Below are positions 1 to 64,000 of a DNA stretch of 64,000 nt, one piece after another. The position numbers and the translations under genes were made by a program. Below the pieces are notes generated by a model. It did no database searches. It was not told where the DNA came from and saw nothing but the letters and a program-made list of their open reading frames with translations. The first letter of the stretch is position 1. The number at the start of each line of letters is the position of its first letter. This DNA is from a virus (taxonomy: Duplodnaviria > Caudoviricetes): IMG/VR virus record IMGVR_UViG_3300005582_000006, positions 12,247 to 76,246 of that record; one strand, 5' to 3'.

Positions 1-3000
1 GCATTTAGAGTTGCTGCAAAAATAAATCATCCAGACAAGAATCCTACTGCTAAACCTAATGGCAACATGGAAAGAGTAAATGCTGCTCTTAGGACTTTAT
101 TAGATAGAAACATTCTTATAAGAGCAAGGGCTGAAGCTGGTCCAAAGACCACAGATAATACTAGACGAAATACCTCACCACCACCGCCACCAAAAAGAAA
201 TGCTCAATCAGAAGATCAAATTTTTAGGGCTGTTTTTGGCGATGCTCCAACTAAAGACGAAGCAAGAAGTCAATGGAAAGGCACAAATCCAGAGACATTT
301 ACCAAACCAAATAGATTTGATAGTTTTGAAGCAGTTAGAAATGCTAGTCAATTTAGAGAAAAAGAAGAAGCAGCTAAAACAATGAACGCTTCTTCTGCAT
401 ATAGTGACAGGCTAAGAAAAGCAAAAAGAGGATATGCTAATGGTGGAGATGTAGTTAGACAGAAATTTGCTAGTGGTAAGTTTGTTGCTAAAGATACAAA
501 AGGAAATATTGTTCGTGATAGTGTTGATGGTGCAGACGAAGTTGAAATGGCTGCAAAGATTAGGCAGATGGGATACTTTGTTATATCTCTTGAGCTTGTT
601 GCTGCCAAAAAAGCCTCACAACAAAAACTACAAGAAAGACAAGACAGAAGAGATCAAGCAAAAGAAAGAGCGAAAGAACTTAGAAGATATTGGAATATGA
701 ATGAGACAGACACAGGTGACATTAATACATCTAGACCTCCAAAAAGAGGTAACAGTCTTGCAATAGAAGAATCAGAAAGACGAGAAGAAAATGCTAAAGG
801 AATTGTTTTGTCTGGACCAAGTGGTGCTATTGCTGGAGGTATTACTGGTGCTGTTAGTGGTGCTCTTCTTGGTAATATTCCGGGGGCATTTATTGGTGGC
901 ACTTTAGGATTTGGTGCTGGAGCAGTTGGCGGTATGATGTATGACAAATCAAGAAAATCAGAAGATGAAAAAAATAAAGGTTTGGCTAGATTTTCTTATC
1001 AAGACGAACAGGGCAAAAAAGGAATTATTCCTGCTAGAGATAAAGAAGAAGCAATAAGAAGATTGTCTTTTGATCGTATTACACCAACAAATATGCGGAG
1101 AGTTGCACCAGAAAGATCTTGGGGTGAATATCTCGAACAAAAAAGAAATGATATTTTTGGTATAAAAAAAGCATCAATAGAAGAGACAAATAGGGAATCT
1201 CGTAGCCGTGAAAGAAAATTTAGTAAAAGCATAGGCAAAGGAGATGCCCCACCAATAATGGTAAGGAAACCATCTAAAAAGACCAAAGAATCTAAAAAAT
1301 ATAGTGAAGATATATACAAGCCACTTCCTGCATTAGCATTAGATCCAACTTTAGGAAAATCAGTAGCAATCACAAAAGAAATGATGGAAGAAAGAAAAAA
1401 GGCTAGGGGTTTTGCTTCTGGTGGATTAGTACCAGGAACTGGCAATTCTGACACAGTTCCAATGGACTTAGACGAAGGTTCGTTTGTAATTAAAAAGTCT
1501 TCAGTTAATAGCATAGGCATTGATAATTTAGCTAATGCTCACAAATTTGCATCTGGTGGTAAAGTTCCTGCATTACTCACGCCAGGTGAATATGTATATA
1601 GCCCTAGCGAAGCAAAGAAAATTGGTGCTAATAAACTTCATCAAATGAATAGTTTTGCAAAATTTAAAAAAGGTGGTGAAGTTGGTAATAGTATAGTTAG
1701 TGATACATTTTTAAATAGCCCAAACAACTTAAAGAAAATACTTTTAACATTAGTTGATCAAATAATGGAGTCAGATCCAGAAATATCAAAAAAAGATGCA
1801 AAAGCAGAAGCCACAAGAATTGTAAGTGAAATAAAAGTTCAAAATCAAACATCAAATCAAGCAATTGGAAATGTTGCTAGAGCAGATCAAGATATATCGG
1901 CAGAAAAATCAAATATTGGTGTTTTTAATAAAGAACTAAAGGGTTTTGGTAAAACACTATCTACTTTAGGTAAAGAAGCAACTAGTTTAGCGGAAGCACT
2001 TCAGAAGAATACAGATGCAGCAGATGCTTCATATACTGCTGAATTAGAATTAAGGGCAAAGGGTACAGCAATAGTAGCTGCTAGAGATGCAAAAGTAGCA
2101 GCAGGACAAGATTTAACTAAAGAAAATACAAGGGTTGGATCTGCACAAACAAAAGTAAATGAATTAAAAGATAAAAAGAAAGACATGGAAGAGGCTAGAC
2201 AAGCAAAAATAGATGCAGCAGATCAAAGAATTGCAGCAGCAGAACAAGCAAAAATCACAAAAGAAGCTCAACCAGTAGATTTAACTCAAGAAAATAAAAG
2301 AGTTGTTTCAGCAAAACAAAAAGTCGATGATTTAAAGCAAAAAAAGAAGGACATGCAAGAAGCGAAGCAAGCAAAAATTGATGCAGCGAGTCAAAGACTT
2401 GCAGAAGCAGAAGAAGCAAAAAGATTAAAATCTCAACAGCCAGTAAACTTAAAAAGTGAAACTGCAAAAGTTGGAAATATTACCGGAAGAATTTCTGTTC
2501 TAGAAGCAAGAAAAAAATCTAAATTAGATGCTGGTGAATCAGTTAGAGTTGTGAATGCACAAATAGCAGAAGCAAAAAGACAAAGAGATGTATTGACAAA
2601 ACAGATGGCAGATAAAACTGCTGCTGGACCTAACACAAAAAAAGAACAAGAAGAAATTGATAAAGCAAAAGAGGAATTAGCAAAAGCTAGTAAGCCATTA
2701 AAAACAAAAAACATAGACACAAAAATAATGAGAGCAGAAGATGCTCTTACGCAAGCTACTACTGCAAGAGACAACAAAGTTCCTAACACAAAAAAAGAAC
2801 AGGAAGAAATCGATAAGGCGAAAGCAGAAAAATTGGAAGCTGAAAAACCATTAAAATCAAAAGCAATAGATGCAAAAATAACAAAAGCTGAAAGTGCTTT
2901 GACTACAGCAACAAACGCAAGAGATACCAAGGCAAGAACGGCAGTAGACACATCAAAAGAAGATGCACAAATTTTAAAGTTAAATCAAGATTATCAAAAA

Positions 3001-6000
3001 CTTCTTGATGATAGAAATACAAATGCTCAAAATAGAGTGGCAATAGAAAATAGCATTACTGCTGTTGGAACTAAACAATTAAATGTTCAAAATGAAATTT
3101 TAAAGACAGAACAAAACATAAAAGATGCAGAATCAAACATACAAAAAGCCGAAACAGCAAAAGCAGCAGCAAAAGCATCAGGGGAAAAGGCCACTAGATC
3201 ATTTCAAGTAAATGCAAAGGGTGAGATTGTAAATGAAAAAGGAAGGCCAATTGGACAAACAAAGCCAATAACTACACCTGATTCAATAAAGCAAATTTCA
3301 AAACAAAGAGAAAAAGAATACGCTAAACAAAATGATGGTAAAGCCCCTAGAAAAAGCGAAAGAGAAGATATAAGAAGTGGAATAGTTAATGAATATAGAG
3401 TAGCAACAGAAAAACAACTTAGAGCAAAAGCACAAAAAGAAGGAAAACCTGTTAGCGAATTGCAAATCCAGTCTATGACTGATCAATACACTAAGCAGTT
3501 TGCTCAAGGAAAAAGAGGGGCAGTTTTTAATAAACAAGGTGAAGTAACAGGAGATAAGTCTTTAGGATCAAAATTAATTAAAGGTGGAGATTATAAAGAA
3601 AGTGGCGATTTAACATTCCAAGGTAAGGTAAAAGATTTTGGAAGTAGAGCACTTTTTGGTTCAAAACGGACTGATTTTGAAGCTGGTTCAGAAGGAGAGA
3701 GACAGTTTAAACAAGATAGAGCATCTGGTTACGCCAATAGAATAACAACTGCTGCTGTTGGTGGATCTTTACTTGCTTCTGGAATGAGAGCAGAAGCACC
3801 AGAAGTTTCTTCTCTTGCAAAAGCAAATGAACAAGGAGTAGTTGTTGAAGATAAAGCACAGCAAGAAGCTTATAGGTCCACACTTCAATTTGCTGGTGCT
3901 ATTGAAAAAGCTGGAACATATGCTGCTACTACTGCTACCGCTTTTTCGGCACTTGGGCCAGTAGGTACTCTTGTAGGCGGTGCTTTAGGTGCATTTGTTG
4001 GATTAATAAAAGGTTATGCTGATGGCACTAAAGAAGCAGAGGCACAAATAAGAGAAGTAAAGTTAGGTGCTGCACTAACAGGATTGCAAGGAACATTTGA
4101 TAAATTAAATACTGGTTTAAGAACTTTTGATGATACTATTGCCGAATCAATTGCAGCAAATCAAAAAATTATTACTGAAGCAAACGCTGGAAAAGCATTC
4201 GTTGAAGCTGGTGGAGAGAAAAGTGGTTTTGATAGATTAATATCTGGAATTACTGGTGGCGGTTTTGGTGGATTTGATGTTAAAAAATTCAACGAATTAA
4301 ATTCAAAAAGTCAAAAAGAAGCTGGTGCTGCACAAATAGTTCCACTTACGAACATTTTAAATAAACAAGCCGAACAACTTGGTTCTAGTGCAGTAAGACA
4401 GGCTGGTGGAAATGCTGGAACATTAGACTATAAAGATTTTGCAGCATCATTAGATACCAAATTAACTAGTGGCGGTGGTGGATTTAATAATGCACAAATA
4501 CAAAAAATTGCTAATGCAAGAAATGTAAGCTTTGATGATGTTAAAAAAGAAATTGTAAAAGTAATGAAAGATTCTTTTAAAGCTGCACAATTAGAAAAAA
4601 CTCAAAAAGAAGCAGTAACTGTAAATCAAAGATCTATAAATTCTATGGCATTATTATCAGAAGCAGTTGTTGCTGCTGCTAATTCGGTAGAAAGTTTCTC
4701 TAATAGGTTAAGCACAAATGAGTCATTTTTTAGTGGCGGTATTGGATCAACAAAAGTAACTGGAATTTCTAATCAGTTTGATCAAAAATCAACTCCAGAC
4801 TTTAATTCTTTTAATTCTGCCGTTTCTAAACTTTCTGATTCACTTGGAACTTATGGCAATGAATTTAAGACTCAAGGAAATGCGATTAATGCAGCTTCAC
4901 AAGCATTGCCTTCATTACTTGCTGGTGCAATAGAAGATCCTGTTGGTGGTCAAGATATAGCCGTACAAATAGCTGCTGGTTTAAGAGAAGCTTTAAGTGC
5001 TCAAGGTATTAGTGGGGCTGGAGCAGATAGAGTCGTAAGTTCTGTTGCTGGAAATGTATCTGGACAAGAATACACAAAGCTACTTGCTGAAGCTGGTGGC
5101 GATGTATCTAAAGTTGCAGAAAAACTACTTGGCAATATAAAAGACCCATTTTTAAATGCAGCTAAAGATATAAGTCAAAGATTAGAAAATGCAAGTAATC
5201 AATACATTAGTGGTTTAGAAAATTTAGCTCAAAGACAAAAACAAATTGGCGAATCGTTTAAAAACTTAGAAAGTGCAAAACTACAGAGAGATAAGTTTAC
5301 AGCAGAGACTGTTGCTACAAATGCTGGTTTGCCATCACAAGCAGGGAATTTGATTTCAGTAGATAGACAAATGCAAGGCTTTAGAACAAATCAAGAAAGA
5401 CTTACTGGAACCAAAGGAGCAGAAGCACAGGACTCCAGAGTAATTGGAGATAACTTAAAAAGAACGCAAGAAAGAATTAGGGAATTAGAACCCAAAGTAC
5501 AGAATGCTTCTGGTGCAGAAGGTGGTGGGGCTGCATTTAGAGGTGCAGCATCTGAGTTAGTTAAATTAAAATCAGAAGCTTCAAATTTGCAAGAGTCATT
5601 AAAGAATTTGGCAGATCAATCAAACAATCTTGCTATTTTGGAAGGCAAACTTGGTCAAGTAAGACAAGAAAGAGATAATGAAACTCAAAGAGGAAAAGAG
5701 TTTTTAACGGCAGATCCAAAAGAAAGACAAAAAATATTAAGAGATAGAGTTCAAGGACAAGGACTACTTAAACAAGCACAAGCTCAAGGTGGAAATGTAA
5801 GTAATTTTAGTTCTGGACAAAACAAAGCACTTTTTGCATTCTTAGATAGTTTTGGTCCAGTTGGAAAAGATATTGCAGACAACATTGTGCGTAATACTAC
5901 TGGTTTAGGGAAAAAGAAACCAGAAGAAGATATGTTAGTTGGAAAATTAGCCAAAGTATATGACGAGCAAGTAAAAGCAAATCAAGAGTTAATTGGTAAT

Positions 6001-9000
6001 CAAAGAAGTTTACAGACTGATTATTTTTCTCAGTTGACAAAACAAAATACTACATTTTATTCAAACCTAGATAAATTTATTGCTGGCATGGAAAAAAGTC
6101 AAGTTCAAGATGAAAAAAATAGAGAAGTTGCAAAGTCTGCAAAAATAAAAGATGTTCAAGAAAAAAGTGGTTTTCTTAGAGAAGCTGGAGTAACTGATGA
6201 AAATCTAAAAGATGTTAATGCAAATAAAGGAAAAATATCAGAAGTAATAAAAGCAAGAGAAGCAGCAAAAGAAGAGGAAAAAAGATCTGTAAATATTAAT
6301 GAGTCAATGAGAGAAGGTGATTTCGCACAATCTCTAGGAAGATCATTCACTAAAGATGCAAGAGAAGCAGATGCAGCAAAAGAAATTGGATCAAAAGGAG
6401 AAACATTAAATGACATACTTTCAAAAATAGGATTGACAGGAAAACAAAGCTCTCTAGTTCGTGAGCAAGCAACAATTGCTGTAACTCAAAATAAAGATTT
6501 AAACATAGAAGAAGCAATAAAAATAGCTATAAGACAAGTATCGGGTCAAACAGTTAATGATGCAGAAAAAAGAGTGAGTACAGCAGAAAAAGGTGCTGGA
6601 GCACTTGGCGTTAATATTGCCAATAAAGCACAAGAACAAGGAATAAGTGCAGAAAAGTTTGAATCTAGTCTTGCAGCAGTTACCGAATTAAATCAAGGTA
6701 TTGGGGTAAAACTTACAACGGCAGCAAGTACTGCTACAGCAAATATTGATAGATTATCTGCATCCATTAATAGTTTAGGGGCACAACAACAAGGTATTGC
6801 TCCAGTTAATGTAAATGCTAATCCTGCACAAGCAATTGGATTTGCAGTTGGTGGTCCAGCATTTTCCCCAAGAGGAACTGATACTGTTCCAGCAATGTTG
6901 ACACCAGGAGAATTTGTAGTAAATAGAAGTGCAACACAACGAAATCTCCCACTGCTTCAATCTATAAATAGTGGAAAAACATCGTATTTAGCAGATGGTG
7001 GAGAGGTATTGGGAAAAAGAATAAAAGCATCAGAAGATGTAATGAAAATATGGGATACCCCAGGATTAAAACAAGAAGAAAAAATAGCTTCAATTAGAAA
7101 CATCATAAGCAATAAATATAATTCTCTTAAAGAGTCTTCTTTAACTAATGTTCCTAATGGAATAGAAGGCGAATCAAGAAAGTCTGCTGCTTCTGCAATA
7201 TTGCAAGAGGTTATTTCATCTTTATCAATAGGTCAAATTCCAAAAAATGAAAGTGCTAAAAGGGTAATCGATAGCAATGGTGGAATTGAATCACTTCAAG
7301 ATTTTGGAAATATTTTTGGTGATTTTAAAAGAAAAGGAGATACAGAAAATTCACTAGGTTATAGAACAAAAGAAATAAATGATAATTATGAAAAAATTAA
7401 AAAAGAAATGTTAGATGAAAAGTTATTAGATCCAACAGAATCATATGAAAACTTTAAAAAAGATAATAAATATAATTATGAGTTATTATATAGCAAATAT
7501 GATCCTGCAAACATAAGGACTGCCCTTAATAGTGTGATGATAGAAGCTGGTAGAGATGCAACAGTAAAAGAAAAAGTTGTTGCTGGATTACTTGGTGCTG
7601 GTTCTGCAATTATTGCTGCTCCTATCGCTATTGGTGGCGTAGCTCTTTCTGGTGCTGGAGCTTTAGGAGCGAGTATTAGTGGGGCTTCTGTTACTGCTGC
7701 TGGAGCTACAACTTATGGACTTGGAAAACTTATAATGTCAGAGTCCGCAGAAGAAAAAAAGAGAATGGATTTATTTAAATTGGATGCAGCAATAGCAGAT
7801 CCAATAAACCAAGATAATACACATGGGTATTCTGCTGCTGTTTCAACAGGAGCAAATATTAAAAAGTTTGCAGATTTAGAAACATTGAATTCAAAAAAAG
7901 AATTTGCAGAAGGAATGAAAAGGATAAAAGAAGACTTTAATCATGTTTACAAATATGGAGTTTCTGGAAATGTTAAAACGCCAGGCTGGTGGGGAAAAAC
8001 AAATGAAGAAAAAATGAATACTGATTTATTAAAAGAAACATGGTATTACAAAGGAACTAATGGTGGTGCTATAGATGTAGCAAAAGATGGCTATACATGG
8101 CCAGGTATTCAAAATTATAGTGGTGAAAAGGTTAATACTTTTATTCAGCCCCTTATTGATAAGGCAAATGCTCCAGATCCATCAAACGCACAAAAAATAA
8201 AAAATTACTTAAAAAGAAAAAATATATCTGATAAAACATATTTAATTCCAGATGATTTAAATGATTTAAATCAATTTATTGTAAATCCAGAATATTTAAA
8301 AAGTTTAAATGCTGCTGGCACTAAAGATATAGATGCTAATATAGATGCTAAAATACCACAATATATTGCAACAATAGCAAATTTAAAAGCACAAAAGAAA
8401 GACATTGTTTCAGAAAAGAAACAAGAAAATATAGTTGCCAACATTGCAAACGAAGAAGGCACAACGCCCATAGATACGCAGATAAGAATGGCAGAGAATG
8501 AGGTTCTTGCAGCAAGAGGGAATAAAGAATTAGAATCTAAGAAAAAAGCAGAATTAGAAATATTAAAACTAAGAAGAACAAGCTATAACCAAACTGGATT
8601 AACATCTAATGAAAAGTTAAGAAATGCTTATGGTCAAAATAGACCAGAAATAGATAAGAGCTATGTTGAATCTAAAGCTTATCTTACTCAAATAAAAGAA
8701 GGAACTGGAGAGAAGTTTGTCGCTACAGATATGGGCAAAGAAGACGAGCTTTTCTTAAAGAGACAGGGCGATGCAGGAAGATTAGCACAAATAGGTTTAA
8801 GAAGAGAAGTGCAAGCTAGTGCTATACTTGGCAAAATGGTAAAGCTAAAAGGTATTTTTGCTAAAAATCAAGGCGAAGAATTAAACAAAAAAGAATTTGC
8901 TGAAATTGGTAAAGATCCAAATCAATTAATACCTTTAGGCTTAAAAGAATACAATAATTTATACAGTGGACAAAAAGGAAGTTTAGCAAAAGAAGACTTT

Positions 9001-12000
9001 GATAATCCTAAACTTATACTTCCATTCCAAAAAGAAATTGTTGGATCTTTCTTTAAACAACAAGCAAGCACAAGATCTTTAGCAATAAGTGGTAAGGGTC
9101 TTCTTGACTTTATTGATCAATATTCAAACATAAAAGACACTAAGGGTTTTGTTGAAGCAAAGGTAAAACAAGCTGGACCAGATGCTATACCTTTAGTTGT
9201 AAGGGCGATAGAAGAAGGAAAAATAAATGCGTTGAGCGTTCTTAATGCAGCAGCAGCAAATGTTGGTGGTATAAGCAGAAAGAGCTTAGAAGGTGCTATT
9301 GGAAGAAATAAAGACTTTAATCTATTAGATAAGCTCTCCGAAAAACAAGAAGGAAAAGCACAAAAAATTGTTAAACCATTCTCTGGAATTGATTTTATAG
9401 AAGGTGAAGATGGTGCTTATGCAACTATAAAGGCAGTAAGTGGAAAAGGTCAAGTTTCGATGTCTGCCAATAATACCGCATTAAGAATAGCTGCTCCTTA
9501 CTTGCCAAAATCAATTTATAAACAAGATATTCTTGCTGGAGAAGCATATAACAATGATGGATTAAAAAAATTGGCTGGTGATAGACCAACATTGGGAAGT
9601 CCTAATAGCTCTTTCACATTTCCAGCAGATGGGCCAAGTCTTTTTACTACAGAAGATTTTTTAAATGCTGTAAGTAATTCACAGGGGTACGCAACTATTT
9701 CATCAAAAGCAGTAGTTGTAGAAGAAGATGTTGAAGGTAAGAAACAAAGAAAGATTGATTATAAAAGAAATTTAGATGTTGCAAATATTGAAAATTCTAA
9801 AACTAGAGAGGCGATGAAAAATCGTTTAAAGCGTATAAATGACATAGAGGGAATTAATAAACCGAATCAACCAGAAGAAAATAAAAATGTAGTTAAAGGA
9901 GAACCCAATGAATTTCAAGCTGCAATTATAAAAGAAAAAAATGAACAGAGTGCTCTTGCAGCTAGACTACCTAGAGCAACCAAAGAGCAACAATTATTTG
10001 AAGGCCAATACGGAGAACTAAGTGTTGAAAGTCGATTAAATAGGGGTGAAATAACTAGAGAAGAAGCAGCAGCACAAATAGAACGACAAAGACAAGCTAG
10101 AAAAATGTCATCTGGTGGAATAGTAAACTATCTTTCATCTGGTGGTGTTCCTAGTCATAGTCCTAATCCTGATCCTTCGTTCTTTAAGCCTAAAGGTACA
10201 GATACAGTACCAGCTATGCTTACGCCAGGTGAGTTTGTAATAAATGCCTCTGCTACTGCTAAACATGGCGATTTATTAAGTGCTATAAATAGTGGTAAAG
10301 ATGTTGGATATTCTGCTACTGGTGGAATAATTTATTTAGAAGATGGTGGAGAAGCAAGAAAAAAAGCATTTTATGAAAAAATGAATAAGCGAAAAAATGA
10401 CGAAGAAAAATTAAGATATTTAGTTGATGATAAAGATAAAGATAAAAATACCTACATGCAAGACAGAAAAGATGATTTAGAATCTACTGCTAATAGGGCA
10501 ACTCAAACTTTTTCTCGTAGGCAGAACCAATTTATACAAGATGAAGACAAGAGCAATAATGCTGGAACAGAAATGGTTTTTAATGCTATGGGGATGACTG
10601 GACTTGCAAAAGCAGGAATATCTGCAATTTCAAAATTTGCAATGAGTCCATCACTTAACGCTGCTGGTCAGGGAGCAAAAAATATTGGGAAAAACTATTT
10701 TAAATACGAAGCACAAAATCAAGTGCAAAACACAGGTATAGATATTTTTAAGTCAAATGCGGAAAAATTACTTAGATATGCAAGCGGTGGATTAGTAAGT
10801 TATTTATATGATGGTGGATACTTAAAAAGAAGAGCAAACTTAGCTTCTTATAGTGGCAGTGAAAATGAATATGTTACAGATCAAGAAGAAGTTGGTAAAC
10901 AAAATACGGCAAATATAACCAATAGAATAGCAGCAAAGAATCAAGCTGAAAACAATGCATTTCAAATGTTTTCTAACATTAGATTTAATGACGGAACTGG
11001 TAGTCTTTTTGACAATACACAATCTGGATTTTCTACTGGATCTGGTGGTGTTTCTGCTCAACAAGCACTATCTTTTCAAGATCCAACTAAGCCTGGTGGA
11101 GAAGGCATAACATCAGCAGCAATGGGTATGATTGGAGATGTTCAATCCAGAATGAAGGGTAATAAAAATCCATATGGAAATATTTCTGTTACTGGTGCAG
11201 AATTAAACGAATTAAAATCTGCAAAAGCAAATGAACCAGAAATACAGAAGAGGTATGATGAATATAAAAAGTTTATAGAAGAACAAAAAAAACAACAAGA
11301 AGAAGAATCTGGTAGTACATATGCAAGTTTGGGGGGATTGATTTATGCTCAAGGTGGACTTTATCTTCCTCGTAATAATTATAGACCATATGTTTCAATT
11401 CCAGATAGCAGTTACACAGGTAGCGGAGGTTACTTTGGTGATAATGAATCTATTAATAATGGTGGGGGTTATTTTGGTGAAAGTGGAGATAAAATAGAAA
11501 GACAACAAAAACTTTACGAAATTCAAAAGAAAAAACAAAAAAGTCCTCGTTACCTACAAGCAGAACAATATCAACAACAACAATTTCAACTTAGAAATCA
11601 AGCATATCAATCACAACAACGAAAATCGCAAAATCCTAAACGACAACAACAGCCAGAACAATGGCAAATAAATTGGCAACAACAGCAACAAGCAAGTGGA
11701 TATAAAAATCCATATGCAGCATTGCAATCAAAACCAATGTTTCCAGAACAGAGACAACAACAATCAGAAAATTTTCAAAATCAAAGGGCATATCAAGCAA
11801 AGCAAGAAATGTATGGCGGTCCTAGTGCCCAACCAGTATTTCAAGCAAGTAACTATGCAGGAAGTTTCTTTAATCAAGTTCCACAGCAACAACAAGTAGC
11901 ACAAGACCCAAAACGAAAACAATTAAGTTTGTTTAGAATGAATCTAGGGTCATATAGTTCTGGTGGTAATGTAGATACTATTCCAGCTATGTTAACTCCT

Positions 12001-12873
12001 GGTGAGTTTGTAGTAAATAAACAAGCATCATCTAAAAATTATTCTTTATTACATGCAATCAATAGTGGCAAAGAAGTTGCTAGATTTAAAGATGGTGGTA
12101 GCGTTGGAAATATTCGTGGAAGAAAAGTAGACCCAATAGAATCTGGAATAAGTCTATTAGCTGGTAAGCTATCTGGAGTTGGAAATAAATTTATTGAGAG
12201 TGGAGATTCATTCAAGACTGGAGCAAATGCTAATAGGGAAGGATCACAAAACATATTGGCTTCTTCATCAAAGTTTAATTCTGGAGTTGGAAGTTTTGCT
12301 GATTCTGCTACTAAAATATCAAAAAGAAAGGGCTATAATTCTGGTGGTCTGGTAAACTATTTTGCAGATGGTGGATTCACACCAAGAGGCACAGACACTG
12401 TTCCCGCTATGCTGACACCAGGAGAGTTTGTGGTAAATAGACAATCAACATCTAAAAATTTAAATTTATTAAAAAATATAAATGGAAATGCTAGTTATAT
12501 GTCTAATGGTGGAGTTATGTATGCTAGAAGGGGTGCTTTTGTTGGAAATTCATCGCAAGACTCATCTCCAGCAATAGATATGACTTCAGTTACAGAATTA
12601 GCTAATGCAATAAGTACATTAGGAACTACATTTCTCAAACCTTTTGGTGAACAAGTAGATGCATTTAAAAATTATGCTGAAGCTTTACAAACACAAATCA
12701 ATAAAATACCAACAGTAGTAAGAATAGAAGTCATGGGTAGTTTAAATGCTGCTTTAAATATTGACTTTAATCCAGATGGCGTATATACAGCGGTAACACA
12801 AGCAACGCAAGAATTACAAGGGTTTATAATTGCAGAAATAAATAAACAACTTGGAAATGATATGAGAGCATAA
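1..12873 (+). CDS. Giant tape-measure-like protein (5' truncated by window edge; at least 4290 aa)
   Basis: Frame is open from base 1 (AFRVAAKINHPDKNP...) into the 4268-aa ORF. Ala/Lys/Glu-rich coiled coils, Gly-rich hydrophobic segments, six copies of the [FY]AxGG...DTVPAMLTPGEFV motif typical of tape measure C-terminal regions, followed by tail-type genes. Confidence 0.8.
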   Translation, partial: AFRVAAKINHPDKNPTAKPNGNMERVNAALRTLLDRNILIRARAEAGPKTTDNTRRNTSPPPPPKRNAQSEDQIFRAVFGDAPTKDEARSQWKGTNPETFTKPNRFDSFEAVRNASQFREKEEAAKTMNASSAYSDRLRKAKRGYANGGDVVRQKFASGKFVAKDTKGNIVRDSVDGADEVEMAAKIRQMGYFVISLELVAAKKASQQKLQERQDRRDQAKERAKELRRYWNMNETDTGDINTSRPPKRGNSLAIEESERREENAKGIVLSGPSGAIAGGITGAVSGALLGNIPGAFIGGTLGFGAGAVGGMMYDKSRKSEDEKNKGLARFSYQDEQGKKGIIPARDKEEAIRRLSFDRITPTNMRRVAPERSWGEYLEQKRNDIFGIKKASIEETNRESRSRERKFSKSIGKGDAPPIMVRKPSKKTKESKKYSEDIYKPLPALALDPTLGKSVAITKEMMEERKKARGFASGGLVPGTGNSDTVPMDLDEGSFVIKKSSVNSIGIDNLANAHKFASGGKVPALLTPGEYVYSPSEAKKIGANKLHQMNSFAKFKKGGEVGNSIVSDTFLNSPNNLKKILLTLVDQIMESDPEISKKDAKAEATRIVSEIKVQNQTSNQAIGNVARADQDISAEKSNIGVFNKELKGFGKTLSTLGKEATSLAEALQKNTDAADASYTAELELRAKGTAIVAARDAKVAAGQDLTKENTRVGSAQTKVNELKDKKKDMEEARQAKIDAADQRIAAAEQAKITKEAQPVDLTQENKRVVSAKQKVDDLKQKKKDMQEAKQAKIDAASQRLAEAEEAKRLKSQQPVNLKSETAKVGNITGRISVLEARKKSKLDAGESVRVVNAQIAEAKRQRDVLTKQMADKTAAGPNTKKEQEEIDKAKEELAKASKPLKTKNIDTKIMRAEDALTQATTARDNKVPNTKKEQEEIDKAKAEKLEAEKPLKSKAIDAKITKAESALTTATNARDTKARTAVDTSKEDAQILKLNQDYQKLLDDRNTNAQNRVAIENSITAVGTKQLNVQNEILKTEQNIKDAESNIQKAETAKAAAKASGEKATRSFQVNAKGEIVNEKGRPIGQTKPITTPDSIKQISKQREKEYAKQNDGKAPRKSEREDIRSGIVNEYRVATEKQLRAKAQKEGKPVSELQIQSMTDQYTKQFAQGKRGAVFNKQGEVTGDKSLGSKLIKGGDYKESGDLTFQGKVKDFGSRALFGSKRTDFEAGSEGERQFKQDRASGYANRITTAAVGGSLLASGMRAEAPEVSSLAKANEQGVVVEDKAQQEAYRSTLQFAGAIEKAGTYAATTATAFSALGPVGTLVGGALGAFVGLIKGYADGTKEAEAQIREVKLGAALTGLQGTFDKLNTGLRTFDDTIAESIAANQKIITEANAGKAFVEAGGEKSGFDRLISGITGGGFGGFDVKKFNELNSKSQKEAGAAQIVPLTNILNKQAEQLGSSAVRQAGGNAGTLDYKDFAASLDTKLTSGGGGFNNAQIQKIANARNVSFDDVKKEIVKVMKDSFKAAQLEKTQKEAVTVNQRSINSMALLSEAVVAAANSVESFSNRLSTNESFFSGGIGSTKVTGISNQFDQKSTPDFNSFNSAVSKLSDSLGTYGNEFKTQGNAINAASQALPSLLAGAIEDPVGGQDIAVQIAAGLREALSAQGISGAGADRVVSSVAGNVSGQEYTKLLAEAGGDVSKVAEKLLGNIKDPFLNAAKDISQRLENASNQYISGLENLAQRQKQIGESFKNLESAKLQRDKFTAETVATNAGLPSQAGNLISVDRQMQGFRTNQERLTGTKGAEAQDSRVIGDNLKRTQERIRELEPKVQNASGAEGGGAAFRGAASELVKLKSEASNLQESLKNLADQSNNLAILEGKLGQVRQERDNETQRGKEFLTADPKERQKILRDRVQGQGLLKQAQAQGGNVSNFSSGQNKALFAFLDSFGPVGKDIADNIVRNTTGLGKKKPEEDMLVGKLAKVYDEQVKANQELIGNQRSLQTDYFSQLTKQNTTFYSNLDKFIAGMEKSQVQDEKNREVAKSAKIKDVQEKSGFLREAGVTDENLKDVNANKGKISEVIKAREAAKEEEKRSVNINESMREGDFAQSLGRSFTKDAREADAAKEIGSKGETLNDILSKIGLTGKQSSLVREQATIAVTQNKDLNIEEAIKIAIRQVSGQTVNDAEKRVSTAEKGAGALGVNIANKAQEQGISAEKFESSLAAVTELNQGIGVKLTTAASTATANIDRLSASINSLGAQQQGIAPVNVNANPAQAIGFAVGGPAFSPRGTDTVPAMLTPGEFVVNRSATQRNLPLLQSINSGKTSYLADGGEVLGKRIKASEDVMKIWDTPGLKQEEKIASIRNIISNKYNSLKESSLTNVPNGIEGESRKSAASAILQEVISSLSIGQIPKNESAKRVIDSNGGIESLQDFGNIFGDFKRKGDTENSLGYRTKEINDNYEKIKKEMLDEKLLDPTESYENFKKDNKYNYELLYSKYDPANIRTALNSVMIEAGRDATVKEKVVAGLLGAGSAIIAAPIAIGGVALSGAGALGASISGASVTAAGATTYGLGKLIMSESAEEKKRMDLFKLDAAIADPINQDNTHGYSAAVSTGANIKKFADLETLNSKKEFAEGMKRIKEDFNHVYKYGVSGNVKTPGWWGKTNEEKMNTDLLKETWYYKGTNGGAIDVAKDGYTWPGIQNYSGEKVNTFIQPLIDKANAPDPSNAQKIKNYLKRKNISDKTYLIPDDLNDLNQFIVNPEYLKSLNAAGTKDIDANIDAKIPQYIATIANLKAQKKDIVSEKKQENIVANIANEEGTTPIDTQIRMAENEVLAARGNKELESKKKAELEILKLRRTSYNQTGLTSNEKLRNAYGQNRPEIDKSYVESKAYLTQIKEGTGEKFVATDMGKEDELFLKRQGDAGRLAQIGLRREVQASAILGKMVKLKGIFAKNQGEELNKKEFAEIGKDPNQLIPLGLKEYNNLYSGQKGSLAKEDFDNPKLILPFQKEIVGSFFKQQASTRSLAISGKGLLDFIDQYSNIKDTKGFVEAKVKQAGPDAIPLVVRAIEEGKINALSVLNAAAANVGGISRKSLEGAIGRNKDFNLLDKLSEKQEGKAQKIVKPFSGIDFIEGEDGAYATIKAVSGKGQVSMSANNTALRIAAPYLPKSIYKQDILAGEAYNNDGLKKLAGDRPTLGSPNSSFTFPADGPSLFTTEDFLNAVSNSQGYATISSKAVVVEEDVEGKKQRKIDYKRNLDVANIENSKTREAMKNRLKRINDIEGINKPNQPEENKNVVKGEPNEFQAAIIKEKNEQSALAARLPRATKEQQLFEGQYGELSVESRLNRGEITREEAAAQIERQRQARKMSSGGIVNYLSSGGVPSHSPNPDPSFFKPKGTDTVPAMLTPGEFVINASATAKHGDLLSAINSGKDVGYSATGGIIYLEDGGEARKKAFYEKMNKRKNDEEKLRYLVDDKDKDKNTYMQDRKDDLESTANRATQTFSRRQNQFIQDEDKSNNAGTEMVFNAMGMTGLAKAGISAISKFAMSPSLNAAGQGAKNIGKNYFKYEAQNQVQNTGIDIFKSNAEKLLRYASGGLVSYLYDGGYLKRRANLASYSGSENEYVTDQEEVGKQNTANITNRIAAKNQAENNAFQMFSNIRFNDGTGSLFDNTQSGFSTGSGGVSAQQALSFQDPTKPGGEGITSAAMGMIGDVQSRMKGNKNPYGNISVTGAELNELKSAKANEPEIQKRYDEYKKFIEEQKKQQEEESGSTYASLGGLIYAQGGLYLPRNNYRPYVSIPDSSYTGSGGYFGDNESINNGGGYFGESGDKIERQQKLYEIQKKKQKSPRYLQAEQYQQQQFQLRNQAYQSQQRKSQNPKRQQQPEQWQINWQQQQQASGYKNPYAALQSKPMFPEQRQQQSENFQNQRAYQAKQEMYGGPSAQPVFQASNYAGSFFNQVPQQQQVAQDPKRKQLSLFRMNLGSYSSGGNVDTIPAMLTPGEFVVNKQASSKNYSLLHAINSGKEVARFKDGGSVGNIRGRKVDPIESGISLLAGKLSGVGNKFIESGDSFKTGANANREGSQNILASSSKFNSGVGSFADSATKISKRKGYNSGGLVNYFADGGFTPRGTDTVPAMLTPGEFVVNRQSTSKNLNLLKNINGNASYMSNGGVMYARRGAFVGNSSQDSSPAIDMTSVTELANAISTLGTTFLKPFGEQVDAFKNYAEALQTQINKIPTVVRIEVMGSLNAALNIDFNPDGVYTAVTQATQELQGFIIAEINKQLGNDMRA
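2110..2418 (+). repeat. Tandem ~56-aa coiled-coil duplication in the giant protein
   Basis: DLTKENTRVGSAQTKVNELKDKKKDMEEARQAKIDAA vs DLTQENKRVVSAKQKVDDLKQKKKDMQEAKQAKIDAA. Confidence 0.85.
2629..2925 (+). repeat. Tandem ~51-aa coiled-coil duplication in the giant protein
   Basis: PNTKKEQEEIDKAKEELAKASKPLKTKNIDTKIMRAEDALTQATTARD vs PNTKKEQEEIDKAKAEKLEAEKPLKSKAIDAKITKAESALTTATNARD. Confidence 0.85.
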
Positions 12874-12885
12874 CAAGGTAAAATT

Positions 12886-13941
12886 ATGGCAAATTATATT
12901 GTATCTGGTGCTGGCAGTGGAGGGAACTTTAATGGCACATTTGTGTTTGCCAGCGGTTCTTTATATGAAAACAGCGTAGATTCAAATTATGTGCTGGTTT
13001 ATGACTCAGGATTATCTCAGTGGACTATTCGTCATTTTTCAAGCGTTTATTACTATAATACTGCAAGTGCAGGAAGTCCACCGCTAACAGGATGGCTAAC
13101 ATCATTAGGTTCAGCACCAGCACCAACAATAGCAATTGTTCCACCGCCAAAACTATTTGGCATAAGAAATTTATTTTTAAAATCTGCTTTTGAAAACACT
13201 GTTTCTTTATATATAAAGTCTTCTGTATTTGATGCCAATATATTGCCATTACATTTAAAGGTAAATACTCAAGAGCAAACAGACTTATATTTAAAAGCTT
13301 CTCCACAAAGTTCAATTAATTTATTCATAAAATATTGGTATGAACATCAAGACAACCAAGAACTTTACTTAAAAGCATTTTTAGAAGCATCAACTAATTT
13401 ATTTATAAAAAACATAAATTTATATACTGAATTAAATAATTCTATTGATTTGAATATTCGATCATCAACAATAGATCAAAAAGCAGACAGCGTAGAATTT
13501 TATATAAAAGCACTTTTTAAAAATAGCCTAGAATTATTTTTGATGGTAAATGATAGAGCATCAACAACAAACTTTATTCATGTATATATATCTGGACAAG
13601 TAATAAATTTAGCTTATTTTGAAAGTTTAAACCTTTATTTGAGCAATGACTACACATTTATTAATAACTCGTTAAATATTACTATAATTGGTCTTGGAAC
13701 TACATTTAATGGAATACCAAGCAATTCATCTATGAACATGTTTATACAAAGAGATGTTGAAGCAACTTGGAATTCTGTACCATTAATAGCTTATGGTGCT
13801 TCTCCTGCAATAACTAGCAGTATTGACTTTAATATATATCCAAGTGACATTTATTTTTATTCAGTTAGGTTAATAATTCCAAAAGTAAATCAACCATTCA
13901 ATGAAAATATGCAATTATACACTCATGGTTTTGAGGATTAA
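12886..13941 (+). CDS. Putative virion/tail protein with short LYLK-type beta repeats
   Basis: 351-aa ORF directly after the tape measure gene; recurring L[YF][IL]K[AS] motifs. Confidence 0.6.
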   Translation: MANYIVSGAGSGGNFNGTFVFASGSLYENSVDSNYVLVYDSGLSQWTIRHFSSVYYYNTASAGSPPLTGWLTSLGSAPAPTIAIVPPPKLFGIRNLFLKSAFENTVSLYIKSSVFDANILPLHLKVNTQEQTDLYLKASPQSSINLFIKYWYEHQDNQELYLKAFLEASTNLFIKNINLYTELNNSIDLNIRSSTIDQKADSVEFYIKALFKNSLELFLMVNDRASTTNFIHVYISGQVINLAYFESLNLYLSNDYTFINNSLNITIIGLGTTFNGIPSNSSMNMFIQRDVEATWNSVPLIAYGASPAITSSIDFNIYPSDIYFYSVRLIIPKVNQPFNENMQLYTHGFED

Positions 13942-13943
13942 AC

Positions 13944-15299
13944 ATGGCTGGAACATTATCAGATCCAATTCAAACATTTTCATTGCAAGAAAGTGTGCAG
14001 TTTTACGATAATGGAAAAGCAAAAACATATCTTTTCAATATATCTGTATCTGCAAAATTTGTTCCAAATCAATCTTTATCTATAAATGCAAAGCATTCTG
14101 CTATTATTGCAAGACAGGCAGCTATAATAACACAAATCAATGCATTTAAAGGTCAAACATATTTTGAAGTTCAATCAAGAGATGGTAATACTCCACCAAT
14201 CAAGTTTATACCTAGAATTAAAAGTCTAAATTTTAAAGAAGATTTGTGGGTTGATTTTTGTGATTATACAATTGAAATGGAAGCAGATTCTGTAACTATT
14301 GGATCGATAACAGTACCAGACAAAATTAATTCTTCAGAAATAGATGAGTCATGGTCAGTTGATTATAACGATGAGGATTTGAGATTTACAAAAGTAAATC
14401 ATAAAATTTCTTGTAAGTCTAAAGATGTTGATGGAAAAAATGGTTGGGAAACATCAAAAACAGAAGTTTTAAAAAAAATAAACGATCTTATTCCAACAGA
14501 CATAAAAGACGAAGCTGGAAATACTTATTTAAAAGCTTCACCTTCAAATAAATTAATTAATTATAGTGTAAATGTACTTGGCGGTGAATTTTCTGCCGAA
14601 ATAAATTTAACTTATCATAACAATCTATTAAAGAATTCAATTCTTCCTCAATTACCACAAGCACATCATGAACAAACAGTTACAGACAAACAATCCAATG
14701 AAACATTAAGAGATACGCTTTCTATAGAAGGAACTATAACTGGCCTATCTTCATCTTCTACATCAACTCCAAGCAATAGATATACAGAAGCATTGGCATT
14801 ATGGACAACGGTAAGGACTGCTTTAAACCTTAAATATCTTACATTAACAATAACTTCATTTTCAGAAACACATGATAAAGTAAAAGGAATAATTAATTAT
14901 AGTTATGAAATTGAAAATATAAAAAGACCAACAACAACTGGCATAAAAAACGAAACAATAACTGTAAGTTATTTTGGGCCTTTAGCTGATCCTCTTAATA
15001 CTTATGTTATACACAATACTATCTATGGAGATAAGGGGCCAGTTTTTCAAAACATTAACATGAATAAAGCAAAAACAATGTCTATTACAATAGAAAGAGT
15101 TGGAACAGAAACAAAACCAGATACATTGCAATATCAACCAACAGGAAGTATGATTGAATCTGATACTATTAATTTTACTGCACAAAATAAAAAAATATCA
15201 AGAACTACAGTATTTATATGGGCAGATGGATCAACGCCAGTTTTGCCAACCATTACTAATTTTGATTTGATAAACACAGAAATACCTAGACCATATTAG
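13944..15299 (+). CDS. Putative tail protein (paralog 1)
   Basis: 451 aa, Thr/Ser-rich and beta-strand-like; shares DE[ST]WS, [EQ]GTITG and GP[VI][FI]Q motifs with the next ORF; tail-module position. Confidence 0.6.
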   Translation: MAGTLSDPIQTFSLQESVQFYDNGKAKTYLFNISVSAKFVPNQSLSINAKHSAIIARQAAIITQINAFKGQTYFEVQSRDGNTPPIKFIPRIKSLNFKEDLWVDFCDYTIEMEADSVTIGSITVPDKINSSEIDESWSVDYNDEDLRFTKVNHKISCKSKDVDGKNGWETSKTEVLKKINDLIPTDIKDEAGNTYLKASPSNKLINYSVNVLGGEFSAEINLTYHNNLLKNSILPQLPQAHHEQTVTDKQSNETLRDTLSIEGTITGLSSSSTSTPSNRYTEALALWTTVRTALNLKYLTLTITSFSETHDKVKGIINYSYEIENIKRPTTTGIKNETITVSYFGPLADPLNTYVIHNTIYGDKGPVFQNINMNKAKTMSITIERVGTETKPDTLQYQPTGSMIESDTINFTAQNKKISRTTVFIWADGSTPVLPTITNFDLINTEIPRPY

Positions 15300-15308
15300 G
15301 AATAATTT

Positions 15309-16568
15309 ATGTCTATTACATTAAATGGAACTGCAATAAGACCAATACCATTGATAAGTATTAGTCAACAATCAGAATTTAGGGATAGCGGTAAATTAAA
15401 AACGACCACAATAACAGTAGATTTAAAAGGAAAAATTTTAGCTGTTGATCCAATAGCGGGTGAGTCAGAACCAACTGGAACTGCTGAACAAATAGATAAA
15501 GCTAAATTAGGTTTAATTATAAAGAAAATGGAAACCTTAGAAGGTTTAGTAATCCACAAGATAGATGATATTAATATAAGCACATCAATAGGTGGTCCAA
15601 ATTTATCTGGAAAATTTAAATTAAAATCTAAAAGCTTCCAGCTTGAACAATCAAGTTTAATATGTGATTACACAATATCTTTAGAACAAATAGTATTGGA
15701 CAATGAAGATCCAGATGAAACTTGGTCATTAGATCCAGCAGATGAATATGGGAGATTTGTAAAGATAAATAGGTCTAGAAGCATACAAGTAAAAAGCACT
15801 GAAATTCCAGCTAAAGATTATGAACTGGCAATGGAGAAAGTAGTTCTAACCACATCTATAGCTGATTCTGATGCTTCTACATACTTAACTTTGCCAACAG
15901 AAGATTCTTATAATAAAACAACTAGTTATTCAGTTAACACATATAAGAATACTGTTGATTGCAATGAGTCTTGGATATTATCAAAAGACCCATTTGTAAT
16001 CGAAGAAACATATACGGAAAAAGAAAGTTTTGATTCTGTATACAAATCCGCAAGCTTGCAAGGAACTATAACTGGATATGAAGGAAATGGGAAAACAAAG
16101 TATGATAATGCATCAGACAAATTAAAGGCAGTTAAAGAAGCAAGCCCTTGGGAAATAGGCAAATCATACACTATTGGAACAATAACTGGTAAAGTAAGAT
16201 CTGTTTCTGAAGGAACTAATAAAATATCTGGAACAATAAATTATTCTGTAGAAATTTCTGAGGGTATAGAAGAAACTACTGAAAGATTTAAGTCTGTAAG
16301 TTGGACAGATACGCCACCTACAGATGTAATTGTTGTAATACCAGCAGTTGGTAAAGAATCAGGTCCAATTATACAAAAACTTCCAGCCAAAAAAAATGGT
16401 GTTAAAACAGTCAATATTGAAGTATTATATAATGATGGATCTAAAGGTCCACCAGATGTTTCTTCTTATGCACCAACAGCCACTGAAATATTTGTAGAAA
16501 AAGACGATATGACATTTGATTATAGAACTAAAAAAGTTACAAGATCAGTAGTTTGGAATTATAATTAG
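15309..16568 (+). CDS. Putative tail protein (paralog 2)
   Basis: 419 aa, motif-for-motif similar to the upstream ORF. Confidence 0.6.
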   Translation: MSITLNGTAIRPIPLISISQQSEFRDSGKLKTTTITVDLKGKILAVDPIAGESEPTGTAEQIDKAKLGLIIKKMETLEGLVIHKIDDINISTSIGGPNLSGKFKLKSKSFQLEQSSLICDYTISLEQIVLDNEDPDETWSLDPADEYGRFVKINRSRSIQVKSTEIPAKDYELAMEKVVLTTSIADSDASTYLTLPTEDSYNKTTSYSVNTYKNTVDCNESWILSKDPFVIEETYTEKESFDSVYKSASLQGTITGYEGNGKTKYDNASDKLKAVKEASPWEIGKSYTIGTITGKVRSVSEGTNKISGTINYSVEISEGIEETTERFKSVSWTDTPPTDVIVVIPAVGKESGPIIQKLPAKKNGVKTVNIEVLYNDGSKGPPDVSSYAPTATEIFVEKDDMTFDYRTKKVTRSVVWNYN

Positions 16569-16576
16569 GTGAAAAA

Positions 16577-19500
16577 ATGAGCTTTGAAAGATTAAAATTT
16601 TTAGATTTAACAATAGTAGATTTTAATTCATCTATTGGATGGAATGACACAGAATCATCTGTAAACATAAAACTTGCTCCAGAAGATGGAGAAAGCATAG
16701 CACCGTATGAGTTAGGAAAAAATTATGAGTTTTCTTTAACTGAAGATTCTGTTTTTAAATTTAATGGTTTTCTAGATAGAGTTATTGAAAAACATGATAC
16801 TGGTGGAACTTTTTATGAAGTTAAATTAAATGATGGAAAAGAATTAATCAAAAATGTTGAAGTTATAACTAGTAGCTTGTATGGAACTAGCGATACAAAA
16901 GAAGACTCTCCAATAATAAATATGTTTAATGTTTTTAGGTGGTGGGAGAGTAAGGGATTTGGCAAAAGTCAAGCTAATGAAGGGGGGATGCCATACTCAA
17001 AACTTGAAGAAGGAATAAATGAACTTTCTAAAAAATATGGAATTATATCTGCTGGAGTACCATATTCAATAAAGTTAAATTTTGCAACCAGCGTACCAAA
17101 ATTTTATAGAATAGAAGGTCCGTATATAAACTTAATGGATTTAATATCTAAAATTTGTGATGATTTAGGTTTATTGTTTAAGATTACTCTAACAGGCACA
17201 GAATTTACAGTTCAAACAACAAGTTTAGGCGTAGATCCAGCCAATCAAAAAGTTCAAAATGTTATAAAAGATTTAGCAAAAGACAGGAATGTTATTTCTT
17301 GGGATGCTGGAATTGAATCTTCCAATAATATTGAATCAAATTTTATGCTTTGGGGTGGATTAAAAGAGCACAGCATAGTTTTTAACAACGATGTAGATTT
17401 AACTCAAATGAATGTTATTGTTGGAACACCAGTAAATTACCCCCAATATTTTTATAGTAATGCTGTTGGTCCAAATTCAAGAATAAAGCAATTTTGGGGA
17501 TATGATATTAATGGAACAGCATACTGGTCATCTGCTCAATACGATGTTGTAAAGTGTGCATGTCCATATTATAACTATAGATTTAATAGTTTAAGACCAT
17601 CCGTAGCGAGTCATTCTACTGTAAAGGCAAACGCTTGGGGCATACCTTTAGTTGGAATGGAATCAATATTTCCGGGTGCTACATATTATGAAATGACAAT
17701 GGATGAGTTGTTGTTGATAACTGGTGGAAATCAAGACAATTGGTCGTTGTATTTAGAAATATGGGATGATGCATTTAATAATGATAATATATATACGAGG
17801 GTTTTTCTTAGAGCACCGAGAAGAAATATCTCTATGGTTGCTAATTTTATGGCTGGTGGTGGATCTACAGAATTTACACTAAACAGAGAGTTTTCAGAAA
17901 AAGATAACGATATAGGAGTTATTCGTGGGGCACAACTTTTTACTTATTTAAAATCAGTAATAGATTCATATTACGGCAAACAATTTTTAGTAGAAGTTAA
18001 TTATAAGGGCGACCTTAATTATAATACTGTTGATGTTGGACAAAATAAACCAAAATCTAAAAGCGATGGTCTTGTAATAAAACAAGTATTGGAAAATTAT
18101 ACAAGTTCAGATAATTTAGATTTAAACATTACACAAAATCAACCTAAAAAAATATACAATATTTTACCAACTGATTCTGGATGGATAGATCCAGCAATTC
18201 TTGAAGCAAAGACAAATCCCTCTTTGCCTAGAGAAATGTTAAATGCTATGGCATTAAATCAAGATGGGAAAATGCAAAATTGGTTGGTTTTTAATTTGCC
18301 AAATTCATGGGCAACTCAATTTACATATGATAGTAGTTCTTCAGACACAATTTCTTATTCAGATAGTGGATCTCAATATTTATGGGTTAAAGCTTCAGTA
18401 AACGAACAATATATAACTATTCCAGTAGCAACAACTGGAATAATAAAAACAACAATACATTCTGAAGTAGTTGGTTTAGGAACTGTTGGAACATGGGTAA
18501 GCAATCAATATATTGGTGTAGACAAAAAAGACTCAGAACATGTATTAGTTTCAATAGGCCAATCTGTTGCTGCGTTTAATCAATTAATACACAATCAATT
18601 TGGTGTTGATGCACTCATAACATGTTACTTTGGATTGCAATATAGAAATCAAGTCCTTGGTCAATCTGAAAATTTTAAAACAGGACTTCCTGCACTATAC
18701 CCATTTCAAGCAATAATTAATTTTAAATCAACAAGAAATGATTTTTATGGTCCTTGGTATTTTGGAAATACTAATGGTGGAAAAACAAAAATAGAACAAA
18801 ACAATGATTTAGTTCCTTGGCAGTTTAACGCTTCTGGAACATTAGAGGAAGCTGCTAAAAATAGATTAAAAGATATAAATCCAGTTCCTTATTTTGAAAC
18901 TGGATCTTTAAATAAAATTGGTTTACCAGAACATAATCTTGGTGATGAAATAGTAAAAAATGGTCCAATAGTAACATCAATAAATGCATCATACGGACCA
19001 TCTGGTGTAACCACACAATATTCATTCAGAACATTTACTCCAAAATTTGGAATGGCATCAAGATATAACACAGAAAGACTTAAAAAATCTGCTATAAAAG
19101 CATATTCTGACAGAAAAAATATATTGTTTGTTTACATGGAATCAATTAAAAAATCTCAATCTTTACAGAGATCTTTTGCTGGAGCAAAAATACAAAACTT
19201 TATACTAAATTATCTTGGAAGAAGATACGATAGAAATACTCCACATCAAAATTTAATCATGGCACAAACAATTGATATTATGGCAGACAAGGGTGAAACA
19301 ATAAGAAGAAAAACTATTGGTGGATCTCATAGTAATATAGAAAGTGGCGGGGCTATTGCAATTCAGTCTGGATTATATAATAAAGGTGCTGTTTCTTATG
19401 ATGGTTTATTTTCACCCTTTAATAATTTTGGCAGTAGATCTCAGTTAAATACAAATACATCAATTCCATTCAGTGCTTTTATAAATGCTCCAGAAGGTCT

Positions 19501-20665
19501 TCCAACAGCATACACATATAATCCGTACAGATATACAGATCCAATAGATGATGATTTAAAATTTCCTGCGGGTAGACCTCCAGCAATACATAGTTTTCAA
19601 GGCGATGGTGGCGATGTTTATGATAATTATCATGCTGCCGATATGCTTGAATCAGCAGGGAATGTGCTTAATGGAAACAAACAAGCATTATATGCATATT
19701 CAAGATTTGGACCAAAAAATGTAATTAAATGCCAACCAGTAGGTCTTCGTGGACCAATTATGGTTGTTGGATATGGCAATTCATATATGGATTTTGATTT
19801 ATTAACTGATAGTAATGGAAATTTAATAACAACAAAAAATAGATACAATGAAAATGTTTATGTTCCAATACCAAATGTAGTGCCAAGTAAAATTGCTTAT
19901 GCAACAGGAGAAGGTTTGGCTGGCCCAGTCGATTTAATGTGGGATAAATATAGAGGTGTTTGGACTTCTCATGATATAGTAACTGGTTTTGCTGCATCAA
20001 ACATGCGACCATTTGATGATGGTTACATATATATAAACATGTCTGGAGTTAAAACAAATAGAACATTATTTATTAAAAACTTTTCAACAAAAAAGATATA
20101 TGCTGGTCAATCTGTAGTGGCTTGTTATTCAGTTAATGATGCAAGATGGATAGTTAGAGGGGAACAAATAAAAATAAAATTTGATGGTCAAGCATCAGAT
20201 TGCCCTTCTCCAAATACTCCAACACAACAATATTCTGATTTTATAGTACCACTTATGCAAGATGAGTGTGAACCAACAGAAGGAATGTTTTATGTTAACA
20301 CAAATGGGGCTACTGGTACATATGCAGGACTTTCATTTAGAAATGGTTTACTTAAAGGAGCAAGTCCAACACCACCATCACCACCATCACCGCCATGCAC
20401 AGAATCCGTAGAAGTTGTTTCTGGTGTAACTTGTGGTTCAGATGGATCTATAACTGTTAGTAAAACCACTATTAGTTTGCCATGTGGTAGTACAACAGCA
20501 ACAACAACAACACCAAGTCCTTACTACTTAAATGAAATTTCTGATCCAATAGCTTTTACTAAATGCTATGGATGTAGTCAAACTATGGGTCGTGTTTATT
20601 CAACCCATGTTAACCAAGCGAATTGTCTTTTTGCATTATCACTTATTCAAAACCCTAACTGTTAA
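16577..20665 (+). CDS. Putative baseplate hub / tail-tip protein
   Basis: 1362 aa in the tail module. N-terminus resembles hub proteins (FNGFLDRV...YEVKLND; LMDLISKICDDLG). Pro/Thr/Cys-rich C-terminal tail. AGGTG RBS. Confidence 0.55.
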   Translation: MSFERLKFLDLTIVDFNSSIGWNDTESSVNIKLAPEDGESIAPYELGKNYEFSLTEDSVFKFNGFLDRVIEKHDTGGTFYEVKLNDGKELIKNVEVITSSLYGTSDTKEDSPIINMFNVFRWWESKGFGKSQANEGGMPYSKLEEGINELSKKYGIISAGVPYSIKLNFATSVPKFYRIEGPYINLMDLISKICDDLGLLFKITLTGTEFTVQTTSLGVDPANQKVQNVIKDLAKDRNVISWDAGIESSNNIESNFMLWGGLKEHSIVFNNDVDLTQMNVIVGTPVNYPQYFYSNAVGPNSRIKQFWGYDINGTAYWSSAQYDVVKCACPYYNYRFNSLRPSVASHSTVKANAWGIPLVGMESIFPGATYYEMTMDELLLITGGNQDNWSLYLEIWDDAFNNDNIYTRVFLRAPRRNISMVANFMAGGGSTEFTLNREFSEKDNDIGVIRGAQLFTYLKSVIDSYYGKQFLVEVNYKGDLNYNTVDVGQNKPKSKSDGLVIKQVLENYTSSDNLDLNITQNQPKKIYNILPTDSGWIDPAILEAKTNPSLPREMLNAMALNQDGKMQNWLVFNLPNSWATQFTYDSSSSDTISYSDSGSQYLWVKASVNEQYITIPVATTGIIKTTIHSEVVGLGTVGTWVSNQYIGVDKKDSEHVLVSIGQSVAAFNQLIHNQFGVDALITCYFGLQYRNQVLGQSENFKTGLPALYPFQAIINFKSTRNDFYGPWYFGNTNGGKTKIEQNNDLVPWQFNASGTLEEAAKNRLKDINPVPYFETGSLNKIGLPEHNLGDEIVKNGPIVTSINASYGPSGVTTQYSFRTFTPKFGMASRYNTERLKKSAIKAYSDRKNILFVYMESIKKSQSLQRSFAGAKIQNFILNYLGRRYDRNTPHQNLIMAQTIDIMADKGETIRRKTIGGSHSNIESGGAIAIQSGLYNKGAVSYDGLFSPFNNFGSRSQLNTNTSIPFSAFINAPEGLPTAYTYNPYRYTDPIDDDLKFPAGRPPAIHSFQGDGGDVYDNYHAADMLESAGNVLNGNKQALYAYSRFGPKNVIKCQPVGLRGPIMVVGYGNSYMDFDLLTDSNGNLITTKNRYNENVYVPIPNVVPSKIAYATGEGLAGPVDLMWDKYRGVWTSHDIVTGFAASNMRPFDDGYIYINMSGVKTNRTLFIKNFSTKKIYAGQSVVACYSVNDARWIVRGEQIKIKFDGQASDCPSPNTPTQQYSDFIVPLMQDECEPTEGMFYVNTNGATGTYAGLSFRNGLLKGASPTPPSPPSPPCTESVEVVSGVTCGSDGSITVSKTTISLPCGSTTATTTTPSPYYLNEISDPIAFTKCYGCSQTMGRVYSTHVNQANCLFALSLIQNPNC

Positions 20666-20685
20666 TGATTATTTTAGGATAAAAA

Positions 20686-22566
20686 ATGGATAGTAAAAAA
20701 GAAGTTTATTTTGATTCAAATGTTATTAATCCATACACATTTCATACTCCATGCACAACATCATATAGTCCTAGTATTGGAAATATTTTTGGTTGTTGTT
20801 CTAATAATTTTACTTTAAATGGTCGATTATATGAGTTTGAAAGTTGCAATATTGGAAATCAAAACAGCACATACATAACAGCACCAGATTGTATTGATGA
20901 TCTAGTTCAAGATAATTGTGGGGGCACTATTTTTGATGGTTGTTTTTCTATGAGGGGCATTGGCCCATTTTGTAATACTGGAGAGATAGTATATGGCACA
21001 GATTGTTGTAGATTAGTTAACGGAACAACTACAACTGCAAGTCCAACAACTACAACTGCAAGTCCAACAACTACAACTGGAAGCCCGACAACTACAACTG
21101 GAACCCCATGTGATTGCTGTAGTGACTACTGTTATTTAATTAAATATTGTGGAACGCCAACAAGTACGACCACTAGTGGTTGCTGCAATCAATATGTTTG
21201 TTCTGGTGGCATTAGAATGTTTTTATCTCAGAGTAGTAGCAACGATAGTATTATTTGTGTACAACCTCAGATACAAATGGGATGCATTTCTGATTGTGGC
21301 CACACAAATGTAAGTGGCATAACAGATCCAGCTTATGTTGCTATTATTCTTGCTATGTGTGAAGGAGCAATAATCTATGAGTATCAAGATGCTCCATGCT
21401 TAACATCTCCAAGTCCTACGCCCACTCCTAGCTCTACCACCACATGTCCAGAATGCTATAAGTGCAGTAAAAATGCTGCACAGGGAGAAGAAATAGTAGA
21501 GACATTTAGGGGTATAGGTCCATGTGAATCATGTTCTGGTGTTTTAGAATCTTATAATGAAAATTGTTCAACTACAACTTCTACGAGTACCAGTACATCG
21601 ACATCGACATCTACAAGTATGCCACCAAGTTGTCCTCCTGGATATGTATCTTGTGGACAAGCTGGAGGTCTTTTTAGAGTAAGTTCAGACTGTGAATGGT
21701 CATTCGTTAACAGTGATGGTTGTCCAACAGATTGCACAGCATTTTTAGGTATCCCCGAACAAGTTGATGACTGTGAAGGTTTTCCACCAGGAACAGATAG
21801 AGCAGGAATATGCTGCCAAGCTATTACACCTACAACTACTACTTCTTGTCCATGTCATTTAGGTCTACCTAGAGCAGCAAATAATCTAGTATGCAGAGAT
21901 GGAATACTACAATATCTTAGTTACGCTTGTTCTTATCCTTGTGTACCATCACCTAGAGATGGCTGGTCTGGTCCTGGCGGTGCATGTACAGACCCATTAT
22001 ATACTGAATTTACAGTTCATGATTGTAATTGTCCACCTACGAGTACCACTACATCGACTTCGACATCTACCTCTACGAGTACCAGTACATCAACAAGCAC
22101 TTCGACTTCGACAAGTACCTCTACTTCTACTAGTATGTCGCCAAGTTGTCCTTCGGGATATGTGTCTTGCGGACAAGCTGGAGGTCTTTTTAGAGTAAGT
22201 TCAGACTGTGAATGGTCGCTTATTAACAGCGATGGCTGTTTAGAAGGTTGTACAGCATTTTTAGGTATTCCCGAACAAATAGATGACTGTGTGTATGGAA
22301 CAGAGAGAGCAGGAATATGCTGTCAAATTGGTACATCGACCTCTACCTCTACGAGTACATCAGAAACCCCAACCAGCACAACCCCAAATTGTTCGTCACA
22401 AGAATGCGGTTACTACAAAGATGTTTATAGTGTTGGTGCTCAAGGCGAGATTGTTTATAAATATTTACAAGATTTATTCTGTAATTCGACTTCATGTATT
22501 TGTCCAGATGCACCAGATAATCCTGGCGAATCTGCACCTATTCACATAACATTTACTTGTGTATAA
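20686..22566 (+). CDS. Cys-rich, Ser/Thr-repeat (mucin-like) protein, probable virion appendage
   Basis: 626 aa; about 9% Cys by hand count; (ST)n and TTTTASP linkers between small Cys modules. Confidence 0.7.
   Translation: MDSKKEVYFDSNVINPYTFHTPCTTSYSPSIGNIFGCCSNNFTLNGRLYEFESCNIGNQNSTYITAPDCIDDLVQDNCGGTIFDGCFSMRGIGPFCNTGEIVYGTDCCRLVNGTTTTASPTTTTASPTTTTGSPTTTTGTPCDCCSDYCYLIKYCGTPTSTTTSGCCNQYVCSGGIRMFLSQSSSNDSIICVQPQIQMGCISDCGHTNVSGITDPAYVAIILAMCEGAIIYEYQDAPCLTSPSPTPTPSSTTTCPECYKCSKNAAQGEEIVETFRGIGPCESCSGVLESYNENCSTTTSTSTSTSTSTSTSMPPSCPPGYVSCGQAGGLFRVSSDCEWSFVNSDGCPTDCTAFLGIPEQVDDCEGFPPGTDRAGICCQAITPTTTTSCPCHLGLPRAANNLVCRDGILQYLSYACSYPCVPSPRDGWSGPGGACTDPLYTEFTVHDCNCPPTSTTTSTSTSTSTSTSTSTSTSTSTSTSTSTSMSPSCPSGYVSCGQAGGLFRVSSDCEWSLINSDGCLEGCTAFLGIPEQIDDCVYGTERAGICCQIGTSTSTSTSTSETPTSTTPNCSSQECGYYKDVYSVGAQGEIVYKYLQDLFCNSTSCICPDAPDNPGESAPIHITFTCV
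21025..21108 (+). repeat. 21-bp coding tandem repeat x4 (TTTT[AG][ST]P)
   Basis: acaactacaactgcaagtcca units. Confidence 0.85.
21613..22326 (+). repeat. Direct repeat of a ~200-bp Cys module (21613-21819 and 22129-22326)
   Basis: Identical 47-nt core at 21655-21701 and 22171-22217; both copies encode SCPxGYVSCGQAGGLFRVSSDCEWS...TAFLGIPEQxDDC...RAGICCQ. Confidence 0.9.
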
Positions 22567-22606
22567 TGTTTAGCGGTGTATATAACTATATATTAGGAGA
22601 AAAATC

Positions 22607-23221
22607 ATGGCTATATTTGCTTTTTATTCAGCAGGAAACGACATAGGTTCAAGTGGCGTGGGCTTTTTTGGAAGCTCTGGATTTGGTTCTTCCGTTTCCG
22701 TAGGAAACTATCAAGATTCTAGCTATATAACTAACAGTAATGGCACAATTGCTGGTGCTGCAATAAACAACATTAAATATTCTCATCCAAATTCTGGAAT
22801 AGTTAATAGTATTGGATCTCCAAGCGGTCTAAATCTTCGAGCAATAACCAATGCTCAAGCTAGTTTAAATGTGCGTTTTACCCATACTAGCCCAGTGTCT
22901 ACACAAAATGTAAAACTAAGAATCTATGATAGATCAAACATTAATAATGCAGCTAGTGGTGTTACTACTAAAGTTGCAGAAATTATTCATCCTAGCTTAA
23001 CTAATGTTTTAGATGGTTCTGGATCTGCTTCTTGGCAAACGCCAGCAGGATCTGGAACAATTGTATCATTAGCTAATTCGCCTGGAATATCAGGCTTAAG
23101 TCCAAGCGGAAGCGGAACAGTAGCAGATAGGCATGATTGGTTTCTTGCTTTATCTGCATCTCCAGACTCAATTGGTTCAAAGACCCAATATGCTATGTGG
23201 GTCGAACTTGAATATCTCTAA
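22607..23221 (+). CDS. Putative structural protein (Ser/Gly-rich, beta)
   Basis: 204 aa with AGGAG RBS; last gene of the + strand structural block. Confidence 0.6.
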   Translation: MAIFAFYSAGNDIGSSGVGFFGSSGFGSSVSVGNYQDSSYITNSNGTIAGAAINNIKYSHPNSGIVNSIGSPSGLNLRAITNAQASLNVRFTHTSPVSTQNVKLRIYDRSNINNAASGVTTKVAEIIHPSLTNVLDGSGSASWQTPAGSGTIVSLANSPGISGLSPSGSGTVADRHDWFLALSASPDSIGSKTQYAMWVELEYL

Positions 23222-23351
23222 GCTTAAGTTCTTCTTTAATTAATTTAGAAATCTCCTTTGACCATTCGGTATCATATCCGTCTAGCCAAAGGAGTTCTTT
23301 TTTAAGCTCTTCAGTTTTTAAAGAACTAACATCAATACCAACATCACTCAT
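23193..23351 (-). CDS. Small hypothetical protein (52 aa)
   Basis: MSDVGIDVSSLKTEELKKELLWLDG...; ATG overlaps the end of the upstream gene. Confidence 0.5.
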   Translation of the reverse strand: MSDVGIDVSSLKTEELKKELLWLDGYDTEWSKEISKLIKEELKLRDIQVRPT

Positions 23352-23712
23352 CTTTGTTTTCGCCTCGATATTTGCTCCAACCATTATGTGGACCATAAGA
23401 ACCAGCTTCACGATCAGGCTTGCCATTAGCATCAAGCTTGCGTACTGGGAAAATCCCACCGCCATCTTGTCGCTGCCCATAAGACAACCTTGCCCTACAT
23501 TTTGAGTTAGTGCAACCCATTTCAAAATATTCGTAGACTTTCTTGTTCTTTTCTACGGATCGTGTTTTTGGCATAATTGCGGTATTGCCACACAATCCAC
23601 ACTTTTCTTCATTAAAGATTTCGGAGATGCCTCCTACTTCTCTAAACACATCTTTAACAGAGTCACAATCAATTTCAATTGTGCAGAACTTTGTTGGGAT
23701 AATAGCTTTCAT
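23344..23712 (-). CDS. Zinc-ribbon hypothetical protein
   Basis: CxxC (CGLC) and CxxxxC (CTNSKC); GGAGG RBS. Confidence 0.65.
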   Translation of the reverse strand: MKAIIPTKFCTIEIDCDSVKDVFREVGGISEIFNEEKCGLCGNTAIMPKTRSVEKNKKVYEYFEMGCTNSKCRARLSYGQRQDGGGIFPVRKLDANGKPDREAGSYGPHNGWSKYRGENKDE

Positions 23713-23714
23713 AA

Positions 23715-24380
23715 TTACTTCCTCCAGTTAGAGTTATAGCCCTTGAACTTAACATTAATAGACGCTTGATTTCTTTGCATTTCAGACAAATGTGATATTA
23801 CAGCAACTGCTGACTTGTATGGAATTTCTTCAAGCTTTCCATTAAAGTTAAAATCCTTTGCTGCACCCAAATAAGCTGCTACATTGATATCATTTCTTTG
23901 GCAGAGAGTTTCTATGAAATTCATCTGCGTAGGAGTTATCTTACCATTAACCCCAGTTTCTTCAAGAGGAACTAGCCCCGCTTCTTCAGCAGCGATTACT
24001 TTGCGTAATTTGAGCAGTTTCCTTAATGCTCGACCTTCAGCCCTAGTTTCAGCTATTGCAGAAGAATATACGGCAAATCGGTGGTCACAATTGCCAGGAT
24101 AGCAATCAGCTACACTTTGTTGCGATACCACCTCTTCTCCAATACGAACTGTAACTTCATATTCAACAACACATCTATTGTCATTCTGAGGCGTTGGTGA
24201 TTGTACAACTTTGGCATTTCCATCAATAATTGGCCCAAGAAGTAGTTCGGTAACTCTCCTTAAACCATCTACTGTTGGATTTCCATCAGCTAGTTCATCT
24301 GGACCAAAATGAGATAGGACATACTCATTCCAATCTCTACTAGTCCTAAGAGGAATTTCATTCTCTTCTTCATCTAACAT
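23715..24380 (-). CDS. Putative single-strand annealing protein (Rad52/ERF/RecT-like fold)
   Basis: PTVDGLRRV...VVEYEVTV...AIAETRAEGRALRKLL core plus a C-terminal ITPTQMNFIETL helix motif typical of phage SSAPs. Confidence 0.55.
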   Translation of the reverse strand: MLDEEENEIPLRTSRDWNEYVLSHFGPDELADGNPTVDGLRRVTELLLGPIIDGNAKVVQSPTPQNDNRCVVEYEVTVRIGEEVVSQQSVADCYPGNCDHRFAVYSSAIAETRAEGRALRKLLKLRKVIAAEEAGLVPLEETGVNGKITPTQMNFIETLCQRNDINVAAYLGAAKDFNFNGKLEEIPYKSAVAVISHLSEMQRNQASINVKFKGYNSNWRK

Positions 24381-24383
24381 TAA

Positions 24384-25148
24384 TTACTCCAGTTCAAAAA
24401 AACATTCCTTCGTACCATTCTTAACTAAGTCTATTGTATGCAAAAGTTTTTTCAAGATCGTTCTCATATAAAATCCAGAACTATTTCCATCTATGTTTTT
24501 TACACGAATCATTTTCATTCCAGCATTTATTATAAATCCAGTTTTTTTATTATCACTAGCCACTTGTTTTTTATGTATATCCTCACCCCAAATAGACCTA
24601 AAATGACTTGGTCCATCTATTTCTATTGCCAAATTAAGATCAGAAATAAATATATCTATATGTTGTTTTCTGTCAATAGCCCAAAACTCTTTATGAAAGT
24701 CTGCTTTAAAACCTTCTTTTTTCAGTCCAGTAATCAAGAACTTTTCTAGTTTAGATCCATATACTGCTGCTGCCCTAACTGATATTGCTGCTGCCTTTTG
24801 CATTTCTTCTACTTTTTGCACAGACTTAGCTTCCCACTGCTGTCTAGACATTTCAGCCCTTCTCTTCTTTTCATCCTCACCCATTTCTTGCCATACATTA
24901 GCAATAGAGTCACTTATCTTATTCTTTGTAGCTTCTGATGTTTTCTTGCCTTTTGTGGGGTGTTTACACCTACCAGTTTCTATAGCTTTTTCTTGTGCTT
25001 GAGATTTATCCCTGAGTGGTATGCCAAATTCTACTAAAGCCCTTCTAACCTTATTAGGATATGTACCAAATTCTTCTGCTATTTGATATGTAGATTTAAC
25101 TTGTTGTACATAATGCTCAATTAAGTATTCATGCGTTAACTGGTTCAT
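24384..25148 (-). CDS. Putative homing endonuclease (HTH + NUMOD3-like + Vsr/DUF559-type PD-(D/E)xK domain)
   Basis: KKTSEATKNKISDS NUMOD3-like motif; HIDIFISDLNLAIEIDGPSH...DNKK nuclease motif. Confidence 0.7.
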   Translation of the reverse strand: MNQLTHEYLIEHYVQQVKSTYQIAEEFGTYPNKVRRALVEFGIPLRDKSQAQEKAIETGRCKHPTKGKKTSEATKNKISDSIANVWQEMGEDEKKRRAEMSRQQWEAKSVQKVEEMQKAAAISVRAAAVYGSKLEKFLITGLKKEGFKADFHKEFWAIDRKQHIDIFISDLNLAIEIDGPSHFRSIWGEDIHKKQVASDNKKTGFIINAGMKMIRVKNIDGNSSGFYMRTILKKLLHTIDLVKNGTKECFFELE

Positions 25149-25602
25149 TCTTATCGCTCCTAAATATTTCGCTTAATTTAAAGTCTTCAACCACTAAACA
25201 TTTTTTATTCCACGCCTGTTCAATAGCTAATGCATGTCTATCGCTTCTAGCAACTAATTTAATTTTACTATTACTATATATTTGCTGAATGTCTTCATAA
25301 TCAAAAGATTGCAATCTCATCCACTCTAAATCCCAAACATAAAAATAAAAACTTTTTACAGATGGGTTTTTTAAGATAAGCTTGCATGAGTCTATATCTG
25401 TAGCAACAATGTTCTTACCTTTATAATTCCAAAAATCATACATCATAAAAATAGAAAATCCATTGTTTGCATTAATAGTGTAGTCATTTTGAGAAAATAC
25501 AACTAAATCATTATCGTGTGACTGTTTAGTCAAAAGATATGAAAGCTGACTAAACCTTATTTTATTTACAACAATTGCTATTTCCACTGAATAGTTCCTC
25601 AT
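25129..25602 (-). CDS. Hypothetical protein in the glycosylation cluster
   Basis: 157 aa; FYFYVWDLEW...LVARSDRHA resembles a GT-B N-terminal segment. Confidence 0.5.
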   Translation of the reverse strand: MRNYSVEIAIVVNKIRFSQLSYLLTKQSHDNDLVVFSQNDYTINANNGFSIFMMYDFWNYKGKNIVATDIDSCKLILKNPSVKSFYFYVWDLEWMRLQSFDYEDIQQIYSNSKIKLVARSDRHALAIEQAWNKKCLVVEDFKLSEIFRSDKNEPVNA

Positions 25603-26308
25603 GAATTATGCCAGTTAAATCTAAACTACTATTTATTTGAACATGGTCTTTCATTATTGACTTTATTGAATCTTGATTTTCTGGTTTTACAAATAGCAAC
25701 ATTAAAGAACCATCCATTTTGCCACCTATTGCACCATTTAACCTACAGTCAGAATAAAGTTTTTCTATGTATGCATTTTTAGATGCTGGATCAACATCTC
25801 TTTTTATTTTCCAGTAAGCGTTTATTAATTGGCCTAAAAATATCCAGTTTTTTTCTTGGTATGCATCATAAAAATCAGCAACCATCTTTTCAAGATTGTC
25901 CATTTTATGAAATGATTTTGCTATAGACTTATCGTATTCAAAAAAATCTTTGTTTATTTCGTAAAGCATAATGTGATCAAAAAATTCTTTTTCATAATTA
26001 AGCTTTATTGAAAACCAAAGATGATCTGAAATTGTTAAATAGTTCAACCCACCAAATACAGCAGATTGAATTTTAGCAAAGTCATCATTGGGGTAAAGAT
26101 CTTTTATAATTATGTTTTTTTCAAAATGATTATTCATGTATATATAATTTAATACTTTTAATGTTGAATCACATAGAGCTTGTGTTTCAATTATTGTACT
26201 AAAATTAATAGATGTCCAAAAATTACATGATGCAAAACTAATTACTTTATTAGTATGATCACCAATTATAGTTATTGGTTTTGGGATTCTAAATGCTAGC
26301 ATAACCAC
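25562..26308 (-). CDS. Degenerate GHMP-kinase (HddA-like sugar kinase) homolog
   Basis: C-terminal LGQLINAYWKIKRDV...IEKLYSDCRLNGAIGGKM matches GHMP_C; Gly-rich ATP loops absent. Confidence 0.6.
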   Translation of the reverse strand: MVMLAFRIPKPITIIGDHTNKVISFASCNFWTSINFSTIIETQALCDSTLKVLNYIYMNNHFEKNIIIKDLYPNDDFAKIQSAVFGGLNYLTISDHLWFSIKLNYEKEFFDHIMLYEINKDFFEYDKSIAKSFHKMDNLEKMVADFYDAYQEKNWIFLGQLINAYWKIKRDVDPASKNAYIEKLYSDCRLNGAIGGKMDGSLMLLFVKPENQDSIKSIMKDHVQINSSLDLTGIIHEELFSGNSNCCK

Positions 26309-27000
26309 TCCATAATATCGCTTTGATCTATTGTAGATTGATTAAACTCGACATCTATTTGTGGGCATGAATCATTTGTTTCTAAAAAGAAACAATTCAA
26401 ATTTAAAAATTTAACTTCTTTGTTGTCTTCAGTATCATAAAACGACTTAACTGTATAGTCAGCTATTTTGGCTGGATATTCAAAGTTATATATTGGAAAT
26501 TTAAAACACTCTTTCATTAAAAAATTTGAAAGATTAGAAGATGCATCCGTAAGTCCAACTTGAACATATGGTGGCATTGAATAGCAATTCATTGTATTTA
26601 CAAAGTCATCGTTTATTTGATCTGCAAATTCCTTAAAACAGTTATTCCCATAAATAATCTGAGGGCTTACAACCACCTTTCTTTTTGTGCAAAATTTATC
26701 GCAAACTTTATGGGCTAGACTTTTTGATTCTTGATATGTTTTTAAATTATATGTTTCCATCAAATGTTCTGGTTTTGTTTTAATAACAGTCCAAGAACAC
26801 CTTGCTGCGTAAGTTTTTAAAACATCAATTATACCATTAGATGTTTCGTTATCTTCTATAGCTATAATTACTTTTAAAGTAGAGTTAGTGAAGTCTCTAG
26901 TTATCCACCACAAACACTTTCTGAGATGATCTGAAGATTTGACAAAACCTAAATTTACACTCAATATTTCTCTAGAATTTTCTTTAGTTCCAATAGACAT
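26296..27000 (-). CDS. Hypothetical protein, possibly divergent GT-A fold
   Basis: HLRKCLWWI...LKVIIAIED resembles a GT2 N-terminus; cluster context. Confidence 0.4.
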   Translation of the reverse strand: MSIGTKENSREILSVNLGFVKSSDHLRKCLWWITRDFTNSTLKVIIAIEDNETSNGIIDVLKTYAARCSWTVIKTKPEHLMETYNLKTYQESKSLAHKVCDKFCTKRKVVVSPQIIYGNNCFKEFADQINDDFVNTMNCYSMPPYVQVGLTDASSNLSNFLMKECFKFPIYNFEYPAKIADYTVKSFYDTEDNKEVKFLNLNCFFLETNDSCPQIDVEFNQSTIDQSDIMEWLC

Positions 27001-27827
27001 TTATCTGACTCCTGTTCCATACCCAATAGATTAAAAAGTTTTGCTACTCTATTATGTGATGTATGATTATTCCTTACATCTTTATTTATTCTTTCTACTT
27101 CGTCATTTAAAGAATCTGGATTTTGAAGCAAGTCTATAATAGCTTTAAAAAACGATTCTTCATCTTCATAATTAAAATTATCTGCACTTATCAAATCTTT
27201 CGTCTTAGCCGATCTATACAGTATACATGGTTTTCCAGATGCGAACACCTTTAAAGGCCAAATTTCACCAGAAAATAAATCAGAAGAAACAGACAAAGAG
27301 CAAGACATTATAATATCTTTAACCAGATTTTCCTTTGCTCTTCCTAAATATTGTCTATATGGCCACTTCTTATCTCCCCACACCTTAACAATAAAACCAT
27401 TTTCAGATAAAGTGTTTAAAATAACATTGTCATTATCATCTATGTATTCACCAACATAATTAATGTCAGAAATTAAGTTTGGCTTTAATTTTCCTTTGAG
27501 CAAAGGATAGATATCTATAGATGGATCAAAATTATTAAAACAATAAACATTATCATGAAAGTTTTTGTTTTCTAAAAAAGAAGAGTTTTTATAAAAAATA
27601 ACAACTTTGCATTTTGGATAAAGATTTATTGCTTTTTTTGTAGCTCTATCAAACGCTGATTCACATGTAATAAATAGATCTGGTTTTTTTTCATAAAACG
27701 CATCTAGAATTGATTTTTCTTTTTGTTTAAAAAATAGAAATTCATGTCCACAAGATATAAATGCTTTGCCCCAACCTGAGAATTCTTCTATGTTTAATTG
27801 TTCTCCATGAACACAAAGAATATTCAT
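26961..27827 (-). CDS. Glycosyltransferase (CgeB / GT-B like)
   Basis: KPDLFI, VKVWGDKKW, LKVFASG, NNHTSHNRVAKL motifs typical of CgeB-like GTs. Confidence 0.65.
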   Translation of the reverse strand: MNILCVHGEQLNIEEFSGWGKAFISCGHEFLFFKQKEKSILDAFYEKKPDLFITCESAFDRATKKAINLYPKCKVVIFYKNSSFLENKNFHDNVYCFNNFDPSIDIYPLLKGKLKPNLISDINYVGEYIDDNDNVILNTLSENGFIVKVWGDKKWPYRQYLGRAKENLVKDIIMSCSLSVSSDLFSGEIWPLKVFASGKPCILYRSAKTKDLISADNFNYEDEESFFKAIIDLLQNPDSLNDEVERINKDVRNNHTSHNRVAKLFNLLGMEQESDKCLLELKKILEKY

Positions 27828-27828
27828 C

Positions 27829-28515
27829 TTAGCCTCTTTTCACTAGTTTCTTTGCTCTATCTATATCTTTGGAAGTATCTATCTCAACCATTTTCCAGTT
27901 GTTGTTCCTATGAGCTTTAAATATACCAGACTGATCTATTATTTCATTAAAAATTTCAAAGCAAAATTTCTTATGTGATCTTTCATTGTTTGTTATTTTT
28001 TTATAGAGAAGCAATTCATTTCCAGTGAGCATAGCTATATGCCCCCACTTTGGACTTACGCCATAGGAAAAATGAACCACATTGTTATCAACTACATTAA
28101 CTCCAACTTCCATAGATCTTTGATTTTTTTCATTATCTATAGCAACCCAAGAATTATTTTTTGGAGTTTCCTTAAATATTTCATCTGTAAAAACAAGATC
28201 GCCATAAATTATTAAAAGTTTTGAGTAGTTATTTCTACTTAAAGCTAAATTAACAGACATTGATGTATTCGTAGATTCATAGCTTTTGTTTTCTATATAT
28301 GAAATTAAAGATGGTATTTTTTCTAATACTTTATCTTTTTGAAATCCTACTATTACAGTTATTTCATACTTTGGAAAACATGATTGAATTATGCTTATTT
28401 GTCTACCTATAACTGTTTGATCTGACGATATGCCAATAGCCGATTTAGGACCATATGCCTTCATTCTTTTGCCAAGGCCAGCAGCTAATATAACAACGCC
28501 AAGTTTATGAGCCAT
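27829..28515 (-). CDS. NTP-transferase (LicC/sugar-phosphate nucleotidyltransferase-like)
   Basis: VILAAGLGKRMKAYGPK signature; IIYGDLVF; EIDTSKDI. Confidence 0.85.
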   Translation of the reverse strand: MAHKLGVVILAAGLGKRMKAYGPKSAIGISSDQTVIGRQISIIQSCFPKYEITVIVGFQKDKVLEKIPSLISYIENKSYESTNTSMSVNLALSRNNYSKLLIIYGDLVFTDEIFKETPKNNSWVAIDNEKNQRSMEVGVNVVDNNVVHFSYGVSPKWGHIAMLTGNELLLYKKITNNERSHKKFCFEIFNEIIDQSGIFKAHRNNNWKMVEIDTSKDIDRAKKLVKRG

Positions 28516-29278
28516 TACTTATTTTGTCTCTTATTCTTGCCCAATTTTTAGTCCATATATTTTTATCTACTGTGTTAGAAGAATTATATTTTCCTGTTCT
28601 CATGATTACATACTTTTCTGGTATGTGATAACAAACAAATTTTTTAGATATTCTTATCCACCAATCGTAATCTTCTGCTACACGCATTTCTTCGTCAAAA
28701 AGACCAGATTCTTCAATTGCATATTTGGCAACTAAACTATGTGGTGGAATTATACACTCTGACAACAATCTTTCTGAGCAGAATGGTTCTTTATATTGTT
28801 GATGAACTCTATTCTTATCTACATATAAATTTTCATAGTCACAATATACAACGCCAACATAGCCTTGATGTTCAATCATCTTCTTAACTGTTTTCTTTAT
28901 TTTTCCAGAAATGTGCATATCATCTGAATCAATAAATGAAAAAAAGTCTGTTTCATCAAAACAAGACTTTATTCCAATGTTTCTAGCTGCTGATGGGCCT
29001 CTAGATGTATTTGCAGCAATTAATTTTATTTGAAAATTGTAATTTTTATATGTTCCAATTATTCCATCAATTCCATTTTCTGAAAATGGTTTTGGATTAG
29101 TTATTAAATTATATACATTTTGTGCTGAACTATCTGTAGATCCATCATCAATAACAACAATGCTTTTACTATCATACGGATCATTAGCAACACTGTCTAA
29201 ACAGCTTTCTATCCAATGACCATAATTGTAATTTGGTACAACTACAGTTACTCTTGGCTGTTTACTATGCATGGACAT
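28505..29278 (-). CDS. Glycosyltransferase family 2
   Basis: VTVVVPNYNYG, VIDDGSTD, GPSAARNIGI, FIDSDD, AEDYDWW. Confidence 0.9.
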   Translation of the reverse strand: MSMHSKQPRVTVVVPNYNYGHWIESCLDSVANDPYDSKSIVVIDDGSTDSSAQNVYNLITNPKPFSENGIDGIIGTYKNYNFQIKLIAANTSRGPSAARNIGIKSCFDETDFFSFIDSDDMHISGKIKKTVKKMIEHQGYVGVVYCDYENLYVDKNRVHQQYKEPFCSERLLSECIIPPHSLVAKYAIEESGLFDEEMRVAEDYDWWIRISKKFVCYHIPEKYVIMRTGKYNSSNTVDKNIWTKNWARIRDKISNGS

Positions 29279-30069
29279 ATGTCTTCACACTTTTTAATCA
29301 TGGAAGTAAGGTTCTGTGTTGTTGCCACATACTTTATTTTTTCAATAATACTATTTGCTGGTTTTTCAGAATTGTCATCAACAACTGCTTGTTCATTTCC
29401 ACGCAATGCGTTAAATATAAATGATTGAAAAGTAAGCCCATTATTTTCAGAATCAATCGGTTCTAACAACAAAAATCTTTGCATGTTATCATTTAGGGCA
29501 ATGTCAATTTGCTCTACAAATTTATTTGGCACAATAAAATCGGAGGTAAAAACAGACATGTATATGCAATTTGTTTTTTGCATTGCTACATTCATAGAAA
29601 CATCTCCGACATATTCACCATCAACTATATGTCTAATAGACCATTTAAATGTTACTTTTTTATCATTAAGAAGTTTCATTATTTTTGATGGTTGAACTTC
29701 TGGATTAGCACAGAAAATTACTTCGCTAAATTGTTTAGTCTGATTGCAAATACTATCTATAATTCTAATTAAATTGCCTTGATCTTCTTTTATCATAACT
29801 AAACAGCCAACTCTAACTGAAGATCTTTCTCTAGCACTTTCCTTTGCTTCTTCAAATGTTTTTCCTTCTAAAAAAGATGCTGGTCTATATGTCATGCAAG
29901 CATGATTATTGATTACAAAAAATTCCTTTTCATCATCGAATGATTCGTCTACTGCAACGCCATTCTCTTTAAGCTTTTTTATTTTATCAAAAGAACAATC
30001 TGTTTGAGTTTTATCAGAATAAATAGCAAATATACAGTCTTTACATGATGTATGAACAGTTCCTAGCAT
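29248..30069 (-). CDS. Hypothetical protein (N-terminal Cys motif, possible GT-A-like domain)
   Basis: Start at MLGTVHTSCKDC with AGGAG RBS; cluster context. Confidence 0.5.
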   Translation of the reverse strand: MLGTVHTSCKDCIFAIYSDKTQTDCSFDKIKKLKENGVAVDESFDDEKEFFVINNHACMTYRPASFLEGKTFEEAKESARERSSVRVGCLVMIKEDQGNLIRIIDSICNQTKQFSEVIFCANPEVQPSKIMKLLNDKKVTFKWSIRHIVDGEYVGDVSMNVAMQKTNCIYMSVFTSDFIVPNKFVEQIDIALNDNMQRFLLLEPIDSENNGLTFQSFIFNALRGNEQAVVDDNSEKPANSIIEKIKYVATTQNLTSMIKKCEDICPCIVNSQE

Positions 30070-30557
30070 TATTTTCTCCTTGATTCTATATAGCAATAAA
30101 ACGAGTCAAGTTTGACATTCTCTATTATCATATCATTTTCTACAAGTATATTTTTTATAAAAGGTATTGTAATACCAGATTTTTTAAAGTTCCAACTTTC
30201 TTCTTGACCACCATAAATATATTGCGATATATCTTCTTCCTTAATGCTTCCAATTGTTGTCAATCTACATAATTCAATAATATCTTCAAAAAATAAAAAT
30301 AGTTTTCCTTCATGCTTTAATTTTTTGCACCAATGTTTAATAGTGTCTTTTATTTCTAAATGACTTATAAAATTTAAAACTCTTTTGCAGGAAATAGCAT
30401 CTAATTCACCATCATCTGCAATTTTACTTAAATCTTGATAATGACAATATAAAATACTATCAGACGATGTTGGAAATGGGCTTATATATGTAAACTCACT
30501 GTCCTCAACATCTTCTTTAAAGAATGGTATTCCTATATTTATTTTCATAGTTCCCAC
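30069..30557 (-). CDS. Class I SAM-methyltransferase-like protein (degenerate)
   Basis: DGELDAISCKRVLNFI...WCKKLKHEGKL matches the Methyltransf_11 core; canonical GxG motif altered (NIGIP). Confidence 0.55.
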   Translation of the reverse strand: MGTMKINIGIPFFKEDVEDSEFTYISPFPTSSDSILYCHYQDLSKIADDGELDAISCKRVLNFISHLEIKDTIKHWCKKLKHEGKLFLFFEDIIELCRLTTIGSIKEEDISQYIYGGQEESWNFKKSGITIPFIKNILVENDMIIENVKLDSFYCYIESRRK

Positions 30558-31540
30558 CAGTTTTTGGTTACTGCCTTCTGTAAAACTTCATTCCATCTAT
30601 TTGTAAAAGATTCTAGAGAAAAATTTTGAAGTATTGTTTTTCTTGCTTCTTCACCCATTTTTCTGCACAAAGAAGGATCTTCCAAACAATTATTTAAGAA
30701 TAATTTAAGTTCGTTTTCATCGTTTGAAATAAATCCATTTACTCCATTTTTAATTATTTCTGGACACATTCCATTTGCGGTAGTAATAACACAACAACCA
30801 CATGCCATAGCCTCTATTAAAGTAGTTGGCAATGGACTAAATATTGATGTATTCAAAAATATACTAGATCTATTATAACTATTAACTAAATCATCAACAT
30901 CTTTAGCTGGTTCAGAAAGTTCTGGATTGCTGCCGATTACAACTACTGGCATATCTTTTGTTATGTTTTGCCATAATGTAAATCCACATTCATAATCTCT
31001 ATTTTTCCAATCATTAACAACACTTAGAATGTTGTTTTCTCTTTTTATTTTCTTATTGTTAAAAACCTTAGTGTCAACCCCATGATTAATAACTTCATGA
31101 TCCTTATTGAAATCCCAAGATTTTACAGAATATTCAGAAATAAATATGTTTGTATTACCAAATTTTTTCTTCAATGCAGTTCTTGTTTCTGTCATGCATA
31201 CATGTTCTAGACATATTAATGGTATGTGTAAATGTTTAGATATAGTCAAAGCTATATCAAATTGCATAAATTTTTCATGGCTTAGAATGGCATCAAAAAC
31301 AAGATAATTTGGAATATCGGATATTTTTTTTATATTATTTAATAACTTATGGTTTTTTGGTACTTCTGCATATTGAGAATTCCAAGCTTTAATTTTTGGA
31401 TTGTTTATAACCCAAAAATCAGCATTGATATCAGCCATATTAGACTGATATCTTTCATGCGTTGAAAATGTAAGTATCTTAAGTCTATCTCCACTTTTTC
31501 TAGTGGATGACCTTACTATATTACTTAATGCGGGATGCAT
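30545..31540 (-). CDS. Glycosyltransferase family 4 (GT-B)
   Basis: VINHGVDTKVF, YNRSSIFLNTS, LIEAMACGCCVI. Confidence 0.9.
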   Translation of the reverse strand: MHPALSNIVRSSTRKSGDRLKILTFSTHERYQSNMADINADFWVINNPKIKAWNSQYAEVPKNHKLLNNIKKISDIPNYLVFDAILSHEKFMQFDIALTISKHLHIPLICLEHVCMTETRTALKKKFGNTNIFISEYSVKSWDFNKDHEVINHGVDTKVFNNKKIKRENNILSVVNDWKNRDYECGFTLWQNITKDMPVVVIGSNPELSEPAKDVDDLVNSYNRSSIFLNTSIFSPLPTTLIEAMACGCCVITTANGMCPEIIKNGVNGFISNDENELKLFLNNCLEDPSLCRKMGEEARKTILQNFSLESFTNRWNEVLQKAVTKNWWEL

Positions 31541-32275
31541 CTATTCCCCTAACTGCTCAACGATATATTTAATAAGCCCATGCCTTTGTATATCATCGCC
31601 AGTAAGGAACACTTTAGCAATATCTTTATGATTAAGTTTTTCTAAAATCCACCCCATAGTGTTTCCTTCGTAATGAGGCAAGTCTGTTTGTGTATGATCA
31701 CCACAAACGATAACTTTTGCATTTTGACCAAATCTAGTTAAAAACATTTTTAATTGCCTTCTTGTGGCATTTTGTGCTTCATCTAAAATAATCATAGAAT
31801 CATGAAATGTTCTGCCTCTCATTAATTCAAGAGGGCATATTTCTAATATCTGATCATTTCTAATTGCCTTCATTTTTGTTTTTGTGACAAAATTACCAAT
31901 TGCTTCAAGCATGGCAACCATAAAAGGCTCAGTCTTTTCCTTAAGATCGCCTGGAAAAGCACCAATCTTTTGTCCACATTCAATTAATGGTCTAGCTATA
32001 ATAATTTTTTCTATTTTTTTTTGCATCAATAATCCAGCAGCAACACCACAAGCTATAAATGTTTTCCCTGCACCAGCAGGACCAGAACATATTGTAAGCG
32101 TGTGTTTTTCAATTGCTTCTATATAGATATCTTGATTTTTTGTTTTACCTTTTATTTGATTCGTCTTTTCTTCTTCAACTGATTTATCCCTTTCTTCCTT
32201 CCAAGAAACCTCTGTAGGTTCTTCTTTATAGTTTGCAATGTCTACCCAAGTTTGTTTTTTCTTTTTTGGAGGCAT
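31541..32275 (-). CDS. phoH: PhoH-family ATPase
   Basis: GPAGAGKT Walker A, MRGRTF, ILDEAQN, MFLTRFG, GDHTQTD. Confidence 0.95.
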   Translation of the reverse strand: MPPKKKKQTWVDIANYKEEPTEVSWKEERDKSVEEEKTNQIKGKTKNQDIYIEAIEKHTLTICSGPAGAGKTFIACGVAAGLLMQKKIEKIIIARPLIECGQKIGAFPGDLKEKTEPFMVAMLEAIGNFVTKTKMKAIRNDQILEICPLELMRGRTFHDSMIILDEAQNATRRQLKMFLTRFGQNAKVIVCGDHTQTDLPHYEGNTMGWILEKLNHKDIAKVFLTGDDIQRHGLIKYIVEQLGE

Positions 32276-33365
32276 GTTTAATCACCTTTAAAAATTTTAA
32301 ACCCACTTTTTCGTGGGAGAATTCGTAGGCACGATCTAAAGCAAAAGTAGCCTTAGACTTTCTAATGTCCTCCATCGAATAACAATCTCTCATCTTCCTT
32401 CTTAGGTCATGAATATCAATTGACCACCAATATTCAGATCCATCGTAAATGCCATTAACAATCCTCTCTTGACCAAAAATAAATTCCTTATGGCAATCAA
32501 CCAACCAACCAACATTGTCATTCAAATAGTCTTTGTAGCCAGAGCAATTAGTTACAATAGGTGTCTTTCCAAAACCCATTGCATCGAATGCTGGTATGCT
32601 CCAAGCTTCACCATAAGATGCTTGCACAAAAGCATCACATGAATTGTGTAGTTTGTATATTGCGTTATTTGACAGTCTTTCTTTTATGCAAAATACTCTA
32701 GGGGGTCTTCTTACATTAAGTCCAGATGAAATAGAATTACAATATTTAGCAAAATCTTCTTTGTCCTCATGATTTGTTTTTACTATTAAGCAAACATTTT
32801 CATCTCTTGAAAACTCTAAAAAATAAGCTTTTAATAATGCTGATAAGTTTTTCCTTCTTTTTTGTTCTCCGATAGTATAAAAAATAAAATCATTTTTAAA
32901 TGTATTATCTTCAACTTGTTTTAGCTTTTCAAATTTTTCAGTATAAATAGAAAAATCTCTAGCATGAGGAACAACATATATCGGAACTTTTACACCACTA
33001 TCTCTGCACGATTCAATCATTTGATTATTTATGACAATACAACAATCCATGTTGTTTAAATGATTTTGCCATCCAGCCATTCTAAATGAAGATGTTTCAT
33101 GAGCAAAAAGTGATATGTTTAAATCAAAACTTGAATCATATTGAACATGCGTTGGAAGAGTATGTTGAATAACAACATTGCAATTATCTGCTGATCTTTT
33201 TTCTAACTCTTCGACTCTTTTATGTGGAGTGTGATTTAAATCATTAAACTTTAGTGGCCTACAAACAACATTTACGCCAACTGAATCTAAAGATAATATA
33301 TAATCTTCAGCAGCTTGACCATATCCAGTTCCATCTCTGTAATTTCCTATGTAAAGAACTTTCAT
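32226..33365 (-). CDS. Glycosyltransferase family 4 (GT-B)
   Basis: GTGYGQAA, RRKNLSALLKAY, SYGEAWSIPAFDAMGFGKTPI. Confidence 0.9.
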   Translation of the reverse strand: MKVLYIGNYRDGTGYGQAAEDYILSLDSVGVNVVCRPLKFNDLNHTPHKRVEELEKRSADNCNVVIQHTLPTHVQYDSSFDLNISLFAHETSSFRMAGWQNHLNNMDCCIVINNQMIESCRDSGVKVPIYVVPHARDFSIYTEKFEKLKQVEDNTFKNDFIFYTIGEQKRRKNLSALLKAYFLEFSRDENVCLIVKTNHEDKEDFAKYCNSISSGLNVRRPPRVFCIKERLSNNAIYKLHNSCDAFVQASYGEAWSIPAFDAMGFGKTPIVTNCSGYKDYLNDNVGWLVDCHKEFIFGQERIVNGIYDGSEYWWSIDIHDLRRKMRDCYSMEDIRKSKATFALDRAYEFSHEKVGLKFLKVIKHASKKEKTNLGRHCKL

Positions 33366-33366
33366 T

Positions 33367-34866
33367 TTAGTTCCTTATAGATTCATAGTGATTGTATTTA
33401 GATATTATTTTTTCTACTTCTTTATATATATCTTCTTTAGAAGACATATTGTAATTTATTTTTTTCAATAACCTTGAAAACAAAAGAGAAAAATCATCAT
33501 TAAAACACTTCAATAATTCTTTTAAAAATTCTACATTGTTATCAAAAGATATTTCTGAAGGTATGCTCATGTACTTTTTTGGTTCATTCCATGTATTAGA
33601 GCTTGGTATAGATAAAAAGTGATTTTTTAACTTTTCTGAAACAGCATCATAACTATACTTTTCTTTTGCCAAATTTAATGTTTTATTAGACTTAAACTTT
33701 CTTACTGACTCTGGCTGTTTAAAATATTTAATACAAATATCTACAAAATTTTGATTGTCTGGAAGTGCAAATTTTCTATGTGTTTCAACTTCATAATGCA
33801 TTCTTTGTACTTTTATTGGAAAACCATCTAGTTTTCTAACTATATCGTACATAGCACTATAGTCTGTGGCACAAATAGGAACCCCACAAGAAGCTGCTTC
33901 TACTAATGGCATCCCAAATCCTTCTGCACAAGAGTATTGAACATATAGATCCATTAGATTATACACCATTGCCATAGAGTCTCTTTTTGCACCAGAACTT
34001 GTGTTTGGAAACAAAGAAGATATTTTTTTACAATAATTGCATTCTATAATTGCACCATTAAAATTTGATATAGATATGTTAAAACAACCTCTACAACTGT
34101 AGGTAAAAAACAGTTTTTTTGATATTTTTGGTCTTTCAGCTATTAACTTTGGTATATCCCAACCAACATCTGGATAAGTAGTGTGCATATATAGAATTAA
34201 TTTTGAAGATATTTCTTTTGGTGCTTGATCCAACAGCATTTCAAATGCATCAAAAAGATCTGGAATCAACTTTCTTTTTTGATTTCTCATGACAGAACCT
34301 ATTATTAAGCAATCTGGATCTAAACCATGAGACTTTTTAAATTCTTTTTTGTCTTTAATCATGGTAAATACTTCATCTGCTGCTGGAGAAGCAGAAGAGA
34401 TTAAATTTAGATTTGGATAATTTTCCTTAAGTATGTCTAAAGCCCAATCTGAATATGTAAATATAGAGTTCGCTTTAGTTAAAGTGTATATCCACTCTGG
34501 ATCTAATGGAATAGAATCAATGGTTGGCATATAAGCCCAATGGAAATGTCTCTTGTAGGGTGAATCGCCAATAAAGTCATCAACCCAAGGATCTCTAAAA
34601 GACCACACTACATCTGGTTTGAATTCTAAAAGAACATCTTCAAAAATTGAAGAACCAAATCTTCCATTGTTTTTATTTTCATCTGGATAGTATATTTTCC
34701 AAGGTGGTTTTGAAACTGATGAATGATCTTTGCCAAAGCATCCTATTTCTGCCAATTCAAATTCTCCTGTTTGATAAAGCCTGTTCATAATCTGACAACC
34801 ATAGTTGGCATATCCAGAGTTTATAAAAGTTGCTTCACCGCACAGGAGTATTCGTTTTTTTGACAT
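33367..34866 (-). CDS. Glycosyltransferase family 4 (GT-B) with a Cys-rich insertion
   Basis: SGYANYG, MRNQKRKLIP, EGFGMPLVEAASCGVP; inserted CxxC...CxxC. Confidence 0.9.
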   Translation of the reverse strand: MSKKRILLCGEATFINSGYANYGCQIMNRLYQTGEFELAEIGCFGKDHSSVSKPPWKIYYPDENKNNGRFGSSIFEDVLLEFKPDVVWSFRDPWVDDFIGDSPYKRHFHWAYMPTIDSIPLDPEWIYTLTKANSIFTYSDWALDILKENYPNLNLISSASPAADEVFTMIKDKKEFKKSHGLDPDCLIIGSVMRNQKRKLIPDLFDAFEMLLDQAPKEISSKLILYMHTTYPDVGWDIPKLIAERPKISKKLFFTYSCRGCFNISISNFNGAIIECNYCKKISSLFPNTSSGAKRDSMAMVYNLMDLYVQYSCAEGFGMPLVEAASCGVPICATDYSAMYDIVRKLDGFPIKVQRMHYEVETHRKFALPDNQNFVDICIKYFKQPESVRKFKSNKTLNLAKEKYSYDAVSEKLKNHFLSIPSSNTWNEPKKYMSIPSEISFDNNVEFLKELLKCFNDDFSLLFSRLLKKINYNMSSKEDIYKEVEKIISKYNHYESIRN

Positions 34867-34874
34867 TTTAATTC

Positions 34875-35261
34875 CTATAGTATTTGATTGCCAAAATCTT
34901 CTTCTTCTGCAAATACTTCTGAATGTTGTTCTTCTTCATCGTTTGCTTTCTGATCTACATACCAAAATTTTTGGACTATAAATTTAATTTTATGTCTGTT
35001 TTTACCATTTTCTTTATCTACCCAACTTTCTGTTTTAGCAGAAGTATGCACTAAAATTCTAGAACCTTTTTTAAAATACTTCCCAATCAAATCAGCAGTT
35101 TTTTCCCAAGCAACACAATCAATAAAAGTCATTTCTGGTTTTTCTTGATTCTTAGATGGATTTCTAACCGAAATACAAAAGTTAACAACGGATTTACCAT
35201 TGTTTAATTTTATAAGTTCTGGTTCTCTAGTCAGCTTACCAAGAAAGGAACAAATATTCAT
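34875..35261 (-). CDS. ssb: Single-stranded DNA-binding protein
   Basis: LGKLTREPEL, FIDCVAWEKTADLIGKYFKKGSRI, acidic C-terminal tail. Confidence 0.9.
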   Translation of the reverse strand: MNICSFLGKLTREPELIKLNNGKSVVNFCISVRNPSKNQEKPEMTFIDCVAWEKTADLIGKYFKKGSRILVHTSAKTESWVDKENGKNRHKIKFIVQKFWYVDQKANDEEEQHSEVFAEEEDFGNQIL

Positions 35262-35269
35262 TCTATCTC

Positions 35270-36895
35270 CTAAATTTGAACAACAGTTTTAACTAAAAGA
35301 GAGTCACTTTTTTTGTCTCGTTCACCTTGAATCAAGACTGTATTACCCTCTTTTAACAAAGAAGCAAAATCTTTGTACGAGTTTGGAAAACAAATGACAT
35401 CATCTATTTTTCCAGTAGCATCAGATATTGATAAAAATGCCATTCTAGATCCTGGTGTTTTTCCAGCCTTTGTAAGCACTTCTTTAGACCTTCTTACTTC
35501 AACACCAAAGACCATATAGCCATTCTTTCCATCTAAGTATTCTTTGCATGTAGTGTTAGAACTACTTGTATCGCAAGAGTCTGTAGCATTATATGTTAAA
35601 GAAATTCCCAAAGAATCCTTTTCAATCCAACACACCCAACTTGGAATATCTATCAAAGGAGAAGGGGGATTTTTAATCATAGAGGCTATACTTTTTAAAA
35701 CCTCAACTCTTTTGACTGAGGAACAACAACCGCCTTCTTTTTTTGTCTTTGCTGAGTTTAAAATCATATCTGGTATATTGGTGATTTCAACATTAGCTTT
35801 TATCCATTCCTTTTCTTTGTCTGTTAATTCAGACCAAGCATTAAATTCAGCAAGCAGAACCTTTCTTTTGCTGCCAAATTTTCTTAGGGCGTTAACAGCA
35901 ATTAGTTTTTCAATACTTGATTTTGGCATTTCATCAGAACATTTAACCACAAATTCTTCCCAAGAATCTATACTTTTGCCGTAATTATTTATGGCTAATT
36001 TAATTTTTTCAAATTGTGATTGTCCAATTCCTTTTACATCAGTAATACCAAACCAAATTGATATTCCATCAGTATAAAAATTACTGTTTAACATCATTAA
36101 ATCTGGAGATTGAACAGTTATATTAAATTTTTTTGCATCTTCAATTAAGTCAGATATTTCAAGCTGACTATCTGCTTTGTCTTTTGCAAAATAAAGCCAG
36201 CTAGTAAAGAATTGAACTGGAAAATGGCTCTTTAAATATGCCGTATCATATCCAATTAGACCATAACAACAACTGTGACTGCGATTAAACGAGTATTTTT
36301 GACTCTGTTCAATCCATCCAAATATTTCTTCAGCTTGATCTTCTGAGACTACTTCTATCTTTTTAGCACCCTCAATAAACATCGTCTTACATTTTGCCAT
36401 TTCGCTAGATGATTTCTTTCCCATTGCCTTACGAAGCATGTCTGCTTCTTGCAAAGTAAATCCAGCGATAACTCTAGAAAGTTCCATTGCCTGTTCTTGA
36501 AAAACAAGTGATCCATAAGTTGATTTGAGTGCTTCATCAACAATAGGATGATAGGATGAAACCTGTTCTTCTCCATTTACAATACGGCAATAATGTGCAG
36601 TCATACTAACGCCCTTATCATCCACAGAACGCAAAGCTCCTGGCCTAATAAGAGCACCTAAAGCAGTTAAATGATCAACAGTTTTTGGCCTTAGTTTCTT
36701 AGACCATTGTTTTCCAAGATCTGATTCTAACTGAAAAATTCCTTTTGTATCGCCCCTAGAGAATATATCCCAAGCAATATCGCAAGAAGGAAGATTGGTT
36801 GGATCTACTTCCATTAGAGGCAAAGAATCTTTGGTTAAAGGATCTCCAATTATTGGAAAACTACAACCACATGAAAATTTGTATGTTTTTGTCAT
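35270..36895 (-). CDS. dnaE: DNA polymerase III alpha subunit, C-terminal part (fingers, HhH, OB)
   Basis: GDTKGIFQLES, TYGSLVFQEQAM, ADMLRKAMGKK, YSFNRSHS, GITDVKGIG, OB fold. Confidence 0.9.
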   Translation of the reverse strand: MTKTYKFSCGCSFPIIGDPLTKDSLPLMEVDPTNLPSCDIAWDIFSRGDTKGIFQLESDLGKQWSKKLRPKTVDHLTALGALIRPGALRSVDDKGVSMTAHYCRIVNGEEQVSSYHPIVDEALKSTYGSLVFQEQAMELSRVIAGFTLQEADMLRKAMGKKSSSEMAKCKTMFIEGAKKIEVVSEDQAEEIFGWIEQSQKYSFNRSHSCCYGLIGYDTAYLKSHFPVQFFTSWLYFAKDKADSQLEISDLIEDAKKFNITVQSPDLMMLNSNFYTDGISIWFGITDVKGIGQSQFEKIKLAINNYGKSIDSWEEFVVKCSDEMPKSSIEKLIAVNALRKFGSKRKVLLAEFNAWSELTDKEKEWIKANVEITNIPDMILNSAKTKKEGGCCSSVKRVEVLKSIASMIKNPPSPLIDIPSWVCWIEKDSLGISLTYNATDSCDTSSSNTTCKEYLDGKNGYMVFGVEVRRSKEVLTKAGKTPGSRMAFLSISDATGKIDDVICFPNSYKDFASLLKEGNTVLIQGERDKKSDSLLVKTVVQI

Positions 36896-36899
36896 ATTA

Positions 36900-37538
36900 T
36901 TATTTCTTAAATGAGTCTTTAAATTTAACTTTTGGGTATATTGATCTATGCAATTTTAAGAAGTATGTGATCAAGTCTGCTGTTTGCTCAACATCAACTA
37001 GTGCATCATGAGCATTAGCCTTTGACATTCCAAAATGATCTCTAATAGTATCCATTTTCATATTAGGCATATCATCTGAATTTTCAAACCAAAGCAACAT
37101 CATTTCATCTAGATCAAACATGCTTCTTTTATTAAAGAAAGATTGCGTGGCATTTGGCTGAACATATCCTAATTCAACACAAACCCTTTGAAAAATTGGC
37201 ATATCAAAAAATCTAATGTTTTTTCCTGCTGGAACAGGGGCTAATATATTGCTTTTGCCAACTGCAAAAGTAGATATAAAATCAATAAATCTACTCCAAA
37301 CAACATCAAGATTAGGTGCAAGCTGAAGCTCTTCTCTTGTCTTTTTGTTTACTGCTAGTGCTGCTTCTTGTAAATTTCCAAAGTCTCTAGGCTTTACAAG
37401 ACTGTTAAAAACTGCACCTTCTATTGGTTGAAGAGTTTTTCTATTTATTGCCTTTGCAGCAATTTGAATAACTTCACAAGTATTTGTATCTAAAGATCCT
37501 GTTTCAAAATCAAAAACAATAATCGTATTACTCTTCAT
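36900..37538 (-). CDS. DEDDh 3'-5' exonuclease (DnaQ/epsilon-like)
   Basis: VFDFETGS, GKNIRFFD, AHDALVDV. Confidence 0.9.
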   Translation of the reverse strand: MKSNTIIVFDFETGSLDTNTCEVIQIAAKAINRKTLQPIEGAVFNSLVKPRDFGNLQEAALAVNKKTREELQLAPNLDVVWSRFIDFISTFAVGKSNILAPVPAGKNIRFFDMPIFQRVCVELGYVQPNATQSFFNKRSMFDLDEMMLLWFENSDDMPNMKMDTIRDHFGMSKANAHDALVDVEQTADLITYFLKLHRSIYPKVKFKDSFKK

Positions 37539-37809
37539 CGTCTTCTTCTCCTTTAATAGTTAGTTCTATTGATCCATCATCATTTTGCTGTATTTTAAGT
37601 TCGACTTCCGCATCTTCTGCTGAATCTAAAAAATCCTTATCTATAAGTAACATACCTCCATTTTGAATTGTTATTGCCTTTAATAGTTTATTAGCCTGTT
37701 TAACAAGATCTTTCTTTAACGAAGAGCAATCAGACAAGGCATCTAGCAACGCTGTTTGCTGCACTACCAGTTTGCTTATTATAGATATTTCAAGAGAATT
37801 ATCATTCAT
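37528..37809 (-). CDS. Hypothetical protein (93 aa)
   Basis: ORF overlapping both neighbours; acidic tail. Confidence 0.6.
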   Translation of the reverse strand: MNDNSLEISIISKLVVQQTALLDALSDCSSLKKDLVKQANKLLKAITIQNGGMLLIDKDFLDSAEDAEVELKIQQNDDGSIELTIKGEEDDEE

Positions 37810-39724
37810 TTGCTTTCCCCTTTAAAATATTTATACAACCCATTATTTTGTCTAAAACTGCAACTCCAAGTATATCAAACTTAACCATTCCGATTGATTC
37901 TAAGTCTGACATTTCCATGCCAGCTATCATTTGTTTTGTCTTTTTGTCAAATGTCATTGGACAAACTTCTGATAATGGAATGTTGCTAATAACTATACCA
38001 GCAGCATGTTTACCCTGACTTCTTTTTGTTCCTTCTAATCTGATTGCTTGTGCAAATTCCTTCGCTAATCTTCCAGAGTAAGTACCATCCTTTTCAATCT
38101 TACAATACTCAGATAATCTATCAGGAATATTCTCTAACGCCCACCTTATTATTGAAGAATCTCCATCTTCATCTTTCATGTCTTGTAACTGTTCAGATAT
38201 CTCTGATTCGTCTGGAATGTACTTTGTTACATTGTTGCTTTCTTCAAAGGAAAACCCATGAACCCTAAGAACATCTTTTAATGATCCACGCCCCTGCATA
38301 CGACTAAATGTTATCATTTGACAAACATTGCTGCTACCATACTTTTGCTTTATATATTCTATTACCTTATCACGCTTTGTAATTGGAAAGTCACAGTCAA
38401 TATCTGGTAAACTTATACGACCAGCAGAGTTTCTTCCTGCATTATAAAATCTTTCAAATATAAGAGAATGTTTGATAGGGTCTACTTCTGTTATACCCAA
38501 GAGGTAAGATATCATGCAACCAGCACCAGAACCTCTACCTCTACCCATAATCCAACCCTTAGACTTTGCCCAATTGCAATAGTCTTGCACAATTAAAAAA
38601 TATCCAGCCAAACCAGAAGTATCTATAACTTCAAGTTCGTGTTTTATTCTCTCTGTATATACCTTATATTCATCTGTTTTTGGCTTTATCGCAGAGAAAC
38701 GCCTATTCCATCCATCTCTGCATAACTTCCTCAAATAAAGGATCTGAGAAAGCCCATCTGGACAAGCAAAGTTTGGTATGGATGGTTGGTTTATAAGCGA
38801 ATAGTTTTCACATAAACTGTCAATTAAGCAACAATTGTCTATTTCATCTTGTTCATGAAAGCTAGATATTTCTTCAATTGTTGGAAGATAGTATTTGTTT
38901 GACTTAAAAAATACAGAAAGACCAAATTCTTCGTTATTTTCTAATTTGCTATTTACATTCTTTAGAGTTGTTTCCATTGAAGAACATAGTAAAACCCTTT
39001 GGTCAGGAGCATCTTCTGGCATAACATAATGAACATCTGGAGTTGCTATTTTTTTAATGCCAGTTTTTGCACAAAGTTCTCTCAGGCATTCAGCAATAAC
39101 CTTTGATGCAACTAAGTTAGAGCTATCAAACAATTGTATTTCTACAAAAAAATTATCTGCCCCAAATATATCAATGTATTTTGCACAAATATTTTCAGCT
39201 TCATCTAGCCAGTTGGGTTTAAGCATTTCCTTTATTTCATCATAATCAGTTCTTTTGTAAGCCTCTTTATAATCTGCAAATAAAGAATTAGCCAAATCTG
39301 TTCCTGGATGACCAGAAAATGCAATTAAATCGCTGCACAGTCCTTTAAAGTCATTTAAGTTTAATCTTGGTTTGTAATAAAAATAATCTAACGAGTTGGC
39401 TAAAGAAGATAAATTAATTAAGTTTTTCCAGCCATTTAAATTTTTAGCAATGACACACAGGTGAGTTAAGCTTGAGTTTTCTTTATTGTGTTCTGTTGCT
39501 GAATTTGTACAAATATAAAACTCACAACCAATAATTGGTTTTATACCTTGTGAAATACAAGCTTTAGAAAAAGAAATAGCACCAGATATAGTTCCATGAT
39601 CAGTTATAGCACATGAAGTATATCCAAGTTCTTTGCATCTTTTTGCTAAAAGATCTGGCTTACTTAATCCATCTAATAGGCTATAATGGGTATGACAATG
39701 CAATGGTATCCAATTCATATTCAA
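37802..39724 (-). CDS. dnaE: DNA polymerase III alpha subunit, N-terminal part (PHP + palm)
   Basis: LHCHTHYSLLDG, ITDHG, GRGSGAG, PDIDCDF, GKHAAGIVI, KFDILG. Confidence 0.92.
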   Translation of the reverse strand: MNMNWIPLHCHTHYSLLDGLSKPDLLAKRCKELGYTSCAITDHGTISGAISFSKACISQGIKPIIGCEFYICTNSATEHNKENSSLTHLCVIAKNLNGWKNLINLSSLANSLDYFYYKPRLNLNDFKGLCSDLIAFSGHPGTDLANSLFADYKEAYKRTDYDEIKEMLKPNWLDEAENICAKYIDIFGADNFFVEIQLFDSSNLVASKVIAECLRELCAKTGIKKIATPDVHYVMPEDAPDQRVLLCSSMETTLKNVNSKLENNEEFGLSVFFKSNKYYLPTIEEISSFHEQDEIDNCCLIDSLCENYSLINQPSIPNFACPDGLSQILYLRKLCRDGWNRRFSAIKPKTDEYKVYTERIKHELEVIDTSGLAGYFLIVQDYCNWAKSKGWIMGRGRGSGAGCMISYLLGITEVDPIKHSLIFERFYNAGRNSAGRISLPDIDCDFPITKRDKVIEYIKQKYGSSNVCQMITFSRMQGRGSLKDVLRVHGFSFEESNNVTKYIPDESEISEQLQDMKDEDGDSSIIRWALENIPDRLSEYCKIEKDGTYSGRLAKEFAQAIRLEGTKRSQGKHAAGIVISNIPLSEVCPMTFDKKTKQMIAGMEMSDLESIGMVKFDILGVAVLDKIMGCINILKGKANE

Positions 39725-39746
39725 TCCTTAAATTTTTTTCAGTTAA

Positions 39747-40514
39747 TTAATTTCTTAAGTAGTTCCTAATTACATGTACTGACCAATCTTCCCAGTTTAT
39801 GTCTGATATTACTGTTGTTTTTGTATGTTTAAATTCACCATTTGCAAGAGCTTTATCTATTGGCTTAAGAAAAGTTCCATCTTTTAAATGCACATGAAAA
39901 ACAACGCCAAAATGAACGGCATTTACTGTAGATGAATCATCATTTATAACGCCAACCAATCTTACAGAATGAGGGTCTGAAAATTGAACTTCTTCTTCTA
40001 TCTCTCTTTTGCAAGCATTTCCTATTGTTTCAATGTCATTTCCATCACAAGGATTAACATGACCACCAACACCAACAGACCATAGATCATGAAGTCTATT
40101 TTCAGATCCGTGTTTTGATCTTTGATAAATAAACAATTGATCATTCTTTGTAAAAATACAATAAGGGATTACTTGTTTGTAATTCAAGTCATTTTCTGCA
40201 ATATCTCTGTCTATATAAAATAAATTTTGTGGAACAAGAATTTTGTTTTTAATGCTAGAAGATTTTTCTCCAGTTAACATTCCTTGAAACGATAAGTCTT
40301 CAGTTAATAGTTCTTTTTTAAAGACTAAAACTTTCTCGCCATTGTACTTTGAAATATACTCTGGTTCTTTTGAAACAATTAGTTTTACTTCTTCATCATA
40401 ATTTGGATAGTCTTGATCTGTAGGAGATTCTTCTGGACTAAATGTTGTAGAAGTTGATGTTTGCATTGATTTTTCAAAAATAGTTTCTATCCACTTTTTA
40501 CTTTTTGACATCAT
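39747..40514 (-). CDS. NUDIX-family phosphoesterase
   Basis: YKQVIPY, RLHDLWSVGVGGHVNP, REIEEE, VHFGVVF; start chosen at the MMSK RBS. Confidence 0.8.
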   Translation of the reverse strand: MMSKSKKWIETIFEKSMQTSTSTTFSPEESPTDQDYPNYDEEVKLIVSKEPEYISKYNGEKVLVFKKELLTEDLSFQGMLTGEKSSSIKNKILVPQNLFYIDRDIAENDLNYKQVIPYCIFTKNDQLFIYQRSKHGSENRLHDLWSVGVGGHVNPCDGNDIETIGNACKREIEEEVQFSDPHSVRLVGVINDDSSTVNAVHFGVVFHVHLKDGTFLKPIDKALANGEFKHTKTTVISDINWEDWSVHVIRNYLRN

Positions 40515-41529
40515 TATTCTCCCTATTAGATTGACCACCACCATCGCCATACGAAACGACTGTTTTTTTATTGGCATATTTAGTATACGCAACATTCATG
40601 CCCAATTGTATAAGTTCTTTGTTCATAAAGTCACATATTGATTTTTCTGTGTCTTCATATTTTTCTTTATGAAACTTACAAAGCTTCTCACATTTCCATC
40701 TATCTTTACCATAATCTATAATTCTTGAAGGAAAATGACAAGACTTTATTTTTTCATATTCATATCTAATCATTTCAATTGTTGTTTTTATATCTTCTTT
40801 ATGAAAACATAATGTAAAAGGACCACCAGCTTTATTAAAAAAAATAGTAATAATTATATTTTCTTCATCTGGATAAAGTTTGTTTAATGCATAATGATAA
40901 AGTCTTAATTGAAAGTCTTTATAAAAATCATCGTAGTTTTTTTCCTTTCCAGTTGCCCAGTTTTTTCTTTCTCCTGTTTTCCAATCTATGTACTCTATTG
41001 TTTTTTTGTCTACTCTAGTTATTAAGTCCATTGTTCCTTTAATTCTAAGATTTCCAGACATAACAGTACCATCATCTAAATAGTATTCGTATTTAGCCCA
41101 AGGTTCTTCAATCTCTATATCAAAATACTGCTCTGGTTGCTCAATCTTTCTAGATAAAGGTGAAAACATACCATTGTTAAACAATAAGGTATCCCAAGTC
41201 CACTTAGAACATTCTTTTAAATCCTTGTCATCCCATTCATGAATGCTTTTATTTTTGTAATGATTAAAGGCAGACAGTATGGCACTTTCTGGAGAAATAT
41301 CTATTGTGGAAAAAGTCTCTTTTAATTCACTATCTGTAAATGTAGATGTTTCATTTTGTAGGCAAAGCTTTTTATTTGCCAACAATTCTAATGCTTTATG
41401 AACAACATTGCCTTTTTCCGCTTTTTTATTGGAATCATCTTGAAAGCCTAAGTTGTAAGTTAGCCAGTACTTATGTTGACACCATGCGTAAGAACTTACA
41501 GAACTAGACCTTAGATAAGTTATGATCAT
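40498..41529 (-). CDS. PD-(D/E)xK exonuclease, Cas4/AddB/RecB-like
   Basis: SSVSSYAWC, GNVVHKALE, GTMDLI, IDWKTG, QLRLYHYA, C-terminal Cys cluster. Confidence 0.85.
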   Translation of the reverse strand: MIITYLRSSSVSSYAWCQHKYWLTYNLGFQDDSNKKAEKGNVVHKALELLANKKLCLQNETSTFTDSELKETFSTIDISPESAILSAFNHYKNKSIHEWDDKDLKECSKWTWDTLLFNNGMFSPLSRKIEQPEQYFDIEIEEPWAKYEYYLDDGTVMSGNLRIKGTMDLITRVDKKTIEYIDWKTGERKNWATGKEKNYDDFYKDFQLRLYHYALNKLYPDEENIIITIFFNKAGGPFTLCFHKEDIKTTIEMIRYEYEKIKSCHFPSRIIDYGKDRWKCEKLCKFHKEKYEDTEKSICDFMNKELIQLGMNVAYTKYANKKTVVSYGDGGGQSNRENNDVKK

Positions 41530-42157
41530 TTTTAATCCAATTTATTTGTTTTAGTTTTCTAATCAATTCAAATTGTTGTTGTTCTTTAGACATATTTTCG
41601 TTGTTTAAAATAATGTCAAATTTACTTGTACATTTATCTATTTCATTTTCACTTATATGGCTATCATTATCTGTGCTTCTTGTTAACCTAATAACTATTC
41701 CACCAGCATCTTTAATGCTATCAATTTCATTTTCAAATCTTGCATCAGTAATAAAATTTAATGGACAATTTTGTTTGCTTATTGCATTAAAACAAGCGTT
41801 GATGTGTATTGATTTATTCATTTTTCTGGCTATTCCAGTTCCAAATTCTTGTAAGAATTCTCTAGCTGTCATTTGTCCTATAGGTGGATTTAAATGATTA
41901 TATTTTATTTCACTATAATGAGGTAAGTCTTCCCATAAATAACTTGTAAGTGAGTTTTTATCTTCTAAAGATCCAAAAACCTGTTTGTGTTTTAATCCAA
42001 AAAAGTTAATTGCTACTGACTTCATTGTTTGAGCAAAAGAAAACATGCATGAATCACAACCAAAAAGTCTTAAAGAATTAAGAGAAAGAAATCCAGCTAA
42101 AGTATCTTTGCCAGAACCTTTTCTTCCAGAAAAACCTATCAATCTTTGAATTGTCAT
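41504..42157 (-). CDS. Deoxynucleoside monophosphate kinase
   Basis: GRKGSGKDT, TAREFLQEFGT, ITDARFENE, HISE. Confidence 0.88.
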   Translation of the reverse strand: MTIQRLIGFSGRKGSGKDTLAGFLSLNSLRLFGCDSCMFSFAQTMKSVAINFFGLKHKQVFGSLEDKNSLTSYLWEDLPHYSEIKYNHLNPPIGQMTAREFLQEFGTGIARKMNKSIHINACFNAISKQNCPLNFITDARFENEIDSIKDAGGIVIRLTRSTDNDSHISENEIDKCTSKFDIILNNENMSKEQQQFELIRKLKQINWIKNDHNLSKV

Positions 42158-43284
42158 TAATACGAGTTCCTTTCAATCAAAGGCTTAATCATGCTGTTTA
42201 TCTGCTCATTGCTAAGATCACCTGGATCTTTAATGCCATCTGGCAGAGATGGACATACTATTTTAAACATTCTAGAAAGAGATGAATTTAATTTATTTGA
42301 AGCATTATTACCAGCTTTATCTGAGTCAAAAAGCAATATTAATGTAGTAGCACCAGAAGATTCAAGCAAAACCTGTTGTGTGTCTGTAAGAGAAGAGCCA
42401 AAAACAGCAACAACATTATGTATTCCATTCTCAACAAATTTCCATACATCTGCTGGACCTTCAACTAATATAACTATTCCAGTTTTTTTAATTTCATCTT
42501 TAGCATTGCCAAAATTATAAAGATAGTTCTTTTTTGAAAATCCTTTATTGTGAATCCATTTGCTAATAATATTTTGCGGGTCACAGCTTTCATTTTCATG
42601 ATAATTACTGCATTTATTGCATTTATCAAGTATTGTTCTTCCAGTAAAACCTACAATTGTTTTATTGTCTGAATCGTATACTGGAACTACTGCTCTTTTC
42701 CTAAAGAACCTATTGTCTGATTTTGATTCCCCAATGTCATACATATCTAATATATGTGCAGAATAGCCTCTAGATACAAAATATTTTGATGGTATATCAA
42801 GTCTTTCTCTTACAACTTTTTTAGTGTATAAGAATTCTTTTCCTTTTTTAGAAGGAGTAAATAAATGTGCGTGTTTATCAAAAGCATGAGAACTAACAGT
42901 ATCTTTTATGTCAGAAAGATCTAATTTTAATAATCCGCAAAGAGAAGCAACTGTATCTGAAAAACTAACTGTTTTATCTCCAATTTTTGACCAACCATAT
43001 TTTTTATTACTCATTACTCCACGAAAAAATCCTATAGATGTATTTATAAATGTGTTTTCGCAATGATGTGTATAACAAACCCAATTACCAACTCTTGTAT
43101 GTCCAGACATAAAAAGATTTACTGCTGTTCTATTATCTCCACCATGAACTGGACAAGCACAAATTATTGAATCGGAAACTGTTTTATATTGAATATTAAA
43201 ATAATCCATAAGGAATTCTATTTTTTCGCATATTACAGCATTTAAATATTCATTCTTAGTTATTTCAGTTGACTTCGATTTCAT
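42157..43284 (-). CDS. DNA primase (CHC2 zinc finger + TOPRIM)
   Basis: CPVHGGD...CYTHHC, GFTGR, ILVEGPADV, FDSDKAG, KDPGD. Confidence 0.9.
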   Translation of the reverse strand: MKSKSTEITKNEYLNAVICEKIEFLMDYFNIQYKTVSDSIICACPVHGGDNRTAVNLFMSGHTRVGNWVCYTHHCENTFINTSIGFFRGVMSNKKYGWSKIGDKTVSFSDTVASLCGLLKLDLSDIKDTVSSHAFDKHAHLFTPSKKGKEFLYTKKVVRERLDIPSKYFVSRGYSAHILDMYDIGESKSDNRFFRKRAVVPVYDSDNKTIVGFTGRTILDKCNKCSNYHENESCDPQNIISKWIHNKGFSKKNYLYNFGNAKDEIKKTGIVILVEGPADVWKFVENGIHNVVAVFGSSLTDTQQVLLESSGATTLILLFDSDKAGNNASNKLNSSLSRMFKIVCPSLPDGIKDPGDLSNEQINSMIKPLIERNSY

Positions 43285-44725
43285 CTGGTAATCCTTCCAC
43301 TACAAAACCATTGTTCTGTCTTGTAGACTGAGATTTAAAAATTTGACTTCTAGTTGGACCTTCTTCTATTTTTCCAAATTCATAATTGGCAAATATATTT
43401 ATATAATCGCCTTGGTCCATGCCTTTGCCGTGTCTTGCAACAACAGGAACTAATTTCAAATTGTATCTAATCTTATCCTGAGAGAATCCTTCATCTGCCA
43501 TTTCCTCTTCACTTTTCCTTTTATAGATTGAAAAGTTGGAACATAGCCAAAGTATTCTGTCAGAACCAGATGCTACATCAGTATCTTCACGATTAATACC
43601 ATCTCTGTTTAACTGAGTAAACGCTAAACATGAAGCATTATATTGAACCATAAAGTTATGCAGATTTGTCATTAAAAAGCCAAGAGCTTGATATTCTGCC
43701 ATATTTTTACCAATGCCAGAATCATCCATTAGCTTTATATAGTCATATATGATTAAACATGGGTTTGCTTTTCCAGAATCATCAAGACCAACATCTTTAA
43801 TTACCCATCTTCTAGCCATACTTATAACTTCATCAAAGCTTTTTCCTGCAATAGACTTGTATTGAAATGGCATTTCTTTAATTTTTTCAATAGCCTTTTT
43901 AATACTATTTCTTTTTGAAACATCTTTTGAAAACAAACCACTTTCAATTTCTTCTATTTTAACTCCAGACATACAAGCTAATATTCTATGCCAATGATCT
44001 TTCTCTGTCATTTCTGTATCAAGCATTAAGACTGGAATCTTGTTTGATGATACGCTGATGCCAACATTGTCAGCAAAAAAGCTTTTACCAGTTTTCATTC
44101 TAGCACCGATAAGATTCACAGTTCCTGGCCTAAAACCACCGCCAATAGCCATATCATATGCTTTGAATCCAGAGGAAATGCCCAACTGTGAAATTGGATT
44201 TGACTCTAAATACTCAACATATTCTTCTATGCCATCGCTCATTAGTTTTGGATTAGGGTCTTCAGAATTTGAAATCTTAAATGTTGCATCTAAAACGCAT
44301 GATTCTGCAATAGAAATGATGTGGCTTATAGGCTCATCGCCAGTCACATTTTCAAGTGTGTTTGCACCATTGATTAGATTTAAAGACAGGTTTTTGGCAA
44401 TGCTCAACTTTTTAAGCTTTGCTGCACTTTTTCTAGCATTAACTAATTCAACTGGAAAACTGGTTAGTGATCTTAAATACTTTGCCTGTTCTGATGTCTT
44501 AAAAAACTGTGATAAGTTTAAAGATTCAGCAGTAGAAATAACTGTTGGTATATCTACCCTTGAACTCTTATCAGTAATTATTTTTGAAAAACATTTGAAT
44601 ATAGCAGCATTGTCATCGCTAGAAAAACAGTTTTCATCAATGATATCTGCAACTTCAATAAAACAATCGTAGCCTTTCTGAAAAAGTCCAGCTAAGACCA
44701 CTCTTTCTGCACCTACATCTATCAT
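43265..44725 (-). CDS. dnaB: Replicative DNA helicase DnaB-like
   Basis: AERVVLAGL, GARMKTGKS Walker A, DTEM, IIYDYIKLM, TQLNR. Confidence 0.9.
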   Translation of the reverse strand: MIDVGAERVVLAGLFQKGYDCFIEVADIIDENCFSSDDNAAIFKCFSKIITDKSSRVDIPTVISTAESLNLSQFFKTSEQAKYLRSLTSFPVELVNARKSAAKLKKLSIAKNLSLNLINGANTLENVTGDEPISHIISIAESCVLDATFKISNSEDPNPKLMSDGIEEYVEYLESNPISQLGISSGFKAYDMAIGGGFRPGTVNLIGARMKTGKSFFADNVGISVSSNKIPVLMLDTEMTEKDHWHRILACMSGVKIEEIESGLFSKDVSKRNSIKKAIEKIKEMPFQYKSIAGKSFDEVISMARRWVIKDVGLDDSGKANPCLIIYDYIKLMDDSGIGKNMAEYQALGFLMTNLHNFMVQYNASCLAFTQLNRDGINREDTDVASGSDRILWLCSNFSIYKRKSEEEMADEGFSQDKIRYNLKLVPVVARHGKGMDQGDYINIFANYEFGKIEEGPTRSQIFKSQSTRQNNGFVVEGLPDEIEVN

Positions 44726-45186
44726 CTTCTCACCGCTTTTTTCATGCAAGGAACGCATATAAATCCAGAAGATTCATTATCTCTAGACTTAAACGCAAAT
44801 TCCTCTGAGGTTATTTCCATAGTGTTGGAACATTTTGTACATTTAACGCTTTGAAATCCAGAAGATTCATCTACTGGCCTTCTGTATTTTTTAGGTTGTA
44901 GGTCTTTAGGTTGCTCTTCAATAAAAGAACATTCTAAAGTTTGATCGTCTACAAATTTATTTTGAAATACTGGCCTAGCAACTGATTCTTTTGCCTTAAC
45001 TGCACTATTATTCGTATTTATCATGAATTTATTCAATTGAATTTCTTCATTCTTAATTGTTTCAACAACAACTTCTTCTTTTCTATTGTTAAGCACTACA
45101 ACGCCAGCCAAATCTTGCAATACTTCATCTACTAATACCCAATCACTTTTTTGTATTGCTTCTTTTAATTTAGATATTACGCTCAT
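44722..45186 (-). CDS. Hypothetical protein with C-terminal zinc ribbon
   Basis: CTKC...CVPC. Confidence 0.6.
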   Translation of the reverse strand: MSVISKLKEAIQKSDWVLVDEVLQDLAGVVVLNNRKEEVVVETIKNEEIQLNKFMINTNNSAVKAKESVARPVFQNKFVDDQTLECSFIEEQPKDLQPKKYRRPVDESSGFQSVKCTKCSNTMEITSEEFAFKSRDNESSGFICVPCMKKAVRR

Positions 45187-45682
45187 TATTTTTCCTTTTG
45201 TTGTAAGAAAGATTAGAAAATGTATCAGAAACCTTTTCTACTCTTATAGGCAAATATTCTGTCCTGTCTATTCTTGCTTGTATCTTTACTGCAAGCATTT
45301 TTACTTTTTGTGCATAATCATCATCTTTAACTGATAATGCCATTCTTTCATCTGGAGAGAAATATCTATAATCTGTAAGTTTAGACGAAATAGCTTTTAG
45401 TATCTTTTCATTGCACCATCTTAATTTTGCTTTTTCTCTATTGAGCATTCTAGATAAGTGAAAAGAGAAACTATTTAATAGAACACAAGCTTCTGCACAA
45501 TCTTCAGAAGACATTTTTTTTAACTCTTCTTGCGAAAGATATAGGTACTTCATACAGGTAAATTCTAAATCTTTAGGGATTGAGGATAAACCTATTGAGT
45601 TTTCATAGCTATCTAAAAGAGAATCAAATTTTTCTTCTTCACTAACCTTCAATTCTTTTTCGCCATTGTTGTTCTGATTCAT
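45170..45682 (-). CDS. Helical protein, possible UvsY-like recombination mediator
   Basis: 170-aa helical/coiled-coil ORF two genes from recA; function inferred from size, pattern and position only. Confidence 0.35.
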   Translation of the reverse strand: MNQNNNGEKELKVSEEEKFDSLLDSYENSIGLSSIPKDLEFTCMKYLYLSQEELKKMSSEDCAEACVLLNSFSFHLSRMLNREKAKLRWCNEKILKAISSKLTDYRYFSPDERMALSVKDDDYAQKVKMLAVKIQARIDRTEYLPIRVEKVSDTFSNLSYNKRKNNERNI

Positions 45683-46040
45683 TGAATGGTAACTCTATAA
45701 GGTAAATGTTATTTTTTTCACACCACTCTATTTTATTCTTATCATTTTTTTTAGAATGATAAAAGTTTAACATCGTATTATGAAAAAAAGGTATGAATTT
45801 GTAGTGTTGTTCTCCATGAACTTCAACTATTGTTTTTCTCAATGGCAACCAAAAATCTGCTGCTAAACCTCCAGAACCAGGCAAAGTTGCTTCTTCTAAG
45901 ATTCTGTCCATTGGATACATTGCTTTAAGTATAGATCTAGCCAACAAATGCAATGAAGATCTAGGTTTAGAATCATCATGATCTGGAACATTACCAGAAG
46001 TCCAAGAGTAAGTTTTACCATCAAGACCTATTACTTTCAC
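45642..46040 (-). CDS. Vsr/DUF559-like PD-(D/E)xK endonuclease
   Basis: ADFWLP...VEVHGEQHY...DKNKIEWCEKNNIYLIELP. Confidence 0.75.
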   Translation of the reverse strand: MKVIGLDGKTYSWTSGNVPDHDDSKPRSSLHLLARSILKAMYPMDRILEEATLPGSGGLAADFWLPLRKTIVEVHGEQHYKFIPFFHNTMLNFYHSKKNDKNKIEWCEKNNIYLIELPFNESEQQWRKRIEG

Positions 46041-48058
46041 GATATAATAGCCTTAATTTCTTTTTCTAAAGCAGCAATCCACTTAGGATTTTCTAATAAT
46101 AATTTATACATTTTTTCTGCACCTTGAGTTTTAACCATTTTTATAGTAGCATCATCCCAAGCTTCAGACTTTAATAGCTTTAAATGTCTTTCCATAAAAT
46201 CTAATGTCATCCAAGCTCCAGCTTTATTTATAAGACCAAGCTGACAACCTAGGTTGATTGCCTCGTATGTATTATCTATTCCAATACCATATCTTATATA
46301 GCTATCTACTTCCATTCCTGGCGATCCCAAAGAACAAGATTCAATTAGCCAATGTACTTGCTGGCCAATCTGCTTGTCTTTTCCTTCCCCGCCAACAGTC
46401 CAAGGTTTATCAGACTTTACTCTCATTTGAACATCTGCTTGATATTGCAATGTTCTAGAACCTTTTTCTGTATAACCACCATACATACCTTGAGATTGAG
46501 TTAAGTGCATAATCGCCCACACCATACAGTTTTGAACAGGTACTATATTTGCTGCTTGCCTACAAAATCCAGCAAAAAGCTTATTGCCAGCCCCTCTATT
46601 CTCATAGCCAATACCTTGATCCATTTCCTTCTCATCACATAGAGCAGAAACGCTATCTATGATGATTAAACTGCCTGGATGAGTATTGATGGCTTTAAAA
46701 GCTAAATTTAGATAGTCTTTTGCGGTAAGAATCTTTTCTTGAGTAGATCTATAGATTGTCATCTTATTCAAATCTAAGCCAGCTATGCCCCTTAGATTCA
46801 TAGGCTTTAATCGGCCCTCAATGTTTAGATAATACACATGTCTAGAACCATTCTCTGGTTTTTGACATTGAGCAGCAAAAGATAGTGAGGTAAGCGTGTT
46901 ATGAGTTACAACAAAATTGTCTGTTAAATACAAACCGCTTTTATCTCTAACTGAGATACAAACACTTTGTTCTCTTCTTGTTTTCACTACAGATATTATT
47001 TTTCTGGATAAATTATTTTTTACATCTTTCTTTTTAAACTTTTCTTTTTTAAATTCAAACAACTTCTTTTTATTTTTAATGATAATAGAACAATAATAAA
47101 TAAAGTTGTCTTCATTGTTTTGATGTCTAGATATTAAACATATTCCACCTAGAGACTGAACTAATAGTCTAAAGTCTTCAGCGAATCGCTTTGATGAAAC
47201 TGTAATAATTGGAGTTTCCGTTTTTGTTATATGTGCAAAGCTGAGTATTCCTTGCAGTAGAGACATTCTATTTTCTACTGAATTATACAAATAATTTGGT
47301 GGTATAAATTTTTGAGATGTTTTTTTACCAAGAAGACCTAGCTCTCTTAACTCATCATGTATGTTTATTGTTAATTGATTTTCTTGTTTTGTGTAAGGTG
47401 TCTTGGCTTCATTCATTAAATCGCAAATGCGATCACGAAGCTTTTCATCTTCAATCAATGCAGTAATTTTTTTATTAAAAAATCCAACAGTAAGCAAAGC
47501 ACCAAATACAAATGGGTTTATTGGAATCTTAATCGGATTAAATTTTGCTGGTGCTGTTATTGGTATTGAATACTTAGCTTTAGTGCTTTTACCTATATAT
47601 ATTTTGTTCATAAAATCTTTTAACATTACAGTTTTATAAGATTTTTGTTCTCTAGTTTTTATATTCCATAGATGATTTTCGCCACACTCTGCTGTTGAAC
47701 CATCTGAAAATGTTACTGTATAAACATCTTTTACCCCTTGTGGATAAATACCACAAACCATAGATGTTGTTCCATTTGGGCAACAAACCATTTCTCCATA
47801 TGTAATATCGCCAATTCTTTTTGGACCATTAGCTGTATAAACTATGGCAGAGACAGGTTGTTCTTTCCCACTTTTTGGGTGTCCAGAGCATGTGATCCAA
47901 GAACCTTCTGGTATTCCACCATGCAAACCCAAGTTTAGTGCTGGAGATAAAGGTATTACATGTTTTTCTTCATCTAATAAGTCATTAGCATTTATAGCAA
48001 TTCCTTTGCCATATTGTTTATCTACTTCTTTTAGAATTTTTTCAAGATTGTCACTCAT
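46037..48058 (-). CDS. recA: RecA/UvsX-like recombinase containing an intein
   Basis: LNLGLHGGIPEG, GHPKSGK|T Walker A split by a 322-aa insert, IIIDSVSAL, LQYQADVQM; exteins sum to 351 aa. Confidence 0.9.
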   Translation of the reverse strand: MSDNLEKILKEVDKQYGKGIAINANDLLDEEKHVIPLSPALNLGLHGGIPEGSWITCSGHPKSGKEQPVSAIVYTANGPKRIGDITYGEMVCCPNGTTSMVCGIYPQGVKDVYTVTFSDGSTAECGENHLWNIKTREQKSYKTVMLKDFMNKIYIGKSTKAKYSIPITAPAKFNPIKIPINPFVFGALLTVGFFNKKITALIEDEKLRDRICDLMNEAKTPYTKQENQLTINIHDELRELGLLGKKTSQKFIPPNYLYNSVENRMSLLQGILSFAHITKTETPIITVSSKRFAEDFRLLVQSLGGICLISRHQNNEDNFIYYCSIIIKNKKKLFEFKKEKFKKKDVKNNLSRKIISVVKTRREQSVCISVRDKSGLYLTDNFVVTHNTLTSLSFAAQCQKPENGSRHVYYLNIEGRLKPMNLRGIAGLDLNKMTIYRSTQEKILTAKDYLNLAFKAINTHPGSLIIIDSVSALCDEKEMDQGIGYENRGAGNKLFAGFCRQAANIVPVQNCMVWAIMHLTQSQGMYGGYTEKGSRTLQYQADVQMRVKSDKPWTVGGEGKDKQIGQQVHWLIESCSLGSPGMEVDSYIRYGIGIDNTYEAINLGCQLGLINKAGAWMTLDFMERHLKLLKSEAWDDATIKMVKTQGAEKMYKLLLENPKWIAALEKEIKAIIS
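46898..47863 (-). mobile_element. Intein (class 3 signature) with a degenerate LAGLIDADG domain
   Basis: Starts EQPVSAIVYTANG, block B CGENHLW, block F VCISV, ends VVTHN before Thr+1. Confidence 0.9.
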
Positions 48059-48482
48059 TGTCTAGTTCCTTTATTCTTTTAATTAAAGATTTAGATTGTT
48101 GAAAGGTTTTTCTAATTGGAAGTTCTACAGCTTCTTTTGATTCAGTCAAGCTTGAAATTTCTTTAAAGCTTTTTTCTTCCAAAATAATTAACTTCTTAAG
48201 CCAAGGAGCACCTAATGAAAATATCTTTTTGCCTTCTTTAGATCTAAGTGCTTTAGATACAACTGCTGCATCATGATCTTTTAAGATTATATTAGCCAAA
48301 TTCAATTGTTTAAAAAATTCCTTTTTCCATCTTGGTTTGTTCCAAAATTTAATAGGTAATTCTTCTAAATTTTCTTTGGCTGTTCTTTCACACATAACTT
48401 CAGCTAAGAATTGTGCTGGAGTAATCCAACCACCACCATGTCTGGATTCGTATTTGCTATCATCACTTCGTTGTTTTGCCAT
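48051..48482 (-). CDS. Hypothetical protein
   Basis: 143-aa ORF in a tightly packed operon. Confidence 0.6.
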   Translation of the reverse strand: MAKQRSDDSKYESRHGGGWITPAQFLAEVMCERTAKENLEELPIKFWNKPRWKKEFFKQLNLANIILKDHDAAVVSKALRSKEGKKIFSLGAPWLKKLIILEEKSFKEISSLTESKEAVELPIRKTFQQSKSLIKRIKELDNE

Positions 48483-48484
48483 AA

Positions 48485-48901
48485 TTAATCATTCATTATT
48501 ACTGGATCTATAGAAAGATTTTCTAAGATCCTATCTTCTTCATTTATTACAATTAACTCAGGAACTTTTATACTCTTTATTCGTGCAACATTGCCAATTA
48601 TTTCGCCAGAAACAAAAAGATTTATGGAATAATCAGATGATAACTGTCCAATTACCCCATTTGAAAAATAATAACCTTGTGCGTTCTCTGGAAAAGGTTC
48701 AAAAAAATTAGACCTAAACTGAAAGTAAAGCTTTGTAATCTTTAATCCAGTAGTAGTTATGTGTTTTTTTAATCTAATCCAAGCAGAGTTTATTTCTAAA
48801 TTTGGCCTATCATCATCTTGATAAACTTTTGTACCATCAGATAGTACAGCTATCCATCTAGGCTTTTCAAAAATAAAATCGTCTTCTTTAGTGCAAATCA
48901 T
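48485..48901 (-). CDS. Hypothetical protein
   Basis: 138 aa; WIAVLSDGTKVYQDDDRP...SAWIRLK. Confidence 0.6.
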   Translation of the reverse strand: MICTKEDDFIFEKPRWIAVLSDGTKVYQDDDRPNLEINSAWIRLKKHITTTGLKITKLYFQFRSNFFEPFPENAQGYYFSNGVIGQLSSDYSINLFVSGEIIGNVARIKSIKVPELIVINEEDRILENLSIDPVIMND

Positions 48902-49185
48902 ATTTTATGCCTTGTATTCTTATACCTATCTAAGAATTCATGGTTAATATTATCTTTTTTAGAATTATTGTCATCTGCAACGCCTTGTTTTTCAGTCATA
49001 GAAACTGTTCCGCTATAGATTTGAAACGCATTAGATGCTTTAGTTTTTGAAGCATTATATAGTTCTTGAATGTCTTCAATCTTAGCACCAACTTTTTCTG
49101 CTATAGATTCAATTGTTTGTAAGTGTGAGTTTGACTTTATATAAAACTCTTTAACTTCGTCAATAACAAACTTTTTATTTTTCAT
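48898..49185 (-). CDS. Hypothetical protein (possible HTH)
   Basis: TIESIAEKVGAKIEDIQE; ATGA overlaps with neighbours. Confidence 0.55.
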   Translation of the reverse strand: MKNKKFVIDEVKEFYIKSNSHLQTIESIAEKVGAKIEDIQELYNASKTKASNAFQIYSGTVSMTEKQGVADDNNSKKDNINHEFLDRYKNTRHKI

Positions 49186-49526
49186 GCTATAGCACTCCTA
49201 TCTGCGTTTCTAATAAAAGATGTTTTTTTTGTGGTAAGATATGAGATATAATGATTAAAACATTCTTCACTAACTTTTCTATAGTGGTATTTGTTTTTGC
49301 CAGTATAATTATCAAACCTTCTTAGTTCTTCAACAAGATCTGTTTCTGGATCAAATAACTTGCTTGAACTAAAAGATGAAAGACACATTTTAACCCAATA
49401 AGAATAGGTGTTATTAGTTATATATAATGATTTTTTAGCCAAACAAAAAGGCTCATTTGGATCTATATCATTTGCATCTTTGTCATATCCGTATGACTTT
49501 ATTTCTGGATCGTCATAAATTTCCAT
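49182..49526 (-). CDS. Hypothetical protein
   Basis: 114-aa ORF, AGGAG RBS. Confidence 0.6.
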   Translation of the reverse strand: MEIYDDPEIKSYGYDKDANDIDPNEPFCLAKKSLYITNNTYSYWVKMCLSSFSSSKLFDPETDLVEELRRFDNYTGKNKYHYRKVSEECFNHYISYLTTKKTSFIRNADRSAIA

Positions 49527-49876
49527 TATTTTCTCCTAGATGTTTTAAATAAAATATTATCTTCATCAATTACAATATCATCTAAATTTGTAATTTCAGT
49601 ATAATGTTCTGAATTTTCTTTATCTTCAACAATGAATCCAGCAGCACGAAATATTCCTTTTATTTCTGTAATAAAACTTTTATCGCTACAGTAACAACAT
49701 TCTGCTACACACTTCCAAATAAATGGCGTTCCATCACTTTTCTTTTCGTTTGGTTTTACAATCAGAACATCTACTAATGGCTTATTGCAATTGCTGCACT
49801 TTATAATTACATGCCCACCATCTACCAAACCTTCTTTTGGTTTTTCTTTTTCATCTTCTTGTTTTAACTTGCTCAT
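49526..49876 (-). CDS. Zinc-ribbon hypothetical protein
   Basis: CSNC...CCYC; AGGAG RBS. Confidence 0.6.
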   Translation of the reverse strand: MSKLKQEDEKEKPKEGLVDGGHVIIKCSNCNKPLVDVLIVKPNEKKSDGTPFIWKCVAECCYCSDKSFITEIKGIFRAAGFIVEDKENSEHYTEITNLDDIVIDEDNILFKTSRRK

Positions 49877-50238
49877 TTTTTTTCTCCTTTGTCTATATAT
49901 TTCCTAATGTTCTTAATCTTATCAACATTTAATATTTTGTCTTGTTTTTCAAGACCTTTTACTTTTCCAGACCTCCACCAAGGAAGCTTATTATCTGCTT
50001 CTTCTTTTTCTTTTGCAATCTTTTCTTTTATTTTTCCACCTTCTCTTTTAAAATTTTGTTCGCTTATCTGGCCTAGTGTTTCTCCACCCTTAACATAACT
50101 AATTATGCCACCAGAAAACACTTGAACCAATTTATTTTTTTTACAACTAGGACATTTTTCCAAATGACCTTCTGCAAAGGTACGAAATTGTTCTGTTGAA
50201 GCGTTGCAATTTTCACATGTGTATTCATAGGTTGGCAT
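49873..50238 (-). CDS. FmdB-family zinc ribbon protein
   Basis: MPTYEYTCENC...CPSC. Confidence 0.8.
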   Translation of the reverse strand: MPTYEYTCENCNASTEQFRTFAEGHLEKCPSCKKNKLVQVFSGGIISYVKGGETLGQISEQNFKREGGKIKEKIAKEKEEADNKLPWWRSGKVKGLEKQDKILNVDKIKNIRKYIDKGEKK

Positions 50239-50239
50239 A

Positions 50240-50482
50240 TTAAAATCCATTCTCTTCTTCTTCATCTTCGTCATCATGTAAATCAACACAATATTTCATT
50301 TTCCAAGAATCATGAGTAAACTCAAGTGCTTCTGGTGGAAAGCCATCACGCATAACATTGGCATCTAAATCAAAATAAGCAACTAAAATTTCATTAGTCT
50401 CTTTATTTGTGTTAACAACAGTCATTGGCATACTTCCAGATTTTAAACAAACAACATCACCATTTTGAAATGACTCATTCAT
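50240..50482 (-). CDS. YodC/DUF2158-family small protein
   Basis: FQNGDVVCLKSGSMPMTV...FPPEALE; GAGGT RBS. Confidence 0.75.
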   Translation of the reverse strand: MNESFQNGDVVCLKSGSMPMTVVNTNKETNEILVAYFDLDANVMRDGFPPEALEFTHDSWKMKYCVDLHDDEDEEEENGF

Positions 50483-50534
50483 AATTACCTCTATATATAT
50501 TAGTGGATTGTTAATATAGGTAGTCATAAAACAT

Positions 50535-50563
50535 ATTATACAATTCTTCGTTTAAAGTACCAA
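50535..50563 (-). promoter_or_regulatory. Putative sigma70-type promoter
   Basis: TTGGTA-17 nt-TATAAT on the - strand upstream of the yodC-like/recA/replication gene string. Confidence 0.5.
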
Positions 50564-50580
50564 TATTAAACCCGCATACT

Positions 50581-50679
50581 TTAAAGGTTTCTCTTTTTAG
50601 CACTTTTTATTTTTTTCTTTTTAAGTTTTTTAATCCTACAAGAACATCTTTTTGATCTTTTCAAGCTGGTTCTTATCAT
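50581..50679 (-). CDS. Possible 32-aa Lys/Arg-rich peptide
   Basis: MIRTSLKRSKRCSCRIKKLKKKKIKSAKKRNL; ATGA overlap with the nrdJ stop. Confidence 0.3.
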   Translation of the reverse strand: MIRTSLKRSKRCSCRIKKLKKKKIKSAKKRNL

Positions 50680-52967
50680 ATTAAACACGCACCGCCAGCA
50701 CAAGCTAGTTCGCCTTGTATATTTATTGTAGACTTTTCTTCTAATACATTTAAATAGTTTACTTCTGAATAACTATCTATTAGCTTATTCCATAAGTCTA
50801 AATTGTACGCATCCTTAAGTGCATAAGTGGCATACTTTATATTGGAACTAAAACACTGATCAGAGTATGTTTTGATTAATTTTTTCCACTCTTCTTGTTT
50901 TTCATCTTTTGGTTCAAAATAACCAAGAACACAAGAACACGCATCCCACAAAGATTTAAAGTTATACTCAGAAAATTTTGGATAAATTTCATAAGCACTA
51001 GATGTGGCTTCAAAACCCCAATTTTTTATTTGTTCTTCAATTGAATAAACTGCTGTAAATGGAGCTTGATTGTAATCTTTATCCCCAGTAGCAGCTATAA
51101 GCGATATTCCAGCAAGATCTGCACGATGATCATAGATGTAGTCTTTTACCTTATCCCACTCATCATCTTGAACATGTATTGTATTAGATACATTATGATT
51201 TAATTCTTTTCTAATGCAAAGCTCTGGATTTTTACCAGACACTACCCAATTCTTATAGGTTGACACAACATTGTCTAGCATAGATATGGCATCTATTTCT
51301 TCCTTAAGTACTGTTCCCTCTTGGGTTTGCACACAAAACCTTATACAATCATCTGTCTTGTTAGATGACCATACAGACTCTTCGCAAGCTTGAGGGTTAA
51401 TGGTTTTAAAATATTGATAAGGAGATTCAAGCTGATTAGCTTGGACAATACGGAAATACCTCTTGCTATGATCTGGATGAATGCCTGATGTTGAACCTAA
51501 TAGTGCAGCAGAATTACCTTCTGGTTTGACACAAGTCGTTCTAGCAGCAGGGTTTATGTTTAAAATAGATGCGTACTTTTTATTTATGTTTTTTACTATT
51601 TCAGCACCTTTCTGCTGAATTTCTGGATTTAGTAATATTTTTGGATGATGCTGCATACCATTAATTGAAACGCCCAATAATGCCTCTTTACGAGCGATAA
51701 GTTCTGTAACATGACCCAAGTATGGAAAATTGGTAAAAGATGCTTGTAATGTACCAATAAACGCAGCAGCAGCACATCTTTCGTAGAAGTCTTCTTCTGA
51801 AGTTATTGTTTTTCCATTAATGGTTGATAAATTGCAGAATCCCCAACCAGAAAGACCGACCTCATCTTCTGGCATATCATCTTTGCATGACTCTTTTGTT
51901 GTTATTGGTCCTTCATATAATGACAAAGCTTCGGCCAGTTCTGAACTGCCCTTCTTGTAAAAGTGCCTAGTTATCCATGATATTTCACAGCATGGATTGC
52001 ATAAGACATCGTAAAAATCAGCAAAGAAAAATCCTGGCTCACCAAACTCTTTTGTTGCTTTAAATAGATTTTCAAATACTTTTTTGGAAGTGTGTTTTCT
52101 ATGAAGTAATGCAGAGATATTTGCCCTAGCTCTTTGTGGATTAGTAAAATACCAATCACCAGTCTTTGCATTAATCATTAGTTCGTCATCAGCAGAAAAT
52201 AAAGCTATAGTTGCAGATCTACGAACACCGCCAGAGATAACAGCATCAGCAGCAAACATAACCACATCAAATGCATCTATTGTTTTTAATTGTGTTTGAC
52301 CATTTGCAAGACATCTATCAAGTAAAGCCCTAGTGTTTTCTAAAGCTTTTTCTAGTGGTTCATGGCCGGGAGCATTGCCTATGCCACAACCTAAAGGAGA
52401 ACCTTTTTCTCTTATATCTGCATAACTAAATGCAACTTCAATATCTTTGTATTTTTCAAACCCTTTTATTGGAGTTTCAAAATATGAAGAAAGAAGAACA
52501 CCAAGAGCATCTGCCCAACCTTCAATTGAATCTTCAACTCTATGAACAAGATGTTGATAACAACATGTTTCTGGATCTAGTCTAGCAGATGAAAATTTTG
52601 GTAATAATTCGACATGGTGTTTTTGTACACTGAAGCCAGTTCCAGAGCCACAAAGCAGTAGGTAAAAACACTCTTGGAAAAACCTTAATCTATCGCAATA
52701 ACTAGCAGAACAATTAAATATCCTTGCATTATGCTTAAGGATTGGCTTACCACCAAACTGCAATGCTCTTTGTGAACCTAATATTTTTTGATCTTTAATC
52801 ATTCCATAATTTTTTTCAATATCTTCACGCAAAGAAGGATTAACTTCAATCATCATATCTTTTATTCTATCTACGCTTTCTTCCCAAGTTTCTCTTCTTT
52901 TTTCAGACTCTATCCATCTAGCGTACTTAGAAATAGCAGTATATTTTTGCAATTCTTTAATAGACAT
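50676..52967 (-). CDS. nrdJ: Class II (adenosylcobalamin-dependent) ribonucleotide reductase
   Basis: SKYARW...RRETWEESVDR, FNCS, GGVRRSA, NPCCEI, CNLSTIN, TCVKPEG, C-terminal ACAGGAC; GGAG RBS before MSIK. Confidence 0.9.
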   Translation of the reverse strand: MSIKELQKYTAISKYARWIESEKRRETWEESVDRIKDMMIEVNPSLREDIEKNYGMIKDQKILGSQRALQFGGKPILKHNARIFNCSASYCDRLRFFQECFYLLLCGSGTGFSVQKHHVELLPKFSSARLDPETCCYQHLVHRVEDSIEGWADALGVLLSSYFETPIKGFEKYKDIEVAFSYADIREKGSPLGCGIGNAPGHEPLEKALENTRALLDRCLANGQTQLKTIDAFDVVMFAADAVISGGVRRSATIALFSADDELMINAKTGDWYFTNPQRARANISALLHRKHTSKKVFENLFKATKEFGEPGFFFADFYDVLCNPCCEISWITRHFYKKGSSELAEALSLYEGPITTKESCKDDMPEDEVGLSGWGFCNLSTINGKTITSEEDFYERCAAAAFIGTLQASFTNFPYLGHVTELIARKEALLGVSINGMQHHPKILLNPEIQQKGAEIVKNINKKYASILNINPAARTTCVKPEGNSAALLGSTSGIHPDHSKRYFRIVQANQLESPYQYFKTINPQACEESVWSSNKTDDCIRFCVQTQEGTVLKEEIDAISMLDNVVSTYKNWVVSGKNPELCIRKELNHNVSNTIHVQDDEWDKVKDYIYDHRADLAGISLIAATGDKDYNQAPFTAVYSIEEQIKNWGFEATSSAYEIYPKFSEYNFKSLWDACSCVLGYFEPKDEKQEEWKKLIKTYSDQCFSSNIKYATYALKDAYNLDLWNKLIDSYSEVNYLNVLEEKSTINIQGELACAGGACLI

Positions 52968-53113
52968 AAAAACTCCATCTTCCATGCTGACCGCAAGGAT
53001 AAGCAGAACTCTAAAGGTATGTAATACTGGCGATTACCAGCGGATATAAATACACCCACAACAATGATAAGACAGAAGAGATTCTTACTTATTTTTTTTG
53101 ATATGACAATAGT

Positions 53114-53851
53114 CTATTTTTTATTTTTCAAACAAATGTTTCTTGCTTCTAAATAGTCGTATTTCCAATGAGGTTTAAGTATAATATCACCAATTGGTTC
53201 TAGCTTATTTAATATTTTTTGTTTTATTGCTTGTTCTGTATTTAAACTTATATTTTCTTTATAAAATGAACTATGGTAACTTTTTATAGTTCCCCATCTA
53301 TATATGTAAAATATTTCTTCATCGTTTATTTTTTTTGAGATTTGTCCATATAAATTATTTATTTTTTTAAAAATATAAGTGTCTACATCTGATGCATCTG
53401 TTTCAGTATAGCCACCAGTATTTTTCCAACAATCTTTATGCATACATAAATTTGAATGAAATAAATTTGCAGATAAAGAAAGTTTTTCTATTTGTTCTTC
53501 AAAAAAACCTTGTCCAGTATGGAACATTTTATTCTGATTTATGTTTTTAATTGTAAAAGATATTTTCCAAGGAAGAAATATATCATCGTCATCCCAAACA
53601 AAAATATATTCTCCAGAACAATGTGAAATGCATTCGTTAAATTTTTTACCAAGAGGGATTATTCTCTCTTTAGAATTTATTATTTTTACTTCTGGATGAT
53701 CGAAAAAAAGTGTTTGATCTTTAAGATCATTTAATATTATTAATTCTTTTTCACCATCATAATCTTGATTTAAAAAACTATAAATAGCTTCTTCTAAAAA
53801 ACTTGTTCTTCCATAAGTTGGGCAATAACAACTAACTTTTGGATTCGGCAT
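53114..53851 (-). CDS. Glycosyltransferase family 2
   Basis: VSCYCPTYGR, NQDY, LIILND, VWDDDD. Confidence 0.88.
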   Translation of the reverse strand: MPNPKVSCYCPTYGRTSFLEEAIYSFLNQDYDGEKELIILNDLKDQTLFFDHPEVKIINSKERIIPLGKKFNECISHCSGEYIFVWDDDDIFLPWKISFTIKNINQNKMFHTGQGFFEEQIEKLSLSANLFHSNLCMHKDCWKNTGGYTETDASDVDTYIFKKINNLYGQISKKINDEEIFYIYRWGTIKSYHSSFYKENISLNTEQAIKQKILNKLEPIGDIILKPHWKYDYLEARNICLKNKK

Positions 53852-54209
53852 AAACTAACTCTAAAAGATTTACTATTTCGCTTACAGACAAAGATTGTAT
53901 AAGCTGAACTATTGTATCAGATATTATTTTAGCATCGTTCTCTGGAACATTTGCTTTGATTATTTTATTGTATAGATTTTTTCTAATAAACATTCTTACA
54001 ATTGGACCACCTTTTTTTATTATTAATGCTGTTACTTTAGATGATTTGCAATACTGTATTATTTTTATTCCTTCAAATATAAGACTAACAATCATAATTA
54101 TTGTTAGGATACCAACAGCATCATACTTTTTAATTGTTTCTGATTTTTCTAATATTTCTTGTATTTTTTTATGCGACCGCATTATTTTTTTCTCCGTCAT
54201 GTAAAACAT
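53832..54209 (-). CDS. Hypothetical membrane protein
   Basis: Hydrophobic segment AVGILTIIMIVSLIF. Confidence 0.55.
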   Translation of the reverse strand: MFYMTEKKIMRSHKKIQEILEKSETIKKYDAVGILTIIMIVSLIFEGIKIIQYCKSSKVTALIIKKGGPIVRMFIRKNLYNKIIKANVPENDAKIISDTIVQLIQSLSVSEIVNLLELVYAESKS

Positions 54210-54340
54210 TCTTCTTGTTTTGTATTTTTTTTAACTTCATTTATTAATTTAGAAAATGAAATCGAATCTTTTTCTATTAGCACAAAATGTTCTTTGGTTA
54301 TATTTTGATTAAACAATAAAAGAAGAGTTAGGCTTAACAT
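54197..54340 (-). CDS. Small hypothetical protein
   Basis: MLSLTLLLLF...; fills the gap between flanking genes. Confidence 0.4.
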   Translation of the reverse strand: MLSLTLLLLFNQNITKEHFVLIEKDSISFSKLINEVKKNTKQEECFT

Positions 54341-54342
54341 AA

Positions 54343-55221
54343 TTATTTTTTCTTTTTTTGAATTGATTCGCTTGTTCTCATTGCCCATTCAATGCCAGAT
54401 GTTCCACCCCAACCTAACCATGCAACCACCGCTGGAATACTCCAAGGTTTAGTTTTATATTCTGGTTTAGATTTTGCTTTTTCATAATTAGATCCGTGTC
54501 TATTGAATTGAGACATTCTTTTAACTGTATCAGCAGATAACATGGCATTGCCAGCTAAGTCTCTTGCTCTTGCCCAACCAACAGCAGTCATTCCTTTGCA
54601 TTCTTTTCCGTACTTTTCTTTCCATTCTAAAACTTTTCTTGCATTATTTCTTGCTGATTGTGGAGCATCATAAGTTTCAGCAGATTTACTAAAATAATTT
54701 TCAATGTCTGAAGAAGCTTTACTTTTAATTATTATATCTTTAATAGAATCTAAAAATTCTGAATAATCAATTTTTTCGTACAGATAAGAAGATGAAGTTT
54801 TTTTTGAACTTTTTGGATGACCGCTTGGCAACAAGTCATTGTCTTGCTTGTAATTAGGATTAGATGGTCTTTTATTGCGAAGCAAATATAAAAAAGCTCT
54901 AACTCTAGCCAATCCCCATCCTGTTCTATTCATGTTTGGTGCATGACTAGTAGAGAATGCTCCAGCACCTCTTCTAAAAACAGATTTCAATTGACCCATA
55001 TTGGCTTTAAATTCTGGATCTTTTTCATTGTGTTTCTGCATTAAAACTTTAATTTTATCTTCTGTTTCTGAAGATAGCTCTATGCTTTTATTTGGTTTAT
55101 TTGCAGAGTCTTTTGGGTTTTTTTTAGAACCCCTTTTTTTTTCTTCTGGTTTTGCTGGAGTTTTTCTTGGATCATCCTTGTCAGGTTTTCCATATTGCAA
55201 ACCTTCAGTTTTATCTGTCAT
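54343..55221 (-). CDS. Conserved viral hypothetical protein with two basic domains
   Basis: LKSVFRRGAGAFSTSHAP...WGLARVRAFL and GWARARDLA...LSADTVKRM...VAWLGWGG motifs that I recall from other phage proteins. Confidence 0.6.
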   Translation of the reverse strand: MTDKTEGLQYGKPDKDDPRKTPAKPEEKKRGSKKNPKDSANKPNKSIELSSETEDKIKVLMQKHNEKDPEFKANMGQLKSVFRRGAGAFSTSHAPNMNRTGWGLARVRAFLYLLRNKRPSNPNYKQDNDLLPSGHPKSSKKTSSSYLYEKIDYSEFLDSIKDIIIKSKASSDIENYFSKSAETYDAPQSARNNARKVLEWKEKYGKECKGMTAVGWARARDLAGNAMLSADTVKRMSQFNRHGSNYEKAKSKPEYKTKPWSIPAVVAWLGWGGTSGIEWAMRTSESIQKKKK

Positions 55222-55232
55222 ATTAAATCCTT

Positions 55233-56156
55233 CTAAATAAGCATGAATAATTTTTTGTCTATCAACTGTTCTGGAAATCCATCAAAATTACTATAAGCAA
55301 ATGTTTCACCTTGCCTAATATGTTTTTCAGCATCTTTCTTTCTAACCCTAAGAGTGCCAATAGGAAGGGCTTCACCAGTATCAAAGTCCTTAAGTTCTCC
55401 GTGAGCATCGCCCCAACTATTAACAATAATAGCATATGGATCATTAGCCCTATCATCAACACCTACAAAACACATTTGATGCCCCCAATTGTCTGTTTGA
55501 CGATGAAAACCATCGTTTGCTGGTGTCATGGTATAGCCAACATCGCTAGCAGTTGTGCAAGGATAGCCATTGACAATAGCCTCTACTAATTGATCCCAAC
55601 TTTTAATTTGGGCAGCAGATTTTACTGGGTGCTTAGTTCCTTCTTCAATAAACTTTTTATCTGGTCCTGGCGTATCACCCCATTTTTTAGCTACGCTTCC
55701 AGCATACTTAGGAAGACCATCAAAACTACTACGAAGAACCCCATACTTAATAACAGCATCTGCCATCCAGCTACCAAGAGAACCATCTTCACCATTAAGT
55801 CTTCCACGACCAATAAGAACTCTTCCTGTTCCATAAAGATATGGTGGAAATACAAATTCAAACTTTTCGTTATCGCCCTTCATAAGCTTTTCAGTAGCCA
55901 TTAAATATTCGACTGCATTTTTAGCACCAAAACTTACGCAGTCACCAATTTCTTGTCCGTAATTAGGAGTATCTTTACCAAGAACTTTACGAACAACTTC
56001 GTACAGCATCATTTTTTTGCCTTTAGTGTCTTGGCTTTTGCCATAAACATTAAAGTCTTTAAATGATCCACCATCTTTAATTAAATTAAATTCACTTTCA
56101 ACAAGCGAAGGATTGTCTTTTCCTGCCCAACCATTAAGTTTTGATAATTCAGACAT
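55233..56156 (-). CDS. Papain-like (C1) cysteine peptidase
   Basis: QEIGDCVSFG (Gln/Cys), WGHQMCFVG (His), IVNSWG (Asn). Confidence 0.85.
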   Translation of the reverse strand: MSELSKLNGWAGKDNPSLVESEFNLIKDGGSFKDFNVYGKSQDTKGKKMMLYEVVRKVLGKDTPNYGQEIGDCVSFGAKNAVEYLMATEKLMKGDNEKFEFVFPPYLYGTGRVLIGRGRLNGEDGSLGSWMADAVIKYGVLRSSFDGLPKYAGSVAKKWGDTPGPDKKFIEEGTKHPVKSAAQIKSWDQLVEAIVNGYPCTTASDVGYTMTPANDGFHRQTDNWGHQMCFVGVDDRANDPYAIIVNSWGDAHGELKDFDTGEALPIGTLRVRKKDAEKHIRQGETFAYSNFDGFPEQLIDKKLFMLI

Positions 56157-56163
56157 GTTTCAC

Positions 56164-56943
56164 CTATTTTACTAGTTTAAGTCCAGAAGATATTTCTCTC
56201 CACGCAATAGCAAAATCTTCTTTAGTTTGCATCTTATTAGTTTTATATAGATCAAAAAGTTTTTCTTGTATTTCTGTAAATAAAGATTCCCATTTTGCTC
56301 TATCTCCACCAGATTTAGTTAGTGCAAATTTATTTGATTCTGCTGTTTTCTTTAGTATATCTTCAAGTGTCGCTATTGTTCCAGCAGCAATAGCAGCAGC
56401 AATACCATCAAAGGATGATGCAATAGCAGCACATTGCTTTACCCTATCTGATTTTGACAGCTTGATATTCTTAACGCCATCATAAACAAACTTAGAAAGT
56501 TGATACTTTGATTCTCCAAATTCTGGTTCAGATTCTGGTTCTACTGGAGTGCTAGGTTCTTCTTCACCAATAAAAACATCTGCTGAAATAAAATTGGTTC
56601 TAATAGCTGCTTCTAAAAGTTTTTCATTGTCTTTAACTATGTACAAATGAGTTACAGAAACAATGACCTTAAGCTTTTTTGCTTGTATGCCCGAACCAAA
56701 GAAAACACCATTTTCATAATTACGAATTCGTTTTTCTGTATAGCCATCAAAAACTTTCCATGAATATGTAGTTGAAACTAAAAACTTTGGAGCAGATTGA
56801 ATTGGGCTTATAGACAAGTCTACAAGCTCACCTAATGGAATTGGAAGTTCTGCTCCAACAATTTTTTGTTCTGGAACAATAAAGTTTTCTGCAAACGCAA
56901 GATTGCAAAACACTAAAAAAAAGAACAATGCTTTTTTAAACAT
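56164..56943 (-). CDS. Exported protein with signal peptide
   Basis: MFKKALFFFLVFCNLAFA signal; beta domain, Pro/Glu linker, helical C-terminal domain. Confidence 0.7.
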   Translation of the reverse strand: MFKKALFFFLVFCNLAFAENFIVPEQKIVGAELPIPLGELVDLSISPIQSAPKFLVSTTYSWKVFDGYTEKRIRNYENGVFFGSGIQAKKLKVIVSVTHLYIVKDNEKLLEAAIRTNFISADVFIGEEEPSTPVEPESEPEFGESKYQLSKFVYDGVKNIKLSKSDRVKQCAAIASSFDGIAAAIAAGTIATLEDILKKTAESNKFALTKSGGDRAKWESLFTEIQEKLFDLYKTNKMQTKEDFAIAWREISSGLKLVK

Positions 56944-56945
56944 GA

Positions 56946-57203
56946 TTAAGCCTCATTTTTTGCTACTTTTATAGCAAGTAAAAAATCTTCAGAAGTAATT
57001 GGTTTTGTATTATCGAACTTATTAATTAAAAATGTAATAGCTGGAATAACCCAAGGCTCTTGTGCTAGTGAAGAAACAACATCAACAATTTTATCGTCTG
57101 CTTCGCCTGGAATAATTGTTGAAACAAACTTTAAAGTTGAAATAACAATAGACATTGTTTTTTGAACTTGTTCTGGACTAACTGCGGTTCTAACATCGCT
57201 CAT
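56946..57203 (-). CDS. Hypothetical protein
   Basis: Start MSDVRT with AGGAG RBS; amphipathic helices. Confidence 0.6.
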   Translation of the reverse strand: MSDVRTAVSPEQVQKTMSIVISTLKFVSTIIPGEADDKIVDVVSSLAQEPWVIPAITFLINKFDNTKPITSEDFLLAIKVAKNEA

Positions 57204-57235
57204 AATAATCTCCTGTTTAAAAAAGGTCCGATTGT

Positions 57236-57832
57236 TCAATTGTAGTCACTGCTCCAACTAGAAGCAAGTATTATAGAGTCTTTATTTTGAATTTCAATAT
57301 TTAAAACATCGTCAAGTTGTTCGCTTCCGAATGTTTTTATTTCTCCGTTTTTTAAAGAATATATAATCCAATTTTTGTATTTTTTATTTAAAACTTTAGA
57401 AAGTGCATTGATAGAAACATTTTTAGGTTTTTTCTTGGTTGGACTTATTGCTTCTTCTATATTTTTTTGAATTTCAATATCATCAAAAAGATTACCAAAA
57501 CCTATCCAGAATCTATATCTTGTCCATACTCTGAGTATTTCTACCCCTTCAACTTCCTCGATTGTTCTCATAATGTTTCTAGTTATATCAAAATTACAAT
57601 GACCAACCCACATTTTATAAAGCTTACTAGTTATTGCGTTTTCGTTTATTGGTATTGTGCCATAAGGCCCAAGGATAACTCTCATGTGCCTGTCTGGTTC
57701 TTCGTCTTTATCTTTGTCAAAGAAACTATCTTTCTGTGATTGTATTTCATTGTCATCAGCAGAATATGAGTCTTGCTTGGGGAAAAATGGATCTTCCCAT
57801 TTAAGCCAAGATATTTTTTTGTTCATTTTCAA
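57236..57832 (-). CDS. Hypothetical protein
   Basis: WVGHCNFDIT...VEGVEILRVWTRYRFWIGFG. Confidence 0.6.
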   Translation of the reverse strand: MKMNKKISWLKWEDPFFPKQDSYSADDNEIQSQKDSFFDKDKDEEPDRHMRVILGPYGTIPINENAITSKLYKMWVGHCNFDITRNIMRTIEEVEGVEILRVWTRYRFWIGFGNLFDDIEIQKNIEEAISPTKKKPKNVSINALSKVLNKKYKNWIIYSLKNGEIKTFGSEQLDDVLNIEIQNKDSIILASSWSSDYN

Positions 57833-58616
57833 ATGACTTCCTATACTGATGCCAACCCATAAAATTTCCAGAATATTCCCAAGGATTTACAGATGGAGAA
57901 GCACAATGCTCAAATGGACTCCAATGACCTTCTTTTGCAAGAACATCATGAAGATCGTAATCTTTTTGGTGATCTATTACTCCATCAAAATTTAAATAGC
58001 TAACCCTAGCACATCTTGCTACACAAATTTTAAGCTTTTGTTCGATAGAAAGTTTTTCGTCAATAAACCTATCTCCAAATGGTATATGCCAATCGCCAAA
58101 GTTTATAGCTTTTGGAGTTGATTCTTTTAAACAATCTTTCATTTTTAATGCAAGATCTTGTATTTCTGGTTGTGCATCTTTATGACTTCTTAATTTAAAA
58201 AAATTGTCAAATTCTGTAGCTGTGAGAATTACAGTAACATTAAACCAAGGCTCAAGAAGCCTGTTAACTATTTGCTTATGAACACCTATAGACATCATTT
58301 CTTTAGCACAATGTATCATTTTATCTCTGGCTTGAAGCCAAATTTCTTGAGCAACAGGAATGTCTGAAGGTGAAAGTTCAGATCTAGCTTGCATTCCAGA
58401 TTGTTCTTTGCCCCAATGAATTGGCATTGCTGGATGATTATTTATTTGATCAATAAACTTTTTAGAAGGTATGGCTCTAGAACTAGCAGCATTTCTAGAA
58501 AAAACTCTATGCGTATTAAACTCAGCAAGTATAAACCTTGGGAAAGTACAAACAAAAGTGGTTATTCTTTTTTTAGATTCACTTATAGAATCAGCAATTA
58601 TTCTGCAATCAATCAT
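57801..58616 (-). CDS. thyX: FAD-dependent thymidylate synthase ThyX
   Basis: EFNTHRVFSRNAASSRA, HKQIVNRLLEP, FFKLRSHKDAQPEI, HWSPFEH. Confidence 0.92.
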   Translation of the reverse strand: MIDCRIIADSISESKKRITTFVCTFPRFILAEFNTHRVFSRNAASSRAIPSKKFIDQINNHPAMPIHWGKEQSGMQARSELSPSDIPVAQEIWLQARDKMIHCAKEMMSIGVHKQIVNRLLEPWFNVTVILTATEFDNFFKLRSHKDAQPEIQDLALKMKDCLKESTPKAINFGDWHIPFGDRFIDEKLSIEQKLKICVARCARVSYLNFDGVIDHQKDYDLHDVLAKEGHWSPFEHCASPSVNPWEYSGNFMGWHQYRKSFENEQKNILA

Positions 58617-58924
58617 TTTGTCTCTCTAAATAGAAAAGCTTCACTAGGCAAAACAAGGGGGATTTTTTCAGAATCAACAGAAAAACTTTCAAGTACTTTT
58701 TTTATTATTAATTCAGACAATGCTTTTTGTTCTGTTAATATGCCAGCTTCTACAACTGACTGAAATATAGATGGGAATAAACTTCCGCTTTGTATCATAC
58801 CAATTAAGACTGAAAATCTTTCTGCAAATATCATTTGTTCTTCAGAAGTAAGATTTTCTGGAATTTGAACTATTGAGTTTATTTCATTGTCAATTAATTC
58901 AAAATATATTTTTGCGTTTATCAT
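58613..58924 (-). CDS. Hypothetical protein
   Basis: ORF in operon; start chosen to avoid overlap. Confidence 0.55.
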   Translation of the reverse strand: MINAKIYFELIDNEINSIVQIPENLTSEEQMIFAERFSVLIGMIQSGSLFPSIFQSVVEAGILTEQKALSELIIKKVLESFSVDSEKIPLVLPSEAFLFRETK

Positions 58925-58925
58925 G

Positions 58926-59318
58926 TTATCTCGAAAAATAGTTAAAGCAAGATATAACTTCTTGAGTGTATTTACTTTCAAATATTTTGTTTTCTAAAAC
59001 AGAAGAAATAGTTTTCCACTCAATGTTTTCTTTTTCAAATGAATCTTGTAAATAACAAGCATAAACTATAGATGAAGAATTTAAATCAATCATTGTTCCG
59101 CAAATAAATAAATTTACCCATCCTTCAATATCTTTAAATTTTGCATCAAAAGAAGTCAATTCTTTAAATTTATCTATAACAAATAAATCTATGTTTGAAT
59201 CTTCTCTATCGAAATCAAATGTTGGTAATTCATTATTGTTTTTATTTTTTTGTATTGCAATGACTGGCTCTTTGTTTATTTCTCTTGCACATACAAGAAA
59301 TGATACTTTTATTTTCAT
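58926..59318 (-). CDS. Hypothetical protein (possible degenerate NUDIX fold)
   Basis: ELPTFDF...FKELTS...IEWKTI pattern without a Nudix box. Confidence 0.45.
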   Translation of the reverse strand: MKIKVSFLVCAREINKEPVIAIQKNKNNNELPTFDFDREDSNIDLFVIDKFKELTSFDAKFKDIEGWVNLFICGTMIDLNSSSIVYACYLQDSFEKENIEWKTISSVLENKIFESKYTQEVISCFNYFSR

Positions 59319-60385
59319 TATAAAATTTCCCGAATTATTTCTTTGCAAGAACTTTCCCATGTATTCTGTTTAAAAAATTCTATTCCAGAAATGTTTGTTT
59401 TTAAATTATCATTTTGTTTTTTAATATGCAATTCTTTTAATTGATTAGAAAAATTATTTATGTAGTTCTCTTCAAGTTTTGCCCAAGAGCCACTACCATC
59501 AAACCATTTTGAATCATTCGCTGTTTCTATTCCATCTGGATTAATTAAATAACAACCAGATTCAACAGCATACTCAGTTGGTCCTGAGTAATTTGTAGCT
59601 ATACAATTTTTGCCTATAGATAGCATTTCTGCCAACTCTAAATTCCAAGCTTCTGCACGATAAGGAAATATGCCTATATCACTTTTTTTCATAAGATCAT
59701 AAACTTCGTTCTGTGTTTTTAACCTGTTTTTTAATACAACTATTTTGTCAAAAAACTTACTTTTTTCATAATATGAAATCCATTGATCTTGTTCTTCTTG
59801 CGAAAGAAATGGATTAGAACAACACATTATTAATTTAAAATCGTCATCAACATCAAATGTTCTTTCTAGTATATCAAGTATTAAATCATGACCCTTTCTT
59901 ATTTCCCATTTGCCTATGCTCAATATTCTTGTTGTTTTAACATTGTCTGGTTCACATTGTTTAAAAATTGATTTATCGACACCAAGCCTAATTACTTTTA
60001 CTTTAGATTCATGTATTCCAGATTTAACAATTATTTGTTTTGCCCAATCAGAACAAACAAAAATTTTATCTAAAAAATTAAGGTTATGTCTTTCATTATC
60101 TTTTATGTTATCCATTTCAAAAAAAGTCATTCCATATTTTTTACCACGACCAGCACCTAATGCCATATCCCATTGATGCCACAACCTAAAGCTTGGTGCA
60201 TCGTAATCAAATGATAAAGCATTTTTCAAACTAGCTTTAGCAATTGGAATTATTTTTTCTTCACAATCAATTGGACCAATTGGCCACAAAGAAAGATTGT
60301 GTGATTTTGAAAGTTCAACAAGAAGATTTGTTCCAACAACACCATATCCAAGCTGATTGATTGGGGCAGAAAAATTGATATTCAT
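59318..60385 (-). CDS. Glycosyltransferase family 4 (GT-B)
   Basis: LGYGVVG, IGKWEIRKGHD, RAEAWNLELAEMLSIGK, TNYSGPTEY; GGAGG RBS. Confidence 0.88.
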   Translation of the reverse strand: MNINFSAPINQLGYGVVGTNLLVELSKSHNLSLWPIGPIDCEEKIIPIAKASLKNALSFDYDAPSFRLWHQWDMALGAGRGKKYGMTFFEMDNIKDNERHNLNFLDKIFVCSDWAKQIIVKSGIHESKVKVIRLGVDKSIFKQCEPDNVKTTRILSIGKWEIRKGHDLILDILERTFDVDDDFKLIMCCSNPFLSQEEQDQWISYYEKSKFFDKIVVLKNRLKTQNEVYDLMKKSDIGIFPYRAEAWNLELAEMLSIGKNCIATNYSGPTEYAVESGCYLINPDGIETANDSKWFDGSGSWAKLEENYINNFSNQLKELHIKKQNDNLKTNISGIEFFKQNTWESSCKEIIREIL

Positions 60386-60413
60386 TATGTCCTCCTTTTG
60401 TTCCTAAGTCATA

Positions 60414-60608
60414 CTACAGAAAACGATTATCTTTATCAATGACATTTGATCTTGTTTTTTCATAAATTACAATTTTTGTATATTCGTTCTCTTCTAGAAA
60501 AGCAGCTTTTTTCTCTGCTCTTTGCCAATATTTTTCTTCGTACTCAGCTATTTTAATCCTATTCTTTCCTCCTGGAACTACTCCCCAAACCTCAAAGTAA
60601 GTTGTCAT
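60414..60608 (-). CDS. Small hypothetical protein
   Basis: 64 aa with GGAG RBS. Confidence 0.55.
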   Translation of the reverse strand: MTTYFEVWGVVPGGKNRIKIAEYEEKYWQRAEKKAAFLEENEYTKIVIYEKTRSNVIDKDNRFL

Positions 60609-60652
60609 GGGAAATCTCCAAAGAGAAATATTAACCCATACTTAAATACCCC

Positions 60653-60811
60653 TTAATCAGTAGTATCAATACACTTACAGTCACTGCTATGGATTAAATC
60701 TGCTAATATGTAGCTTAATGTTAAATACATTAACAAAAATGAGAATATTATTATGATTATATTCCGTATGGCTTTACTGTATAGAAATGTATTTCGATAG
60801 TTTTGTTCCAT
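60653..60811 (-). CDS. Small membrane protein (52 aa, not in ORF track)
   Basis: MEQNYRNTFLYSKAIRNIIIIIFSFLLMYLTLSYILADLIHSSDCKCIDTTD; one TM helix. Confidence 0.45.
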   Translation of the reverse strand: MEQNYRNTFLYSKAIRNIIIIIFSFLLMYLTLSYILADLIHSSDCKCIDTTD

Positions 60812-61043
60812 ATAATTCTTTTATTTGTTTTTTTTGAATCATGTTTTTTAAACTGTCATTTATTTCTCTAGATGAATATTTATTATGAGAAAATTCTTTA
60901 AGTATATCCTTGTGTATTTTTTCAAAAAGCATCTCTTCTGGTATTAAATAGTCAGAAGGTATGTTCTGATATATAAGACTGTCTAACTCACTAGAGAATC
61001 TTTCATTTCCAATTAATTTGCTTTTTGTGTAATGAGTTTGCAT
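60774..61043 (-). CDS. Hypothetical protein (possible winged helix)
   Basis: YSSREINDSLKNMIQKKQIKE; start MQTHY. Confidence 0.5.
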   Translation of the reverse strand: MQTHYTKSKLIGNERFSSELDSLIYQNIPSDYLIPEEMLFEKIHKDILKEFSHNKYSSREINDSLKNMIQKKQIKELYGTKLSKYISIQ

Positions 61044-61044
61044 G

Positions 61045-61539
61045 TTAATTCCACTCCGCTGGTGTTGGTGCATTATTCCATTGAAAATCATGAAAAGTTA
61101 AACCATGCAAGTGTGCTATCTCATGTTGAACAACTGCACTCTCAAGATTTTTAACAGTATCACTTTCAAGAGAAACATTACCAAAAAAGATTGTTTCTTT
61201 ATGATTATCGCAAGAAACTTCAACCCACATATGCCTATATATATCTAGTTCAACATCTGGATAACTCAAACATTGCTCTTTGTTTCTAATTCTAATATTA
61301 GAAAAAGAAATAATTTTTGGATTTATTAAAACAAAAGGCTTGTTATTTTTAAAAGCTATGCATACACAAGCATCTATGCCGACTTGATTTGCTGCTAAAC
61401 CAACTATTTTAGTGTTTGTTTTTTTCTTTAGCGTATTTAAAAACATGCCCATTCTTTTGGCAATTTTAAATCCAGTTTTCAAATCTACATTTAAACACTT
61501 TTTTTTTAAAAAATCATTATTGTTTAGAATTATTTTCAT
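61045..61539 (-). CDS. def: Peptide deformylase
   Basis: GLAANQVG, EQCLS, QHEIAHLHG. Confidence 0.88.
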   Translation of the reverse strand: MKIILNNNDFLKKKCLNVDLKTGFKIAKRMGMFLNTLKKKTNTKIVGLAANQVGIDACVCIAFKNNKPFVLINPKIISFSNIRIRNKEQCLSYPDVELDIYRHMWVEVSCDNHKETIFFGNVSLESDTVKNLESAVVQHEIAHLHGLTFHDFQWNNAPTPAEWN

Positions 61540-61888
61540 TTAAGTACTCTTCTATATGTTTTTTTACTTTGGCAGCATTTACATATCCATCTGGAATTAC
61601 TGCAAATCTACAAGCACCATCAAGCTCTATTGTTTGACTAAGTATCTTGCATGAATTTTCTGATTTATGCAATGCACAGTTACCACACTTAACTCCAATG
61701 TCTTTTACTTCGTTCTTGTCTGCGTTTTCATAACCAACCCAAATACCATCGCTTTTATCAATTGGTCCAATGTTCTCTGCTAAAGACAATAATAAATCTG
61801 CTAATTTTTTTTCATCACTTGAAAGCTGTGAATAAAGCTGTTCGTCTGATTGAGACTTCATTGTCTTGAAAAAATTTTCTGAGGGCAT
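61517..61888 (-). CDS. Protein with a HiPIP-like four-Cys motif
   Basis: VGY...KCGNCALH...SCKILSQTIELDGACRF. Confidence 0.55.
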   Translation of the reverse strand: MPSENFFKTMKSQSDEQLYSQLSSDEKKLADLLLSLAENIGPIDKSDGIWVGYENADKNEVKDIGVKCGNCALHKSENSCKILSQTIELDGACRFAVIPDGYVNAAKVKKHIEEYLNENNSKQ

Positions 61889-62274
61889 TAGAATCTCCTA
61901 GATATAAGTTTACAAAGTTTTATAAAATACTTTTCGTTTAAGCTCATCTTCATATAGTTAACATCTTTATGGACCCACTGTATATTTCCTTTAGTGTAGT
62001 CAAGATTGCTGTTTTTCCTATCTAACGATGCTGTTCCTAAAGAATAAATATCTTTATTGTTAATTCTTTTTAAATATTTTTTATGGGTTATTTTTAAGCC
62101 AGTATAAAAACATCTTTTGTTTTGTTTTAGGAAAATTTCCCAAGCTTCTTCTATTGTTACTTTTATTTGTATGTTTCTTTTTTTTGCGTTTTTTCTTAAT
62201 GAAGCCCAATACTTTCCAGAAATTTCGCCAAAAGCTTTGCTGTTGTGTGATTTCTTTTTCATGATTACCCCCAT
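61888..62274 (-). CDS. HNH-type (His-Me finger) endonuclease
   Basis: AKKRNI, QNKRCFYTG, ASLDRKNSNLDYTKGNIQWVHKDVNYMK. Confidence 0.8.
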   Translation of the reverse strand: MGVIMKKKSHNSKAFGEISGKYWASLRKNAKKRNIQIKVTIEEAWEIFLKQNKRCFYTGLKITHKKYLKRINNKDIYSLGTASLDRKNSNLDYTKGNIQWVHKDVNYMKMSLNEKYFIKLCKLISRRF

Positions 62275-62308
62275 ACTAATACACAGTATGAGGGCAAATC
62301 ATTAAAGA

Positions 62309-63025
62309 TTATTTCATAGAAACAGCTTGTGGATTTGAATTTTTGAATGCTGTAGATTCATTCTTCCAACCAAACTGTTCTAATGCTGTATGATAGCCAC
62401 TTGTCCATGATCCATCTGTATAAAGCTTTGCACAAGCCTCCCAACCATCACGATATGCACCAGATCCACTCGGTGAGCCAGCCCTTAAAATAGCATCCCT
62501 ATAACCATTTTCATAAGTTGGCTTGCTTCTCTCTGCATAAATTTCATCTTTCAAAATCCTATTTTCAGCAGCAAAAAGCTCTTTAACTGTCGTGTTTTTG
62601 TTAGTTTCTACTACATACATATGACTAACATAAATTGAATAACCCAAAAAAACCAAGGCAATAGAACCAAAAAACTTAGCCATAATAGTCCTCCATAAAG
62701 AAATAGGTCTTTGAAAAGTCTTAACTTTAAATTGTTTTACTCTTTTATAATGCTCTTGGCAATCCCTAATCACTTCTGGATTATAATTTTTGTAATTATG
62801 CAAATGCCCAAAAACAAAATGACAATATTTGCAAAGTGTACATAAGTTGTTTCGTACCAACTCTTTAGATGGATCAAGGCTAACTGGTATAATATGATGA
62901 GCTTGAACATCTTTTTTTGTTCCACAACCTATGCATGATGGATTATCCTTGATGTGTTCGCAGCGAACAGTCCACCATTTACCAGAACGATCAGATCCAA
63001 AAACTTTAAATAAAAAACTAATCAT
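62309..63025 (-). CDS. HNH endonuclease fused in frame to a membrane-anchored protein (internal start at 62683)
   Basis: CIGC...AHHIIP...NLCTLCKYCH; GGAGG RBS in front of the internal MAKFFGSIALVFLGYSIYV. Confidence 0.65.
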   Translation of the reverse strand: MISFLFKVFGSDRSGKWWTVRCEHIKDNPSCIGCGTKKDVQAHHIIPVSLDPSKELVRNNLCTLCKYCHFVFGHLHNYKNYNPEVIRDCQEHYKRVKQFKVKTFQRPISLWRTIMAKFFGSIALVFLGYSIYVSHMYVVETNKNTTVKELFAAENRILKDEIYAERSKPTYENGYRDAILRAGSPSGSGAYRDGWEACAKLYTDGSWTSGYHTALEQFGWKNESTAFKNSNPQAVSMK

Positions 63026-63188
63026 TACTAATTTCTCTTGTTATTCTTGTTCCCCATTTTCCAAATTCATTAGTCATATTTTTTAATTTTTCACTGCATT
63101 TTTTACACAATCTATTTGTTTTTGGGTCAACGCTCATAAAATTTTTATTGCACCAACCTAGGCAACTTACAGACACCTTATTTTTCAT
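63018..63188 (-). CDS. Small zinc-finger protein (56 aa, not in ORF track)
   Basis: MKNKVSVSCLGWCNKNFMSVDPKTNRLCKKC...; GGAG RBS; overlaps both neighbours. Confidence 0.6.
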   Translation of the reverse strand: MKNKVSVSCLGWCNKNFMSVDPKTNRLCKKCSEKLKNMTNEFGKWGTRITREISND

Positions 63189-63669
63189 TGCCAATCTCCA
63201 CAGTGAATTTTACAGCATCAATATCATTAGGAAAATGTTTTTTCTCTAGTTTTGATTTAAACTTTTTGCTGCTATAGAATTTAATGCTATCATTGTCATC
63301 TTCCCTACAATATGCAGAAATTATTGGCTTAAACTTTTTTTGAATTAAAAACTCAATCATAGCAGTTCCATAACCATTTCTTCTGTTCTTTGGATGAACA
63401 ACTAATTTTTCTATTATTGTTTCATTAGCTCCATTTTCAATCAAAATGAACCCAACTATTTTAGAATTCTCATAAATAACATAAGAAAATGTATTCTTTT
63501 TTCTGACAAAACTTGTAAAAGAAGATGAAGACCAAGCAGAATCATTTTGAATTTTGCCAAAGTCTGGATCATTTGTGTAACATGATGCCTTTTCTATTTC
63601 TACTACATCTAGGAGATTTCTTTTTATTAATAACTTTACATTTATCTCTGGTTCGTTTTTCTTTGCCAT
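63178..63669 (-). CDS. GNAT acetyltransferase, RimI-like
   Basis: LDVVEIEKAS...AWS, IVGFILI, LVVHPKNRRNGYGTAM, REDDNDSIKFY. Confidence 0.8.
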   Translation of the reverse strand: MAKKNEPEINVKLLIKRNLLDVVEIEKASCYTNDPDFGKIQNDSAWSSSSFTSFVRKKNTFSYVIYENSKIVGFILIENGANETIIEKLVVHPKNRRNGYGTAMIEFLIQKKFKPIISAYCREDDNDSIKFYSSKKFKSKLEKKHFPNDIDAVKFTVEIGNEK

Positions 63670-63694
63670 AATGTTCTCGATATAAGAGGTTAGT

Positions 63695-63973
63695 ATGAAA
63701 AATAGAATAAAGGAAAGTCAACAAACACTCAAGGCTTATTTTAAAGGCAAGATTGATTTTCTTAATTTAAATACTGTAAATTTTAATAAGTCTGAATTTA
63801 TTTTATTTAAAGAGATAATAAGAAAGGCTTATTCAACTGGATATATATCTGAATCTGAATTTATGGAAATAACCCTAATAGTTGGAAAAGATGTTGGTCA
63901 CTTAAACTCATTTGGCTTTATAGAGAAGAGCGTAGTTCAAATATTTTGCGACATAGCTAGTGAGGAACTATAG
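63695..63973 (+). CDS. Hypothetical protein
   Basis: 92 aa with GAGGT RBS, divergent from the GNAT gene. Confidence 0.55.
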   Translation: MKNRIKESQQTLKAYFKGKIDFLNLNTVNFNKSEFILFKEIIRKAYSTGYISESEFMEITLIVGKDVGHLNSFGFIEKSVVQIFCDIASEEL

Positions 63974-64000
63974 TTTTGTCAAATTGATCGTCAAAGCTAG

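Follow-up and report, generated by a model that had tools for sequence, protein, structure and literature searches.

The window analysed here is a 64,000-nt stretch of DNA from a large uncultured phage, whose contig is estimated to cover about half of the genome. It opens inside a very long reading frame, the whole of which (contig 9787-25119) encodes 5,110 aa from an ATG start with GAGG upstream. The preliminary description had put the protein at more than 4,290 aa, which holds, but the figure falls 820 aa short of the full chain. As that description also proposed, the protein is a tail tape measure protein. It is of the TP901 type (TIGR01760 / PF10145), and both families match above their curated cut-offs: TIGR01760 with 9.9e-28 and 97.2 bits (cut-off 28.8), PF10145 with 6.3e-24 and 85.4 bits (cut-off 33.2), the spans of TIGR01760 and PF10145 being aa 87-423 and 125-337. 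The TP901-type core occupies aa 17-470 of the full protein, where 10 PHROG tape-measure families also match. Searches of PDB sequences with the N-terminal 550 aa and the C-terminal 410 aa returned chance hits only. The genes at the locus are arranged as follows.

contig 8818-9690 and 9494-9784: two overlapping ORFs directly upstream of the tape measure gene, at the place expected for a chaperone pair; chaperone candidates by position, no family match
1..12873, + strand: tape measure gene, 3' 84% (4,290 of 5,110 codons); ORF open at its 5' end, start 2,460 nt upstream of the window
12886..23221, + strand: six co-oriented ORFs 3' of the tape measure gene (351, 451, 419, 1362, 626 and 204 aa), presumed from position only to be tail-tip and fibre genes

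None of these six downstream ORFs has a significant Pfam match or a PHROG match, and the two sub-threshold Pfam hits both fall on the 626-aa ORF. A 348-aa upstream ORF, equal in length to the tube protein of phage P23-45, was considered as a tube protein of that type and shows no similarity to it (E 0.16). No sheath family is found in five of five related records, two complete genomes among them.

The tape measure chain carries a repeated module of ~60-70 aa with the consensus [FY]xxGG..DTVPAxLxPGEFV..[FY]xxGG. Recovery of the full gene and construction of a module profile give seven copies in the 5,110 aa, each scoring 62-94 bits. Six lie within the window, at the positions previously reported, and the seventh is found upstream of it. 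Their arrangement, with that of related motifs and of the C-terminal end, is as follows.

full-protein aa 477-534, upstream of the window: module M1 (the seventh copy), directly after the tape-measure core
433..540, + strand: YANGG and a following segment, at the site of an intact extra module in L029 and L025 (relatives); probably a degenerate module, on a weak alignment
1411..1566, + strand: module M2, with degenerate core VPMDLDEGSFV and a second arm common to M3, 62.7 bits
1546..1707, + strand: module M3, VPALLTPGEYV, in tandem with M2, 63.4 bits
6841..7029, + strand: module M4, 93.7 bits
10129..10347, + strand: module M5, with an extra YLEDGG arm, 85.6 bits, PHROG 35029 match
10777..10821, + strand: free double arm YASGG..YLYDGG without core, weak partial profile match
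11320..11361, + strand: free double arm YASLGG..YAQGG without core
11953..12120, + strand: module M6, 88.9 bits, PHROG 13338 and 17300 match
12334..12537, + strand: module M7, with an extra leading YNSGG arm, 87.0 bits, PHROG 25241 (tape measure) match
12538..12870, + strand: C-terminal ~110 aa after M7, which ends 111 aa before the C terminus; expected from position to be the tail-tip docking end

Within the window, the leading [FY]xxGG arms begin at nt 1411, 1546, 6841, 10129, 11953 and 12334/12358, and the [VI]P[AM]xL..G.. cores lie at window aa 486 (degenerate), 523, 2297, 3404, 3995 and 4135. The 12 [FY]-x2-3-GG motifs that had been singled out as bare are all present, but FKKGG, YLADGG, YSATGG, FKDGG and YMSNGG are second arms of modules and not free-standing. 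The full protein has 23 [FY]x2-3GG motifs, against 4.2±2.0 (maximum 13) in 2,000 residue shuffles. Only G, G, P, L, G, V, G and G are conserved at 90% or more in the module, the GG pairs being the most conserved of all. Since this set contains no invariant nucleophile or acid, the module is not a self-cleaving enzyme. M4 and M7 are identical at 18 of 18 core residues while 8 of the 18 codons differ, so that the copies are maintained by selection at the peptide level and not by recent duplication or gene conversion.

Structure prediction yields little for the module taken on its own. Confidence in the AF2 model is low (mean pLDDT 59; no more than ~25 residues reach 70-78), and prediction of three copies as a homotrimer scored 0.01 against a mark of 0.42, a result that counts neither for nor against binding. 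The element is without a curated family, as a Pfam scan of the seven copies gave no match. A seven-copy profile compared with PDB sequences returned chance hits only, a 50-copy profile alone reaching tape measures, and neither the seven-copy search nor the Pfam scan revealed similarity to a known wall- or membrane-binding family. In the reading favoured below, the module is neither an enzyme nor an autonomous fold.

Between the modules lie long spacers of varied composition. Internal repeats were taken from the module profile and Tandem Repeats Finder, since self-BLAST gave the diagonal only.

1..108, + strand (full aa 804-856): J-like segment, C-terminal part, with HPD at window aa 10-12
799..942, + strand (full aa 1087-1134): uncharged Gly-zipper stretch 1
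2109..2422, + strand: tandem duplication in a coiled-coil spacer, 168-nt unit, 1.9 copies
2629..2924, + strand: tandem duplication in a coiled-coil spacer, 153-nt unit, 1.9 copies
3910..4008, + strand (full aa 2124-2156): uncharged Gly-zipper stretch 2
7576..7725, + strand (full aa 3346-3395): uncharged Gly-zipper stretch 3
11488..11940, + strand: Gln-rich low-complexity spacer, with approximate limits read off the translation

Gly-zipper segments, coiled-coil duplications and a Gln-rich region thus exist as the preliminary description had it, but its further claim that they lie between modules holds only in part, since modules do not regularly mark their borders. No family matches were found on aa ~900-4000, the weak J-like segment (aa 804-856) is the sole exception among all spacers, and aa 3397-4190 gave only sub-threshold leads in the Atlas (best score 0.84). 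What had been read as PilC-like motifs has no match to the type II secretion F family in Pfam and NCBIfam scans of aa 1-1000 and 901-2000; the segment so labelled aligns weakly with an intact module in relatives. The J-domain that had been proposed is a J-like match with an HPD (PF00226, DnaJ, E 2.4e-5), but at 24.8 bits it stays below the gathering score of 27.8. Thirteen of its 16 weak hits among PDB sequences are J-domain proteins (best E 0.012), and in a low-confidence AF2 model (mean pLDDT 56) helices flank the HPD, which is kept in the relatives L001, L025 and L029 and replaced by HSD in L028. A repeating unit made of a hydrophobic stretch plus module, as in lambda, was also considered and rejected: among the best 150 of 30,296 relatives, a module lies 60 aa or less downstream of 3% of uncharged stretches, against 9% of random positions.

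The feature is not unique to this phage. A search with the module profile gives 30,296 representatives that carry it, and the best 150 of these have 2,164-7,872 aa and 4-11 module copies, with the same N-terminal core in 134 of the 150. In these best 150 of 30,296, the median start of the first module is aa 511, and a median of 132 aa separates the end of the last one from the C terminus. Spacers diverge faster than modules in six of seven pairwise comparisons (identity in modules and outside them 95/80, 91/72, 77/32, 75/33, 90/65 and 84/56%). The exception is the N-terminal comparison, with 62% in modules and 67% outside. In distant relatives, what similarity is left lies chiefly in the N-terminal core, in the surroundings of the modules and at the C-terminal end. 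The genes are mosaic: L029 is 92% identical to L024 over aa 1-775 and 71% identical to L001 from aa 2303 on. High-identity segments end 40 aa or less from a module in 72% of 36 cases, against 17±6% at random, a nominally strong figure that is made up mostly of one boundary (after the first module) recurring in many non-independent pairs and is given no weight here. Two segments replaced between close relatives have their left edges directly after a module or module remnant. All eight full-length relatives have a single unbroken frame. L012 and L013 have apparent early stops behind their first module, which would point to a split gene; they are frameshifts, beyond which the frame continues with 98-100% identity to L026.

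The module has a precedent in phage lambda. The tape measure gpH contains the motif FATGG..PAGIVHRGEFV..YATGG at aa 725-790, as the preliminary description had noted, and the module is this gpH element multiplied: hhalign aligns it with gpH aa 741-765 (E 0.0013), and the 50-copy profile reaches aa 725-790 among PDB sequences (E 7e-5). In gpH a short C-terminal tail, which docks in the tip, comes after the element, and M7 is the positional counterpart of this single lambda module, the other six copies being internal. A hydrophobic Gly-rich stretch lies upstream of the gpH module, as it does before M1 here. The two proteins differ in copy number (one in 853 aa, against seven in 5,110 aa) and in their N-terminal core, which is PF06791 in lambda and PF10145/TIGR01760 here. 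The Pfam family Tape_meas_lam_C spans only gpH 627-701, leaving the module outside it. The C-terminal cleavage of gpH, also noted correctly, is documented for lambda only: according to PMC12617516, gpH is cut to gpH* and a ~14-kDa gpHC shortly before the module, within the Gly-rich stretch at ~aa 690-710. The same source describes gpH* as forming a periplasmic channel, from whose path gpHC must move aside.

Other cultured phages help to place the element. In mycobacteriophage Douge (PDB 8ZDO/8ZDQ), gp16 likewise carries its module more than once (at 963-1034 and 1411-1460, both of them internal sites) and is trimeric in the tube, with a tail length that fits the whole protein; its published description gives a tube of 269.6 nm, or 0.159 nm per residue of the entire 1,699-aa protein. 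It differs in being 1,699 aa long with two copies, and its residues 1658-1699 alone are modelled, leaving the module without a structure. Nodularia phage vB_NpeS-2AV2 is a 139-kb siphophage with a 3,404-aa tape measure and an internal tandem module pair (aa 1000-1115) like M2-M3. Unlike here, only the tandem pair and a trailing arm are detected, with no detectable similarity outside the modules. Its tail measures 795 nm (PMC6293099), which gives 0.234 nm per residue; as this is more than the rise of an alpha helix, such ratios can be taken only loosely. In Thermus phage P23-45 the tape measure is of comparable length (5,002 aa), in contrast without a detected module and annotated in its record with a metallopeptidase domain; thus a very long ruler has no need of the module. 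At nearly 1 µm, the tail of the related P74-26 is the longest that has been measured. In the solved tails that were checked (lambda, Douge and JBD30) the module region is invisible, the last 30-40 aa alone being resolved, inside the tip. This invisibility fits disorder equally as well as docking.

Together these observations suggest that the protein is probably a single full-length ruler of a large non-contractile-tailed phage, with a tail of ~0.8-1.2 µm and a reiterated, non-catalytic docking element. What the data show directly is the tape-measure identity, the architecture, the homology of the element to gpH, the selection on it and its spread in nature; the ruler use of the full length, the docking role and the nature of the partner are inferred. 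The tail tube would polymerise around the whole chain as its ruler, reaching ~0.8 µm if each residue accounts for 0.15-0.16 nm and as much as ~1.2 µm at the Nodularia 2AV2 ratio. Such ruler use of the entire chain is extrapolated from cultured phages outside this lineage, the length ratios coming from Douge, Nodularia 2AV2 and P74-26. The gene would have been lengthened through tandem duplications and through the gain or exchange of fast-evolving spacers (coiled coil, Gly-zipper hydrophobic, low-complexity), and seven elements of ~60-70 aa, homologous to gpH 725-790, are embedded in it under strong peptide-level selection. Each is most likely a linear docking element, in which two [FY]xxGG hinges would enclose a strand-turn-strand and a short helix, with one common partner for all copies. 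The first copy, after the core, and the last, ~110 aa before the C terminus, hold fixed positions. The last copy and the C-terminal tail would be the equivalent of lambda gpHC, docking in the tail tip and perhaps cut off there. The internal copies may serve as repeated anchor points, at which for example the tube lumen or an assembly chaperone would bind, so that the chains stay stretched out and in register. As with other tape measures, the chain would then leave the tail ahead of the DNA.

The preliminary description had named docking too, but its main proposal was a punctuated polyprotein releasing unrelated cargo, in which each module or its [FY]xxGG arms would be a cleavage signal, so that the precursor would yield a ruler and several effector fragments ejected into the host. 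One of the fragments would then carry the J-like segment. It is a reading that we consider improbable. The gpH cut between ~aa 690 and 710, in the lambda source cited above, lies just before the module at 725-790, and the JBD30 authors propose, by prediction only, a cut at residue 1066, at the end of a weak module match (1011-1068). The module's best conserved positions are its GG pairs, and the two replaced segments begin directly after a module or its remnant. Several points stand against this reading. The module is non-catalytic, no peptidase domain is matched in the protein, and Prok-JAB, the one peptidase family covered by the scan, is absent from five of five related records. Internal sites would be inside the tube lumen. 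The spacers, which should be the cargo, carry no recognisable or conserved domain save the weak J-like segment; they diverge faster than the modules in six of seven comparisons and grow by tandem duplication. The gene is split at a module in no relative, the frame being unbroken in eight of eight and the two apparent early stops being frameshifts. Douge and Nodularia 2AV2, which have internal modules, have tails that need the entire protein as ruler. A processing role for the element itself is possible given the position of the gpH cut, and the protein may be cut once close to M7, in the way gpH is. The boldest version, in which the element is the signal of the gpH to gpH* step and is cut at every copy, would have a 5,000-7,900-aa precursor load the tail with a string of fragments, one of which, in some members, would carry a J-like domain that could engage host DnaK; this we regard as a long shot.

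In another reading the modules would act only after ejection, as repeated contacts with the envelope (peptidoglycan, membrane, or a periplasmic or inner-membrane host factor), and help the ejected chain to build a trans-envelope conduit. The lambda channel of gpH*, with gpHC having to clear the path, speaks for this, as do the three long uncharged Gly-zipper stretches. The module occurs in phages of differing tip architecture (lambda, Douge, JBD30), which makes a tip-specific partner unlikely, and it is disordered or unseen in virions. Yet it resembles none of the known wall- or membrane-binding families, the modules are not tied to hydrophobic stretches (the 3% against 9% for random positions among the best 150 of 30,296), and their hosts span mycobacteria, E. 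coli and cyanobacteria, so that a common host partner is hard to name; this role seems possible but rather unlikely. The mosaic genes and the segment ends clustered near modules (72% of 36 against 17±6%, mostly one boundary recounted) could also be taken to mean that the modules are functionless remnants, left behind as tape measure genes repeatedly fused or recombined with one another. We disfavour this as very improbable, because modules are the best conserved parts in six of seven comparisons, synonymous sites are scrambled between identical peptides, and the first and last copies hold fixed positions in the best 150 of 30,296 relatives. The effector-polyprotein reading, attractive as it is, is unsupported and is corrected here in favour of the full-length ruler.

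The conserved ~60-aa element, present in lambda gpH, in tape measures of mycobacteriophages and in tens of thousands from metagenomes, has neither a curated family nor a structure. It adjoins the unexplained cleavage of gpH. Its seven-fold reiteration under strong selection shows that it is functional and offers a handle for finding its partner. In a search of the literature, neither the reiterated element nor a tape measure with a J-like segment was found described; the 'moraphage' paper concerns contractile-tailed phages, and no tape measure was found in them. At 5,110 aa in this phage and as many as 7,872 aa in the best 150 of 30,296 relatives, the tape measures of this lineage equal or exceed the longest characterised one, that of P23-45 (5,002 aa), and predict uncultured siphophages with tails of ~1 µm or more.

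The first 12,873 bases of the window form a single frame, open at its 5' end. The virus record totals 76,246 bases (estimated completeness 51%), the window being its bases 12247-76246, and upstream extension recovers the full gene, running from contig 9787 (an ATG preceded by GAGG) to 25119, with a product of 5,110 aa. Residues 17-470 form a canonical tape-measure core (PF10145, 6.3e-24; TIGR01760, 9.9e-28; ten PHROG tape-measure families), which bears out the tape-measure identity given in the preliminary description. Judged by its genes, the phage is siphovirus-like, since there is no sheath family in the record or in four relatives, including two (142 and 221 kb) whose genomes are complete.

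The six modules ([FY]xxGG..DTVPAxLxPGEFV..[FY]xxGG) reported in the window are all confirmed, and a seventh copy lies upstream of it at aa 477-534, immediately after the core. As had been suggested, a module profile was built: aligning 50 copies taken from eight related proteins yields the consensus xFAxGG, an eight-residue linker, DTVPAxLxPGEFVxN, a helix-like stretch and AxGGxV, and only G, G, P, L, G, V, G and G reach ≥90% conservation. The protein holds 23 [FY]x2-3GG motifs versus the 4.2±2.0 expected from 2,000 shuffles (maximum 13); about half are module arms, eight more resemble free arms, and about three are possibly due to chance. The 18-residue cores of the fourth and seventh copies (M4 and M7) are identical even though 8 of their 18 codons differ, so the repeats are maintained by selection on the peptide.

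The tape measure of lambda, gpH, carries the same element. Its sequence reads ...FHFATGGFTGTGGKYEPAGIVHRGEFVFTKEATSRIGVGNLYRLMRGYATGGYVG..., hhalign places the module at 741-765 (E 0.0013), and the 50-copy profile searched against PDB sequences matches gpH 725-790 (E 7e-5). According to PMC12617516, gpH is cleaved into gpH* (about aa 1-700) and the ~14-kDa gpHC. The structure shows no more of gpHC than residues 818-849, bound to gpI, and residues ~690-817 are not visible; PMC10721106 concurs on the modelled part of gpH. The feature is real, and the preliminary description was right about the C-terminal motif and cleavage of gpH, as well as in equating its motif with the module. Since Pfam Tape_meas_lam_C spans gpH 627-701 only, the element has no curated family.

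Structure prediction for the module, proposed earlier as a check, yields a short helix and about 25 residues at pLDDT 70-78, but no confident lone fold (AF2, mean pLDDT 59). No catalytic residue is invariant among the 50 copies. The module is invisible in the tails of lambda, Douge and JBD30, where order is limited to the final 30-40 residues. We read it as a putative linear docking element: the last copy would be part of a gpHC-like end seated in the tail tip, and the other copies, internal to an exceptionally long chain, would each make that contact again. Because module-bearing phages differ in tip architecture, this points to a general partner (a chaperone, the tube lumen or the chains themselves) or to a function exerted once the protein has been ejected.

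The N-terminal 500 aa, used to scan viral contigs, gave 18 loci, at 11 of which the frame is still open past 3,000 aa. Two seeming early stops (L012:2997 and L013:3979) are frameshifts at runs of lysine codons, after which the frame resumes with 98-100% identity to a third locus, L026; they are probably assembly errors in two short contigs. The eight full-length proteins, each a single frame, measure 5,110, 4,941, 5,617, 4,908, 4,694, 5,093, 3,976 and 1,700 aa, with 7, 7, 8, 7, 6, 7, 7 and 1 modules above 20 bits, respectively. Module order is conserved among the full-length relatives (a single copy behind the core, next a tandem pair, and three or four more after that) and spacing is variable, the first module being 228 to 1,699 aa from the pair. 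Against 1.84 billion representative proteins, the profile finds 30,296 matches at E≤1e-3, 8,438 at E≤1e-10 and 1,445 at E≤1e-30. The best 150 of the 30,296 range from 2,164 to 7,872 aa and contain 4-11 matched stretches each, and length correlates with module number (r=0.75; median 747 aa per module). In this same set the median start of the first module is aa 511 (10-90%, 447-603), the median distance from the end of the last to the C terminus is 132 aa (97-202), and 134 of the 150 share the N-terminal core. These matches and their common architecture indicate that the protein is one of a large uncultured class and no singular object. An uncurated, structurally unseen and strongly selected element that adjoins lambda's unexplained cleavage is reiterated up to 11 times in the tape measures of this best 150.

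The modules had been taken as punctuation in a polyprotein, cut into a ruler and effector fragments of unrelated cargo. This is unsupported and partly contradicted by the spacers, which are nearly devoid of recognisable domains and evolve faster than the modules, and by cultured phages. Pfam gives a single sub-threshold match on the 4,290-aa window part, PHROG none on aa 901-4000 and five on aa 3901-5110, all located on M5-M7, and NCBIfam none outside the core. Only a J-like segment at aa 804-856 qualifies as a candidate domain (PF00226, 24.8 bits, under the cut-off), with weak PDB J-domain matches and a low-confidence AF2 model placing HPD between helices; it occurs in four of the eight full-length proteins (HSD replaces HPD in the closest relative, L028) and in three further database proteins. 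The spacers hold two tandem duplications and three long uncharged Gly-zipper stretches. Module/spacer identities are 95/80, 91/72, 77/32, 75/33, 90/65 and 84/56 % in six of seven pairwise alignments, the exception being the N-terminal region (62/67 %), and in distant relatives residual similarity lies chiefly at the core, near modules and at the C terminus. With so few family matches, the duplications, and modules better conserved than spacers, the pattern points to constrained elements within a fast-evolving ruler rather than conserved effector domains separated by linkers.

Comparison of relatives for cassette swapping bounded by modules, also proposed earlier as a check, shows mosaicism. 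Against L028, a single segment is replaced (aa 532-771 versus 532-647), beginning directly after the first module. Against a second relative, L029 (G007; 5,617 aa), a diverged stretch at aa 1025-1776 directly follows a degenerate module, the counterpart of which in L029 and L025 is intact. L029 is itself recombinant, matching L024 at 92% identity over the first 775 aa and the window's protein at 71% from aa 2303 on, the last 20 residues being identical to those of the latter. The proportion of segment ends within 40 aa of a module (72% of 36, versus 17±6% at random) is inflated by one boundary counted repeatedly, and shows only that the core and first module form a conserved block. L025 and L029 have an almost identical J-like segment (window 1-108 plus upstream sequence), although in the flanks their identity to the window's protein is only 60-65%.

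Cultured phages with internal modules suggest that the whole 5,110-aa protein would serve as the ruler. Douge gp16 (1,699 aa), in which the profile locates modules at 963-1034 and 1411-1460, corresponds to a tube of 269.6 nm and 64 rings, or 0.159 nm per residue over the full protein. Nodularia phage 2AV2, whose tail measures 795 nm (PMC6293099), has a 3,404-aa tape measure (9058-19272) with a tandem module pair at aa 1000-1115; its 0.234 nm per residue is far over the alpha-helical rise of 0.15. No module was detected in the 5,002-aa tape measure of P23-45, whose relative P74-26 has a tail close to 1 µm. At 0.15-0.234 nm per residue, the predicted tail is about 0.77-1.2 µm, and tape measures as long as 7,872 aa imply micrometre-scale tails among uncultured phages.

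Directly 5' of the gene, two ORFs overlap in different frames (contig 8818-9690 and 9494-9784); no family match was found for them, and they look like a candidate chaperone pair linked through programmed frameshifting. The six ORFs 3' of it (window 12886-23221, plus strand; one of 1,362 aa) match no PHROG and nothing significant in Pfam, where two sub-threshold matches both fall on the 626-aa ORF; this lineage's tail tip is uncharted. Elsewhere the window encodes several glycosyltransferases and, for replication, DnaB, a primase, a RecA-like protein, a PD-(D/E)XK nuclease and a DNA polymerase III alpha in two ORFs (35270-39724, minus strand), which could be a split gene or the result of an inserted mobile element:

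37802-39724, minus strand: PHP and NTPase domains of DNA polymerase III alpha
36900-37538 and 37528-37809, minus strand: two small ORFs separating the halves
35270-36895, minus strand: finger, HhH and OB domains of DNA polymerase III alpha

The 673-aa protein at window 46037-48058 (minus strand) has its RecA domain confined to the C-terminal 230 aa; no domain is assigned to the ~380 aa at its N terminus. This half-genome contig carries four or more glycosyltransferase genes, of families GT1 and GT2, at window 32226-34866 and 59318-60385 (minus strand) and contig 2221-4020 (plus strand).
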